Shown here piece after piece: positions 1 to 13,501 of a stretch of 13,501 nucleotides of DNA. The position numbers and the translations under genes were made by a program. Below the pieces are notes generated by a model. That model saw nothing but the letters and a program-made list of their open reading frames with translations. It was not told where the DNA came from and ran no database searches. Position 1 is the first letter of the stretch. The number at the start of each line of letters is the position of its first letter. The stretch is from a virus (taxonomy: Duplodnaviria; Heunggongvirae; Uroviricota; Caudoviricetes). The stretch is from the IMG/VR virus record IMGVR_UViG_2734482784_000005, positions 1 through 13,501 of that record, one strand, 5' to 3'.

Positions 1-393
1 TCATATTACTGGATAATCATCATCATCCTTCCCTATCCGATTGATAACGAATGTCACTACCCCGACAACTGTAACATCATCCAGGGCCTCACCTTCCAAC
101 GCTTCACCGTCTCGTGTAATAAATGCCCGGCCCATAATTTTTGCAAAATCAGTGCCGCCGCCGTATTGAATTAAAACGGTATCTCCTTGCTTTGGTTTTA
201 CGAAGCAATCCACTACGGCATAGCCGGTTTCTGTTTGTACTATCCGAGTATTGGGGCCGGTACCGCAGAGTGAATCAACGGTCAGACGCCGTTCAACATA
301 GTCAGCAGCTGGCGACGGAAATCCCACGTTATAGCCCTCCGTTTGGGTTGTATAACTGGAACGTGAGCTCATCGCCTTCCTGCGTTGAGACAT
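1..393 (-). CDS. UmuD-like (peptidase S24 family) protein, 130 aa, divergent
   Basis: Complete ORF (ATG at 393..391, stop at 3..1). Contains GFPSPAADYVE at residues 24-34, matching the cleavage-site region of UmuD/MucA/RumA as I recall it, and a C-terminal GDTVLI...FAKI...VVGVV pattern resembling the S24 fold. I could not find a canonical GDSM serine motif by eye. Sits 9 nt downstream of the 403..560 ORF, which follows a LexA box. Confidence 0.5.
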   Translation of the reverse strand: MSQRRKAMSSRSSYTTQTEGYNVGFPSPAADYVERRLTVDSLCGTGPNTRIVQTETGYAVVDCFVKPKQGDTVLIQYGGGTDFAKIMGRAFITRDGEALEGEALDDVTVVGVVTFVINRIGKDDDDYPVI

Positions 394-402
394 CCCGGAA
401 TG

Positions 403-560
403 TCAGTGCTCTATCCACTGGTTAGCCTGGCGCGGTGACCATATCCAGTTAACTTTTGCGAGTTCCCGGATAAAACCGGACGTTGTCACGGTGCGACGGC
501 CATTAGGCTCAATGACAATTGCCTGACGCCAGGCTATTTCGATATCTGAGTTTCGCGGCA
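403..560 (-). CDS. small hypothetical protein, 52 aa, first gene of a LexA-box-controlled operon
   Basis: ATG at 560..558 preceded by GGAGGTGAAGTT (strong Shine-Dalgarno, about 7-nt spacing). The longer track ORF (to 606) would place the start codon inside the LexA box, so the internal ATG is preferred. No family recognised. Confidence 0.45.
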
Positions 561-579
561 TAACTTCACCTCCCGAAAA

Positions 580-599
580 TACTGTTTTTATATACAGTA
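580..599 (-). promoter_or_regulatory. LexA operator (SOS box)
   Basis: Plus strand reads TACTGTTTTTATATACAGTA; minus strand reads TACTGTATATAAAAACAGTA. This is a perfect CTGT-N8-ACAG palindrome fitting the enterobacterial LexA consensus, 19 nt upstream of the ATG at 560. Confidence 0.7.
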
Positions 600-1103
600 G
601 ATTCATTAAGAGATCTGATCAATACAGGTTCCAGCTATCAATCAGGAACACTGAGGAGGAAACCAGTCACCTTTTAGCCTCTGATATTGGTTTCACTTAG
701 TGATTATGTTGTCTATGTGCCAACTATGAACTATCTTTTCTCAAAACCTGCTACTGCAAAATGGATATAAGATGTCACAGACGGACTTGCTGATTGTTGT
801 TTTTACTCTGGGCATTTTAGCCTTTGGCTATTCCATATGGTTCATTTCGAACAGAATACTTTGCTCTATATTTCATAGACTTACAAAGAATATATGAATT
901 GGGATGGTATAGACCCAAATTCATGGTCATTGCCCCTCGACGTCGGAAGGTACTTACAGATCATCTTCGCTCTTAACCTATCACATCGGCACCTACTCCA
1001 TGATGTAACAGCTCAGACCAGAAATATCTGGAAGCTTTAGGCATATTCTTGGAAGATAGACGAGCGCAAAGACGCACACAGCAATGATGTTATGTAGTAT
1101 TTT

Positions 1104-1135
1104 CCCCTTGAGTGTGCCTGCTCAAGGGGGTTTTT
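1104..1135 (+). terminator. rho-independent terminator (plus-strand orientation)
   Basis: Stem CCCCTTGAG (1104-1112), loop TGTGCCTG, stem CTCAAGGGG (1121-1129), then G plus TTTTT (1131-1135). On the minus strand the hairpin is followed by A-rich sequence, so the plus orientation is favoured. Confidence 0.55.
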
Positions 1136-1172
1136 ATCGCCGTATTGTACTGGCAAATATTTGTAAATAGTC

Positions 1173-1201
1173 TTCACCCCCACGCCTGTCACATCGGCCA
1201 C
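1173..1201. repeat. direct repeat copy A (displaced invertase 3-prime end)
   Basis: TTCACCCCCACGCCTGTCACATCGGCCAC matches 1751-1779 at 25 of 29 positions. On the minus strand it encodes VADVTGVGVKTIYKYLP, a second copy of the invertase C-terminal HTH. Confidence 0.7.
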
Positions 1202-1219
1202 ACGCGACTGGACAGGCGG

Positions 1220-1642
1220 TTAGTCCGGTATGTTTCTCGCGCTACTACTGCTTACGTTAACGTCTGGTAATGATCTAGCGGCGCGACGTAAAGCGGCGTT
1301 GAAAGCAATTATAGTGACCGGCCGGCATTGGTACTTCACACGGTTAGAATGGCTCTGAAATAAAAAAACATCTTCTGGATAGCGTTCTCTTCTACGAGCA
1401 ATGATCCCCTCCACTGGAGGGGTTGATTTAACACGTAGCTCCTTCAGGTGACCCTGTTTTCGTATCAGTATCAAGTCACCATCAATATCATCATATCGAA
1501 TACTCAGCAGCCTTCCAGCGCTTAAACCCGTGTGAAAAATTAACGCCCACAAGTCAGCCCATGTATCTGAGATGGAAACAAGATTGCTGTTAATAGTTAA
1601 AAATTGCTCAAAACTTATTGTTTTCTTACCGTTCACGAACAA
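1220..1642 (-). pseudogene. tyrosine recombinase-like fragment (FimB/phage-integrase-like), no ATG start
   Basis: 140-codon ORF with no methionine codon anywhere (the track start is TTG). The TGLSAGRLLSIRYDDIDGDLILI segment resembles the box I region of tyrosine recombinases, but the downstream His/Arg/Tyr catalytic region is missing. Confidence 0.4.
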
Positions 1643-1719
1643 ACCAAACTGTTTTCAAAGCTGAATGAATTGATTAAGCCAAACGTAACATATCAGGAAA
1701 AGTAGTGAAATCTTTGCCT

Positions 1720-1932
1720 TCAAGTCGCCGGGAGGTACTTGTAGATTGTTTTCACGTCCACGCCTGTCACATCAGCCACCTGCTGCCGGGTAGCGCCGTT
1801 CTCCAGCATTCTGCGGCACCGCTCCACCACTTCTTCAGTCATTATCCGGCGGCGGCCGCCGACTCTCTCCTGCTCCATCGCTGCGGACCGACTCGGATGC
1901 ATTCGGCAAATTCTAGGCCGTGATTTTTCCAA
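1720..1932 (-). pseudogene. Hin/Gin/Pin-family serine DNA invertase remnant (C-terminal HTH only)
   Basis: GGRRRIMTEEVVERCRRMLENGATRQQVADVTGVDVKTIYKYLPAT aligns well with the C-terminal DNA-binding domain of Hin/Pin as I recall it (GGRPRAIT...GHPRQQLA...STLYRYFPA). The N-terminal catalytic domain is absent and the ORF begins with a non-ATG codon. Confidence 0.55.
1751..1779. repeat. direct repeat copy B (inside invertase remnant)
   Basis: TTCACGTCCACGCCTGTCACATCAGCCAC; partner of 1173-1201. Confidence 0.7.
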
Positions 1933-2713
1933 TCCTCTCCATCAGATATGCCAGGATGACATCCAGTGTGCTGGTCCCATATGCATATTTGCCGGGGAAA
2001 ACCAAACATTCTGACAAAACGGATGTTAACGGAGACACTGAACCATTGCCTGCTCCGCCAATACTCATTTTTTGAGACGGGCTATACGCTGGGATTGTAT
2101 AGCCCGTCACTTGTCGGCTGGTCACTGCAGACTGATCTGACCGCTGGTATGCAATTGCATAGGATCCAGCAGCCTTGTTAGAGCACATAACTACAGCGCA
2201 GAATAAAGATTGCCCTATATTGTTAGGAGTAAATGCCAGATCGGCCTCGATCCCTCCATTCAGAAAAATCGGGAATGAACCTGCTGACGTTGTACGAATG
2301 CCGACGCCATGAGGTGTGCTTTCCTGGGTTGCGATAACCGCTCTGTCCTGTGGCGTAGCCGGAAGCGCCCCACCTGGCAGCTGATAGATGAATGCAAAAG
2401 TATTGATGTTTGCGTCCATAACCACCGCCGTATCACCAGCCATGCCGGATGCACCGGAGAAATTAAGCCCCTGCAAAACAGAACCATTCAGCTTTGTGGA
2501 TGGCTCGAGGGTCTCCAGTGACTTGAAAAGTCCGCCATCTAATCGGTTAGAGATAGCTACTACTTTTGCACCAGACCCCATTTTTAGAAACTCTGTCTTC
2601 ACTGGTGTCCATACTGATGGGGATAGTTCTGAGATCGCTTTCTCTGCCGCTGTTTGTGAGTACACAGGGAGTAAGGGGTTATTCAGTCCAGTTAGTGTGT
2701 AAATCAGTCTCAT
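1913..2713 (-). CDS. hypothetical protein, 266 aa, cotranscribed downstream of the tail-fibre-like esterase gene
   Basis: ATG at 2713 preceded by GAGGA; starts 10 nt after the stop of the 687-aa ORF. No family recognised; Gly/Ser/Thr-rich. Confidence 0.55.
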   Translation of the reverse strand: MRLIYTLTGLNNPLLPVYSQTAAEKAISELSPSVWTPVKTEFLKMGSGAKVVAISNRLDGGLFKSLETLEPSTKLNGSVLQGLNFSGASGMAGDTAVVMDANINTFAFIYQLPGGALPATPQDRAVIATQESTPHGVGIRTTSAGSFPIFLNGGIEADLAFTPNNIGQSLFCAVVMCSNKAAGSYAIAYQRSDQSAVTSRQVTGYTIPAYSPSQKMSIGGAGNGSVSPLTSVLSECLVFPGKYAYGTSTLDVILAYLMERIGKITA

Positions 2714-2722
2714 TTTTTATCC

Positions 2723-4786
2723 TCAGAAAACGTTAATACGAAAAGCGGGGAGCCAGTCGTAAAGAGTCACGGATGTGTCATACACCCATATGATTCCAGC
2801 GGAAGATCGAACACACCCTCTTGCACCAAGAGTCCGCCCGGAAGGTTTTACAGATGCGCCGCTCTGAAGTGGGTTTTCTGCTGTCGCATAGGAAACGCGC
2901 CCAAAACGTCCAGAGGGGGCGGTCGCCAGGTTAATCAGCACGCCCTTGCCGTCCGAGCTGATCGCGATGCTCGATATAGCAGGTGGAGCACCAGTCTCAT
3001 CCGTGTAGCTAAAGCCGTAATTGGCCAGACCGGAGGTGTTGATCGTAGTCGTGTCCAGCACCAGGTTCGTATACGCTGGGACATTGATTTGTATCTGCGT
3101 GGGTGAGTTCCACACGAAACTGGTCGGAACCATCCCTGACCAGCCGCTCGTAAACCACTCCTGGAGAAGCGCTCTCGCCACAGCTGCTCCGCGCCGGTTC
3201 TGGCCCGCACACGTCAAGTGCAGACCGTCTGAAATAAAATCGTACTGGTACAAACTATTGACCAGCCTGAATTGCTCTTTTCCGTGCAATCGCGTCGACG
3301 CCAGTCGCGCGTACTGGCCTGTAAATGCACCATGCCCGTCATTGACATACCCCAGCTGGGTAATGGCGATAATCGGCGGTTCGTTTTGACCCGTTCTTGC
3401 GATGATGTCGCTGGTGATTTGTCTCTGGTACTGCCTCATCCGTGATTCATACATTCCTTCTCGTAATCCTGACCAGTCCTCGTCGGACTCTCCCTGCATC
3501 CAGTCAACGCAGAGAACAATCGGCAGCCAGCCGCGTGCTTTACAGGCCGTTACGCAGTCTTCGATTGAATCGAGCAGATACTGATATACCTGGTTACCCC
3601 GTTTCTGGTACTCGTAAGCCTGACCAGACTGCGCACATACGATTGATAGCGTGCGCGGCATGATTCCGGTAGCTGCAGCCATATCGCGAATGAAGGTGTT
3701 CGCGAGGCCGCTTGCGGCCGTTTCTTTATCTGTCCCACTTACTGCCTCAACCAGTGGCACCAGAGTAGTGCTGCGTGTCCCTGTACGCCTAACCCCGCCG
3801 CTGAGCATGAAAGCGTTATCAGGATATATCGGCGTTGCTGCGACAATGGTTTGATCGGCGTCAGGACAATATCCTCGAGCGTTGGATTGCCCAGCAGTCA
3901 CAAAGATAAAACATACAGGCACTGTCTCTGAGTAGGGGTACACAGTAGACCCTGACAAATGAAGTCCATACTCAGGGAGCTGGTTGGCATCATCGTCGCC
4001 ACCACCACCGCCATTTCCGTTATTAACAGCTACCAGGCCACCGTCTGAGTAAATCCAGTGCTTCCCACCAACCGTATAAGCTTCAACGATCTGGTTTGTG
4101 GTTGAATCAACCGTCATCCGCCACACTTTTTCACCGCCAATAAACTGCGGTATAGAACCCTCCCGGCCCAGCGCATAGAGTTCGGATTCTTGTTGGGTTA
4201 AAAGTTCGTAATATTTTCCGTCAGGACCGATTTGAATTAATCTGCCGCTTGTATTTAAAAATGGAGCCACGCGGGAAGTCTCCGGATCATATGCTGCCAG
4301 GGTCACGCTGTCTGGCGATACCTGGTATGCGTAGTCGTCACGAACCATCCGCCGTCCGGTTGGCTGCAGCGTTCCAGCGAGGTTGATATACTCATCGGCC
4401 AGAGAGCTTCCGTCCTGACTGCGGACATAGGTTGTTGAACCTGCCGGAATATTCGCAATATCCGCCTGCGCCGCCGCCAGCGTCATGTACTGCCGGCTGA
4501 GAGGGATCAGGTTTTGGCGGGCTTCATCAATAACAGCGTCGGTAGCAGCTGCCATTTTTTTAGTAGCCCCAATTATCGTATCCTGGGCGTTACCAAAACG
4601 ATCTATAAAAGTATCGCTTTCGCTGTTCAGGAAATCATCGTACGCCAGGGCGTTATCATTCAGATCCTTCATGCTATTTGAAGGTCTTGGATTGCCGGTA
4701 TTATATCTTTTGTCCATACCTGTTCCTGTCTTCATCTTTTCAATGAAGCAATTAAGATTGACGCCCCGCCCCTTCAGGGCTAACAT
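2723..4786 (-). CDS. phage tail-fibre/tailspike-like protein with central SGNH/SASA-type carbohydrate esterase domain
   Basis: Long ORF. AGQSNARGY (GQSN motif typical of the SASA/sialate-O-acetylesterase SGNH family) and a downstream DGLHL (DxxH) motif. A long N-terminal region and a C-terminal beta-rich region fit a receptor-binding tail protein. Start is uncertain: ATGs at 4786, 4735, 4717 and 4672 are all possible; the 4717 ATG has AGGAACAGGT upstream. Confidence 0.6.
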   Translation of the reverse strand: MLALKGRGVNLNCFIEKMKTGTGMDKRYNTGNPRPSNSMKDLNDNALAYDDFLNSESDTFIDRFGNAQDTIIGATKKMAAATDAVIDEARQNLIPLSRQYMTLAAAQADIANIPAGSTTYVRSQDGSSLADEYINLAGTLQPTGRRMVRDDYAYQVSPDSVTLAAYDPETSRVAPFLNTSGRLIQIGPDGKYYELLTQQESELYALGREGSIPQFIGGEKVWRMTVDSTTNQIVEAYTVGGKHWIYSDGGLVAVNNGNGGGGGDDDANQLPEYGLHLSGSTVYPYSETVPVCFIFVTAGQSNARGYCPDADQTIVAATPIYPDNAFMLSGGVRRTGTRSTTLVPLVEAVSGTDKETAASGLANTFIRDMAAATGIMPRTLSIVCAQSGQAYEYQKRGNQVYQYLLDSIEDCVTACKARGWLPIVLCVDWMQGESDEDWSGLREGMYESRMRQYQRQITSDIIARTGQNEPPIIAITQLGYVNDGHGAFTGQYARLASTRLHGKEQFRLVNSLYQYDFISDGLHLTCAGQNRRGAAVARALLQEWFTSGWSGMVPTSFVWNSPTQIQINVPAYTNLVLDTTTINTSGLANYGFSYTDETGAPPAISSIAISSDGKGVLINLATAPSGRFGRVSYATAENPLQSGASVKPSGRTLGARGCVRSSAGIIWVYDTSVTLYDWLPAFRINVF
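4758..4786 (+). promoter_or_regulatory. putative sigma-70 promoter for the HTH/acyltransferase operon
   Basis: TTGACG (4758-4763), 17-bp spacer, TAACAT (4781-4786); upstream of the 4819 start. Confidence 0.35.
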
Positions 4787-4818
4787 CGCCTTACGTGTTT
4801 AAACGGTTAAATAAGAGA

Positions 4819-5082
4819 ATGATTTTAATAAATAAATACACCCCTCCAACGCAGGAAGATTTAGCCAGACTGAAATCCGCACTAAATTACTCCGGAAACC
4901 AAATGGCAGGGCTCGCAGGTGTAGCCAGCGATAGCCAATGGCGGAAATACACTGGCGGAGAGAGCCCCAGGGTAATGTCAAGACACATACTGTTTTATAT
5001 TGCAGCTCAGCTTGTTCTGTCTGATGAGCAACTTAACAATGTAATAAATAAAATGCGCGATATTGGCGCGGAGATAAAATAA
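4819..5082 (+). CDS. small XRE-like HTH protein, 87 aa
   Basis: ATG at 4819 (the track start at 4795 is GTG). The segment NQMAGLAGVASDSQWRKYTGGE resembles an HTH_XRE recognition region. Its stop overlaps the acyltransferase start (TAATG). Confidence 0.5.
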   Translation: MILINKYTPPTQEDLARLKSALNYSGNQMAGLAGVASDSQWRKYTGGESPRVMSRHILFYIAAQLVLSDEQLNNVINKMRDIGAEIK

Positions 5083-6173
5083 TGCTTGGCCTAATAAGGT
5101 TTTTTTTGGCATCGTGCGTCATTGCTTTTCACTTAACGGCTCGCATACCTGCACTTGGCAACTTTGCAGTGAATTGCTTCTATGTTATTAGTGGTTTTTT
5201 AATAACATACATTTTGCATGAAACATACAAGTTCAACTTCTCTATGTTTTGGAAAAATAGAATACTGAGGTTATTCCCGGCATATATATTTTTTCTCGTC
5301 ATGGGCTTTCTTATTATAAAATTAATTCCATCCGCAAAGGAATTCCACTCAAACTGGACAGGCAATTTCTTACCTGGAGATTTATTAGGAAACCTCTTAA
5401 TCTTCCCCTGGGCTTTCCTTTCTGATAATGCTGTAGCAAATCCATTCGGTGCCTTTTCATCCATTTATCACTTTGCTATTGATGGTAATAGATTCAGAAT
5501 AGTCACATCATCATGGTCAGTGGGTGTTGAGATAACATGTTATTTTTTATTGTGGCTTTTCATAGCCCGAAATAAATTTACAGCCATTACGTCGATTCTG
5601 CTTTCACTGCTTTATCATGCTTACGTATATGTAGTACACCATTCTTTTGATATGGCGTATTTCCCATTCCTTGCTGCAACACTTCCTTTTAGCATGGGTT
5701 CTCTGGGTTATTTTGCCCATAGAAAGTTCAAAGCTATGTATCTTTCTCCACACAAAGCTTTTTTAATAACATTTATTTGCATCGGGATTTTTATTACCAA
5801 TTGGCATTTATATACAATTAATCCATTAGGTCAGTACAACATAATACTTTACTACACCAATAATGTAATAGCATTGTTTACAACCCTGGTATTATTAAAA
5901 ATAAAGACAAACATACATCTTGAGAAAATACTCAAGTGGTTTGGTGACCTGGCCTATCCAATTTTTCTTTGTCAATATTTTGGTGGATTTCTAGCATGGC
6001 TTGCTATTGGTGGTGAAAATCGTGGCTTATCCATCTTTTTATTAGGCTACCCAATATCAATTGCACTTGGGATCGTTTGTGTAATATTAATAGACAAGCC
6101 ACTAATTAAAATTAGAGCAAAAATAAGGGCGGACGCTCAAAGCAAAAATAATCAGGAAAACTCTTCAAGGTAA
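5082..6173 (+). CDS. acyltransferase family 3 integral membrane protein (O-antigen/polysaccharide O-acetyltransferase-like, OafA/Oac type)
   Basis: 363 aa, multiple hydrophobic helices, NCFYVISGFLITY (the FxxISGF motif of the acyltransferase-3 family), RBS GGAGA 8 nt upstream. Markedly AT-rich relative to flanking genes. Confidence 0.8.
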   Translation: MLGLIRFFLASCVIAFHLTARIPALGNFAVNCFYVISGFLITYILHETYKFNFSMFWKNRILRLFPAYIFFLVMGFLIIKLIPSAKEFHSNWTGNFLPGDLLGNLLIFPWAFLSDNAVANPFGAFSSIYHFAIDGNRFRIVTSSWSVGVEITCYFLLWLFIARNKFTAITSILLSLLYHAYVYVVHHSFDMAYFPFLAATLPFSMGSLGYFAHRKFKAMYLSPHKAFLITFICIGIFITNWHLYTINPLGQYNIILYYTNNVIALFTTLVLLKIKTNIHLEKILKWFGDLAYPIFLCQYFGGFLAWLAIGGENRGLSIFLLGYPISIALGIVCVILIDKPLIKIRAKIRADAQSKNNQENSSR

Positions 6174-6994
6174 ACTAAACCATTCGCTCCTTTTCCTGAT
6201 GAATAGTTACCATTCCCCCCGGCACCACCTGAGCCGGGGAAACCGCCATCATCGCCAGAACTACCGAAGTGGCCATTGCCACCCGTTGATGAAAATGCAG
6301 CTCCTCCAGCCCCGCCAATAAAAGCATCAGAACCATAATACAGACCACCTTGAGATATTCCGCCAGTAATATTTAAAATGTTCCCGCCACTTCCGATACC
6401 TCCAGCAGGAACTGTAGCCCCGCCACCACTCCCTCCAGTAGCTGAGATTAAACTCCCGAACCTTGTATCACCACCATTCCCGCCTTTAGACGAGACACCA
6501 GCAGCAACAGCACTGCCACCAGTACCTATCGTCACAGATATAGTTTCGTTATCAGAAATATTAAATAACCCTTCCGAAAATCCACCAGCACAACCTCCAG
6601 ATGCGCCCACACTAACTGGAGCATTCTGGCCACCTCCCCCCGCTCCCCAAACTTTCACCCGCACTCTTTTCGTCCCTTTAGTTGGAGTGTAAGTCCCTGA
6701 CTTAGTAAAGGTGACAATATTAAGCAGGCGACCGCCACCAATCGCTTTAAGAACCTGTGAATCATCATCAGGATCAAGCTCAAGCCCCGCGCCCTCAACA
6801 ACGTTTATGTGAACCTCGGCCAGATCTGAGGATGGCCGGGGAACGGCCCGCAGTTGCTCAATAATCGCCGCTCTCGCTGCCTGCTGGAACTTGCGCCCTG
6901 TCTCGCTTACCAGATGCCTGCCTTTCAGCGGTCCCTTGCTCGGGGCGCGCCAGTAACTATTTACGCTCGGTGGAAATGGTAAAGTCAGTTTCAT
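6152..6994 (-). CDS. RusA-like (Holliday junction resolvase family) N-terminal domain fused to a glycine-rich C-terminal region, 280 aa
   Basis: N-terminus MKLTLPFPPSVNSYWR matches the RusA signature (LPWPPSNNRYYR in E. coli RusA). The C-terminal ~170 aa are Gly-rich low complexity. Strong RBS AAGGGGG upstream of ATG 6994, and only 9 nt after the dam-like stop. Confidence 0.6.
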   Translation of the reverse strand: MKLTLPFPPSVNSYWRAPSKGPLKGRHLVSETGRKFQQAARAAIIEQLRAVPRPSSDLAEVHINVVEGAGLELDPDDDSQVLKAIGGGRLLNIVTFTKSGTYTPTKGTKRVRVKVWGAGGGGQNAPVSVGASGGCAGGFSEGLFNISDNETISVTIGTGGSAVAAGVSSKGGNGGDTRFGSLISATGGSGGGATVPAGGIGSGGNILNITGGISQGGLYYGSDAFIGGAGGAAFSSTGGNGHFGSSGDDGGFPGSGGAGGNGNYSSGKGANGLVYLEEFS

Positions 6995-7003
6995 TTAGCC
7001 CCC

Positions 7004-7843
7004 TTAAAGGATCGCTACAACGTCTTTTGCGACTTCCCGCGTACTGCTTTTGCAGGAGATCGAACGGCGCGCGTTGATGAATTGCAGGTTAAAACCATGC
7101 TCCCGGTACAGGTCGAGAACCTTCGGTGCAGATGAGTTAGAAATCACTACCCGAGCCCCACGGTGAAAGGCTGATACGCATTGCTTCGCCAGGTCTACCT
7201 GGTTCTCCCAGTTAAAACCACCAGCGGCGTAGGCGGTGAATCCGGTTGTTCCCGGCATCGGTTCGTAAGGCGGATCGCAGTAAACCACATCCCCTTTCCC
7301 GGCCAGGCTGATTGTCCGGCGGTAATCAGCCGTCATGAATACGCAGTTATGCGCCATAGCCGCGAAGGCTTTCATCTCATCCATCGGGTAATACGGAGCC
7401 TTGTAGCCTCCCCAGCCCACATTGAACTTGTTCGCCTGGTTGTAGCGCATCAGACCATTGAAGCAATGCCGGTTGAGATACAGGAATGCAGCTGCGCGTT
7501 CAGTAGCATCCAGCGTCTGAGAGTTGAACTCGGAACGGATCAGCTCATAGCGCTCTGGTGACCGCATGTGCTCGAACATCCAGCGGGCCTTCAATTCCAC
7601 TTCATCCGGCACGACCGCTAACATCTGATACAGATTAATCAGGTCCGGGTTAACGTCCGCCAGCAGGTAATCTGCGTGCTTTTCGCTGTTCAGGAATACC
7701 GACCCACCACCAACGAATGGCTCTACACGAACTGCACCGGCCCTGCTCCACCAGGAACTGGCCGCGCTACAAGTTGCGACCTGCGGTATTGTGTTGATAA
7801 ACTGTTCATGCGTTAGTAATCTCCACTGATAACGGCACGCCAC
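7004..7843 (-). CDS. DNA adenine methyltransferase, Dam/D12 class
   Basis: EPFVGGGSVFLN (motif I, FxGxG) near the N-terminus and VVYCDPPY (motif IV, DPPY) near the C-terminus, in Dam order. There is no in-frame ATG upstream of motif I, so the start is either GTG at 7843 or the gene is damaged. Confidence 0.75.
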   Translation of the reverse strand: MACRYQWRLLTHEQFINTIPQVATCSAASSWWSRAGAVRVEPFVGGGSVFLNSEKHADYLLADVNPDLINLYQMLAVVPDEVELKARWMFEHMRSPERYELIRSEFNSQTLDATERAAAFLYLNRHCFNGLMRYNQANKFNVGWGGYKAPYYPMDEMKAFAAMAHNCVFMTADYRRTISLAGKGDVVYCDPPYEPMPGTTGFTAYAAGGFNWENQVDLAKQCVSAFHRGARVVISNSSAPKVLDLYREHGFNLQFINARRSISCKSSTREVAKDVVAIL

Positions 7844-7870
7844 GACGCCAGGAGCTGCAACTCGCTGGCG

Positions 7871-8323
7871 TCACTTCTTTTTGCGTGAAAAAAGCGTGAT
7901 GATTGCGGCAATCTCTTCTTCACGAGCTGCCAGGTGACGGCGGTGATGCACCATGATTTCTTCGGCCTCGTGCCTTTCAATAACGCCATCTTCAAGCGCC
8001 TGTTCGATAATCTGATCAACCTGCCCCCTGGCGGCAGAGGTACGCATTGCCCGGCTAAACAAGTCCACGCGGTCCAGTTCTTCCAGGTGCGGAACATCCA
8101 CCAGCAGAGCACCACGACGGCGGGCAAAATATTCAGCCAGGTGAGATGTATTCGAGATGTCCTCCATCGCTTCCAGTTCGCTGACTTCGAAGAAACGACA
8201 GCCGTTTTTCTCGTAAAGGTTGTTGTTAAACTGCGTCACCGTCATTCCCAGTGCGCCAGCCATTGCTTCGCGCCCACCTGGATATGCTTTGCACATAGAT
8301 TTCACGACTTCTTTGAGGTTCAT
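7871..8323 (-). CDS. CII-like/YdaT-like regulatory protein, 150 aa
   Basis: ATG at 8323 preceded by AAGGAG. Lies directly downstream of the Cro-like gene, the position YdaT occupies in Rac-type prophages. Family assignment is by architecture and loose similarity. Confidence 0.6.
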   Translation of the reverse strand: MNLKEVVKSMCKAYPGGREAMAGALGMTVTQFNNNLYEKNGCRFFEVSELEAMEDISNTSHLAEYFARRRGALLVDVPHLEELDRVDLFSRAMRTSAARGQVDQIIEQALEDGVIERHEAEEIMVHHRRHLAAREEEIAAIITLFSRKKK

Positions 8324-8351
8324 ACCTACTCCTTTCAAACTCGGGTGGTAG

Positions 8352-8615
8352 TTACAAATTTGATGCAGTGACATTAAGCTTTCGCATTGCTGCACCTCTT
8401 AAATAGGCCCAGTCAATGTCAGGACGAAGCTCTTCGCAGGTGACAGCACCACCAGTAGCTTTCTCAATCGCAGGACATCGTTCCGCAGGTATTTGCCTAA
8501 TGCCCGTTGTCCATTGATTCACTGTTGGTGATGAGATGCCTAGATTCCTTGACAAAGCGGCTTGTCCCCCAACAATGCGGCAGGCTTCACTGATTGCTTC
8601 AAGGCTACTTCTCAT
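8352..8615 (-). CDS. Cro/YdaS-like HTH regulator, 87 aa
   Basis: ATG at 8615 with AGGA upstream. The segment LSRNLGISSPTVNQWTTGIRQIPAERCPAIEKATGG is typical of YdaS/Cro-type HTH proteins. Divergent from the cI-like gene across an operator-containing intergenic region. Confidence 0.65.
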   Translation of the reverse strand: MRSSLEAISEACRIVGGQAALSRNLGISSPTVNQWTTGIRQIPAERCPAIEKATGGAVTCEELRPDIDWAYLRGAAMRKLNVTASNL

Positions 8616-8649
8616 AAACGGATTCCTATGATTTCCACACAAGCAGATA

Positions 8650-8724
8650 TTAGGCTAAGCCTAATAAACAATCAATAGGAATTGCCTAAGCTATAGGTTA
8701 TGAGGATTATTAGGCAATGCTTAG
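8650..8724. promoter_or_regulatory. OR-like operator region between divergent cI-like and cro-like genes
   Basis: Perfect palindrome TTAGGC-TAA-GCCTAA at 8650-8664, a related half-site GCCTAAGC near 8684-8691, and TTAGGC-AAT-GCTTAG at 8710-8724. Confidence 0.5.
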
Positions 8725-9193
8725 TGGTAAAGAATTGGGCCGAGCGATCGAGCAGGCCATAGACAAGAAGCTTTCAATAGGTTCTGCCAAGAGTAAGGCG
8801 GAAATCGCACGTCATTTCAAAATAAAACCCCCATCAATCCATGACTGGATCAATAAAGGCTCCATATCGAAAGAGAAGCTACCAGAGCTTTGGAACTACT
8901 TTTCTGATGTTGTGGGCCCCGAGCACTGGGGACTAAAGGGATACCCGCTAACTGATACATGTGAGCCCGCAACAGATCCCATAGTTAAAAATGGTTCTAT
9001 TGACGAGCTCTATAATAAGGCTTCGAGAGAAAAAAAGGCTATCATTGATTTTGTCCTCTTAGAGCAAGGACAGCGTATACCTGGCTGGGTAGATAGCGAT
9101 GCTAAAGCATATTTAGACTCATTAGAGATGAAGATAAGGAGATGGGCAGAGCAGGAGGAAGATGGAAAAAAACAAACGAAAGCCAGAGCTTAA
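8717..9193 (+). CDS. cI-like/RacR-like prophage repressor, 158 aa, HTH with no S24 peptidase domain
   Basis: N-terminal HTH (KAEIARHFKIKPPSIHDWINKGSI), RBS GAGGA 10 nt upstream, divergent to the cro-like gene. Size and gene order match the RacR-YdaS-YdaT arrangement. Confidence 0.65.
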   Translation: MLSGKELGRAIEQAIDKKLSIGSAKSKAEIARHFKIKPPSIHDWINKGSISKEKLPELWNYFSDVVGPEHWGLKGYPLTDTCEPATDPIVKNGSIDELYNKASREKKAIIDFVLLEQGQRIPGWVDSDAKAYLDSLEMKIRRWAEQEEDGKKQTKARA

Positions 9194-9363
9194 GCTTATA
9201 TGGTCTAACGGACAATATCTCTAAGCTCCATACATGTTAAAAGCTCTGAGATTGATTCGCTTGCATAACTCAATCCCTGTGGGGGATTGGCTTGTATGAA
9301 GCCTATCCGGGATTGTGACTTGCTTTGATTTAACAGCAGGTTTTCACTTTGCATGGAGGATGC

Positions 9364-10518
9364 ATGGAAAACTTCAAAGTACGTCTTAAAAATCACATTG
9401 AACATGTTAAAAATGTTAGAGAACACTGCACAACGGAAGAGACAACCAAGCAGGCTTTGATACTTCCTTTTTTGGACATCCTAGGCTTTAACGCATATGA
9501 TCCGCAAAAAGTCAAAGCTGAATATGGTGCGGACTTCCCTGGTGTGAAAGTGGGTGAGCGTGTAGATTATGCTCTATTCTGCCAAGGTGTTCCCGTTATG
9601 TTTATTGAGGCCAAAGGTTGTAAAGAAAAAATGGACAACCATTGTCCTCAATTATCTAGGTATTTTAATTCTACTCCTGAGGTGACAATATCAGCAATTA
9701 CTAATGGAATTGAATGGCGCTTTTTTACGGATCTCAATGAAAAAAATATAATGGATTCAACGCCATTTTTACGAATCATGATGGATGACATTAAAGATTC
9801 TGATGCTGAGCAATTATTTAGATTCCGCCATGACAAATTCAAACCAGAGGCCCTAAGAACCCTTGCAGAAGAGAGTGTTTATATTTCTGCATTTGTTAAA
9901 GTCGTGAGTACAAGCCTTCGGGAAGTAGATCATGAATTTGTTAGATATGTTGCAGGACGAGCAAATATTGGTCGTCAATTAAATCAAAGATTTATAGAAA
10001 CAATAACTCCATTGGTGAGGCAGGCCGTAGAGAGGTCAGTAAGTGAAATGGTTGTTTCTGGTCTTTCATCAAGAACATCTATTCCTGAATTAGAATCCCC
10101 TGCTGATGTAACTGAAAATAATGTAATTGATGAGCGCGCAGATATTGTCGATGCAGAGAACCCCAACATAGTAACAACCTATAATGAAAGAATTTTATTT
10201 GAAAAAATCTGTTCTATTATAGGCCCTGCATACGAACTTCAAGCCAAAGATACAGAGTCCTATTACTCTATTCTTTTCCAAGGAAAAACAAACCGCTGGC
10301 TGGTTCGCTATTATGACAAGAAGAATCGCTCAAACATACAGTTACCAATTGATATCAATGAAATAACCGGTAATGAAATTAAAAGAGCCGGACTTGAACA
10401 TGATAACAATCGTATTTTCATTGAACATCCCGAGGATGTATTAAGGATTTCAGGTTTAATCCTTGATTCTTTACAATATGTACAGAATGATGAGAATTTC
10501 AGAAAGCGTCGTCCATAA
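9364..10518 (+). CDS. standalone HsdR-N-type PD-(D/E)xK nuclease domain protein, 384 aa, with uncharacterised C-terminal domain
   Basis: ATG at 9364 preceded by GGAGGA. N-terminal ~130 aa follow the type I restriction HsdR N-terminal nuclease pattern: TKQALILPFLDILGF ... RVDYALF ... VMFIEAKG ... QLSRYF ... ITNGIEWRFF (D...EAK...Q..Y..TNG..W). AT-rich. Located between the cI-like gene and the pL/OL-like site. Confidence 0.7.
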   Translation: MENFKVRLKNHIEHVKNVREHCTTEETTKQALILPFLDILGFNAYDPQKVKAEYGADFPGVKVGERVDYALFCQGVPVMFIEAKGCKEKMDNHCPQLSRYFNSTPEVTISAITNGIEWRFFTDLNEKNIMDSTPFLRIMMDDIKDSDAEQLFRFRHDKFKPEALRTLAEESVYISAFVKVVSTSLREVDHEFVRYVAGRANIGRQLNQRFIETITPLVRQAVERSVSEMVVSGLSSRTSIPELESPADVTENNVIDERADIVDAENPNIVTTYNERILFEKICSIIGPAYELQAKDTESYYSILFQGKTNRWLVRYYDKKNRSNIQLPIDINEITGNEIKRAGLEHDNNRIFIEHPEDVLRISGLILDSLQYVQNDENFRKRRP

Positions 10519-10547
10519 TCATAAAAACACTAGCTTTATTTCACACA

Positions 10548-10575
10548 AATCCCGCTTATGCGGGATTTTTTTTGA
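10548..10575 (+). terminator. rho-independent terminator downstream of the nuclease gene
   Basis: Stem AAATCCCGC (10548-10555), loop TTAT, stem GCGGGATTT (10560-10568), followed by a T-run (10569-10573). Confidence 0.7.
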
Positions 10576-10588
10576 CCGCCGACCAACA

Positions 10589-10631
10589 TTAGGCTAAGCC
10601 TATTGACATGACATTAGGCATAACCTAACAT
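10589..10631 (+). promoter_or_regulatory. pL-like promoter with two OL-like operators
   Basis: TTAGGC-TAA-GCCTAT at 10589-10603 and TTAGGC-ATA-ACCTAA at 10614-10628, the same palindrome family as the cI/cro intergenic region. TTGACA (10604-10609), 16-bp spacer, TAACAT (10626-10631). Confidence 0.5.
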
Positions 10632-10927
10632 CAAGTGAGTCTGATGGACTATGTCATCTTGGCGGCACCAGTTTCCCCATTGTTTCTGGTTCGCCCTTTT
10701 ACAAAAGACATCAGAGCACCACCGAGTGACGTGCCCTAACACAATCCGCCCGAGCGGATTTGCGGCCGCAGGTGCTCTTCTGTGTTGTGTGGAGAACTAA
10801 CGTACCGCCATTGCAGTGGCGGTCCCCCATCAGCAAGAAATTTTAACCAGCTATTCACCCATTCTCATGGGTTGGGTTGCTGCACCCTAAATTTACGCGT
10901 TGCAGAGCGTCAGATGGAGAACAAAAG

Positions 10928-11227
10928 ATGGCTAAGACAGCAAAACAACTGATTAAACAGGCGTACGAAATAGCCAAAACTATGCCACCAGAACAGGCAG
11001 CAATCATCAAGGAACTGGCTACCGTCCTCGATGTTTCGAATGTAGCTCTGCGCCAGACGCGCACCGAACGTGACGCCCTTCTTGCAGAGGTCAAATCATG
11101 GGCGAAAGAGTGTGATCGCCTGACCGAGCGACACACCAAGAATCGCACAAATATGCATGTTCTAGAGGCTATGCGCGTTTTGAAGGCAATTTGCCCCACC
11201 AGCTTCCGTAACGTGGAGGCTCTCTGA
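10928..11227 (+). CDS. hypothetical protein, 99 aa
   Basis: ATG at 10928 with GGAGA upstream. Stop overlaps the start of the ParB-like gene (TGATG). No family recognised. Confidence 0.5.
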   Translation: MAKTAKQLIKQAYEIAKTMPPEQAAIIKELATVLDVSNVALRQTRTERDALLAEVKSWAKECDRLTERHTKNRTNMHVLEAMRVLKAICPTSFRNVEAL

Positions 11228-12012
11228 TGGCTAAAGACTCAAAGCTGGTATATGGCGCGAGTGGCAAAACGAACGTTTTAGCGTTTGAACCTGAAAAACT
11301 GCACCTGGTTACCGACAAAACGCACCCGCTTTACGATGAGCGTATCCACCTGCCTATCAGCGAGGCAATGGTGCTGAACATCATGGACCAGGGCGTTCTT
11401 GAGCCGATTATCGTCTGGAAAGACCCGGAAACAGGGCTGTCTTGTGTGGTTGATGGTCGCCAGCGTGTGCGCCATACACTGGAAGCCAATAAGCGTCTGT
11501 CAAAATTGGGCAAAGAACCGTTACTGGTTCCGGGAGTCCCTAAACGTGGCTCTGCCATTCGCATGGCGCAGGCGATGGTAAGTGCTAACGAAATCCGCCA
11601 GGCAGATACGCCGCTAGGCCGAGCAAAGAAAATGGCTGATGCGCTGGAGCGCGGGCACGATGAGGATGATTTAGCGCTGATGTTTGGCGTGAGTGTCCAG
11701 ACCGTACGCGCAACTCTGTCACTGCTGGATGCCACCCAAGCTGTTCGCGATGCAGTGGAGTCCGGAACGGTCACTGTTACCCAGGCGCGTCAGTTGGCAT
11801 CGCTTAAACCCGAAGAGCAACGGGAGAAGGTCAAGCAGATCGAGACAGCGACCGCCGGCACCACGGGCCATGAAAAAGCTCGGCGTCAGCGTCAGATCCT
11901 CGGTGATGCAAAGCCGCGCCTGAAAACCCGCAAAGAAATTACAAAAGCACTCGAAGATGCCAGTGGCGAATATGCCGAGGCTCTGCGCTGGGTGCTTGGG
12001 GAGGCGCAATGA
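11227..12012 (+). CDS. ParB-like nuclease domain protein (ParB/Srx fold with C-terminal HTH), 261 aa
   Basis: VVDGRQRVRH resembles the ParB N-terminal domain motif; LALMFGVSVQTVRATLSLL is HTH-like. Translationally coupled to the upstream ORF. Confidence 0.65.
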   Translation: MAKDSKLVYGASGKTNVLAFEPEKLHLVTDKTHPLYDERIHLPISEAMVLNIMDQGVLEPIIVWKDPETGLSCVVDGRQRVRHTLEANKRLSKLGKEPLLVPGVPKRGSAIRMAQAMVSANEIRQADTPLGRAKKMADALERGHDEDDLALMFGVSVQTVRATLSLLDATQAVRDAVESGTVTVTQARQLASLKPEEQREKVKQIETATAGTTGHEKARRQRQILGDAKPRLKTRKEITKALEDASGEYAEALRWVLGEAQ

Positions 12013-12143
12013 ATTTTGAACCTGAGAATTACAGCAAATACACCCTGCGTCGGCTCGCCGCCCTGTTAGATGTGATCTGCTGGGTGCTGATTGCCGTAGT
12101 AACCGTTGGTATCTGCATGTTTATTGAATGGTGGACAGCATGA
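12009..12143 (+). CDS. small hydrophobic protein, 44 aa (MNFEPENYSKYTLRRLAALLDVICWVLIAVVTVGICMFIEWWTA)
   Basis: Below the ORF-track size cut-off; translated by hand. ATG 12009 overlaps the ParB-like stop (ATGA), with GGGGAGG 5 nt upstream. One predicted transmembrane helix. Confidence 0.35.
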   Translation: MNFEPENYSKYTLRRLAALLDVICWVLIAVVTVGICMFIEWWTA

Positions 12144-12298
12144 GCAACGTAACCAAACCAACCAGCAAGGGGAAATTTGATGGGGCAGTTGATTACCTCT
12201 GCTCCGATGAGGCTCGTTTTCTGGTTATGCGGGGCGACTATAGCGAAGCAGATATTATCCAAGCGTCTGTATCCCAAGATGTGATTGATGCTGAATGA
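12140..12298 (+). CDS. small protein, 52 aa, in the excisionase position directly upstream of int (MSNVTKPTSKGKFDGAVDYLCSDEARFLVMRGDYSEADIIQASVSQDVIDAE)
   Basis: Translated by hand. ATG overlaps the preceding stop (ATGA), GGTGGA 5 nt upstream, and the 3-prime end overlaps the integrase start. No excisionase motif recognised; the assignment is positional only. Confidence 0.35.
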   Translation: MSNVTKPTSKGKFDGAVDYLCSDEARFLVMRGDYSEADIIQASVSQDVIDAE

Positions 12299-13262
12299 GT
12301 GGATGCCGAAGGGTGTGTTTTTCCGCCCTTCCGGTTACTACTGGAAGCCAGGAGGTACTACCGAGAATCTAGCCCCAGCAAACGCTTCTAAAGCGGAGGT
12401 TTGGTTAGCTTACGAGAAAGTCGTTGAAGGTCGAAAAAAACTACTCACCTTTCAACAATTGTGGAAAAAATTTTTAAATAGTGCTGACTATGCAGACCTT
12501 GCCCCCAGGACACAAAAAGATTACCTGGCACATGAAAAATACTTGTTAGCGGTTTTCGGCGATGCAGAAGCAAAGGCCATTAAACCAGAACACGTCCGAC
12601 GCTACATGGATGCACGTGGTAAAAGAAGCCGTGTTCAGGCTAATCACGAGCATAGTTCAATGTCTCGTGTATACCGCTGGGGTTATCAGCGTGGTTATGT
12701 ACCAGGTAATCCGTGTGTTGGTGTCGATAAGTTTCCTAAACCCCAGCGCGACCGCTACATAACTGATGAAGAGTACATAGCTATCTTCACTCATGCGACA
12801 CCTGCAGTTAAAGCCGCGATGGAAATTGCGTATCTTTGCGCTGCAAGGGTATCTGATGTTCTTAAAATGAACTGGAATCAGATTCTTGATAAAGGAATTT
12901 TCATACAGCAAGGTAAAACTGGTATTAAACAGATCAAAGCCTGGACTGAGCGTCTTAGTGCGGCTGTGGATATTTGCAGGGAATGGGGACAGGATGGCCC
13001 TGTTATCAGGACAATGTATGGTGAGCGTTATTCATACAAGGGATTTAATGAAGCATGGAGAAAAGCGAGAAACGCGGCTTCTGAAGAACTTGGTAGGCCA
13101 CTTGATTGCACCTTCCATGATCTAAAGGCTAAAGGGATCTCAGACTATGAAGGATCTGGCAGGGATAAGCAAAAATTCAGTGGTCATAAGACAGAATCAC
13201 AGGTACTTGTTTACGACAGGAAAGTTAAAATCAGCCCCACGTTGAACAAGAAAATGAGATGA
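12288..13262 (+). CDS. int: lambda-family tyrosine integrase
   Basis: 324 aa. N-terminal GVFFRPSGYYW resembles the lambda Int arm-binding region (NLYIRNNGYY). C-terminal HDLKAKG and HKTESQVLVYDR fit the His and Tyr catalytic motifs. Adjacent to the tRNA gene. Start could be ATG 12288 or ATG 12303. Confidence 0.85.
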   Translation: MLNEWMPKGVFFRPSGYYWKPGGTTENLAPANASKAEVWLAYEKVVEGRKKLLTFQQLWKKFLNSADYADLAPRTQKDYLAHEKYLLAVFGDAEAKAIKPEHVRRYMDARGKRSRVQANHEHSSMSRVYRWGYQRGYVPGNPCVGVDKFPKPQRDRYITDEEYIAIFTHATPAVKAAMEIAYLCAARVSDVLKMNWNQILDKGIFIQQGKTGIKQIKAWTERLSAAVDICREWGQDGPVIRTMYGERYSYKGFNEAWRKARNAASEELGRPLDCTFHDLKAKGISDYEGSGRDKQKFSGHKTESQVLVYDRKVKISPTLNKKMR

Positions 13263-13269
13263 TTCTTTG

Positions 13270-13301
13270 GCGTCGGAGCATGCTTCGGCGCTAGAATTTT
13301 T
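13270..13301 (+). terminator. putative terminator after int
   Basis: Hairpin GCGTCGGAGC-ATG-CTTCGGCGC (with G-U pairs) followed by TAGAATTTTT. Confidence 0.4.
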
Positions 13302-13374
13302 CTCAGTGGATTTTCTCAATTTTTCTCATCGGGATGCAGGTCACTGAAAGGGAATGCTGTAAGTGTTTGAATAG

Positions 13375-13464
13375 TGGCGGAGAGAGGGGGATTTGAACCC
13401 CCGGTAGAGTTGCCCCTACTCCGGTTTTCGAGACCGGTCCGTTCAGCCGCTCCGGCATCTCTCC
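13375..13464 (-). tRNA. serU: tRNA-Ser (anticodon CGA), 90 nt including CCA
   Basis: Minus strand reads GGAGAGATGCCGGAGCGGCTGAACGGACCGGTCTCGAAAACCGGAGTAGGGGCAACTCTACCGGGGGTTCAAATCCCCCTCTCTCCGCCA: 7-bp acceptor stem, CGA in the anticodon loop, long variable arm typical of tRNA-Ser, TTCAAAT T-loop. Confidence 0.9.
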
Positions 13465-13501
13465 GTTCAGATGGTTGCCATGATGCCAGGAAATTTGGCA
13501 T

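Follow-up and report, generated by a model that had tools for sequence, protein, structure and literature searches.

The question raised by this locus is what a LexA-controlled gene pair with a UmuD-like product, and with no polymerase gene beside it, may do at the edge of an E. coli prophage island. The pair is the last one on the minus strand of the analysed viral DNA of 13,501 nucleotides (hereafter, the window), before a partial tRNA copy just past base 1. Temperate phages and epidemic resistance plasmids very commonly carry orphan umuD-like genes, and the role of the plasmid umu-like genes was stated in a recent survey to remain unclear. The best reading of the evidence, held with moderate preference, is that the cassette is neither the induction switch of its element nor a umuDC operon. 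It is somewhat favoured to be a mobile LexA-repressed accessory ('moron') cassette, originating from a umuD-type operon, of the HumD kind and probably acting on the host Pol V/RecA*.

The prophage remnant and the predicted SOS promoter

The island has lost its structural genes, with RusA, integrase and HTH fragments present, and is a decayed, defective E. coli prophage remnant. The features of the locus are collected in the table; apart from the tRNA, nothing was returned by an Rfam scan of the whole window. In genomes with the window sequence, as annotated for PCN061 and HS, approximately 200 bp separate the stop codon of the UmuD-like gene from a fragment of tRNA-Ser (attR), after which comes yodB, instead of the umuC-like gene that the earlier note had thought might lie past the left edge. 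The tblastn search with K-12 UmuC was also negative in the window, in nine cassette-carrying phage genomes and in the plasmid flanks. An ordinary umuDC operon was ruled out, since umuC is found neither downstream nor in the carrier phages. Of 5426 complete E. coli genomes, 5423 have a chromosomal umuC, and a polymerase partner is therefore on hand for the UmuD′-like protein.

Table. Features of the cassette and of the surrounding prophage remnant in the window
Feature	Position	Strand	Remarks
-35 hexamer TTGATC, umuDC-type SOS promoter	617-622	-	hexamer, 17-nt spacer and -10 (TACTGT) as in K-12 umuD
LexA box TACTGTATATAAAAACAGTA	580-599	-	differs from the 20-nt consensus at 2 positions; -10 formed by its first six bases (599-594)
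Truncated small gene	403-561	-	52 aa plus stop; ATG 561, stop 405-403; intact form 79 aa
7-bp deletion junction (TATGTGA or ATGTGAC lost)	404-405	-	gives rise to the early stop TGA 405-403
In-frame upstream extension of the 130-aa ORF	328-393	-	22 aa from ATG 393; probably outside the protein
Shine-Dalgarno GGAGGG	335-340	-	7 nt upstream of GTG 327; conserved in four E. coli alleles
Orphan UmuD′-like gene	1-327	-	108 aa from GTG 327, stop 3-1
RacR-type repressor of the prophage remnant	8717-9193	+	NCBIfam RacR equivalog, E 4.3e-76, above cut-off
tRNA-Ser (CGA)	13375-13464	-	other attachment-site end of the ~13.7-kb island; ARAGORN and Rfam; annotated in the PCN061 and HS loci

The LexA-box 20-mer is identical to the operator of E. 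coli K-12 umuDC and is the sole match to the LexA consensus in 13.5 kb, with such a match in 0 of 200 shuffles. Described at the outset as a perfect palindrome, it has perfectly palindromic arms, TACTGT/ACAGTA, but not a palindromic central AT stretch, and its distance to the ATG, given as 19 nt, was measured as 18 nt. The promoter was not called by a generic sigma-70 scan at its thresholds and was recognised by homology to the umuDC promoter, with the K-12-identical hexamers and spacer length, the operator overlapping the -10, and about 23/28 identity with K-12 umuD further upstream of the -35. The same TTGATC at equal spacing was found in phiES15 and mEp390. A CTG-N10-CAG box was found at the corresponding position ahead of the cassette in HS, PCN061, MIN9, EcU1, mEp390, phiES15, Midgardsormr38, Kp4882-3, Kp4862-1, Kp4865-1, Kp4871-1, Phi06_2987S, PDP110P1 and pENT-c88; the LexA box is kept in these 14 loci besides the window. 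The notion of a LexA-controlled operon is borne out in so far as a predicted operator identical to that of umuDC and a umuDC-homologous promoter precede both ORFs; on these grounds, LexA would be expected to bind the box and the promoter to be active.

The truncated winged-helix gene

The first gene had been noted as a 52-aa ORF with a strong RBS, and both the ORF and a GGAGG, 7 nt upstream of its ATG, are indeed present, but the ORF is a truncated allele of a 79-aa gene. The 7-bp deletion was established by the alignment with three other E. coli alleles, which have the 7 extra bases and a 79-aa product. It removes the C-terminal TFRDVSTQEGExRTFxxFNPNGG, the most conserved part of the small protein, and PGAP labels the small gene of the window allele 'frameshifted' in HS and PCN061. 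In the window, this deletion inactivates the partner gene and leaves the UmuD′-like half as the sole intact one.

The intact 79-aa protein has the winged-helix topology a1-b1-a2-a3-b2-wing-b3 and corresponds to PHROG 3893, for which the NCBI name is 'DNA polymerase V', and the winged-helix family is mislabelled by the databases in this way. All its PHROG matches (3893, 2341, 2381) are of 'unknown function'; Pfam and NCBIfam gave no match for it, the PDB sequence profile search gave chance-level matches only, and the PADLOC defence-system search gave none either for the small or for the UmuD′-like protein. The dN/dS of 0.13-0.18 indicates that the small gene is under purifying selection. An excisionase role, considered for a winged-helix protein beside attP, was set aside because the carrier phages have their own xis by int and the gene is found on plasmids too.

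The probably pre-trimmed UmuD-like protein

The second gene had been presented as coding for a 130-aa protein with the motif GFPSPAADYVE. Both the ORF (393 to 1, starting nine bases past the stop of the small ORF) and the motif (residues 24-34) exist, but the start of the protein is most likely GTG 327. The 108-aa product then begins (M)GFPSPAADYVE, i.e., in the already 'cleaved' UmuD′ form. All the phage and plasmid homologues, those of mEp390, phiES15 and Midgardsormr38 among them, begin MGFPSPA, and among the best 150 of 220 representative clusters the alignment starts at residue 1 in nearly every case. The upstream extension, which reads ...YN-V-G in the window, is not conserved: a 1-nt insertion throws it out of frame in the MIN9 and L37 alleles, and 5 of 6 substitutions within it are synonymous in the frame of the small gene. 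Instead of a removable N-terminal segment before an Ala/Cys-Gly cleavage site, there is a conserved start codon at the Gly itself. Since the protein begins right after the UmuD cleavage site, nothing is left to cleave, and a cleavable UmuD with a divergent dyad was ruled out by this start at the post-cleavage Gly and by the non-conserved extension. In the intact alleles, the small gene extends over GGAGGG at its 3′ end and has its stop 1-2 nt from the start codon of the UmuD′-like gene, which implies translational coupling.

The missing GDSM-type serine and the shortening by about 12 residues, both seen by eye beforehand, were confirmed by alignments with HMMER, hhalign and MAFFT. HMMER set Ala opposite Ser60 of UmuD, with the similarity confined to residues 2-53. 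A 12-residue gap was placed by hhalign directly after the Ser60 position of UmuD and a 10-residue gap across AADSHHREGI of P1 HumD, and in the MAFFT alignment of 77 family representatives UmuD residues 58-68 were gapped in 75-77 of the 77. At the position of the nucleophile, there is thus Ala or a deletion of 10-12 residues. The K97 column of the 77 representatives holds Ala in 45, Gly in 15, Val in 9 and no Lys, so that the lysine general base is absent from the family as aligned, a one-residue alignment shift being possible. The lysine previously called conserved falls opposite K98 of UmuD instead of K97, in a column where no more than 29 of the 77 have Lys. The alignments and flanks show neither the intact Ser-Lys dyad nor the downstream umuC that would mark an ordinary operon. 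With the Ser loop deleted, a residue other than Lys at the general-base position and the start at the UmuD′ position, the protein agrees well with the non-cleaving UmuD-like protein that had been proposed, and the catalytic dyad is, by these alignments, lost throughout the short UmuD′-like family.

The S24-like pattern that had been perceived in the protein is supported by its AlphaFold model (pLDDT 77; N-terminal arm ~60, moderate confidence), which is predicted to adopt the S24 beta-barrel fold. The Foldseek top 20 consisted of LexA CTD, UmuD′, UmuD-RecA and lambda CI CTD (probability 0.92-1.0, TM 0.4-0.6), and the best matches were all S24 folds, namely LexA CTD, UmuD′ and UmuD-RecA (probability 1.0, TM 0.5-0.6). 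PHROG 3469 'UmuD-like' was matched over the full length (E 1.1e-49), PHROG 811 with E 1.7e-9, and hhalign against P1 HumD was also full-length (98.2% probability, E 4e-14). Pfam, including PF00717, gave no match at E <= 0.01, and NCBIfam HumD (NF051876) gave 33.7 bits against the cut-off of 120, over model positions 1-27 only, the match starting at model position 1. The score far below the HumD cut-off and the lack of a PF00717 match speak against a HumD-kind assignment.

The UmuD′-like gene has dN/dS of 0.07-0.08 against the MIN9 and L37 alleles and is, by this ratio, under purifying selection; between the window and the very close EcU1 allele, dN/dS is 0.33, on only 10 changes. Conservation in the family is highest in the N-terminal arm, GFPSPAxDYxE, the remodelled C-terminal half carries a conserved ITxDGEAIEGEALDD that is absent from UmuD, and the C-terminal tail ...DDxPVI is common with P1 HumD. 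The conserved acidic C-terminus, ...DDxP(V/I)(I/M), recalls the SSB tail.

Distribution of the cassette

The cassette with its LexA box occurs in numerous temperate phages, where the tail-fibre genes flank it on one side and attP/int on the other, as well as in a phage-plasmid, IncX3 and other conjugative plasmids. The pair was counted on about 1,100 plasmids, mostly conjugative, and the small gene in about 1,091 plasmid records, with 955 conjugative ones. In the Klebsiella phage Kp4882-3, the cassette is 93-99% identical at the protein level, and the small protein shares 98.7% identity with its intact E. coli counterpart. In Kp4865-1 and Kp4871-1, the small ORF is missing from beside the LexA box and the UmuD′-like gene, the latter being what stays constant in the cassette. 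In mEp390 and Eeyore, DinI-like genes adjoin the cassette and have the LexA-box region in common with it. The occurrence of the cassette depends neither on the type of immunity nor on that of the element. No functional study of the cassette, the short UmuD′-like family or the IncX3 umuD was found in the literature searched, and the paper on Gifsy-1 STM14_3218-3220 proved unrelated to the cassette; the gene pair, though often carried by temperate phages and IncX3 resistance plasmids, has gone unstudied.

Comparison with umuDC and HumD, and the proposed mechanism

The identical 20-nt operator, the homologous promoter, the GFPSPAADYVE arm and the S24 fold are shared with E. coli umuDC, from which the locus differs by the lack of umuC, of the cleavable 24-residue tail and of Ser60/Lys97, and by the 10-12-residue deletion. 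The impCAB operon of TP110 has a similar architecture of a LexA box, a small first gene, a UmuD-like and a UmuC-like gene. It contains the polymerase gene and the cleavable ImpA, and its ImpC is DinI-like, unlike the small protein of the window, a winged helix without a DinI match.

A closer likeness is offered by P1 HumD (McLenigan et al. 1999) and by N15 gp26. Both are orphan UmuD′-form proteins, HumD starting MGFPSPAADYVE, and P1 humD is likewise LexA-controlled (LexA box 19 nt upstream), without an adjacent umuC and carried by a temperate phage, with the GenBank annotation 'functionally complements E. coli UmuD′'. Direct translation in the UmuD′ form, a LexA box upstream and no adjacent umuC are found in the window as in HumD-type loci, and HumD has the ...DDCPVI-type tail as in the window protein. 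However, HumD is of 129 aa, with residues at both dyad positions by alignment (DS...IKR), while the window protein of 108 aa has no Ser60 loop and Ala at the K97 column. In addition, humD has no small upstream gene, whereas in the window one separates the box from the UmuD′-like gene.

According to the favoured explanation, the TTGATC/17 nt/TACTGT promoter, overlapped by the LexA box, would drive two translationally coupled genes, one for a 79-aa stand-alone winged-helix protein and one for an orphan homologue of UmuD′ from the lineage of P1 HumD. Upon DNA damage, the RecA*-stimulated cleavage of LexA would derepress the promoter, as its operator suggests. The UmuD-like protein would be made directly in the 'activated' UmuD′ form, from the Gly after the cleavage site, so that neither the RecA*-mediated self-cleavage nor the Ser/Lys dyad would be needed, and both were lost. 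With P1 HumD as the model, the protein would most likely form dimers that engage UmuC and RecA* of the host, and would so build or modulate a translesion complex of the Pol V type during SOS, with the winged-helix partner as an optional, protein- or DNA-binding accessory. The retention of UmuC binding is an assumption, since HumD keeps the dyad residues and the short family lacks 10-12 core residues. A partner conserved on more than 1,000 plasmids is superfluous in the HumD model, which hints at a role beyond the replacement of UmuD′.

Alternative explanations

The earlier note had also considered the operon as the antirepressor or induction module of the element. The LexA-controlled small protein would then inactivate the non-cleavable RacR-type repressor in the manner of GfoA/GftA, Tum and AntC, and the UmuD′-like protein would replace the DinI-like partner. 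As in the window, the LexA-box operons of Gifsy (dinI-gfoA-irsA), 186 (tum) and N15 (antC) lie far from the immunity region and resemble the cassette in joining a small protein to a RecA-related partner. RacR and DicA belong to the Gifsy-type repressor family, inactivated by such remote LexA-controlled small antirepressors. The island repressor was correctly seen to lack a peptidase domain, being a RacR equivalog without a Pfam Peptidase_S24 match, and the only LexA box of the window is that of the cassette. The same holds over 40 kb for phiES15, which is UV-induced and has an HTH-only repressor of 134 aa. However, when repressor types and LexA boxes were surveyed in the whole genomes of nine phages with the cassette, 7 of the 9 had self-cleaving HTH+Peptidase_S24 repressors, including Kp4882-3, so that the antirepressor reading is unsupported as a general function. 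Pairing with a repressor that lacks the self-cleavage domain is true for the window and phiES15, not overall. Six of the phages with HTH+Peptidase_S24 repressors, Kp4882-3 among them, possess the small gene; the small protein is conserved across unrelated repressor types, while antirepressors should co-vary with their targets. It is widespread on plasmids, where there is no lysogeny switch, some phages retain the UmuD′-like gene with its LexA box but not the small gene, and no PHROG or PADLOC annotation ties it to antirepressors. The antirepressor module was disfavoured after this survey and is improbable, and it could not work in the window anyway, as the small gene is truncated there. It is comparably unlikely that the locus is a decaying functionless remnant in this strain, in which degradation has simply not reached the UmuD′-like ORF so far. 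The frameshift deletion, the lost structural genes and the dN/dS of 0.33 against EcU1 would fit such decay, but there is no damage to the promoter, LexA box, Shine-Dalgarno or 108-aa frame, 14 complete genomes of various sources have the allele with 100% identity, the UmuD′-like gene is kept without the small gene in other phages, and the family-wide dN/dS is low.

A possibility of rather low probability, still the less remote among the alternatives, is that the dead S24 domain serves as a modulator or decoy of SOS/RecA*, not as a polymerase part. It might occupy the RecA* groove where LexA, CI and UmuD dock, or form a heterodimer with the host UmuD/UmuD′. The cleavage of LexA, repressor or UmuD would then be tuned, or Pol V blocked, in favour of the mobile element, with the winged-helix partner targeting or regulating the UmuD-like protein. 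DinI-like and PsiB-like genes fill this niche on phages and plasmids. The strong purifying selection in spite of the lost dyad, the best-conserved arm though nothing is cleaved, and the UmuD-RecA filament complex 8gmt among the top Foldseek matches are consistent with such a decoy, as are the DinI-like neighbours in mEp390 and Eeyore. The LexA operons of the Gifsy phages and phage 186 likewise couple an effector with a RecA-filament binder, and the pair occurs on conjugative plasmids, where the umu-like role is called unclear in the survey. On the other side, P1 HumD, the sole relative to have been characterised, is credited by its annotation with promoting UmuD′ function and not with a block of it. 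Rather doubtful as well is a dedicated SOS-timed effector of two proteins, in which a winged-helix adaptor and the dead pre-trimmed S24 'decoy' would be directed at RecA* filaments, host UmuD/UmuC or SSB-partner proteins.

Significance

The biological weight of the window is modest, as its prophage is a remnant, with half of the cassette broken. The wider interest lies in a whole sub-family that appears to have shed the peptidase machinery and to stay under strong selection and strict predicted LexA control, and that travels with a conserved winged-helix partner independently of the lysogeny switch of the element. If the cassette boosts or redirects the host Pol V or RecA*, it bears on stress-induced mutagenesis in strains with such phages or with IncX3 blaNDM plasmids. 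If the two-protein effector were true, the host damage response would be reprogrammed at prophage induction or plasmid establishment, and a role would be given to the orphan 'umuD' of the IncX3 carbapenemase plasmids and to the misnamed 'DNA polymerase V' family. IncX3 and related conjugative plasmids, such as pEC27-NDM-5 and pENT-c88, have, as here, the LexA box, a 79-aa protein (~68% identical) and an orphan UmuD′-form protein starting MGFPSPA, without umuC. Their UmuD′-like protein is of the long HumD type, 127 aa, unlike the 108 aa of the window, and in the blaNDM IncX3 plasmids its gene is usually cut by IS26, with ISKox3 ahead.

Promoter and Genes of the Cassette

At the window edge lies a degenerate HumD-type orphan UmuD′ cassette, one copy of a variant that is common but has not been characterised. 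The LexA box, the small ORF and the 130-aa ORF bearing GFPSPAADYVE, described in an earlier note on this DNA, are present in the window sequence, with all cassette features on the minus strand; the small ORF, however, is a broken 79-aa gene. The box is unique within the window (0 of 200 shuffles reached such a match) and has the same sequence as the E. coli K-12 umuDC operator. The cassette promoter shares with the umuDC promoter the -35 TTGATC, the 17-nt spacer and the -10 TACTGT within the box, together with about 23/28 identity further upstream. Since no call was made here by a generic promoter scan, the promoter assignment rests on homology to the umuDC promoter, and by this comparison a umuDC-type SOS promoter and operator precede the cassette.

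Features of the cassette and of the surrounding island (window coordinates)
Feature	Position	Strand	Remarks
130-aa ORF	393-1	-	Carries GFPSPAADYVE
Small ORF	ATG 561, stop 405-403	-	GGAGG 7 nt upstream of ATG
LexA box	580-599	-	TACTGTATATAAAAACAGTA; two mismatches vs the 20-nt consensus
41-aa ORF	772-897	+	MSQTDLLIVVFTLGILAFGYSIWFISNRILCSIFHRLTKNI
Integrase fragment	1220-1642	-	PHROG 19751 / PHROG 1
HTH fragment	1705-1932
RusA fragment	6994-7004 region
RacR-type repressor	8717-9193
Endonuclease-like and ParB-like proteins	9349-10518 and 11227-12012	+	Between repressor and integrase
tRNA-Ser	13375-13464		First in island gene order

Judged from its sequence context, the UmuD′-like gene starts at GTG 327, inside the longer ORF. 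In the E. coli MIN9 and L37 alleles the upstream ATGs are shifted by a 1-nt insertion into another frame, five of the six substitutions within 328-393 leave the small-gene product unchanged, GGAGGG stands 7 nt before the GTG, and the homologues (mEp390, phiES15, Midgardsormr38, plasmids) start with MGFPSPA, overlapping or abutting the small-gene stop; thus, the predicted product is 108 aa long. It begins exactly at the post-cleavage start of UmuD′, as does P1 HumD, and it is under purifying selection, with a dN/dS of the 108-aa frame of 0.07-0.08 against diverged alleles.

The small ORF, to judge from three other E. coli alleles with seven extra bases at the 405/404 junction and a 79-aa product, is a broken gene, and its window allele is flagged 'frameshifted' by PGAP. 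The 7-base deletion takes out TFRDVSTQEGExRTFxxFNPNGG, where conservation across the family is highest, and the window copy ends after helix 3. The family (PHROG 3893, annotated as function unknown) comprises 118 clusters, all within Enterobacterales, with no model for it in Pfam or NCBIfam. In NCBI and UniRef the 79-aa winged-helix protein goes by the name 'DNA polymerase V' (>100 clusters, about 1,000 plasmids); it resembles neither UmuC nor UmuD, and the name looks like a misannotation spread from the neighbouring gene. For the same allele pairs (window 1-561 aligned with MIN9 and L37), the small gene has diverged at synonymous sites by 0.17-0.25 and the UmuD′-like gene by about 1.35, a contrast that puts a recombination junction where the two genes meet and makes the cassette mosaic.

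Relatives and Fold of the UmuD′-like Protein

PHROG 3469 ('UmuD-like') matches the protein over its full length (E 1e-49), PHROG 811 is matched with E 1.7e-9, and Pfam gave no match; the NCBIfam HumD model is matched at its positions 1-27 only, with 33.7 bits vs a cut-off of 120. By hhalign, HumD aligns end to end (98.2%, E 4e-14) except for a 10-residue gap at AADSHHREGI; the UmuD alignment spans residues 25-99 and leaves a 12-residue gap behind the Ser60 position. In the family alignment of 77 representatives, drawn from 220 clusters at 50% identity, UmuD residues 58-68 are gapped in 75-77 of the 77 and the Lys97 column holds Ala, Gly or Val, whereas HumD keeps residues at both positions of the Ser60/Lys97 dyad. 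These alignments bear out the missing catalytic serine and the shortening by about 12 residues noticed earlier, and the reading as a non-cleaving UmuD-like protein holds; the 'conserved lysine' is by alignment not the general base and is not conserved (adjoining K98 column, Lys in 29/77). The predicted structure (pLDDT 77) matches only S24 folds, namely the LexA C-domain, UmuD′, the UmuD-RecA complex and lambda CI, and from strand order the Ser60-bearing helix-turn between strands 1 and 2 would be replaced by a tight turn. What is established is a protein of the HumD lineage that has the UmuD′ form and the S24 fold and lacks the dyad.

At the extreme C-terminus, 26 of 34 full-length representatives share a conserved motif, acidic residues and then P-x-(I/V/M/F) (KDDDDYPVI in the window protein, window 1-30; DDCPVI in P1 HumD; ...DDSPF in some members). 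UmuD has no such ending, and the motif may resemble the acidic SSB C-terminal tip (DDDIPF). A 141-aa relative, P0136, has the short dyad-less core behind a UmuD-like cleavable N-terminal tail (...LFSDSMQCG/FTSPAADYVE) and appears, from this arrangement, to be a hybrid of a host-type umuD 5' end and a phage-type core.

Distribution and Genetic Context

As a mobile module the cassette is widespread, and its family as a whole is of somewhat more interest than the window copy. In mEp390, phiES15 and Erwinia phage Midgardsormr38, the cassette and its LexA box are flanked by the tail-fibre genes on one side and attP/int on the other; many Klebsiella, Enterobacter and Escherichia phages carry it too. 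In two phages, Kp4865-1 and Kp4871-1, the box directly precedes the UmuD′-like gene with no small gene, as in P1 humD; the winged-helix partner is conserved but optional. Among plasmids, 1,091 records encode the small protein, and 955 of these are conjugative; pENT-c88 has the LexA box, the small gene and then a 127-aa HumD-type protein starting MGFPSPA, and what the blaNDM literature describes as the ISKox3-umuD-IS26 context of IncX3 plasmids, e.g., pEC27-NDM-5, has this pair as its 'umuD'.

ISKox3 is inserted inside the LexA box at exactly the same position in the L37 chromosomal prophage copy (L003:2915-3085) and in pEC27-NDM-5 (L024:1840-2010); the junction, ...CAAGGGAAGACCC followed by ATAT(G/A)(C/A)A(T/A)ACAG, corresponds to window 594-599, and the two target sequences differ. 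This suggests that ISKox3 targets the SOS operator. Both the -10 and the left half-site are lost through the insertion, and LexA control of the cassette may be lost with them. In mEp390 (L006:2409-2736), as in Escherichia phage Eeyore, a divergent DinI-like gene adjoins the cassette with the LexA box in the shared intergenic region, where one operator may control two RecA*-related SOS genes.

Downstream of the UmuD′-like stop codon, about 200 bp and a partial tRNA are followed by yodB, and tblastn with K-12 UmuC gave nothing in the window, in nine cassette-carrying phage genomes or in plasmid flanks; the umuC-like gene suspected beyond the left edge is not there. A conventional umuDC operon is, therefore, ruled out, with no polymerase gene beside the cassette. 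Chromosomal umuC is present in 5423/5426 E. coli genomes.

Possible Role

In the likeliest reading, the cassette operon would be repressed by LexA and, upon SOS induction, the UmuD′-like protein would be made already 'activated' and, by analogy with HumD, would act through the host UmuC/RecA* machinery; P1 HumD is annotated as complementing UmuD′. The main rival, a dead S24 domain serving as modulator or decoy of RecA* or UmuD, is not separated from the HumD-like model by this evidence, and a literature search found no experimental work on the short UmuD′-like family or its winged-helix partner.

The cassette had also been proposed as the antirepressor or induction module of the element. The Gifsy repressors, relatives of DicA/RacR, are inactivated by small LexA-controlled antirepressors encoded in remote operons along with a DinI homologue (Lemire et al. 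2011), and the window, with its RacR-type repressor and single LexA box, fits this picture. So does Cronobacter phage phiES15, which was UV-induced and has an HTH-only repressor of 134 aa; the one LexA box in its 40 kb stands before the cassette, and this phage is the strongest argument left for a role in induction in some hosts. However, HTH+Peptidase_S24 repressors occur in seven carrier phages (mEp390, Kp4882-3, Kp4871-1, Kp4862-1, ENT1, klb_E, PDP110P1), of which Kp4882-3 has a cassette nearly identical to that of the window, while some phages dispense with the small gene, the pair is abundant on conjugative plasmids and the window small gene is truncated anyway. The cassette is independent of immunity type, and the antirepressor proposal does not hold.

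The Prophage Remnant

The window is a ~13.7-kb prophage remnant inserted in the tRNA-Ser gene adjoining yodB. Over bases 1-1100 it is 100% identical to the E. coli HS and PCN061 chromosomes and to those of a dozen more strains, anything resembling this stretch being found in only 58/5426 complete E. coli genomes; PCN061-type strains match the entire window, IS insertions excepted. In E. coli HS, at the same site, the cassette end is part of a full-length prophage that has genes for head and baseplate. From the tRNA-Ser the order is integrase, ParB-like, endonuclease-like, RacR-type repressor, YdaS/Cro-like, YmfL, Dam, RusA fragment, tail-fibre-region genes, integrase fragment, cassette and partial tRNA copy. 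The island is heavily decayed, with internal integrase, HTH and RusA fragments, and all head/tail genes between Dam/RusA and the tail-fibre region have been lost. The endonuclease-like protein belongs to PHROG 4225 and is annotated in PCN061 as a type I restriction endonuclease; PADLOC gave no matches for it or for the ParB-like protein. The strongly hydrophobic 41-aa ORF, which fills part of the space separating the integrase fragment from the cassette promoter, looks like a small membrane peptide; Rfam gave no match nearby.

What the first reader, a model, noticed from the sequence alone, without database searches (positions are those of the whole stretch)
1150..1932. Two recombinase remnants around a duplicated invertase 3-prime end
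The invertase C-terminal HTH coding sequence occurs twice in the same orientation: copy B (1720-1790) completes the invertase remnant, and copy A (about 1150-1205) lies just after the stop of the tyrosine-recombinase-like fragment, in the same frame, encoding VADVTGVGVKTIYKYLP. The copies differ mostly at synonymous positions. A ~570-bp segment carrying an ATG-less tyrosine recombinase fragment sits between them. This pattern fits an old insertion of a small integrative element into the 3-prime end of the invertase gene, regenerating the target end and displacing the original, followed by decay of both recombinases. The missing invertase catalytic domain implies that any tail-fibre switching is now frozen.
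Basis: seen in the sequence. Interest (0 to 1): 0.5.

Follow-up and report, generated by a model that had tools for sequence, protein, structure and literature searches.

The report
Stacked invertase-end scars around a pseudo-recombinase gene
At the tail-fibre end of an E. coli HS prophage, a beheaded DNA-invertase gene is followed by an intact, conserved small gene for a catalytically dead tyrosine-recombinase-like protein and by two leftover invertase 3' ends: ordinary phage mosaic scars, not a decayed mini-integrative element.

Summary
The repeat is real: 1158-1201 and 1736-1779 are 84% identical direct repeats 578 bp apart.

Copy B ends a 5'-truncated serine invertase pseudogene, which has no catalytic domain and no crossover sites, so tail-fibre switching is indeed frozen in HS. 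Copies A and C are true relics of two other invertase alleles. Each still carries the native downstream flank seen behind intact invertase genes elsewhere.

The "tyrosine recombinase fragment" is not a decaying remnant. It is a complete member of a conserved phage family of about 138-145 aa (PHROG 19751). The evidence:
- dN/dS of 0.11-0.19 against Klebsiella homologues
- a tyrosine-recombinase catalytic-domain fold, but with the C-terminal ~45 residues (including the nucleophile Tyr) missing in every member
- occurrence without flanking repeats, for example as gp25 next to attP in phage HK544

The module B-ORF-A-X-C is fixed and widespread: 83 of 116 phage contigs scanned carry it. About 45% of contigs with the B-ORF-A arrangement have a full-length invertase.

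Best reading: two nested module replacements by microhomology-mediated illegitimate recombination. Homologous recombination between the relics followed, and hybrid and deletion forms are seen. The invertase truncation came later and is shared by only one scanned contig.

It remains unexplained why the relic boundaries cluster at one codon.

The parts
1720..1886 (-). 5'-truncated serine DNA-invertase pseudogene. Only the last ~55 codons are left (linker plus HTH_7 domain), ending ...VADVTGVDVKTIYKYLPAT*. The upstream junction to the tail-fibre module lies at about 1886-1890.
   Evidence: Pfam HTH_7 E 1.9e-9; PHROG 125 DNA invertase, profile positions 142-202 of 254. PGAP pseudogene 'missing N-terminus' at L001 13721-13885 = window 1720-1884. 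Alignment to full-length relatives breaks at about 1886.
1727..1779 (-). Copy B: the invertase gene's own 3' end (B-type allele).
1637..1719 (-). Spacer of about 80 nt between the invertase stop and the small gene. It is not homologous to the sequence upstream of the same gene in other contexts.
1220..1636 (-). Intact gene for a 138-aa protein (GTG start at 1636; the mechanical ORF runs from TTG 1642). It belongs to PHROG 19751. It has the tyrosine-recombinase catalytic-domain fold but lacks the last ~45 residues (His, Tyr nucleophile). The Arg I position is Ser, and HxxR is SSAR.
   Evidence: 161 homologues of 130-150 aa. dN/dS 0.11-0.19. AF2 pLDDT 86.9. Foldseek to lambda Int, XerA and S. 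aureus Int, E 1e-5, TMq 0.70-0.75. PHROG 19751 E 5e-46 and phrog_1 integrase E 2.4e-8. Alignment with full-length ~187-aa relatives.
1202..1219 (-). 18-nt joint between the stop codon of the small gene and relic A. It travels with A even where the gene is absent (L101).
1147..1201 (-). Copy A: relic of the last ~18 codons of an A-type invertase allele (intact form: ...KTIYKY(F/L)PVQYGDKKSP*).
993..1146 (-). Segment X: the native downstream flank of the A-type invertase. It holds the last codons of that gene, now frameshifted. It also holds a GC-rich hairpin at 1103-1130 that reads as an intrinsic terminator on the + strand.
   Evidence: 72% identical over 220 nt to the invertase end plus flank of K. 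michiganensis L005 4569-4787. Aligned with L013 and L012. Terminator scan.
940..992 (-). Copy C: a third, degenerate invertase 3'-end relic with stops in frame and a B-like 3' part. It marks the start of the variable cargo region.
   Evidence: Pattern match with 3 mismatches against 0.01 expected. nhmmer E 4e-8. Comparison with intact C-type genes. Sequence classes jump from 2 to 12 right after C.

Best explanation
Window 940-1932 (minus strand) is the seam between the tail-fibre/invertase module and the variable cargo region of an E. coli HS prophage. It records two nested module replacements and one later truncation.

1. An ancestor carried a Gin/Pin-type serine invertase with a C-type 3' end, directly followed by cargo.
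2. Recombination with another phage brought in a complete A-type invertase with its native flank X. It joined 52-55 nt before the stop of the resident gene, leaving relic C.
3. A second event of the same kind brought in a complete B-type invertase followed by a small accessory gene. It joined at the same point of the A-type gene, leaving relic A in front of X and C.

The joints carry 4-8 nt microhomologies, so they were probably made by illegitimate recombination (inferred). Only short relics persist, because long direct repeats would be removed by homologous recombination (inferred). The relics then act as short homology anchors. Hybrid relics show that cassettes are deleted or the downstream cargo is swapped by homologous recombination within them (shown).

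In the HS lineage a later replacement of the tail-fibre module removed the invertase catalytic domain, the part of the gene that carries the enhancer-like sequence in relatives, and the crossover sites. The fibre is therefore fixed in one orientation (shown).

The small gene is not a wreck. It encodes a conserved, catalytically dead half of a tyrosine-recombinase catalytic domain. It most likely acts as a DNA-binding or recombinase-interacting accessory protein of temperate phages (inferred; function untested).
For: Repeats and third copy.

Relics match intact genes including their flanks:
- C plus about 60 nt downstream is near-identical to the 3' end and flank of intact C-type invertases (L025, L110, L114).
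- A plus X equals the end and flank of intact A-type invertases (L013, L042) and, at 72%, of the K. michiganensis invertase.

All intermediate states exist:
- a single C-type gene
- inv_A-X-C without the small gene
- B-ORF-A-X-C

The three-copy module, with spacings of 578 and ~210 nt, is in 83 of 116 IMG/VR loci. 41-42 of 94 B-ORF-A loci have a full-length invertase frame with the GYARVST motif. About 49 are truncated, at 20 or more different points. Crossover sites are present beside intact genes and absent from the window.

A and B differ at 8 synonymous and 2 non-synonymous codons. This means they diverged as working genes in different phages.

Microhomology at the joints:
- native continuation of X, GGTTGC, against invertase GGTAGC
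- native 3' flank of the small gene, CTGGCA (L005) or CCGGTAGCCGTATG (L138-L140), against invertase CAGGT(G/A)GCCGATG

Hybrids: L126 has an A/C hybrid with X deleted. L042 and L112 have a B/A hybrid without the small gene. L010 has an A/D hybrid.

Sequence diversity jumps from 2 to 12 classes right after C.

Small gene:
- family of 130-150 aa across many clusters below 50% identity
- dN/dS 0.11-0.19
- fold
- missing catalytic residues
- occurs next to attP in the functional phage HK544, directly behind a Pin-type invertase (L134), and next to an integrase (L138/L140)
Against: - The left boundaries of relic A, of relic C and of an unrelated relic in L142 fall within about 3 nt of each other, at codon VADV. 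This is more than simple random illegitimate joining predicts. A hot spot or a site-specific step is not excluded.
- The microhomology argument rests on 'native' comparators that are only 70-80% identical. No close donor was found.
- The order of the events is inferred from nesting, not from a dated phylogeny.
- The function and expression of the small gene were not shown. No sigma-70-like promoter was found in 850-2050.
- HS differs from the 96%-identical phage copy L003 by 4 non-synonymous and 0 synonymous changes. These are small numbers, but they are compatible with recent relaxation in HS.
Confidence: 0.6

Rival explanations
1. A small integrative element encoding its own tyrosine recombinase integrated site-specifically into the 3' end of the invertase gene. 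It carried a replacement 3' end (B) and displaced the original (A). Afterwards both recombinases decayed.
For: - Direct repeats flank a 578-bp segment.
- B completes the gene, and A is a displaced original end with its native flank.
- Empty sites exist (L013, L042).
- The first 22 nt of A and B differ once, the next 30 nt ten times, which resembles a core plus arms.
- The enclosed protein has the tyrosine-recombinase fold.
Against: - The enclosed gene is a full-length member of a family that is 130-150 aa long everywhere. The family lacks the Tyr nucleophile everywhere and is under purifying selection.
- It occurs without flanking repeats in HK544, K. michiganensis and L134.
- The same kind of relic pair (A-X-C) encloses no gene at all.
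- The 5' 22 nt are the most conserved part in all invertase alleles, so the identity gradient is not specific to this pair.
- The invertase is intact in about 45% of loci with the same arrangement.
Confidence: 0.1
2. The ~52-nt invertase 3'-end motif is a true recombination site, cassette-like and analogous to attC or att. A recombinase not identified here, possibly assisted by the small pseudo-recombinase, stacks cargo cassettes at it downstream of the invertase gene.
For: - Left boundaries of independent relics (A, C, L142 relic 2) coincide within about 3 nt.
- Other cargo is also bracketed by relics: TIR_2 with DUF7736 in L139/L141, and a colicin-immunity-like gene in L142.
- Mosaic breakpoints coincide with relic ends.
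Against: - No candidate recombinase is linked to the motif.
- The small protein cannot catalyse strand exchange.
- The motif has no dyad symmetry of the kind recombinase sites have, and no similarity to the invertase crossover sites.
- Other relic boundaries are scattered: -30, -12, -11 and +9 to +20, with many further upstream.
- Hybrids are explained by ordinary homologous recombination.
Confidence: 0.1
3. The copies arose by tandem or segmental duplication in place within this prophage, followed by drift.
For: The copies share orientation and lie close together.
Against: - The segments between the copies are unrelated to each other.
- Each copy matches a different intact invertase allele elsewhere, including that allele's own downstream flank.
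- A and B differ 8:2 synonymous to non-synonymous, so they diverged under coding selection.
Confidence: 0.03

Closest known systems
Gin/Pin/Cin/Hin-type tail-fibre inversion modules of temperate phages (Mu gin, P1 cin, e14 pinE), with an accessory gene just downstream of the invertase (mom in Mu, mcrA in e14). This comparison is from my own knowledge.
   Same: Relatives of this locus have a ~183-aa Resolvase+HTH_7 invertase. They carry 26-bp crossover sites of the TTCGCnnnAACCnnGGTTnnnGCGAA type about 60 nt upstream of the gene, and opposed tail-fibre segments. Non-essential cargo follows the invertase.
   Different: In HS only the last ~55 codons remain and no crossover site is left. Three 3' ends are stacked. 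The gene following the invertase is a pseudo-recombinase, not a modification or restriction gene.
MrpR (YopR) of Bacillus phage SPbeta: a tyrosine-recombinase-fold protein that has lost recombinase activity and acts as a DNA-binding master repressor (PMC10516654).
   Same: A phage-encoded protein with the tyrosine-recombinase fold and no recombinase chemistry. This is a precedent for a regulatory or DNA-binding role.
   Different: The protein here is much shorter: only the first two thirds or so of the catalytic domain, with no core-binding domain. It is unrelated in sequence as far as tested. It is not placed in the immunity region but at the tail-fibre/attP end. DNA binding is untested.
Integrative elements that insert into the 3' end of a gene and carry a replacement end (tRNA-targeting islands; e14 and phage 21 in icd). 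This comparison is from my own knowledge.
   Same: The gene end is duplicated. The proximal copy completes the gene, and the distal copy is the displaced original. Empty sites exist.
   Different: There is no functional integrase in the inserted segment and no defined identical core. One of the two inserted segments (X) has no gene. The joints look like microhomology joints.
Mosaic 'novel joints' in lambdoid phages, made by illegitimate recombination at gene boundaries and then shuffled by homologous recombination. This is the Hendrix-lab model from the HK97/HK022 comparisons, and is from my own knowledge.
   Same: Sharp homology breaks lie at gene ends, short conserved patches are reused as crossover points, and the cargo between tail fibres and attP is variable.
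   Different: Here the scars are stacked copies of one gene's 3' end, with a shared left boundary. That is not a standard feature of such joints.
Catalytic-domain-only tyrosine recombinases of about 185-190 aa (remote relatives P0160, P0197, P0204). They give weak matches to the XerA models and to the FimB/FimE-type 'tyrosine-type DNA invertase' models.
   Same: They share the FQSHSNR and SxHSxR motifs and the first ~135 residues.
   Different: Those proteins keep the R, K, HxxR, H and Y residues and the last ~45 residues. The family here has lost them.

Membership tests
Serine recombinase, invertase subgroup (Resolvase PF00239 + HTH_7 PF02796) | C-terminal HTH_7 DNA-binding domain | tested here: met
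   Pfam HTH_7 E 1.9e-9, 37.9 bits against a cut-off of 23.8, on ORF 1720-1932.
Serine recombinase, invertase subgroup (Resolvase PF00239 + HTH_7 PF02796) | N-terminal catalytic domain with the serine nucleophile (GYARVST motif) | tested here: not met
   Homology to invertases starts at about 1886, and the upstream sequence is unrelated. PGAP annotates a pseudogene. Full-length relatives have the motif.
Serine recombinase, invertase subgroup (Resolvase PF00239 + HTH_7 PF02796) | Pair of inverted 26-bp crossover sites flanking an invertible segment | tested here: not met
   AAACCNNGGTTT with up to 1 mismatch gives no hit in the window, but is present beside intact relatives. No meaningful inverted repeats in 1800-7500.
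Tyrosine recombinase / phage integrase (PF00589) | Catalytic-domain fold | tested here: met
   AF2 model with pLDDT 86.9. Foldseek against PDB: 3nkh, lambda Int 1ae9/1z1b, XerA 5hxy, E 1e-5 to 1e-4, TMq 0.70-0.75. phrog_1 integrase E 2.4e-8.
Tyrosine recombinase / phage integrase (PF00589) | Catalytic residues R-K-H-R-H/W and the tyrosine nucleophile | tested here: not met
   Alignment with complete ~187-aa relatives. Arg I is Ser in HS and variable in the family, the His of HxxR is Ser, and the last ~45 residues with His and Tyr are absent in all short members.
Tyrosine recombinase / phage integrase (PF00589) | Match to the Pfam or NCBIfam family model above its threshold | tested here: not met
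   No Pfam or NCBIfam family at E <= 1. No PDB sequence match from the family profile.
PHROG 19751 (phage protein family of unknown function) | Full-length match to the family profile | tested here: met
   E 5.3e-46, residues 7-137 on profile positions 5-135 of 140.
Site-specific integrative element (att-flanked, integrase-encoding) | Direct repeats of the target at both ends, and existence of empty sites | tested here: met
   Repeats B and A. Empty-site-like loci L013 and L042.
Site-specific integrative element (att-flanked, integrase-encoding) | Element-encoded functional integrase | tested here: not met
   The only gene inside lacks the nucleophile, and is equally short in all relatives.
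Site-specific integrative element (att-flanked, integrase-encoding) | Identical core at which strand exchange occurs | tested here: inconclusive
   The 5' 22 nt match 21/22 and the next 30 nt match 20/30. However, the 5' part is the most conserved part in all alleles.
Site-specific integrative element (att-flanked, integrase-encoding) | Excision as a circle | not testable with these tools
   This needs PCR or long reads on lysogens.
Inactive tyrosine-recombinase-fold DNA-binding regulators (MrpR-like) | Sequence-specific DNA binding without recombination | not testable with these tools
   Only the fold and the loss of catalytic residues could be shown. The precedent is PMC10516654.

The most novel reading that the evidence does not exclude
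The last ~52 nt of this family of phage invertase genes could be a genuine recombination hot spot or site, at which cargo cassettes are stacked. Examples of such cargo are the pseudo-recombinase gene, TIR-domain genes, and colicin-immunity-like genes. The conserved catalytically dead tyrosine-recombinase-fold protein could be an architectural or regulatory partner of the neighbouring invertase or integrase. That would make this a cassette-capture system at the end of the tail-fibre module, rather than a pile of random scars.
Probability: 0.12. Interest if true: 0.65.

Novelty: new member of a known kind. Interest (0 to 1): 0.3.

Why it matters
For this window the result is mostly a correction. 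What looked like two dying recombinases is one dead invertase plus one intact gene, widespread and under selection, whose product has a recombinase fold but cannot recombine.

Two points could interest phage biologists:
- An uncharacterised family (PHROG 19751; HK544 gp25; thousands of Klebsiella copies) sits next to invertases, integrases or attP. Together with MrpR of SPbeta, it suggests that phages repeatedly reuse dead tyrosine-recombinase domains as DNA-binding or regulatory parts.
- The stacked invertase ends mark the exact start of a cargo hot spot. In relatives that spot holds retron reverse transcriptases, UmuDC, TIR and AAA_15 genes. The short relics offer a concrete example of homology anchors for swapping such cargo.

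Neither point overturns current ideas.

Tried and rejected
- Pfam and NCBIfam scans of the small ORF gave nothing at E <= 1. A profile search of PDB sequences gave only a chance hit. Fold comparison was needed instead.
- PADLOC gave no defence-family hit for the ORF.
- Rfam gave no RNA family in 600-2100.
- The promoter scan found no sigma-70-like site in 850-2050. I looked by eye for a promoter inside the motif and found only poor hexamers.
- Invertase pseudo-site idea: the true crossover sites of relatives (TTCGCnnnAACCnnGGTTnnnGCGAA) have no similarity to the motif, so I rejected it.
- Chi-like octamer GCAGGTGG at the relic boundary: I considered it from the sequence, but the polarity of RecBCD/Chi action would preserve the wrong side. 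Rejected on reasoning only; not tested.
- Partial duplication of the resident integrase: profile comparison of the family with the neighbouring integrases of L010 and HK544 was not significant.
- The K. pneumoniae 'up' copy as an independent junction: rejected, because it carries the X-end CATCATGG and is therefore a copy of the X|C joint.
- The megablast break at 1885-1887, shared by phages L002 and L003, first looked like a common breakpoint. The alignment shows they keep more of the invertase and are truncated elsewhere.
- The genome-contig scan with the AT-rich 3' half of the motif returned almost only chance matches in AT-rich genomes. It added only four Raoultella loci with nothing new.
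- Context look-ups of distant family members mostly returned very short contigs, and one protein was not on record.
Full report
**Origin and map**

The window is E. coli HS chromosome (NC_009800.1). Window position x corresponds to locus L001 position x + 12001. It covers the tail, baseplate and tail-fibre end of a prophage that abuts yodB and a tRNA-like feature.

All features of interest lie on the minus strand. Reading in the direction of transcription:
- a tail-fibre gene (4786->2723)
- a 266-aa ORF (2713->1913)
- the invertase remnant (about 1886->1720)
- a 138/140-aa ORF (1636 or 1642->1220)
- UmuD-like remnants (606->1)

The 1-kb region is 100% identical in 14 complete E. coli genomes and is present in 52 of 5426. 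It is 95-96% identical in five E. coli and Klebsiella phage records.

**The observation**

The direct repeat is real and non-random:
- 1158-1201 against 1736-1779: 44 nt, 84% identical, 578 nt apart, BLAST E 5e-7
- in register, the homology runs 52-55 nt: A = 1147-1201, B = 1727-1779
- the copies differ at 8 synonymous and 2 non-synonymous codons

There is also a third copy, C, at 940-992 in the same orientation. It is degenerate, with stops in frame.

**The invertase**

ORF 1720-1932 carries a resolvase-type HTH_7 domain (Pfam E 1.9e-9) and matches the phage DNA-invertase family over its C-terminal quarter. Alignment with relatives shows that invertase homology begins at about 1886. Upstream of that point the HS sequence is unrelated. 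PGAP marks it as a pseudogene without an N-terminus.

Relatives with complete genes have 26-bp crossover sites of the Gin/Pin type about 60 nt upstream of the invertase start. They also have an enhancer-like sequence inside its 5' part. The window has none and no convincing inverted repeats.

This truncation is an event shared by only one other scanned contig, L018. Among 94 phage contigs with the same downstream arrangement:
- 41-42 have a full-length invertase frame with the GYARVST catalytic motif
- about 49 are truncated, at 20 or more different positions

Phages L002 and L003 are cut at other points than HS.

**The small ORF is a gene, not a fragment**

- Family: a sequence search found 161 homologues. 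Nearly all are 133-145 aa, at 60-96% identity, in Klebsiella, Raoultella and E. coli, with cluster sizes up to 1405.
- Depth: a profile search of 1.8 billion representatives found many further clusters below 50% identity and of the same length.
- Conservation: invariant motifs (SDTWxDLW, FQSHSNRVK, VTxIAFN, SSxSAR) run to the very C-terminus.
- Selection: dN/dS against Klebsiella homologues is 0.12, 0.17 and 0.19, at dS 0.8-1.7.
- Start codon: the HS copy starts with GTG (or TTG). This codon aligns with the ATG of the homologues, so 'ATG-less' is not a sign of decay.
- Fold: Pfam, NCBIfam and PDB sequence searches are blank. An AlphaFold model (pLDDT 86.9) matches tyrosine-recombinase catalytic domains: lambda Int, XerA, XerH, Cre, and an S. 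aureus integrase, at E 1e-5 to 1e-3 and TMq 0.60-0.75. PHROGs gives family 19751 (unknown function, E 5e-46) and, weakly, integrase phrog_1.
- Lost chemistry: the remote relatives are complete catalytic-domain-only recombinases of about 185-190 aa, with R, K, HxxR, H and Y. In the alignment the short family stops a few residues after the HxxR box, which reads SSAR. It has lost Arg I in most members and lacks the last ~45 residues with the nucleophile. It cannot be a recombinase.
- Not a copy of the neighbouring integrase: comparison with the adjacent integrases is not significant.

**Where the small gene is found**

It always lies at the tail-fibre end of temperate phages, in several settings:
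- behind an intact invertase in K. michiganensis, with an apparent arm-site array and host DNA just downstream
- behind an acyltransferase in K. pneumoniae
- between the tail fibre and attP in the functional lambdoid phage HK544, as gp25
- converging on an integrase in abgT-integrated prophages
- directly behind a Pin-type invertase in a ~35%-identical relative

Sequences upstream and downstream of it are unrelated between these contexts. In the K. michiganensis, HK544 and L134 contexts no invertase relic follows it.

**What the relics are**

- Relic C in most loci is nearly identical to the last 52 nt of intact C-type invertases (...VADVIGVGVKTIYKYFPAG*), together with about 60 nt of their downstream flank. 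The HS version is an older, degenerate variant.
- Relic A plus segment X equals the end and downstream flank of intact A-type invertases (...PVQYGDKKSP*; L013, L042). At 72% identity it also matches the K. michiganensis invertase.

All stages exist in phage contigs: invertase_C alone; invertase_A-X-C; and invertase_B-ORF-A-X-C. The last form, with constant spacings of 578 and ~210 nt, is in 83 of 116 scanned loci.

The A/B differences are synonymous-rich. This shows the copies diverged as parts of working genes in different phages before being brought together.

**How the structure arose and behaves**

At both joints the 'native' continuation of the incoming DNA, seen in other contexts, shares 4-8 nt with the invertase at the joint:
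- X continues GGTTGC in K. michiganensis, against invertase GGTAGC
- the small gene's flank reads CTGGCA (L005) or CCGGTAGCCGTATG (L138-L140), against invertase CAGGT(G/A)GCCGATG

This points to microhomology-mediated illegitimate recombination. It is an inference from 70-80% identical comparators.

Once present, the relics recombine:
- L126 has an A/C hybrid with X deleted
- L042 and L112 have a B/A hybrid without the small gene
- L010 has an A/D hybrid joined to a different downstream region

Pairwise homology between loci ends exactly at relic ends. The number of sequence classes rises from 2 to 12 immediately after C. C therefore marks the start of the variable cargo region. In relatives that region holds a retron reverse transcriptase, UmuDC and AAA_15. 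In L139/L141 and L142, TIR-domain and colicin-immunity-like genes sit between invertase relics.

**Unexplained**

The left ends of relic A, of relic C and of an independent relic in L142 fall within about 3 nt of one another, at codon VADV. Other relics end at -30, -12, -11, +9 to +20, or far upstream.

Selection against long direct repeats explains a bias towards the 3' end, but not the exact coincidence. I give about 10% to a real recombination site or hot spot.

The motif has no similarity to the invertase crossover sites. No Rfam family covers it, and no promoter-like site was found.

Correct:
- the repeat
- the two protein families
- the displaced original end
- the frozen switch

Wrong:
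- The enclosed gene is not the decayed integrase of a mini-element. It is a conserved pseudo-recombinase that also occurs without repeats.
- The arrangement is an intact gene pair in many phages.
- The invertase loss is a separate, later event.

**Comparison with known systems**

- The invertase part is a dead member of the Gin/Pin-type serine invertases. The HTH test is met. The catalytic-domain and crossover-site tests are not met.
- The small protein works at most 'like' the inactive recombinase-fold regulator MrpR of SPbeta (PMC10516654). Membership in the tyrosine recombinases fails on the catalytic residues.
- The stacked relics resemble target-end duplication by integrative elements, but the integrase criterion fails. 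They fit the mosaic-joint picture of lambdoid phage evolution (my own knowledge).

**Novelty and score**

This is an unannotated but ordinary kind of structure, with one uncharacterised, widespread protein family and one unexplained boundary coincidence. Interest 0.3.

Noticed in passing
In most related loci this copy is nearly identical to the end of intact C-type invertase genes.
   Followed up: yes
window 1-606 (-): A UmuD-like ORF (PHROG 3469, E 7e-49) and a frameshifted 'DNA polymerase V' remnant annotated by PGAP. This is decayed umuDC-type cargo between the invertase relics and the prophage end. Relatives carry intact UmuD/UmuC at this position.
   Followed up: partly
window 1103-1130 (+): A strong GC-rich hairpin followed by TTTTTAT. 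It reads as an intrinsic terminator on the + strand, that is, against transcription entering the invertase end from the cargo side. It is part of the native flank X of A-type invertases.
   Followed up: partly
L002 4333-5817; L012 6311-10417; L142 6034-8426: The cargo right after relic C differs between relatives: a retron-type reverse transcriptase, UmuDC, and an SMC/AAA_15 protein. This looks like a defence/moron hot spot that begins exactly at the relic.
   Followed up: partly
L139/L141 2219-3640; L142 3147-3622: Other cargo is also bracketed by two invertase 3'-end relics, in lineages with a different organisation: a TIR_2 protein with DUF7736, and a colicin-immunity-like gene.
   Followed up: partly
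L005 5510-5570: Four copies of TTGGGGCA, spaced 11-14 nt, lie just downstream of the small gene and next to host DNA in K. michiganensis. They look like integrase arm-type binding sites of the att region.
   Followed up: no
L012 ~5705-5750 and L138-L140 ~4447-4480: Hairpins with the same loop (CCGTATGCAAGA) but different stems. One lies downstream of C-type invertase ends, the other downstream of the small gene. They could be a conserved structured element or terminator with covarying stems.
   Followed up: no
L018 ~9800-10031: This phage contig has exactly the HS-type 5' truncation of the invertase (LEKSRPRICRMHPSRSAAMEQ...) but only a single C-type end, with no small gene. It is either the ancestor of the HS arrangement or a deletion derivative.
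   Followed up: partly
L007 1194-4645: In one K. michiganensis genome the tail-fibre/invertase region upstream of the small gene is replaced by two IS26-like transposase genes flanking a beta-lactamase gene.
   Followed up: no
window 1220-1636 versus L003 4112-4528: The HS copy of the small gene differs from the 96%-identical Klebsiella phage copy by 4 non-synonymous and 0 synonymous changes. The numbers are small but unusual for a family with dN/dS below 0.2.
   Followed up: no
window 2723-4786 (-) and 5082-6173 (+): The tail-fibre gene is annotated as sialate O-acetylesterase (SGNH type in relatives). An acyltransferase-family gene lies on the opposite strand just upstream. These are surface-glycan-modifying functions next to the frozen switch.
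   Followed up: no
L001 11670-11806 (outside the window, ~200 nt beyond its start): PGAP annotates a 137-nt 'tRNA-OTHER' between yodB and the prophage end. It is probably the attachment-site tRNA with a partial duplication.
   Followed up: no

Follow-up and report, generated by a model that had tools for sequence, protein, structure and literature searches.

An esterase-type tail-fibre gene and an XRE-led acyltransferase cassette, back to back in a defective Escherichia coli prophage, are probably independent modules

The window, that is the whole 13,501-nucleotide stretch of DNA analysed here, is a defective prophage of E. coli that lies at tRNA-Ser; across the studied loci it matches E. coli HS with 100% identity. 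Its baseplate is of the Mu/SfV type and the element is decayed. In E. coli HS the complete tail-gene context comprises baseplate J, YmfQ, a Gly-rich fibre, (AT3), the esterase fibre and its partner. In the window (Table 1) the proximal Gly-rich protein is part of a chimeric ORF, matched by PHROG 34 (RusA) at aa 1-63 and by PHROG 863 and Pfam Gly_rich_2 at aa 81-280, and 99% identical, from residue 44 on, to the 261-aa protein of E. coli HS; a truncated RusA pseudogene is annotated at this position in PCN061 (RefSeq). Judged from sequence, this fusion is a deletion scar that proves the loss of structural (virion) genes. Since all virion genes are lost, the fibre is not deployable from the window element. 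Only the XRE-AT3 cassette is still able to act there; the fibre gene has been left behind as a relic. Nothing about selection follows from the 16 identical copies in E. coli, because they are possibly clonal.

Table 1. Positions of the features at the locus, numbered from the first nucleotide of the window
Feature	Position	Strand	Description or source
266-aa partner of SASA tip	1913..2713	-	chaperone or second virion subunit; always accompanies SASA tip
Distal tail-fibre gene, 664 aa (probable start)	2723..4717	-	N-terminal baseplate/fibre adaptor, central beta-rich region, SASA/SGNH domain, C-terminal domain
SASA domain (carbohydrate esterase, SGNH-type)	3161..3907	-	Pfam PF03629
SASA block V, DGLH	3218-3229	-	translation
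SASA block III, QGESD	3482-3496	-	translation
SASA block I, GQSN	3881-3892	-	translation
N-terminal adaptor, ~aa 1-150	4268..4717	-	conserved among fibres with differing tips
Promoter-like site, TTGACG-17-TAACAT	4758..4786	+	candidate promoter of XRE-AT3 cassette
XRE-like small protein, 87 aa, cassette leader	4819..5082	+	RefSeq CDS in PCN061, WP_024186701.1
AT3-only membrane acyltransferase, 363 aa	5082..6173	+	Pfam PF01757
Chimeric ORF	6152..6994	-	RusA residues 1-62 fused to residues 44-261 of proximal Gly-rich tail-fibre protein

An earlier note on this DNA, made from the letters and a list of open reading frames, had described a 687-aa protein of the SGNH/SASA esterase family, carrying GQSN and DxxH motifs in a tail-fibre-like architecture. 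The family assignment was confirmed by Pfam, with SASA matched over profile positions 4-226 of 226 (E=1.8e-11; 44.6 bits, above the gathering score of 24.8), and by the translated motifs. The best PDB sequence match, 2APJ (a DUF303/SASA esterase), was obtained at E=0.22 with all three blocks aligned, and the AlphaFold model, at pLDDT 40, left the SGNH fold without structural confirmation. The 687-aa ORF is present (2723-4786, minus strand) but is probably over-extended; a start at MDKRY, window position 4717, is preferred because RefSeq places the start there and homologues begin there (MAQRYNTGN in p27 of Serratia phage vB_SspM_BZS1, MALYKTGNP in Klebsiella).

The architecture is indeed that of a tail fibre. 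The protein matches phrog_4201 'tail fiber protein' (E=1.3e-66), and its N-terminus is 44% identical over 109 aa to the virion-detected BZS1 p27. The first ~150 aa match many tail-fibre PHROGs whose C-termini differ, including PHROGs 9750, 3257, 19652 and 14987, which match at aa ~27-150 only. Among E. coli fibre variants the first ~124-135 aa are 81-93% identical to the window protein and the C-termini are mostly unrelated. The nearest sequence relatives are Klebsiella pneumoniae prophage proteins (85-92% identity); identity reaches 83% with a protein of Klebsiella phage ST16-OXA48phi5.2 and 82%, over 597 aa, with Escherichia phage AV124.

Receptor-binding proteins whose tip is an SGNH-type esterase are already known from K. 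pneumoniae prophages and from G7C gp63.1; esterase activity was shown for two of the Klebsiella prophage fibres, and O-antigen de-acetylation for gp63.1 (PLoS Biol 2026, PMC13123978). The window fibre belongs to the SASA branch and is likened to gp63.1 and the two tested Klebsiella fibres by domain class; G7C is a lytic podovirus. The acetyl groups removed by G7C are added by a gene of the host O-antigen cluster; their addition by the phage itself is not reported.

The tip of the fibre travels with its partner. A 72-73% identical partner lies directly downstream of the SASA fibre in a Klebsiella phage, AV124, Klebsiella siphovirus prophages and the E. coli 780-aa variants, and other tip types each have their own unrelated partner of ~250-300 aa. 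Searches of the 266-aa partner against Pfam and PHROG gave no match. SASA tip and partner occur without AT3 nearby in four other phage contexts, namely ST16-OXA48phi5.2, lytic AV124, the E. coli 780-aa variants and a lambda-like Klebsiella prophage (156 blocks of the collection); both sipho- and myovirus prophages of Klebsiella and a lytic Vequintavirinae phage carry them in this state. Conversely, AT3 at 97-100% nucleotide identity adjoins six different receptor-binding fibre tips: SASA, two distant SASA-like, GDSL_2 and two 'TolB-annotated', the latter with GHS, GRNN and DGLHPS in the C-terminus and homologous to the solved tail spike 9SIJ/9SIM.

The AT-rich divergent operon of the earlier note was found as ORFs 4795-5082 (plus strand, 95 aa) and 5082-6173 (plus strand, 363 aa), the smaller being reduced to 87 aa by the RefSeq start, ATG 4819. 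The start codons of the fibre and XRE-like genes, at 4717 and 4819, thus lie 101 nt apart. GC content is 43.2% in the XRE-like gene and 35.2% in AT3, against 52.7% in the esterase gene. Membership of AT3 in its family is supported: Acyl_transf_3 is matched at E=2e-15 (57.1 bits, cut-off 31), phrog_3333 'O-acetyltransferase' at E=5.8e-22, and R6-X10-H17, F33YVISG and R60ILR63 (RXXR) match the catalytic motifs of characterised carbohydrate O-acetyltransferases. The proposed coupling to the small gene is likewise seen, as a 1-nt stop/start overlap (TAATG); AT3 is also preceded by a Shine-Dalgarno of its own, and at its 3' end it shares 22 nt with the Gly-rich fibre gene, which is convergent with it.

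A comparable gene is oac of Shigella phage Sf6, encoding an AT3-only O-antigen acetylase, a serotype-converting moron to whose role that of the window AT3 is likened. It too lies on the opposite strand beside a receptor-binding (tailspike) gene near the prophage end, and shares the FxxISG and RXXR region. However, the two are only 36% identical over 44 aa and are not orthologues, the Sf6 tailspike is an endorhamnosidase rather than an esterase, and Sf6 has no HTH leader gene and a convergent instead of a divergent arrangement.

The small leader protein matches phrog_20491 (E=3.3e-30) and has 194 homologues, mostly ~87 aa long and named XRE/HTH by NCBI. The gene claimed by the earlier note is present, but its HTH stays below Pfam thresholds: no HTH model reached threshold in the Pfam search, and the call is made because of consistent sub-threshold matches (HTH_31 in 27/36 members, Xre-like-HTH in 21/36). 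Aca2_YdiL is sub-threshold in 2/36. The structure model (pLDDT 55.7) predicts five helices at low confidence. A -35/-10-like match does exist at the proposed promoter element, at a position suiting a transcription start ~25 nt before ATG 4819, but it is weak (9/12 to sigma-70), and the region holds five such matches against 7.1 expected in shuffled sequence. XRE homologues have a hairpin upstream, and the site overlaps what is left of it here, a degenerate remnant. No inverted repeat or operator-like repeat was found in 4680-4860.

Behind the XRE-like gene stand many different cargoes: AT3, OafA-type AT3-SGNH, hexapeptide acetyltransferases, GT25, GT2 and GT4 glycosyltransferases, a Wzy_C protein, a GDSL hydrolase and unknown proteins. 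The idea that the HTH protein is dedicated to the acetyltransferase is thus not supported, as the same small protein leads many cargoes and sometimes none. OafA-type AT3-SGNH, hexapeptide acetyltransferases, GT25, GT2, GT4 and Wzy_C are alternatives at the same position, and because these are glycan enzymes a surface-glycan role of the cargo is suggested; the low cassette GC (35-43%), typical of acquired genes, was counted towards the same role. In pairing a short HTH protein with variable accessory cargo in one transcript, the cassette recalls the Aca proteins and the HTH domain of AcrIF24, which are also the best PDB profile matches, both non-significant (AcrIF24 E=0.2, Aca3 E=0.48). In Aca-type operons, however, the HTH gene comes last rather than first, the cargo is anti-CRISPRs rather than surface-glycan enzymes, and the regulators are autoregulators, whereas no operator was identified for the XRE cassette.

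The closest precedent for the whole layout is BZS1, in which p23-p28 comprise a Mu-type baseplate, a short fibre, an opposite-strand HTH gene and AT3, an esterase-like large fibre and a virion protein of ~300 aa, next to the prophage end as in the window. Both p27 and p28 were detected in virions, p27 by mass spectrometry (PMC7556043). The fibres are nearly identical over their first 35 aa and the XRE-like proteins are 67% identical. In contrast, the AT3 proteins are essentially unrelated in sequence, and the esterase-like part of the BZS1 fibre, its C-terminal half, has no Pfam SASA match and is only 26% identical to that of the window. BZS1 also carries one more gene for a small membrane protein (p26), and its HTH gene is preceded by a terminator-like hairpin; both are missing from the window. 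BZS1 is a viable phage, not a remnant.

Taken together, fibre and cassette are probably separate, independently exchangeable modules in a decayed prophage, their adjacency resulting from an insertion slot and not from an obligate pairing. Independence is argued because a single AT3 occurs with six tips, because the SASA tip and its partner are found where AT3 is missing, and because cassettes occur beside other fibres. XRE-led acetyltransferase cassettes also adjoin ordinary, non-enzymatic P2-type fibres, one follows a Gp53-like fibre in Pantoea, and Klebsiella prophages with a 49%-identical AT3 use the same slot.

Perhaps the XRE-like gene is instead a resident of the phage and serves a separate function, such as control of neighbouring phage genes, the downstream position being a favoured landing site for cargo. 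This is doubtful. Conservation of the protein (63-75% identity across Enterobacterales, ~50% in Burkholderia/Pseudomonas) far exceeds that of any cargo, several loci have no same-strand gene behind it, and a terminator-like hairpin with a small membrane-protein ORF just upstream in 25 of 28 sampled loci suggests another small transcription unit. However, stop/start overlap or very short spacing links it to the cargo in the window and several relatives, the cargoes are functionally coherent, as expected of one unit, and an acetyltransferase lies beside every Serratia copy (Bujak et al., PMC7556043).

The earlier note had also read the two activities as a pair acting on the same polysaccharide, a speculation already made for BZS1 (Bujak et al. 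2020, PMC7556043), in which AT3 puts acetyl groups on the same glycan from which the virion esterase takes them off. If so, lysogens would be hidden from competitor phages, and the phage's own lineage could infect cells already converted, or free itself from debris. E. coli, Klebsiella and Serratia all show the layout, with AT3 and esterase sequences that differ, and competition between acetylation and de-acetylation is discussed elsewhere (PMC13123978). An ecological link is possible, because SGNH-like motifs occur in every one of the six tips that adjoin the E. coli AT3. A matched pair is nevertheless unlikely: one AT3 sequence occurs with six unrelated tips, showing no co-variation, the SASA tip is often found with no AT3, and acetyltransferase cassettes stand beside non-enzymatic fibres. 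Temperate phages often carry SGNH tips in any case; among the receptor-binding proteins of Klebsiella prophages at large, SGNH is reported as the domain of highest prevalence (PMC13123978), which implies a high base rate.

It is very improbable that the esterase is metabolic, de-acetylating host mucin sialic acids for lysogen nutrition like the active, prophage-encoded NanS-p of EHEC, despite the shared SASA family and the RefSeq name 'sialate O-acetylesterase', since it has a tail-fibre adaptor, a place in the tail gene cluster and a virion-detected homologue, and its catalytic domain retrieved, by tblastn of 50,697 phage records, tail-fibre proteins of Klebsiella, Escherichia, Acinetobacter and Vibrio phages, with no Stx phage among the 20 matching records. 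NanS-p itself, encoded close to stx and the lysis genes, is no tail-fibre protein and showed no tblastn similarity to the catalytic domain at E<=1e-3.

Both parts belong to already described kinds, and the layout has been published for BZS1. Under the preferred reading of two independent modules, the back-to-back position would reflect a conserved slot between the proximal and the distal fibre gene, into which cassettes insert on the opposite strand. The distal fibre would consist of a conserved adaptor, an exchangeable SASA/SGNH tip and a tip-specific 266-aa partner; in a complete phage, by analogy with the tested esterase fibres, it may bind an O-acetylated surface glycan of the target cell and gain access to the cell surface by stripping that glycan of acetyl groups. 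The other module would be a lysogeny-type cassette, or moron, on the strand opposite the tail genes, in which the XRE-like protein may set the level of expression and the AT3-only O-acyltransferase would pass acetyl groups across the inner membrane to the lysogen's surface polysaccharide (O-antigen, group-1 capsule or ECA), thus altering how the lysogen is seen by other phages and by antibodies.

The esterase, XRE-like and acyltransferase reading frames named in an earlier note are all present, and they belong to the remnant of an Escherichia coli prophage that integrated at tRNA-Ser(CGA). The region 2723-6173 is 100% identical in E. coli HS and 15 further complete genomes, and strains PCN061 and S1-INA-02-B match the entire window, IS insertions excepted; among the 37 E. 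coli genomes carrying the acyltransferase gene, those with the identical locus are probably clonal. The minus-strand tail genes of E. coli HS are ordered as Mu-type baseplate genes, YmfQ, a 261-aa Gly-rich fibre, the opposite-strand cassette (XRE-like gene plus acyltransferase), the esterase fibre and the 266-aa partner protein. E. coli HS retains the intact Gly-rich gene and part of the structural module. In the window, an in-frame RusA/Gly-rich chimera is the scar of a deletion that took all head and tail genes; since the first 62 rusA codons now run into the Gly-rich gene, every virion gene between the two has been removed. The prophage no longer makes particles, and its fibre gene cannot contribute to particles of its own element.

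Coordinates of the features discussed, in the window and in comparison loci (L numbers) from other phages and prophages
Feature	Sequence	Position	Strand	Length (aa)	Remark
266-aa partner gene	window	1913-2713	-	266	downstream of the fibre gene
Esterase tail-fibre gene	window	2723-4717	-	664	SASA tip
Maximal ORF of the fibre gene	window	2723-4786	-	687	
Hydrophobic ORF	window	4485-4802	+	105	runs opposite the conserved N-terminal part of the fibre; stops 17 nt short of the XRE-like start
Promoter-like element	window	4758-4786			9/12 sigma-70 match
Hairpin remnant	window	4762-4781			
XRE-like gene	window	4819-5082	+	87	starts at ATG 4819
AT3 acyltransferase gene	window	5082-6173	+	363	
RusA/Gly-rich in-frame chimera	window	6152-6994	-		RusA residues 1-62, then residues 44-261 of the proximal Gly-rich fibre protein
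Low-GC gene	window	9349-10518	+	389	GC about 37%
tRNA-Ser(CGA)	window	13375-13464			integration site
Left arm	window	1-2713			gene order shared with L139
Left-arm counterpart	L139	6972-11137			lambda-like Klebsiella prophage
Terminator-like hairpin	L003	4964-5000			upstream of XRE homologue
No-Pfam cargo	L018	3054-3413			
No-Pfam cargo	L020	3764-4558			
No-Pfam cargo	L039	6252-6857			
No-Pfam cargo	L047	618-1130			
No-Pfam cargo	L004	5839-6465			
GDSL/SGNH hydrolase cargo	L005	5273-6025		250	Burkholderia phage phiE131
End domain of 'TolB' tip	L051	3209-4123	-		last ~300 aa
Polysaccharide region	L146	2143116-2167848			E. coli HS

Two further observations concern the composition of the remnant. 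Downstream of the SASA tip, the left arm has the same gene order as a lambda-like Klebsiella prophage (266-aa partner, HTH fragment, 140-aa integrase-like fragment of phrog_19751, and a 79-aa plus ~123-aa UmuD-like pair) and thus seems to have been acquired whole as one block, grafted onto an E. coli fibre anchor. The 389-aa gene flanked by those for the RacR-like repressor and the ParB-like protein, named 'type I restriction endonuclease' in RefSeq and without a PADLOC match, looks like another acquired cargo gene.

The fibre's assignment to the SASA esterase family held up. Its tip matches Pfam SASA (PF03629) over profile positions 4-226 of 226 (44.6 bits against a gathering cut-off of 24.8; E=1.8e-11), with the catalytic blocks in the order GxSN (serine nucleophile), QGExD and DxxH: GQSN at aa 276, QGESD at aa 408 and DGLH at aa 497. 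These blocks are invariant in 18 aligned homologues and align with the same blocks of PDB 2APJ, the only hit (E=0.22) when the esterase domain alone was searched against PDB sequences. Matches of the full-length protein to AAC(3) structures fall in the central region and are meaningless. The AlphaFold2 model, from a shallow alignment of at least 76% identity, reached a mean pLDDT of only 40, too poor for a fold search; the 120 homologues listed are all at least 80% identical. The 687-aa ORF proposed earlier does exist but is probably too long: the RefSeq start and homologues beginning there place the fibre start almost certainly at MDKRY (664 aa), and the 23 additional codons overlie the region upstream of the cassette.

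The tail-fibre architecture was also borne out. E. coli HS and the L006-L017, L050 and L051 prophages all have the gene in the tail cluster, after baseplate J, YmfQ, the Gly-rich fibre and the cassette in that order, and its first ~124-135 aa are 81-93% identical to other E. coli fibre variants whose tips are mostly unrelated. The SASA tip is also fused to other anchors, one of them with a match to Pfam PF18668, a TSP1/Gp66-type tail-spike N-terminal domain. The nearest relatives of the window's esterase are very common prophage proteins of K. pneumoniae (85-92% identity), and with tips so similar in Klebsiella, the target may be a polymer common to both genera. In intact relatives, the fibre would bind an acetylated glycan and de-acetylate it, as G7C gp63.1 does. 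A nutritional esterase of the NanS-p kind is unlikely, given the tail-fibre anchor and the tblastn result: the proteins matched are tail fibres, and none of the 20 matching records is a Shiga-toxin phage. Searches with PADLOC defence-system profiles (E<=0.01) gave no match for the XRE-like protein, the acyltransferase, the esterase, the partner or two neighbouring proteins. The hydrophobic ORF opposite the fibre's N-terminus is probably a by-product of conserved coding sequence on the other strand.

The second enzyme of the locus is an acyltransferase-3 (AT3) protein, as had been stated; in E. coli HS its gene is ECHS_RS10305. It scores 57.1 bits with Acyl_transf_3 (PF01757), for which the cut-off is 31 (E=2e-15; the match spans positions 6-323 of the 326 in the profile), and is assigned to the PHROG 'O-acetyltransferase'. 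The motifs R/K-X10-H in TMH1, FFXISG in TMH2 and RXXR after TMH2/3 are common to characterised carbohydrate O-acetyltransferases, and several AT3 motifs are essential in OafA/Oac (Pearson et al., 2020; PMC7448272); the protein carries R6-X10-H17, F33YVISG38 and R60ILR63. Its length and lack of any SGNH match fit the AT3-only type, and a hydropathy scan, too crude for counting helices, resolved only about six strong peaks where that type has ten transmembrane helices. Orthology with Sf6 Oac was rejected, identity being only 36% over 44 aa, and all 84 clusters of homologues are uncharacterised 'acyltransferase family' proteins. The AT-rich character of the operon and the overlap of its two genes were confirmed: GC is 35-43% in the cassette against 49-53% in the flanking genes (52.7% in the esterase gene), and the stop of the small ORF overlaps the AT3 start as TAATG.

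The 87-aa protein encoded ahead of AT3 is likely an HTH protein, judging from its family. No Pfam model matched it at E<=0.01, the best being HTH_31 (E=0.041; 14.6 bits, with the cut-off at 27), and NCBIfam returned only RstR (E=0.049); but sub-threshold HTH matches recur across the family (HTH_31 in 27, Xre-like-HTH in 21 and HTH_19 in 10 of 36 members), and relatives carry XRE/HTH names at NCBI. The structural model has five helices at low confidence (pLDDT 55.7), too poor for a fold search, like that of the esterase, because of a shallow alignment; profile matches to AcrIF24 and Aca3 in the PDB were non-significant (E 0.2-0.5). The promoter-like element at 4758-4786 is well placed but statistically unremarkable. 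No inverted repeat of at least 8 nt, as expected of an operator near it, was found in 4680-4860, nor was a Dam/OxyR-type phase-variation signature, since only three GATC sites occur nearby, all inside the fibre gene. The XRE-like protein would tune expression of the cassette.

In other loci the leader is preceded by a conserved structure. When the 60 nt upstream of XRE homologues were surveyed, a terminator-like hairpin (GCCCC-loop-GGGGC, then T3-8) was present in 25 of 28 sampled loci (for example L003, L018, L030, L053 and L070), ending 11-18 nt before the start codon, with the stem kept and the loops variable. A small ORF with a C-terminal membrane segment, similar to p26 of Serratia phage vB_SspM_BZS1, precedes it. 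The E. coli cassette keeps a hairpin remnant and has lost the small ORF and the T-run; the hydrophobic antisense ORF showed no similarity to p26-like proteins. A conserved terminator-like hairpin at this position implies that the XRE-like gene and its cargo would normally be expressed through terminator read-through.

The cargo itself is highly variable. Among XRE homologues gathered from 42 viral and 80 genomic loci, the following gene encodes AT3, AT3-SGNH, hexapeptide acetyltransferases, GT25, GT2, GT4, Wzy_C proteins, a GDSL hydrolase, DUF1796, T5orf172 or proteins without a family, or there is no same-strand gene. With few exceptions, the alternative cargoes in this slot are surface-glycan enzymes, and the AT3 of the window would accordingly acetylate a surface polysaccharide of the lysogen. 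Several cargoes of 119-264 aa without a Pfam match occupy the acetyltransferase position and are candidate new surface-modifying or other lysogenic-conversion proteins. In Burkholderia phage phiE131, the gene whose start is overlapped by the XRE homologue encodes a free-standing GDSL/SGNH hydrolase, not an acetyltransferase; the cassette can therefore carry an 'eraser'-type fold as a lysogen-expressed gene. With regard to possible substrates, the E. coli HS region contains the O9 polymannan cluster (wbdA-C, wzm, wzt) and, beyond gnd, a second, wzy-containing polysaccharide locus that encodes glycosyltransferases and an O-antigen-polymerase-like protein; AT3 or the esterase could act on either polysaccharide.

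The acetylating and deacetylating activities had been read as a pair acting on one polysaccharide. As a fixed unit, this was not supported. In E. coli, the XRE-AT3 cassette (97-100% nucleotide identity) adjoins six different fibre tips on one ~150-aa N-terminal anchor: SASA, weak-SASA, distant SASA-like, GDSL_2 and two related types named 'TolB family' in RefSeq, every type with its own unrelated downstream partner of ~250-300 aa. Conversely, the SASA tip and its 266-aa partner occur with no AT3 nearby in four contexts, namely Klebsiella phage ST16-OXA48phi5.2, the lytic Vequintavirinae phage AV124, a lambda-like Klebsiella prophage found in 156 blocks of the collection, and E. coli 780-aa variants. 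Fibres adjoining XRE-led cassettes in P2-type and Pantoea prophages are ordinary and non-enzymatic. Three comparisons (AT3 with many tips, the tip without AT3, the leader with many cargoes) indicate that the modules move independently, and favour juxtaposition at the cassette slot over an obligate enzyme pair.

What keeps the pair hypothesis alive is that all six tips beside the E. coli AT3 have SGNH-type motifs, the 'TolB' types included. In the latter, the last ~300 aa carry GHS, GRNN and DGLHPS in SGNH order (in L051, with the same tip in L013 and a related one in L017). This end domain is detected by none of the Pfam SGNH models; it is homologous to the solved tail spikes 9SIJ/9SIM (E=1.6e-47), for which no publication was found, and shares 36% identity with the C-terminal end of the tailspike of Salmonella phage epsilon15. 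No other kind of tip is as common as SGNH in related temperate phages, and its presence in all six is read as a high base rate rather than as proof of coupling. Among the enzymatic domains of Klebsiella prophage receptor-binding proteins, SGNH is the most prevalent; two SGNH fibres were shown to be active esterases, and acetyltransferases occur in 5-30% of prophages (2026 PLoS Biology study; PMC13123978).

Similarity of the small protein led to Serratia phage vB_SspM_BZS1, which is built in the same way: Mup44-48 baseplate genes and a short fibre come first, then, on the opposite strand, a small membrane protein, XRE and AT3, and after these a 793-aa fibre, a virion-associated protein and attP. 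The XRE-like proteins are 67% identical and the fibre N-termini nearly identical over 35 aa, whereas the esterase halves share only 26% identity and the AT3s are unrelated; the virion-associated protein p28 is not a homologue of the 266-aa partner. The BZS1 fibre and the downstream protein were detected in virions (the fibre, p27, by mass spectrometry), and a deacetylase fibre plus an acetylase converting the O-antigen was proposed (Bujak et al.; PMC7556043). In Serratia, the HTH gene always had an acetyltransferase neighbour, and the authors had no clue to its role (Bujak et al.; PMC7556043). The locus studied here represents, in E. coli, an arrangement that had been published for Serratia, built from two well-known types of part.

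A joint reading, in which the XRE-like protein is the dedicated control element of a cargo-swappable 'surface-glycan editing' cassette and the acetyltransferase and esterase form a pair on the same polysaccharide, is considered improbable as a whole. In its first part, the cassette may be widespread in temperate phages of Gamma- and Betaproteobacteria, with cargoes from AT3 to proteins of unknown family. In its second, acetylation may mask lysogens of Mu-type-baseplate prophages of E. coli, Klebsiella and Serratia, while their own virions carry the eraser in the form of SGNH tips.

If AT3 and the esterase fibres do share one glycan, prophages would be writers as well as erasers of a surface mark, one that decides which phages infect E. 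coli and Klebsiella, with consequences for the host range of phage therapy, for serotyping (O/K typing misses acetylation) and for vaccine antigens. The by-product of greatest use is the XRE-like leader, a marker of phage-borne surface-glycan editing genes: being conserved, it provides a practical genomic flag for surface-modifying enzymes carried by phages, including cargoes without a family assignment.

Follow-up and report, generated by a model that had tools for sequence, protein, structure and literature searches.

The 280-codon open reading frame (ORF) on the minus strand of the window, i.e. the whole 13,501-nt stretch of DNA that was analysed, is very probably a deletion scar in a decaying prophage located at the E. 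coli tRNA-Ser(CGA) gene next to mtfA. The ORF joins the 5′ part of a phage rusA gene in frame to the 3′ part of a gene for a glycine-rich protein that is found in tail-fibre position elsewhere, and such an in-frame rusA'-'fibre chimera is an ordinary, already annotated kind of prophage-decay event. The breakpoint, both parent genes, the residues lost from either of them and the genes missing from the window can be read directly from the comparisons described here. The ORF, its parts and its neighbours are as follows (window coordinates):

5082–6173, plus strand: convergent Acyl_transf_3 gene (Pfam), with a 22-nt overlap with the 3′ end of the fusion
6152–6994, minus strand: chimeric rusA'-'glycine-rich tail protein ORF, 280 aa, ATG start (ORF list)
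6152–6805, minus strand: 3′ part of the glycine-rich gene in tail-fibre position, codons 45–261 of WP_001310746.1 (261 aa)
6167–6700, minus strand: Gly_rich_2 (PF21722) domain, fusion residues 99–276 (Pfam, 38.2 bits, cut-off 24.3)
6378–6692, plus strand: proline-rich antisense ORF, 104 aa, ATG start (ORF list)
6806–6807, no strand: deletion junction, a 2-nt TA microhomology common to both parents (three-way alignment)
6806–6994, minus strand: rusA-derived 5′ part, codons 1–63 of a 125-codon phage rusA, with the native start codon
6995–7003, minus strand: native rusA ribosome-binding spacer GGGGGCTAA, with a GGGGG Shine-Dalgarno motif inside (read from the sequence)
7004–7843, minus strand: dam, D12-class, in the same early-right operon as the fusion (Pfam MethyltransfD12, E 1.3e-45)

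The sequence-only reading of this DNA had placed the gene after dam, and dam indeed lies directly upstream of the fusion ORF, with 9 nt from its stop codon to the ATG of the fusion. The dam-rusA spacing in intact phages is likewise 9 nt, and the spacer GGGGGCTAA upstream of the fusion ATG should, by its sequence, provide a good ribosome-binding site. The dam gene itself is N-terminally truncated by a second deletion, which the BLAST breakpoint against the Klebsiella phage KpF5 places at 7724/7725; its MethyltransfD12 match begins only at profile position 23 and the motif PFLKWAGGK is missing in the alignment. At the other end of the fusion, the convergent acyltransferase gene is the native neighbour of the tail gene. 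It is present downstream of the free-standing glycine-rich tail gene in every intact context seen, and the same arrangement is found in E. coli HS, XYEH3314 and 20KM2222.

The junction can be resolved to the base. Aligned jointly with E. coli HS and a Klebsiella phage, the window is HS-like up to position 6807 and phage-like from position 6806, and the BLAST boundaries concur with this assignment, as the HS match spans positions 1–6807 and the phage matches run from 6806 onward. The two shared bases, TA, are the last two bases of codon 63, which is ATA in rusA but GTA in its fusion partner; codon 64 and all following codons belong to the tail gene. The fusion is thus composed of residues 1–63 of the 125 residues of RusA joined to residues 45–261 of the 261 residues of the tail protein, and the GC content at third codon positions shifts at the junction from 0.60 in the rusA part to 0.33 in the fibre part. 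One of the two explanations offered from the sequence alone, namely a deletion that fused the rusA 5′ end to the glycine-rich 3′ end of a tail-fibre or other late gene, is confirmed by this breakpoint at 6806/6807 and by the occurrence of both parents as intact genes elsewhere.

We used window positions 6000–7100 as a megablast query against 5426 complete E. coli genomes and 50,697 phage records, and the matches fell into three classes. Ten of the 5426 E. coli genomes cover the entire query at 99.8–99.9% identity, about 19 genomes including E. coli HS match query positions 1–808 only, and more than 40 genomes together with 23 phages (ST101-KPC2phi6.3, KpF5 and others) match query positions 807–1101 only. 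In the few records with two matching places the best place is the intact rusA-dam region; the higher-scoring 808-nt tail-gene match is therefore absent from them. An assembly artefact as the source of the fusion is rejected by the identical junction in ten independent complete genomes.

Both parent genes have a defined place in intact relatives. Intact lambdoid phages and prophages carry O, dam, rusA (125 aa) and DUF968, followed by Q or DUF1133, lysis genes and terminase. A full-length fusion gene between dam and Q in such prophages had been named beforehand as an argument against a deletion; what stands there instead is the normal 125-aa rusA, followed by DUF968 and Q. The glycine-rich protein is elsewhere encoded by a free-standing gene of about 250–290 codons in tail-fibre position, directly after homologues of Mu gp43–gp48 (DNA circularisation protein, baseplate proteins, baseplate J and YmfQ), and it follows YmfQ/gp48 in HS, XYEH3314 and 20KM2222 as well as on metagenomic contigs. 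Strain 20KM2222 contains an apparently complete prophage that encodes the identical fibre protein WP_001310746.1, and there the fibre gene and a rusA gene of another allele are two separate genes that point in the same direction at a distance of about 23 kb. Between them lie YlcG, Q, holin, lysozyme, terminase, portal, capsid, sheath, tube and baseplate genes. No YlcG, Q, lysis, terminase, head, tail or baseplate genes were detected in the window by means of the ORF list and Pfam. The suggestion that a deletion would also explain the missing Q, lysis and morphogenesis genes hence agrees with the position of these genes between the two parents in 20KM2222. Thus, in relatives the two halves reside in separate intact genes, the breakpoint is sharp and the intervening genes are gone. 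The exact undeleted ancestor, i.e. one prophage carrying this rusA allele together with this fibre gene, was not found among the 5426 E. coli genomes and 50,697 phage records; in the search for such an ancestor, no record combined the two halves at high identity.

Residues 1–63 of the fusion are identical (63/63) to RusA of the Klebsiella phage ST101-KPC2phi6.3 (125 aa), and on the nucleotide level window positions 6806–7100 share 98–99.7% identity with the intact rusA-dam region of lambdoid phages and prophages from Klebsiella and E. coli, the range being 97–99.7% for the window from 6806 onward. These 63 residues also match phrog_34 'RusA-like resolvase' (E 1.8e-12), of which they cover profile positions 75–134, compared to 75–194 for the intact phage RusA. 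The RusA-like N-terminus noticed by the sequence-only reading is therefore genuine, but with 63 residues it is longer than the roughly 50 assumed. Identity and synteny after dam together establish the descent of this part from a rusA gene, while a full RusA domain above the Pfam gathering threshold is not present in the fusion. With Pfam RusA (PF05866), neither the fusion (E ≤ 0.1) nor residues 1–63 alone (E ≤ 1) gave a match, compared to 56.7 bits for the intact phage RusA. Since PHROGs and the direct identity reveal the origin of the fragment, we attribute the absent Pfam match to truncation and not to missing ancestry.

In E. coli RusA, the catalytic residues are D70, D72, K76 and D90/D91, and residues 65–69 form an Arg-rich DNA-binding stretch (PMC1636454). 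The parent phage RusA was aligned to 1Q8R, the solved E. coli RusA, and to 2H8C, its D70N variant, as references, which places the catalytic and Arg-rich positions at about 72–95 of the phage protein. All of them lie beyond the junction (>63) and are hence absent from the fusion. No more than the first strand, the flexible loop and helix alpha1 is left in the RusA fragment, which, judged from this content, would be unable to form the four-stranded sheet. AlphaFold2 confidence is low for fusion residues 1–70, but this value is uninformative, as the alignment contained a single RusA homologue only. When compared to RusA of the E. coli prophage DLP12 (1Q8R/2H8C; PF05866), the fusion shares the rusA start, the ribosome-binding site, the post-dam position and the first 63 residues, but stops before the Arg-rich stretch and D70, D72, K76 and D90/91 and would be left without the four-stranded sheet and two helices. 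The RusA portion should accordingly be regarded as a fragment and not as an active member of the RusA family.

The larger portion of the fusion, residues 64–280, corresponds to residues 45–261 of WP_001310746.1 with one substitution, and the whole of window positions 1–6807 differs from E. coli HS by a single mismatch. Gly_rich_2 is the sole Pfam match on the fusion protein, and residues 81–280 match phrog_863 'tail' (E 4.7e-44). An AlphaFold2 model built from 37 sequences reaches a pLDDT above 90 for fusion residues ~90–279. Foldseek matches to the glycine-rich domain include the fibre of cyanophage Pam3 (7YPX, E 1.4e-9), the tail tip of mycobacteriophage Bxb1 (9D93, E 8.6e-8) and the glycine-rich domains of ALK/LTK, as well as many viral tail-fibre models with E values of ~1e-16. 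The glycine-rich region is thus predicted to be a complete, folded domain of fibre type and not mere low complexity. The earlier description of the remainder as glycine-rich stands, given the Gly_rich_2 match, whereas its assumed size of about 170 residues has to be corrected to 217 and its classification as plain low complexity does not fit the model.

What the fibre half has lost is its attachment segment. In the intact protein, residues 1–66 match the N-termini of tail fibres (phrog_1858, 2617, 6859 and 1833), and in a tblastn search of the intact fibre protein against phages only these 66 N-terminal residues were matched, the partners being tail proteins of Serratia phage BZS1 and Citrobacter phage phiNP; the glycine-rich part was masked by the low-complexity filter in this search. 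Of the ~66 residues of the N-terminal attachment segment, 44 are missing from the fusion. Moreover, the fusion is not located downstream of baseplate wedge genes (Mu gp47/gp48 homologues) but follows dam instead. It contains the same complete, confidently predicted domain as the Gly_rich_2 short tail-fibre and tail proteins of Mu-like tail modules, exemplified by WP_001310746.1, but differs from the latter in that the first 44 residues are missing, there are no baseplate neighbours and no virion is encoded that could carry the protein.

In a search of 5.8 billion proteins, full-length homologues of the fusion were confined to one cluster of 63 members with 99% identity, and all other matches were either a free-standing Gly_rich_2 tail protein or RusA. 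The ORF is unbroken in all ten carrier genomes, with the ribosome-binding site retained, and these carriers differ from each other by only a few substitutions per 9 kb. A Ser-to-Ala change (position 6301) is private to the window copy, and a Gly-to-Ser change is found in the cluster representative. Compared to the 97.4%-identical copy of XYEH3314, only nine differences are found, five synonymous and four non-synonymous with respect to the minus frame, a number too small to draw on. IS elements are inserted in most carriers. In the RefSeq annotation of the carriers, the equivalent of 6805–6994 is listed as a RusA pseudogene, 'incomplete; missing C-terminus', and recent RefSeq releases call, with an internal start codon, a 'glycine-rich domain-containing protein' of 170 aa. 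In the PGAP pipeline of RefSeq, the rusA piece thus already counts as a truncated pseudogene, and a 'RusA with glycine-rich tail' is an annotation trap that arises from prophage decay. This is a clean negative result, which leaves the understanding of RusA and of tail fibres unchanged and provides a case with a base-resolved junction and a 2-nt microhomology.

What the chimera might do, if anything, has to be weighed against these observations. The product would be made, if at all, only upon transcription of the repressed early-right operon. Since the residues with which RusA binds and cuts junctions are gone together with most of the fibre attachment segment, the chimera is most likely a functionless chimeric pseudogene, a conclusion drawn from the loss of the active site and of the attachment segment. 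The other explanation that had been offered from the sequence, a genuine resolvase of the RusA family with a novel C-terminal glycine-rich extension, can appeal to the RusA sequence of the 63 N-terminal residues and to a gene placed after dam like rusA. It does not survive the comparison, however, as the RusA part stops before every catalytic residue and lacks the Arg-rich DNA-binding residues as well (PMC1636454), the RusA domain is halved in phrog_34 (75–134 of 75–194) and unmatched in Pfam, the extension shares 99.8% identity with a portion of a separate tail gene and the architecture occurs in the one 99% cluster only. The missing active site refutes this explanation, and we assign practically no probability to it.

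A different function is conceivable for the fibre half. The ORF is unbroken in the ten carriers and preceded by a good ribosome-binding site, so translation is possible, and the chimera might be expressed and co-opted as a soluble glycine-rich fibre domain with a new N-terminal tag, for example in superinfection exclusion or receptor masking. In one variant, the protein would be translated on prophage derepression and bind the cell-surface receptor of related phages from inside or following lysis, or serve as a decoy. Were this true, the scar would be a newborn gene in which a nuclease leader is fused to a receptor-binding domain. The in-frame ORF in all ten carriers, its native ribosome-binding site and a Gly_rich_2 domain that is predicted to be complete and confidently folded are compatible with such a role. 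Nevertheless, we consider it highly unlikely: the fusion has neither a signal peptide nor a secretion context, it ends a repressor-controlled operon in an element that is still decaying (the N-terminus of dam is deleted and most carriers contain IS insertions), and private non-synonymous changes occur in the window copy and in the cluster representative. In addition, an in-frame join is expected by chance in 1/3 of cases, and there are no independent occurrences of the fusion.

The strand opposite to the glycine-rich part contains the proline-rich ORF at 6378–6692, which the sequence-only reading had identified as the expected mirror of GGN-rich coding sequence. This interpretation holds. When the codons of the minus-strand gene were shuffled synonymously, the longest stop-free antisense stretch was 118±26 aa, compared to 112 aa observed, and 68% of the shuffles attained the observed antisense open length. 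The diverged homologue P0004, whose C-terminal domain has diverged, likewise possesses an open antisense stretch of 96 aa, but with an unrelated sequence, whereas conservation of the minus-frame protein extends across genera to identities as low as ~35%. The proline-rich ORF matched no Pfam or PHROG family. A scan of 5900–9300 for promoters and terminators gave counts at chance level, with no usable expression signal on either strand; the promoter-like matches numbered five compared to 3.6±2.0 expected. The proline-rich antisense ORF is hence a non-coding composition shadow of the GGN-rich gene. That it is instead a real plus-strand gene, as might be argued from its 104 codons with an ATG and from a sigma-70-like match (10/12) that ends at the start codon, appears extremely improbable. 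A ribosome-binding site would not fit behind the putative −10 element, promoter-like matches are no more frequent than chance provides, the length is predicted by the shuffles, no Pfam or PHROG family is matched, and the frame that is conserved to ~35% identity is the minus frame, the antisense frame of the diverged homologue encoding a different sequence.

The comparisons with relatives suggest the following history of the element. The ancestral phage would have combined a lambdoid early region (int, ParB, a RacR-type repressor, cro, cII/YmfL, O, dam, rusA and Q) with a late region consisting of a lambda-like head, a Mu-like contractile tail and a 261-aa glycine-rich fibre protein encoded after the gp47/gp48 baseplate genes. 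One illegitimate recombination at the 2-nt TA would then have linked rusA at codon 63 with the co-oriented fibre gene at codon 45, and the 3′ half of rusA, the remaining nin region, Q and the lysis, terminase, head, tail and baseplate genes would have been lost. The join would have been in frame by chance (1 in 3) and thereby have left a 280-codon ORF behind the ribosome-binding site of rusA itself. That this was a single event within one prophage, and that it removed about 23 kb, is what we infer from the arrangement in the relatives.

A second deletion derivative at the same site bears on this history. Over the 818 nt of window positions 12684–13501, which comprise the 3′ part of the integrase gene and tRNA-Ser(CGA), HS differs by one mismatch. 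HS has kept, at the same yodB/tRNA-Ser/mtfA locus, the late genes from terminase to fibre and has lost everything between the truncated integrase and the terminase region. Neither of the two arrangements can be derived from the other. Since HS shares the site, the left arm and the integrase 3′ end with the window but has a different deletion, a common, more complete ancestor is indicated, and the simplest reading is that two independent deletions arose from one more complete mosaic prophage, of which HS kept the late genes and the lineage analysed here the early genes. The two deletion derivatives at one tRNA-Ser site illustrate the erosion of defective prophages.

The early region of the window is ~97–99% identical to that of the Klebsiella phage KpF5, whose att-adjacent arm also matches window positions 1–236 at 97–99%. 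These matches leave room for a deletion between two prophages: an older HS-type remnant would have been joined at tRNA-Ser by the tandem insertion of a KpF5-like lambdoid phage, and the sequence lost later would have stretched from the rusA gene of the incoming phage, through the att junction, into the fibre gene of the remnant. KpF5 is a siphovirus, and its late genes show no relationship to the HS-type myovirus module, although its early region and att arm match the window, and intact lambdoid siphovirus prophages occupy the same tRNA-Ser site in other E. coli. Furthermore, the integrases of these phages are conserved at 98.8–99.6%, so that the near-identity of HS and the window (1 in 818 nt) is weak evidence of common descent, and the genomes and phage records searched contained no undeleted ancestor. 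On the other hand, a tandem origin needs more events, the KpF5-type att arm (1–236) directly adjoins the HS-type module in HS too, in keeping with one mosaic phage, and intact phages that join a lambdoid early region to this myovirus late module do exist. We thus regard the tandem origin as rather unlikely and favour the deletion within one mosaic prophage. The element closely resembles the deletion chimeras described for defective ('grounded') prophages (PMC6379469), with which it shares a large internal deletion with minimal microhomology, the loss of lysis and morphogenesis genes, the retention of the integrase and the immunity region and the IS decay in sister strains. There is no essential difference from these chimeras; slightly unusual are the in-frame join and the long, clean ORF to which it gave rise.

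Comparison with the Klebsiella lambdoid phage KpF5 revealed a second deletion junction in the window, at positions 7724-7725. About 1.28 kb that is present in KpF5 is absent from the window at this point, with the loss of replication gene O and of the beginning of dam (~29 codons).

7004-7843, minus strand: dam ORF, its 5' end cut by the 7724-7725 deletion

The N-terminal PFLKWAGGK motif is gone from the dam ORF, which begins with unrelated residues instead. Judged from this altered start, the methylase of the window may be inactive as well.

Deletion derivatives were also found elsewhere. In E. coli HS, the tRNA-Ser/mtfA site is likewise occupied by this prophage, there as a different deletion derivative.

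NC_009800.1, 2062552-2082159: prophage derivative of E. coli HS (region L001/L004)

Here, the integrase is cut off at the position equivalent to 12684 of the window and the entire early region is missing. The derivative retains terminase, portal and baseplate as well as an intact fibre gene (261 aa); the genes from capsid to tape measure have also been lost, internally. Another chimera involving the same glycine-rich tail gene is P0007, encoded on an ENA contig of 1554 nt. It starts with ~350 aa from the N-terminus of a Mu gp43-like DNA-circularisation protein and continues with the C-terminal ~95 aa of the glycine-rich protein. This composition suggests that a different lineage underwent a deletion of its own, or that the contig was mis-assembled.

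The attachment site of the prophage is tRNA-Ser(CGA), which directly follows the tyrosine integrase gene.

12285-13262, plus strand: tyrosine integrase gene
13375-13464, minus strand: tRNA-Ser(CGA)

In the sister genomes, which share the fusion junction, the opposite end is marked by a partial tRNA (annotated as 'tRNA-OTHER') located just to the left of window position 1. The annotation of most of these ten genomes places ISKpn26 or IS3-family elements inside the region equivalent to the window. One of them, strain 127, has window positions 9424-10529 replaced by ISKpn26 within an endonuclease gene that is intact in the window, where it is flanked by ParB and a gene for a RacR-type repressor.

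9349-10518, plus strand: HSDR_N/DUF450-type endonuclease, 389 aa (phrog_4225, E = 2e-152; PF04313)

A sigma-70-like match (TTGAGA-18-TAAAAT, 10/12; 6350-6379, plus strand) extends as far as the start codon (ATG) of the antisense proline-rich ORF. Matches of this kind occur in the region about as often as expected by chance.

A sugar de-acetylating spike and an acyltransferase also lie side by side in the window.

2723-4786, minus strand: tail-spike-like protein, 687 aa, with a SASA/SGNH carbohydrate-esterase domain
5082-6173, plus strand: Acyl_transf_3 (O-antigen acetylase-like) gene

The spike gene adjoins the Acyl_transf_3 gene and a small HTH gene. The N-terminal ~145 aa of the spike are 97% conserved in the prophage of strain XYEH3314, where the catalytic C-terminus is different; the N-terminus of the KpF5 tail spike shows weaker similarity.

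Further signs of decay are two short ORFs that share a motif and, at the left end, a 130-aa ORF beside a pseudogene labelled in RefSeq as a frameshifted 'DNA polymerase V'.

1-393, minus strand: 130-aa ORF at the window's left end, adjoining the pseudogene
1037-1201 and 1720-1932, both minus strand: short ORFs with the common motif ADVTGV.VKTIYKYLP

The ORF at 1720-1932 is an N-terminally truncated HTH protein according to RefSeq. We take the two motif-sharing ORFs to be remnants of a decayed invertase/recombinase gene; the intact relative in strain 20KM2222 possesses a recombinase gene at the corresponding end.

Follow-up and report, generated by a model that had tools for sequence, protein, structure and literature searches.

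The locus raises the question of whether the palindromic TTAGGC-N3-GCCTAA repeats that stand on both sides of a small repressor gene are operators of one protein, and which protein that would be. Herein, we analyzed the IMG/VR record IMGVR_UViG_2734482784_000005, positions 1-13,501, and the window denotes all 13,501 nt of it. Exactly five such sites were found in the window (Table 1), each of them where a sequence-only reading had seen one; its site near 8684-8691 was the right half of 8675-8689. We conclude with high confidence that the five repeats are operators of the known prophage repressor RacR, laid out like the right and left operators of lambda.

Table 1 Operators, promoters, genes and other features of the window
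Feature	Position	Strand	Description
O1	8650..8664	.	TTAGGCTAAGCCTAA; perfect palindrome, 0 mismatches; 24.9 bits
O2	8675..8689	.	ATAGGAATTGCCTAA; 2 mismatches; 18.8 bits
O3	8710..8724	.	TTAGGCAATGCTTAG; 2 mismatches; 21.7 bits; 3-bp spacer is the racR ATG (8717)
OL-A	10589..10603	.	TTAGGCTAAGCCTAT; 1 mismatch; 24.5 bits; its final T opens the -35 TTGACA
OL-B	10614..10628	.	TTAGGCATAACCTAA; 1 mismatch; 21.1 bits; in the spacer, 3-bp overlap with the -10
Cro-side promoter (like lambda PR / PydaST)	8647..8675	-	-35 TTGATT (8675-8670), 17-bp spacer, -10 TAATAT (8652-8647); read from sequence
Int-side early promoter (like lambda PL)	10603..10631	+	TTGACA (10603-10608), 17 bp, TAACAT (10626-10631); promoter scan, 10/12 consensus positions
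Candidate -10 of racR promoter	8705..8710	+	GATTAT; positional alignment with K-12; counterpart of PracR3
Intrinsic terminator	10547..10568	+	9-bp stem, then T run; predicted to end transcription of racR and cargo, immediately ahead of the left operators
YmfL/CII-like regulator, 150 aa	7871..8323	-	PF06892; NF041471, 205 bits
ydaS-like cro gene, 87 aa	8352..8615	-	PF15943, E-value 2.7e-30; P22_Cro; 56% identical to K-12 YdaS
racR, 158 aa	8717..9193	+	Helix-turn-helix N-terminal domain (1-75), disordered linker (79-92), three-helix C-terminal domain
Cargo gene, 384-389 aa	9364..10518	+	HSDR_N-like nuclease domain, PF04313, E-value 2.4e-14; phrog_4225 'endonuclease'
Genes after the PL-like promoter	10928..13262	+	99-aa protein, ParB-like 261-aa protein, two small ORFs, tyrosine integrase (12285-13262)
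Candidate 52-aa ORF	561-403	-	phrog_3893, function not assigned; LexA box at 582-597 over promoter -10

The half-site is short, and this is the only point in favor of reading the repeats as chance matches or as a generic host motif. In 2000 first-order Markov simulations, sites with at most two mismatches occurred at a mean of 0.55 per simulated window, and no simulated window contained six such sites or two sites 20-40 bp apart. A 200 kb sample of the E. coli PCN061 chromosome (L018-L021) held three matches with two mismatches and none with 0 or 1 mismatch. When scored with a 19-nt matrix made from other loci only, the five sites reached 18.8-24.9 bits, the next-best site in the window reached 9.6 bits, and no position in the 200 kb of host chromosome reached 12 bits. 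A motif scan of window and host had been put forward as a check on the repeats, and it showed the motif to be dense in the window and the host sample to have no comparable density. The simulations, the host background and the independent-locus matrix, together with conservation of the operators across genera, rule out chance, to which we give a vanishingly small probability.

The 158-aa protein encoded between the two groups of repeats was identified as RacR. It scored 254.3 bits against the NCBIfam equivalog NF049929 (cut-off 200), with residues 1-148 aligned to profile positions 1-149 of 150, and the repressor of Klebsiella phage KpF5 matched it at 100% identity. Its overall identity to RacR of E. 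coli K-12 was 56%, the N-terminal domain being far more conserved. The gene order of the RacR family was also found, namely a divergent YdaS/Cro-like gene followed by a CII-like gene; the latter, ymfL-like and next after the cro-like gene, is presumably co-transcribed with it.

The two lytic promoters follow a common plan. One operator lies upstream and has the first T of the -35 as its final base; the other, 25 bp further along, fills the spacer and reaches three bases into the -10. On the minus strand, the plan is made up of O2 and O1 at the promoter of the cro-like ydaS and cII-like ymfL genes: O2 adjoins the -35, with base 8675 common to both, and O1 lies inside the spacer and covers 3 bp of the -10, their centers being 25 bp apart. 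On the plus strand, OL-A and OL-B stand at the promoter reading towards the ParB-like gene and the integrase, and OL-B starts 25 bp past the start of OL-A. The sequence-only reading had these two sites bracket a TTGACA/TAACAT promoter. The promoter was indeed found by the scan, but the wording is slightly loose, as OL-A shares a base with the -35 and OL-B sits in the spacer and the first three -10 bases. The cro-side promoter agrees with the consensus at 8 of 12 positions, under the threshold of the promoter scan, and its -35 TTGATT is weak; its geometry is that of the mapped K-12 PydaST, TTGACA-18-TAATAT (PMC9638921, PMC11879457). The operator sequence is thus repeated at another early promoter, farther out on the side of the repressor gene, as expected of an OR and OL arrangement of the lambda type.

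For racR itself, the K-12 promoter PracR3 has the -10 GAGAAT, and a leaderless racR transcript was mapped by primer extension (PMC9638921). By analogy, the racR mRNA in the window probably starts at the A of the ATG, as a leaderless transcript, and O3 would be the autoregulatory site of racR. Past racR and ahead of the left operators, the cargo gene takes the position of rexAB in lambda, in a slot that ranges from 70 to 3420 bp across loci. A hairpin and T run similar to the terminator of the window was found in the Pectobacterium locus L022, 129 bp ahead of the left operators. Rfam searches of the whole window at gathering thresholds and of 10540-10960 at E-value <=1 gave only tRNA-Ser and weak terminator-like matches, and none for a PL leader. 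Downstream of the PL-like promoter, E. coli PCN061 and phage KpF5 have the same gene order. PADLOC gave no defense-system match for the 389-aa cargo protein, the ParB-like protein or the 99-aa protein; its sole match was a Dam-like methylase, as an orphan methyltransferase.

The binding biochemistry of RacR is that of the K-12 orthologue at its right-hand operators alone. K-12 RacR binds this motif in the racR-ydaS intergenic region, as assessed by gel shift with three complexes and by ChIP-qPCR (PMC5700373). DNase I footprinting defined O1-O3 with the consensus (T/A)TAGGC-n3-GCCTA(T/A), O3 lying over the ATG, and in vitro transcription revealed that RacR blocks PydaS only if added before RNA polymerase (PMC9638921). 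We found this published pattern in the window at 8650, 8675 and 8710, with O3 spanning the racR start codon and O1 as the counterpart of the footprinted K-12 O1 (PMC9638921). On the left arm of K-12 Rac, genes are derepressed when RacR decreases, and ydaG, ydaF, kilR, ydaE, racC and recET rise 40- to 70-fold or more with lowered RacR (PMC6765115; bioRxiv 10.64898/2026.09.06.749655); this derepression could be partly indirect, via YdaS or YdaT. The proposal that one repressor serves both sides is well supported by the identity of the protein as RacR, by motif binding in K-12, and by the left pair, whose motif and geometry are conserved beside racR homologues. The repeats had also been taken to define a candidate immunity specificity, and what they define is a RacR-type specificity common to many genera, not one peculiar to this element.

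In lambda, Cro and CI use common operators, and the sites, or at least the left pair, might likewise be mainly targets of the Cro-like YdaS, which would lower early transcription in lytic growth. In K-12, YdaS also binds the racR-ydaS intergenic region, reportedly in competition with RacR (PMC11014345), and it represses its own gene (PMC9638921); a YdaS-like gene lies alongside racR in the window, in L022 and in K-12 Rac. However, K-12 RacR footprints exactly these repeats at <=50 nM (PMC9638921), and the motif tracks the RacR N-terminal domain in L024 and L013-L015. Recognition by both proteins would moreover extend the RacR explanation and leave it standing. We therefore consider YdaS rather unlikely as the main ligand and retain RacR.

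On the downstream side of racR, the left pair was found again in K-12 Rac, where it lies ~100 bp past racR and upstream of ydaG, in two phages and in 11 of 13 genomic loci, spanning Klebsiella to Achromobacter; it is also present in the loci L022 and L024, whose repressors are of the S24 type. Among the IMG/VR loci analyzed it was found in 103 of 105, a figure that is not independent evidence because this set was selected by the motif itself. No left pair was recognizable within 6 kb by relaxed half-site scans in L003 (Klebsiella sp. R390) and L015 (a Nitrosomonas metagenome genome), which retain the right-hand sites. In the locus alignment, the operators and promoter hexamers were kept while the flanking DNA was unconserved: the junction of OL-A and the -35, GCCTAT/TGAC, was kept in all 13 aligned sequences, and the racR ATG lay inside O3 in 15 of 15 aligned loci as well as in L022 and L024. 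In the reverse direction, the RacR N-terminal domain was encoded in 107 of the 119 viral stretches carrying TTAGGCNNNGCCTATTGAC. The recognition helix and the operator are both nearly invariant across the family, so that their covariation is uninformative. The right-hand operators and the analogy with lambda are already published for E. coli K-12. A literature search, with older sbcA/recE papers outside its reach, found no described left operator or PL of RacR. Judged by its sequence, the left-hand pair is a conserved extension of the published RacR operators.

The element is a ~13-kb prophage remnant at a tRNA-Ser(CGA) gene. No replication, lysis or structural genes were found in it, and IS1, IS3 or IS5 interrupts the region in all 10 complete E. 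coli genomes carrying it. As part of a remnant, its "early operons" are vestigial, and with the operons under its control cut short, the circuit may have kept only part of its function. Considering this decay, the left pair could be an inert relic, kept by descent and without any regulation that matters. However, the racR ORF, the five operators and both promoters are intact here, at least 15 IMG/VR viral contigs and phage KpF5 carry the same or almost the same sequences, and the equivalent K-12 remnant still needs RacR for viability (PMC5700373). These observations make an inert relic very improbable.

A second aspect is how such a switch would be induced. The repressor had been said to have no S24 domain, and this was borne out: a Pfam search of RacR for Peptidase_S24 (PF00717) gave no match, and the AlphaFold2 model (pLDDT 78) was all-helical, with no strands. 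Foldseek of the model against the PDB returned no LexA- or UmuD-type peptidase entry. Its only matches, non-significant (E-value ~1), were to the Xre, HipB and lambda cI N-terminal folds; they would be compatible with a helix-turn-helix domain and prove nothing. A sequence search against the PDB gave no match. The absence of S24 is a genuine difference, since the peptidase is present in homologues sharing the N-terminal domain: PF00717 was detected in L013, P0091 (Pectobacterium) and P0105, and the S24-bearing relatives share both the RacR N-terminal domain and the same operators.

Taken together, the five sites very likely serve as operators in a lambda-like immunity switch of the RacR type. 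In this switch, RacR dimers would recognize the 15-bp palindrome via the helix-turn-helix N-terminal domain, and two cooperatively bound dimers at each promoter would exclude RNA polymerase, while O3, with the racR ATG as its spacer, would autoregulate the probably leaderless racR mRNA. The racR gene and the nuclease-like cargo gene would form the lysogenic transcript, stopping at the terminator before the left operators, as for cI-rexAB. The 25-bp center spacing in both operator pairs is compatible with cooperative pairing, and the octamer of K-12 RacR seen by size exclusion (PMC11014345) is compatible with OL-OR looping. With a helical C-terminal domain in place of S24, derepression would not proceed by RecA-stimulated self-cleavage; it would have to proceed via dilution or depletion of RacR, Cro-like competition, or an antirepressor.

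Antirepressor control of small RacR-like repressors was suggested by Lemire et al. 2011, with RacR named as a candidate (PMC3121763). Induction could then be coupled to SOS by a LexA-controlled small antirepressor at the far left end of the element, encoded by the 52-aa ORF, in the manner of GfoA/GftA of the Gifsy phages or Tum of phage 186. A perfect CTGT-N8-ACAG there overlaps the -10 of a TTGATC-17-TACTGT promoter, which is followed by a Shine-Dalgarno sequence and an ATG; the product is a small protein, and the lack of S24 in RacR would fit such a route. However, many phages, HK225, phiES15 and Kp4882-3 among them, have this cassette, which consists of the LexA box, the 52-aa ORF and a UmuD-like gene, and it was not found in phage KpF5, with its identical RacR. 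This distribution suggests a separate set of accessory genes under SOS control. Missing from KpF5 and widespread in unrelated phages, the 52-aa ORF was downgraded to a weak candidate, and SOS-coupled induction through it is improbable.

More tentatively, the RacR N-terminal domain and the five-operator layout might be a portable module joined to interchangeable C-terminal domains, with SOS-cleavable and non-cleavable forms as domain swaps on one circuit, the octamer looping the left and right operators, and the non-cleavable forms depending on an antirepressor; we hold this as a possibility somewhat short of even. S24 autopeptidases of at least three types occur on the RacR N-terminal domain in Pectobacterium, Herbaspirillum and Achromobacter, and small helical oligomerization C-terminal domains in Escherichia, Klebsiella, Proteus, Morganella and Burkholderia. 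In such a module, the octamer would comprise two dimers at the left and two at the right operators, in contrast to the proposed four dimers aligned in the intergenic region.

These results place the element in the RacR immunity type, with a complete operator and promoter map. For E. coli K-12, they give a second predicted RacR target, the promoter between racR and ydaG, of which we found no mention in the accessible Rac literature and which would directly explain the derepression of kilR, recET and neighboring left-arm genes when RacR falls. Given an operator consensus common to genera as far apart as Klebsiella and Achromobacter, RacR-type prophages that share a cell would be predicted to regulate each other. 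Related repressors that have the DNA-binding domain and operators in common but differ in having or lacking S24 also offer a clean natural system for the exchange of induction pathways in prophages.

Among known systems, RacR/YdaS/YdaT of K-12 Rac shares with the window the repressor family, the operator consensus, O3 over the racR ATG, the divergent cro-like and cII-like genes, the PR promoter-operator geometry, and, downstream of racR, a TTGACA promoter with a left operator of two sites. The two RacR proteins are only 56% identical, and their C-terminal domains have diverged. There are three intergenic operators here and four in K-12, with 67 bp and 94 bp, respectively, from O1 to the ATG, and the cII-like protein is of the YmfL type instead of YdaT. 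Whereas ~100 bp separate racR from the left operators in K-12, a 1.4-kb nuclease-like cargo gene and a terminator do so here; the left operon holds ParB-like and integrase genes instead of kilR-recET, and integration is at tRNA-Ser instead of ttcA.

Lambda is similar in its divergent repressor and cro genes, three-part right operator, paired operators 24-25 bp apart over each lytic promoter, leaderless repressor mRNA (mapped in K-12, inferred here), accessory genes co-transcribed with the repressor and stopping before the left operator, and repressor octamer (K-12 RacR, size exclusion, PMC11014345). Unlike those of lambda, the operators here are 15 bp long and of unrelated sequence, and the left sites are two rather than three. 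In contrast to CI, the C-terminal domain of RacR is a small helical bundle without the S24 Ser/Lys dyad of an autopeptidase, and therefore no RecA-stimulated cleavage is expected.

PaaR2/YdaS/YdaT of CP-933P in E. coli O157:H7 likewise combines divergent ydaS-ydaT genes with a small repressor that lacks a peptidase motif and is made from a leaderless mRNA; cargo is transcribed together with the repressor, and the repeats occur again at the downstream PL region (PMC8630535). However, PaaR2 belongs to another family, its operators are 18-bp palindromes with the half-site consensus GTTTAGTAA, and its cargo is a ParE2 toxin-antitoxin pair instead of a nuclease-like gene (PMC8630535). Finally, the antirepressor systems GfoR/GfoA and GtgR/GftA of the Gifsy prophages, CI/Tum of phage 186 and CB/AntC of N15 resemble the window in a ~150-aa repressor without a cleavage domain and a LexA-boxed small ORF elsewhere in the element, but in related phages the 52-aa cassette does not travel with racR, and its product is a candidate only.

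The window was scanned for TTAGGCNNNGCCTAA, with up to two mismatches counted as a match. All five palindromic sites claimed in the sequence-only reading were found, and the sole further match in the window was a lone site at 5080. First-order Markov simulation of the window (2000 runs) gave 0.55 matches on average, and neither six matches nor a pair of matches 20-40 bp apart was obtained in any run (0/2000 for both). Four 50-kb pieces (200 kb) of the chromosome of Escherichia coli PCN061, a strain that carries the element, contained only three 2-mismatch matches and none closer to the consensus. With a 19-nt weight matrix trained on sites of other loci only, the five sites scored 18.8-24.9 bits, the next-ranked window position scored 9.6 bits, and no position of the 200-kb host sample reached 12 bits. 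The five operator sites are not due to chance, and given the simulations, the host sample and the matrix scores, the objection that the motif might occur at similar density genome-wide fails on this sample.

Features of the window around the RacR operators and at its two ends
Feature	Position	Strand or orientation	Remarks
Right-hand operator O1	8650-8664		motif scan, perfect match
Right-hand operator O2	8675-8689		motif scan, 2 mismatches
Right-hand operator O3	8710-8724		motif scan, 2 mismatches
Left-hand operator OL-A	10589-10603		motif scan, 1 mismatch
Left-hand operator OL-B	10614-10628		motif scan, 1 mismatch
PL promoter	10603-10631	plus	TTGACA-17-TAACAT
Intrinsic terminator	10547-10568		between cargo gene and PL
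racR, 158-aa ORF	8717-9193		NCBIfam equivalog NF049929, 254 bits vs cut-off 200
YdaS/Cro-like gene	8352-8615	divergent from racR	PF15943, E-value 2.7e-30
YmfL/CII-like gene	7871-8323	divergent from racR	
Cargo gene, ~385 aa	9364-10518	downstream of racR	HSDR_N-like nuclease domain, phrog_4225
Genes read from PL			99-aa gene, ParB-like gene, two small ORFs, tyrosine integrase
tRNA-Ser(CGA) gene	13375-13464		
52-aa ORF	561-403	minus	phrog_3893, function not assigned; preceded by Shine-Dalgarno
UmuD'-like protein, 130 aa	1-393	minus	phrog_3469

In K-12, three variant TTAGGC/GCCTAA repeats were seen between racR and ydaS by Krishnamurthi et al. (2017), and RacR binding in this region was revealed by gel shift and ChIP-qPCR (PMC5700373). 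From footprinting, a 2022 Nucleic Acids Research paper derived the monomer site ATTAGGC and the sequence (T/A)TAGGC-n3-GCCTA(T/A) for operators O1-O3, with O3 covering the ATG; PydaS (TTGACA-18-TAATAT) and three racR promoters were mapped, and PydaS was blocked by RacR in vitro (PMC9638921). According to a 2023 paper, RacR is an octamer whose N-terminal domain is CI-like and whose C-terminal domain is unrelated and mediates oligomerisation; the paper accounts for the octamer by four intergenic repeats (PMC11014345). Thus, the right-hand operators and the lambda analogy are already known.

The cro-side promoter PR reads TTAGGCAATTCCTAT-TGATT-GTTTA-TTAGGCTTAGCCTAA-TAT on the minus strand, and the int-side early promoter PL reads TTAGGCTAAGCCTAT-TGACA-TGACA-TTAGGCATAACCTAA-CAT on the plus strand. 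These two lytic promoters share one design: the last base of the upstream operator doubles as the initial T of the -35 hexamer, and the downstream operator, which begins 25 bp on, reaches three bases into the -10. The central spacer of O3 is the racR ATG, and alignment with K-12 suggests that GATTAT (8705-8710) is the counterpart of the PracR3 -10. In K-12, PracR3 yields a leaderless racR transcript (PMC9638921). In the leader of the PL-like transcript (10655-10700), a hairpin is followed by CUUUUA. The stretch looks like the 3' portion of KilS (b4833), a small RNA of K-12 Rac located upstream of kilR, and might serve as an early terminator or a small-RNA element; Rfam gave no match for the leader, and the folding z-score was only -1.6.

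An equivalent left pair lies ~100 bp past the racR stop in K-12 Rac, upstream of ydaG, and reads ATTAGGCATAGCCTAT-TGACA-ATCAATTAGGCATTACCTATAGT. The pair was present in 11 of 13 racR-bearing loci from one-genome-per-species contigs, including Mixta, E. ruysiae, Morganella, Proteus, Burkholderia and Achromobacter, and also in phages KpF5 and vB_EcoS-683R6. In the alignment, operators and hexamers were conserved and the flanks were unrelated. As the reverse test, 119 IMG/VR stretches were chosen solely by the presence of TTAGGCNNNGCCTATTGAC, and 107 encoded the RacR N-terminal domain; in several of the 12 exceptions, the motif was near the end of the fetched stretch or the stretch was very short. 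When RacR is lowered, ydaG, ydaF, kilR, ydaE, racC and recET rise 40- to 70-fold or more (PMC6765115; bioRxiv 10.64898/2026.09.06.749655), which fits direct control at the left promoter. The accessible Rac literature, which does not cover the older sbcA/recE work, describes no sites or promoter 3' of racR. In Rac-type loci, a possible weaker third left site (TTAGGTTACGCTTAA) begins 19 bp before the start of OL-A, with 2 mismatches in E. ruysiae and phage 683R6 (L005 and L017, at 6555 and 8555) and 3 in K-12 as read from the alignment (L002, 10674-10688, plus strand); it is not present in the window.

Pfam detected no peptidase domain in RacR, and the AlphaFold2 model made from 42 homologues (pLDDT 78) is strand-free, with five helices at the N-terminus (residues 38-47 being the putative recognition helix), a disordered linker (79-92) and three helices at the C-terminus, in agreement with the earlier claim that the repressor lacks an S24 domain. 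The missing domain is a genuine difference in architecture, since Peptidase_S24 is present in proteins sharing the RacR N-terminal domain. Achromobacter homologues of 362-365 aa (L013, L014) match PF00717 (E-value 6.7e-15); Pectobacterium P0091 (L022, 235 aa) has an N-terminal domain 87% identical to that of the window RacR, with GDSM and VKRL motifs; and in Herbaspirillum P0105 (L024) and several others, the RacR N-terminal domain is joined to Peptidase_S24. The fused Peptidase_S24 domains come in at least three lengths and types. S24-type loci retain both the left-hand pair and the three operators on the right, O3 again enclosing the ATG. Since they share the N-terminal domain and operators, the C-terminal domain, and hence the likely induction route, appears to be swapped while the DNA-binding domain and operator layout stay constant.

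RacR was listed among small repressors likely under antirepressor control (Lemire et al. 2011, PMC3121763), and PaaR2 of CP-933P, an analogous small repressor, is reportedly unresponsive to mitomycin C (PMC8630535). One perfect LexA box, CTGTTTTTATATACAG (582-597), lies in the window and overlaps the -10 of a minus-strand promoter, TTGATC-17-TACTGT (cassette 403-606), with the 52-aa ORF and also the UmuD'-like gene 3' of it. The UmuD'-like protein keeps the GFPSPAADYVE motif and apparently misses the catalytic GDSM serine motif; the PCN061 annotation gives it as a frameshifted 'DNA polymerase V'. The cassette with the 52-aa ORF is a weak candidate for the derepression route, since it is common to many unrelated phages, including the ends of several lambdoid phages (HK225, phiES15 and Kp4882-3 among them), and was not found in KpF5.

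Gene annotation of the cro side revealed no replication, Q, lysis or virion genes; it holds a Dam-like methylase, a RusA/tail-fibre fusion, an acyltransferase and an esterase-like protein. The 280-aa fusion ORF (6152-6994, minus strand) begins with a RusA-like fragment (phrog_34, residues 1-63) and continues as a tail-fibre or tail-fibre-assembly part with a glycine-rich domain, marking a big internal deletion that cost the ancestral phage its replication-to-tail genes. From this gene content, the window is a prophage remnant of ~13 kb. The element was found in 10 of 5426 complete E. coli genomes, each copy interrupted by IS1, IS3 or IS5. The insertion (IS1, IS3 or IS5/ISKpn26) interrupts or partly replaces the racR-cargo-operator region in all 10, as in PCN061 (L001, 14190-14887) and hits H2-H10, and seven retain just 54% of the 2.4-kb query. 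At least 15 IMG/VR viral contigs carry the racR-cargo-operator block without change, and the repressor of Klebsiella phage KpF5 is 100% identical to the window RacR.

The observation made in the sequence-only reading is confirmed, and its interpretation, one repressor for both early operons, is supported. The element belongs to the known RacR immunity type. To this type, the analysis adds a conserved two-site left operator with PL, which should occur in K-12 too and for which no description was found in accessible literature; the design shared by PR and PL; and C-terminal domains exchanged on an unchanged operator circuit. The cargo protein had no match in PADLOC, and its gene could be a so far uncharacterised one for exclusion or defence, expressed from the lysogenic transcript. 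Other RacR-type loci hold different cargo (0-3.4 kb) after racR. Lying between racR and the left operators, the cargo gene occupies the position of lambda rexAB, and because 70 to 3420 bp separate the left pair from the racR stop, depending on the locus, this interval is a variable cargo slot as in lambda.

Follow-up and report, generated by a model that had tools for sequence, protein, structure and literature searches.

The window analysed here, a stretch of 13,501 nucleotides from IMG/VR record IMGVR_UViG_2734482784_000005, belongs to a decayed E. coli remnant prophage and contains an intact gene for a 384-residue HsdR-N-type nuclease directly after a prophage repressor gene. We propose, with a probability of about 0.5, that the protein is a lysogen-expressed, ATP-independent, and methylase-less restriction-like endonuclease that acts against superinfecting DNA. 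Intact and conserved copies of the gene occupy the same repressor-linked slot in temperate phages of at least four phyla (Pseudomonadota, Bacillota, Actinomycetota, and Fusobacteriota), and therefore the gene probably provides anti-phage defence given by the prophage.

The open reading frame of the nuclease spans positions 9349..10518 of the plus strand if it is read from a TTG codon. The start at the ATG codon at 9364, which gives the coding region 9364..10518 and confirms the protein length of the preliminary description, is backed by the GGAGG motif listed in Table 1 and by the N-termini of homologues, which read MENFK or MESFK. The N-terminal domain matches Pfam family HSDR_N (PF04313; E = 2.2e-14; 54.2 bits relative to a cut-off of 25.1), and HSDR_N_2 is matched at its cut-off. 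Residue D68 of the VDYAL motif (nucleotides 9565-9567), E82 and K84 of the FIEAK motif (nucleotides 9607-9615), and Q96xxxY100 are invariant in an alignment with 14 relatives of 27-48% sequence identity. The earlier identification of an HsdR-N-type nuclease by its DYAL and IEAK motifs was thus correct. The full-length protein matches the 'endonuclease' PHROG 4225 (E = 2e-152; residues 1-376 aligned to positions 1-357 of the 357-position profile). HSDR_N-type profiles and phrog_4225 were the only matches of the nuclease in Pfam, PHROG, and PADLOC, and the profile check for a known non-defence family, recommended in the preliminary description, assigned none in Pfam, NCBIfam, or PHROG. The 5,027 PADLOC models left the nuclease unmatched, and PADLOC v2 does not include the model FS_HsdR_like; distant members of the family gave weak matches of their N-terminal domains to type IIG models.

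Neither a helicase domain nor hsdM or hsdS was found in the window among the open reading frames or by Pfam and PADLOC searches, in agreement with the initial claim that the nuclease has no helicase or methylase partner. NCBIfam likewise gave no helicase family for the protein. The homologous loci examined, including those of Salmonella, Morganella, Yersinia, and Klebsiella, also contained no hsdM or hsdS. The only methyltransferase of the window is encoded by an orphan Dam-like gene of the D12 class in the opposite, early-right operon. It was rejected as a cognate partner, because it is part of a divergent lytic operon and is absent near several homologues of the nuclease. The hosts carry Dam anyway.

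The part of the protein beyond the nuclease domain, which could previously not be assigned, is composed of an all-helical connector, an acidic disordered linker, which varies in length across the family, and an α/β domain. Fold comparison, which is the sole basis of the assignment, confidently predicts a YdhG/YjbR/MotA-CTD-like fold for residues 263-384. Sequence searches with the C-terminal part, using Pfam for 14 diverse members and the PDB for a single sequence and two profiles, produced nothing credible. The domain is not basic, contains the conserved residues T271, T272, E275, K295, D296, Y300, W312, and R315, and is kept in 115 of the 128 full-length cluster representatives. Relatives without the usual C-terminal domain have either a DUF4357 tail (E = 5e-18 and 5e-20; with a weak match to RAMA) or a weakly SeqA-C-like one. 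Both kinds of module have links to restriction enzymes and methylated DNA. The predicted fold points to a role in DNA or ligand recognition and not to a housekeeping function.

The surroundings of the nuclease gene have the layout of the lambda region cI-rexAB-timm-OL/pL, since the gene is followed by a terminator and then by an operator-flanked promoter (Table 1). The preliminary description placed the gene in a rex-like slot that lies between a repressor and an OL/pL-like site, and this is borne out by gene order, terminator, and promoter. The promoter consists of the hexamers TTGACA (10603-10608) and TAACAT (10626-10631) with a spacing of 17 nucleotides. Operator sites of the TTAGGCnnnGCCTAA type start at 8650, 8675, and 8710 between the repressor and cro genes, and at 10589 and 10614 on the flanks of the promoter. 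There are six matches of this type in the window compared to 0.48 expected, and none of 200 shuffled sequences reached six, which agrees with the view that the same operator palindrome is present in both regions. In addition, a 41-nucleotide block is repeated between the repressor/cro region and the OL/pL-like region. The terminator, a feature that had also been predicted before, is the putative end of the repressor-nuclease transcription unit by analogy to lambda t-imm.

Table 1. Positions of the features of the immunity region and of the nuclease domains within the window
Feature	Position	Strand	Details
CII-like (CP76/YmfL-type) regulator, immunity cassette	7871..8395	-	Pfam Phage_CP76 3.9e-14; PHROG 101 CII-like activator 6.3e-45
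Cro/YdaS-like regulator, divergent from repressor	8352..8642	-	Pfam YdaS_toxin 3.7e-30, P22_Cro 5.2e-07
OR-like region, three operator-like palindromes	8650..8724		8650-8664 (perfect TTAGGCTAAGCCTAA), 8675-8689, 8710-8724
RacR-type prophage repressor, 158 aa, without S24 domain	8717..9193	+	NCBIfam NF049929 RacR equivalog, 254 bits (cut-off 200)
Repressor-nuclease spacer, 170 nt	9194..9363	+	Shine-Dalgarno GGAGG at 9355-9359
Nuclease aa 1-140, HsdR-N/RecB-type PD-(D/E)xK domain	9364..9783	+	E25, D68, E82-A-K84, Q96xxxY100
Nuclease aa 141-236, all-helical connector	9784..10071	+	
Nuclease aa 237-262, acidic disordered linker	10072..10149	+	pLDDT <50 for 237-255; gap-rich columns; pI ~4.05
Nuclease aa 263-384 and stop codon, predicted α/β YdhG/YjbR/MotA-CTD-like domain	10150..10518	+	
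Intrinsic terminator	10547..10576	+	stem 10547-10568 (9 bp, 5 GC pairs), 4-nt loop, T-run
OL/pL-like element	10589..10631	+	operator-like sites 10589-10603 and 10614-10628 around promoter

The repressor has relatives in E. coli that carry the annotation racR. In the spacer that separates it from the nuclease gene, terminator-like sites and plus-strand promoter-like sites were looked for and none were seen. The fold of the spacer is not unusual in comparison to shuffled sequences (z = -1.44), and its length of 169-172 nucleotides is constant in all RacR-linked copies. An Rfam scan of the window matched only a tRNA, and we propose no small RNA or riboswitch. We infer from the absence of signals in the spacer that racR and the nuclease gene are probably co-transcribed. 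The nuclease gene is AT-rich, as was noted before, with a G+C content of 35-38% versus 49-58% in the flanking phage arms. Its composition is consistent with the suggested acquisition of the gene, but the idea of an independent cassette has to be refined, as the copies of Klebsiella and E. coli move together with their neighbours in a fixed cII-cro-racR-nuclease cassette, in which the spacer constantly measures about 171 nucleotides.

The linkage to a repressor extends far beyond the window. At 51 of the 56 informative IMG/VR loci, a repressor-type open reading frame is located directly upstream on the same strand, at a distance of 8-172 nucleotides with one exception. These repressors belong to at least ten sequence types, among them RacR-type, HTH-only, and several HTH+S24 lineages. 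The arrangement is also present in Salmonella, Morganella, Yersinia, and a Mu-like Salmonella prophage, and it holds at about 30% identity in S. pneumoniae IPP25, Corynebacterium Juicebox, Enterococcus EG-TP1, Fusobacterium FNU_1P, and Clostridium CWou-2020a. Homologues in repressor operons, down to about 30% identity, occur in lambdoid, Mu-like, pneumococcal, enterococcal, corynebacterial, and fusobacterial temperate phages. The repressor-nuclease pair persists alone, without phage genes, in Yersinia, and there are orphan copies of the nuclease gene without an adjacent regulator or phage. In phages of Pasteurellaceae and Porphyromonas the homologue has a different location and adjoins Q/NinG/RusA, baseplate genes, or HicAB, and a 34%-identical homologue ends a Prim-Pol/D5_N satellite-like element. 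A scan of GTDB found an adjacent repressor-like open reading frame in only about 26 of 80 species genomes, which is a lower bound from a crude classification of one candidate upstream open reading frame per locus with small home-made HMMs, at loci found with an alignment of closer homologues.

The comparison of the immunity slot among related prophages, proposed in the preliminary description, revealed that its content is variable. Sister E. coli prophages integrated at the same att site have the slot empty or filled with another gene, and sieB occupies the interval behind racR in the Rac prophage of K-12. Among relatives from E. coli and IMG/VR, there were five independent events in which an insertion sequence hit either the nuclease gene or its leader. 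The repeated disruption may indicate that the gene is costly or toxic, which fits an abortive or toxic effector and a restriction enzyme equally. A preference for AT-rich DNA is, in any case, a general property of IS1 and IS5-type elements. The gene contains an 18-bp inverted repeat (9604-9621 / 9635-9652), and in strain AB66 an IS1 element is inserted in its loop. The repeat was considered as a self-immunity DNA element of the BstA/aba kind, and this was rejected because its pairing is not kept in homologues, in which 6-14 of the 18 positions pair.

Purifying selection on the nuclease is strong. The dN/dS ratio is about 0.02 relative to homologues with 92-94% identity, with synonymous sites near saturation, and dN is two to four times higher in the C-terminal domain than in the nuclease domain. 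About 7,000 sample blocks list a protein identical to it, and most of them come from Klebsiella pneumoniae. The nuclease is matched at E<=0.001 by 3,542 clusters (50% identity), and an architecture of 330-430 residues is common to the full-length representatives among the matches listed. Homologues are present in 19 of 50,697 phage records.

In the mechanism that we propose, the resident prophage would express the nuclease in the lysogenic state, by transcription from the maintenance promoter through racR and the nuclease gene to the terminator. The nuclease, whose gene comes second in the repressor operon, would damage incoming DNA of superinfecting phages, and perhaps also other mobile DNA, and thereby protect the lysogen. 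The N-terminal HsdR-N/RecB-type domain would be the cutter, and the C-terminal domain, tethered to it by the helical connector and the flexible acidic linker, may be the target-recognition or sensor module. In the absence of a partner methyltransferase, the distinction between self and non-self DNA would be based either on a feature that marks the invader DNA, such as base modification or an unusual DNA structure, in a type IV-like manner, or on activation of the nuclease during infection. The defence or exclusion role suggested in the preliminary description is thus a predicted one with strong circumstantial support: the association with at least ten types of repressor across several phyla and kinds of phage architecture, the variable slot, and the lack of a non-defence family among the profile matches.

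The effector may, with lower probability, function in abortive infection. The nuclease would be held inactive, perhaps with the C-terminal domain as an autoinhibitory sensor, until a phage protein or another cue of infection triggers it to degrade both host and phage DNA, so that the cell dies before phage release, an outcome similar to that of Rex. The slot shared with lambda rexAB, self DNA without protection by a methyltransferase, the faster evolution and non-basic character of the C-terminal domain, and a fitness cost suggested by the five insertions are consistent with such a toxic protein. However, no trigger or partner is known, the domains that replace the C-terminal one are associated with DNA or its modification and not with protein sensing, thousands of Klebsiella genomes stably retain the gene for the identical protein, and the general preference of IS1/IS5-type elements for AT-rich DNA could explain the insertions. 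It is improbable that the nuclease serves the phage itself, in recombination, excision, breakdown of host DNA, or lysis-lysogeny control, and is placed beside the repressor for its regulation. Very strong purifying selection and the deeply conserved position in lysogeny modules, next to the repressor, an ImmA-type metalloprotease, and the integrase, could be explained in this way. Yet the distribution of the gene is patchy: few phage records contain it, and it is missing from closely related sister prophages that share the backbone. The repressors and phage types with which the gene is associated are unrelated to each other, it persists without any phage as a pair with the repressor or as an orphan, and it is isolated from the early-left operon by the terminator.

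We regard it as very improbable that the nuclease is the toxin of an addiction or post-segregational module, checked by the repressor or another prophage product, that penalises loss or decay of the prophage. The pair kept alone in Yersinia and the recurrent insertional inactivation in the decaying E. coli remnant could be read in this manner, but the nuclease is paired with repressors of many types that are unrelated to each other, which makes a specific protein-protein antidote relation unlikely, some copies have no adjacent regulator, and the window itself is a remnant prophage with an intact gene. Finally, RefSeq names the protein 'type I restriction endonuclease', according to which it would be an R subunit, either whole or as a decaying fragment, and the Pfam match supports the name in part. 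Nevertheless, this identity is refuted by the missing defining domains, and its probability is negligible. The name is a misnomer because the protein has no helicase motor, no hsdM/hsdS partner, and no PADLOC match; moreover, the HsdR equivalog NCBIfam NF008521 gives 14 bits relative to a cut-off of 729, the compact architecture recurs in the family, and the low dN/dS ratio speaks against this identity.

The endonuclease that we propose shares features with several known systems. With type I HsdR proteins (EcoR124I HsdR and the Vibrio vulnificus HsdR fragment 3h1t) it has in common the HSDR_N-type nuclease with D, ExK, and QxxxY, but it has 384 instead of about 1,000 residues and lacks the SF2 translocase, the C-terminal HsdM-contact domain, and hsdM/hsdS, and it has an α/β C-terminal domain of its own. 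The N-terminal nuclease and helical connector are also found in type IIG/IIL enzymes (DrdV and BpuSI; MmeI-like), which, in contrast, contain a fused gamma-class methyltransferase and a target-recognition domain, so that the nuclease has no built-in self-protection. Lambda rexAB and Salmonella BTP1 bstA sit in the interval after the repressor and before the early-left operon, the position also of Rac/P22 sieB. Like these genes, that of the nuclease is accessory, variable among related prophages, and ends at its own terminator before the OL/pL-like site. However, the nuclease is related neither in sequence nor in fold to RexAB, SieB, or BstA; it is a single soluble protein, whereas Rex is a two-protein membrane system, SieB a membrane protein, and BstA of the KilA-N type. 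The resemblance to type IV restriction endonucleases lies in a single polypeptide with a nuclease and a separate putative recognition domain, no cognate methylase, and paralogues with DUF4357/RAMA or SeqA-C-like tails, but the C-terminal domain, with its predicted YdhG/YjbR/MotA-CTD-like fold and no Pfam match, does not appear to be a reader of a recognised kind (SRA, EVE/YTH, Mrr-N winged helix, or DUF3427).

A literature search on the HsdR-N-type family found no experimental work on any member. The DefenseFinder entry FS_HsdR_like is said to be a single-gene system from a Klebsiella PICI, reported by Fillol-Salom et al. in 2022. It may be the same family, in view of its Klebsiella origin, the designation of a single gene as 'HsdR-like', and the 34%-identical homologue of the satellite-like element. 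If so, the anti-phage activity would have been shown before, and the novelty would be limited to the prophage context and the domain analysis. The DefensePredictor supplement contains 'HsdR N-terminal domain-containing' predicted novel defence genes, and those shown have 825-971 residues and other architectures. COG4748, a candidate group for the protein, was placed with HSDR_N/HSDR_N_2 in a PD-(D/E)xK classification under the note 'Type IV Restriction Endonuclease (predicted...)' (PMC3424549) and counted elsewhere among restriction endonucleases (PMC8649781). The anti-phage protein Nhi (nuclease-helicase immunity) is described as an N-terminal HsdR-like nuclease joined to an SF1 helicase (PMC11232893), but the nuclease described here lacks the SF1 (DUF2075) helicase and has no PADLOC Nhi match.

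The C-terminal assignment, the dN/dS ratio, the abundance of the protein, the cross-phylum linkage to repressors, and the replacements of the C-terminal domain are new. We speculate, tentatively, that the nuclease could be the first recognised member of pan-bacterial 'lysogeny-module nucleases', methylase-free and ATP-free enzymes wired into repressor operons in four phyla, which would read a feature of foreign DNA, for example a hypermodified base, by the YdhG/MotA-CTD-like domain, unrecognised until now, and which, given the thousands of Klebsiella pneumoniae genomes with the exact protein, might be a widespread and uncounted determinant of phage host range. If the nuclease is an anti-phage protein, it would be a very common uncatalogued defence of K. 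pneumoniae and other pathogens, in view of its abundance and the lack of a PADLOC model, and it would bear on phage-therapy host range and on censuses of defence systems. Its compact combination of nuclease, linker, and reader would contain a new candidate reader fold, which may be specific for modified bases, the structure of DNA, or a phage protein. The position directly after a prophage repressor and before a terminator and early-left promoter would then provide a searchable cross-phylum rule for defence genes expressed by lysogens.

The nuclease gene lies in a decayed lambdoid prophage inserted at tRNA-Ser(cga) (13375-13464), and the same 13.5-kb element adjoins mtfA in ten complete E. coli genomes. 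The order proposed in the preliminary description, in which a repressor is followed by a 384-aa protein, a terminator and a pL-like promoter, was borne out (Table). The palindrome TTAGGCnnnGCCTAA, which had been noticed as an operator common to both ends of this region, is present in three copies between the repressor and cro and in two copies around the downstream promoter. Its six matches in the window compare with 0.48 expected, and none of 200 shuffles reached six. The repressor/cro intergenic region and the downstream promoter region also have a 41-nt block in common. The G+C content of the nuclease gene is 35-38%, versus 49-58% in the prophage arms. The initial observation was therefore correct in every detail, and the immunity region has the same anatomy as the cI-rexAB-timm-OL/pL region of phage lambda. 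This layout leaves the nuclease gene under the promoter of the repressor and insulated from pL, linked to the one part of the prophage that is transcribed in lysogens. The pL-like promoter is separated from the first early-left ORF, which encodes a phrog_15091 protein and precedes a ParB-like one, by an untranslated leader of ~290 nt (10632-10925) with the GC-rich hairpins ATCCGCCCGAGCGGAT (10745-10760) and CCGCCATTGCAGTGGCGG (10805-10822). No N-like gene was evident. The isolated temperate phage KpF5 and many of the Klebsiella copies carry an additional rdgC gene within this leader interval.

Table. Features of the immunity region, the nuclease protein and the insertion events.
Feature	Position	Strand	Remark
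CII (CP76/YmfL)-like gene	7871-8395	-	immunity region
YdaS/Cro-like gene	8352-8642	-	immunity region
RacR-type repressor	8717-9193	+	NCBIfam RacR equivalog, 254 bits (cut-off 200)
Spacer, repressor to nuclease gene			170 nt
Nuclease gene	9364-10518	+	384 aa
Intrinsic terminator	10547-10568		plus T-run
TTGACA-17-TAACAT promoter	10603-10631
Nuclease core	residues 1-140		AlphaFold model
All-helical connector	residues 145-238		AlphaFold model
Disordered acidic linker	residues 237-255		AlphaFold model
Compact alpha/beta domain (C-domain)	residues 260-375		AlphaFold model
IS3	9300-9307		in spacer
IS1	9626-9634		just past ExK motif
IS1	10465-10473		in last helix
ISKpn26	9424-10529		replaces most of gene; seven genomes
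IS3-family element	codon 276		fifth event; 93%-identical IMG/VR copy (L049:4831-6000)

The nuclease gene is a real, selected gene and not a fragment of hsdR. Comparison with homologues of 92-94% protein identity yielded dS of ~1.8-2.0, dN of ~0.04 and ω of ~0.02, and the gene is thus under strong purifying selection; dN of the C-domain is 2-4 times that of the nuclease domain. Among 50%-identity clusters, an exhaustive HMMER scan matched 3,542 at E<=0.001, including 366 at E<=1e-30, and the listed full-length representatives have one common architecture of ~330-430 aa. Neither a helicase motor nor an hsdM or hsdS gene was found in the window or in any homologous locus inspected, in agreement with the absence of such partners noted earlier. 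Given this absence, the gene's own architecture and the purifying selection, 'type I restriction endonuclease', as the protein is called in RefSeq, is a misnomer.

The Pfam families HSDR_N (E=2.2e-14) and HSDR_N_2 match residues 25-128 and nothing else in the protein is covered, whereas PHROG 4225 ('endonuclease') matches it end to end (E=2e-152). These profile matches place the protein in the HSDR_N nuclease superfamily and in PHROG 4225, and the predicted nuclease domain was thus recovered. Neither PADLOC nor NCBIfam has a family covering the protein. Columns invariant in an alignment with 13 relatives of 27-48% identity include E25, K29, D68, E82, K84, Q96, Y100, N114, G115 and D123, which cover the PD-(D/E)xK triad (D68, E82, K84) and the RecB-type QxxxY motif. 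The latter is required for cleavage by EcoR124I HsdR. The HsdR-N/RecB-type active site is intact, and a second domain is tethered to it in the AlphaFold model (mean pLDDT 85.5). The coding region contains an 18-bp inverted repeat (9604-9652) just past the ExK motif, in which 16 of the 18 positions can pair and whose loop holds the IS1 insertion of AB66. Since homologues keep only 6-14 of the 18 positions, this repeat is probably incidental.

The C-domain, modelled alone from 57 sequences (pLDDT 96.4, pTM 0.87), has a predicted YdhG/YjbR/MotA-CTD-like fold that none of the sequence methods recognises. It is mildly acidic, contains the conserved residues T271, T272, E275, K295, D296, Y300, W312 and R315, and is kept in 115 of 128 full-length representatives. 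Putative binding of DNA or another ligand is deduced only from fold resemblance, the class including the DNA-binding MotA-CTD and YjbR/MmcQ, annotated as DNA-binding. Ten members without the C-domain were examined: in two it is replaced by DUF4357 (E=4.5e-18 and 5.4e-20), with a weak additional RAMA match in one of them, and in one further member the tail weakly resembles SeqA-C (E=3e-4, short of Pfam's cut-off). These representatives (P0149, P0184 and P0154) keep the nuclease and connector; the C-terminal module is exchangeable in the family. SeqA is known for methylated-DNA recognition, and Pfam describes RAMA as tied to restriction enzymes and methylated-DNA recognition. A DNA-reading role of the C-domain is favoured because its fold class holds DNA binders and the replacement tails are of the restriction/methylated-DNA type.

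The exact 384-aa sequence is encoded by KpF5 and is listed for 6,984 sample blocks and for no fewer than 1,000 contigs, most of them named as Klebsiella pneumoniae. Each of the eight Klebsiella contexts shown and every IMG/VR copy that has a RacR-type repressor keep the cII-cro-racR-nuclease cassette unchanged, with a spacer of 169-172 nt. Outside the cassette these prophages are mosaic, and their integration sites are of two or more kinds (next to icd; tRNA-Ser/mtfA). Homologues of 55-85% identity lie 8-140 nt behind non-RacR repressors. These include HTH-only proteins (122-136 aa) as well as five or more diverged lineages of the HTH+Peptidase_S24 type. A repressor-type ORF is located directly upstream on the same strand at 51 of 56 informative IMG/VR loci, with representatives checked against Pfam. 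The homologue in a Mu-like Salmonella prophage comes after the c-type repressor. Homologues of ~30% identity take the corresponding repressor-side place in phages from other phyla: S. pneumoniae IPP25 (repressor - 127-aa ORF - nuclease - integrase), Corynebacterium Juicebox (repressor gp34 - gp33), Enterococcus EG-TP1 (DNA-binding protein - metalloprotease - nuclease - ... - integrase), Fusobacterium FNU_1P (CI - nuclease - integrase), Clostridium CWou-2020a and, apparently, Lacticaseibacillus P7.1. A repressor-like ORF is adjacent at ~26 of 80 GTDB species genomes, a lower bound set by a crude classifier.

The gene is not behind the repressor but in other moron positions in Pasteurellaceae prophages (L050-L053, L112-L134), where it lies beside Q-like/NinG/RusA genes or after a baseplate-hub or lipoprotein gene, and in Porphyromonas phages (L183), where it directly follows a HicA/HicB toxin-antitoxin pair. 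In Yersinia pseudotuberculosis and relatives (L012-L014:5214-7158), an HTH+S24 repressor and the nuclease persist together as a two-gene unit in an ordinary chromosomal setting, with 6 kb around them free of phage genes, and in Edwardsiella tarda (L176/L177:6001-7176) the homologue stands alone in the chromosome. These loci suggest retention after prophage loss.

The nuclease gene is accessory, and a homologue is present in only 19 of 50,697 phage records. Comparison of the same slot in related prophages, as had been suggested, showed that, in sister E. coli prophages sharing the ParB-integrase arm and att site, a LexA-type repressor precedes either an empty slot or a reverse-strand 171-aa ORF, and that ydaG, ydaF and the exclusion gene sieB fill the interval after racR in K-12 Rac. 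The nuclease gene is intact and repressor-linked in the window but in none of the ten complete E. coli genomes carrying the remnant; four independent IS events were mapped among these genomes (from L002, L003, L079 and L078). The recurrent disruption may reflect a cost of nuclease expression or simply a preference of these IS elements for AT-rich DNA. The acyltransferase gene, which is equally AT-rich, was free of IS insertions at the annotated loci examined.

That acyltransferase (Acyl_transf_3, membrane; 5082-6173, +; 34-37% G+C) follows a 95-aa ORF divergent from the gene of a 687-aa SASA (sialate O-acetylesterase-type) protein (-). The block (2723-6173), in which PADLOC found no match, is likely a lysogenic-conversion block. 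A 280-aa ORF (6152-6994, -) with a RusA-like start (MKLTLPFPPSVNSYWR...) and a glycine-rich (Gly_rich_2) domain looks like a deletion scar from the removal of Q, lysis and most structural genes. Between the CII-like gene and the Dam-like methylase, the element also lacks the replication genes found in KpF5 and the Klebsiella copies, and it is therefore a defective remnant. ORFs 1037-1201 (-) and 1720-1932 (-), beside tail-fibre-like genes, have a common ...ADVTGV.VKTIYKYLP... segment, and the latter matches the resolvase/invertase HTH_7 domain (E=1.9e-09); they may be what remains of an invertible tail-fibre switch of the Hin/Gin type.

We propose that the nuclease would be made in lysogens and would cut the DNA of superinfecting phages, and we give this reading of a lysogen-expressed defence nuclease a probability of about 0.5. 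The gene is an analogue of rexAB, sieB and bstA in position and probable role, and its slot is that of rexAB, as first proposed. Membership tests ruled out a type I R subunit, a type IIG enzyme, Nhi and Rex. With neither a motor nor a methylase, the enzyme would have to discriminate through its C-domain or by being activated during infection. The most similar architecture is that of single-chain type IV or type IIS-like enzymes, although the second domain is unrecognised here. In a classification of PD-(D/E)xK nucleases, HSDR_N, HSDR_N_2 and COG4748 are in one row, with function notes including 'Type IV Restriction Endonuclease (predicted...)' (PMC3424549). A DNA-reading role agrees with this row, membership of COG4748 being putative; a specifically type IV-like enzyme is a tentative reading. 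Action by abortive infection is a still less probable variant of the lysogen-expressed defence nuclease.

A literature search found no experimental study of the nuclease family. A 34%-identical homologue (L080:1-6158) ends a run of small ORFs after a Prim-Pol/D5_N primase-helicase gene, a satellite-like layout (P4-like/PICI-like). It is possibly linked to the PICI-borne 'HsdR-like' defence gene, DefenseFinder 'FS_HsdR_like', which we take to be a single-gene system from a Klebsiella PICI. Should FS_HsdR_like belong to this family, an anti-phage activity would already be established, and the novelty would lie in the repressor-operon rule seen across phyla, the assignment of the domains and the prevalence.
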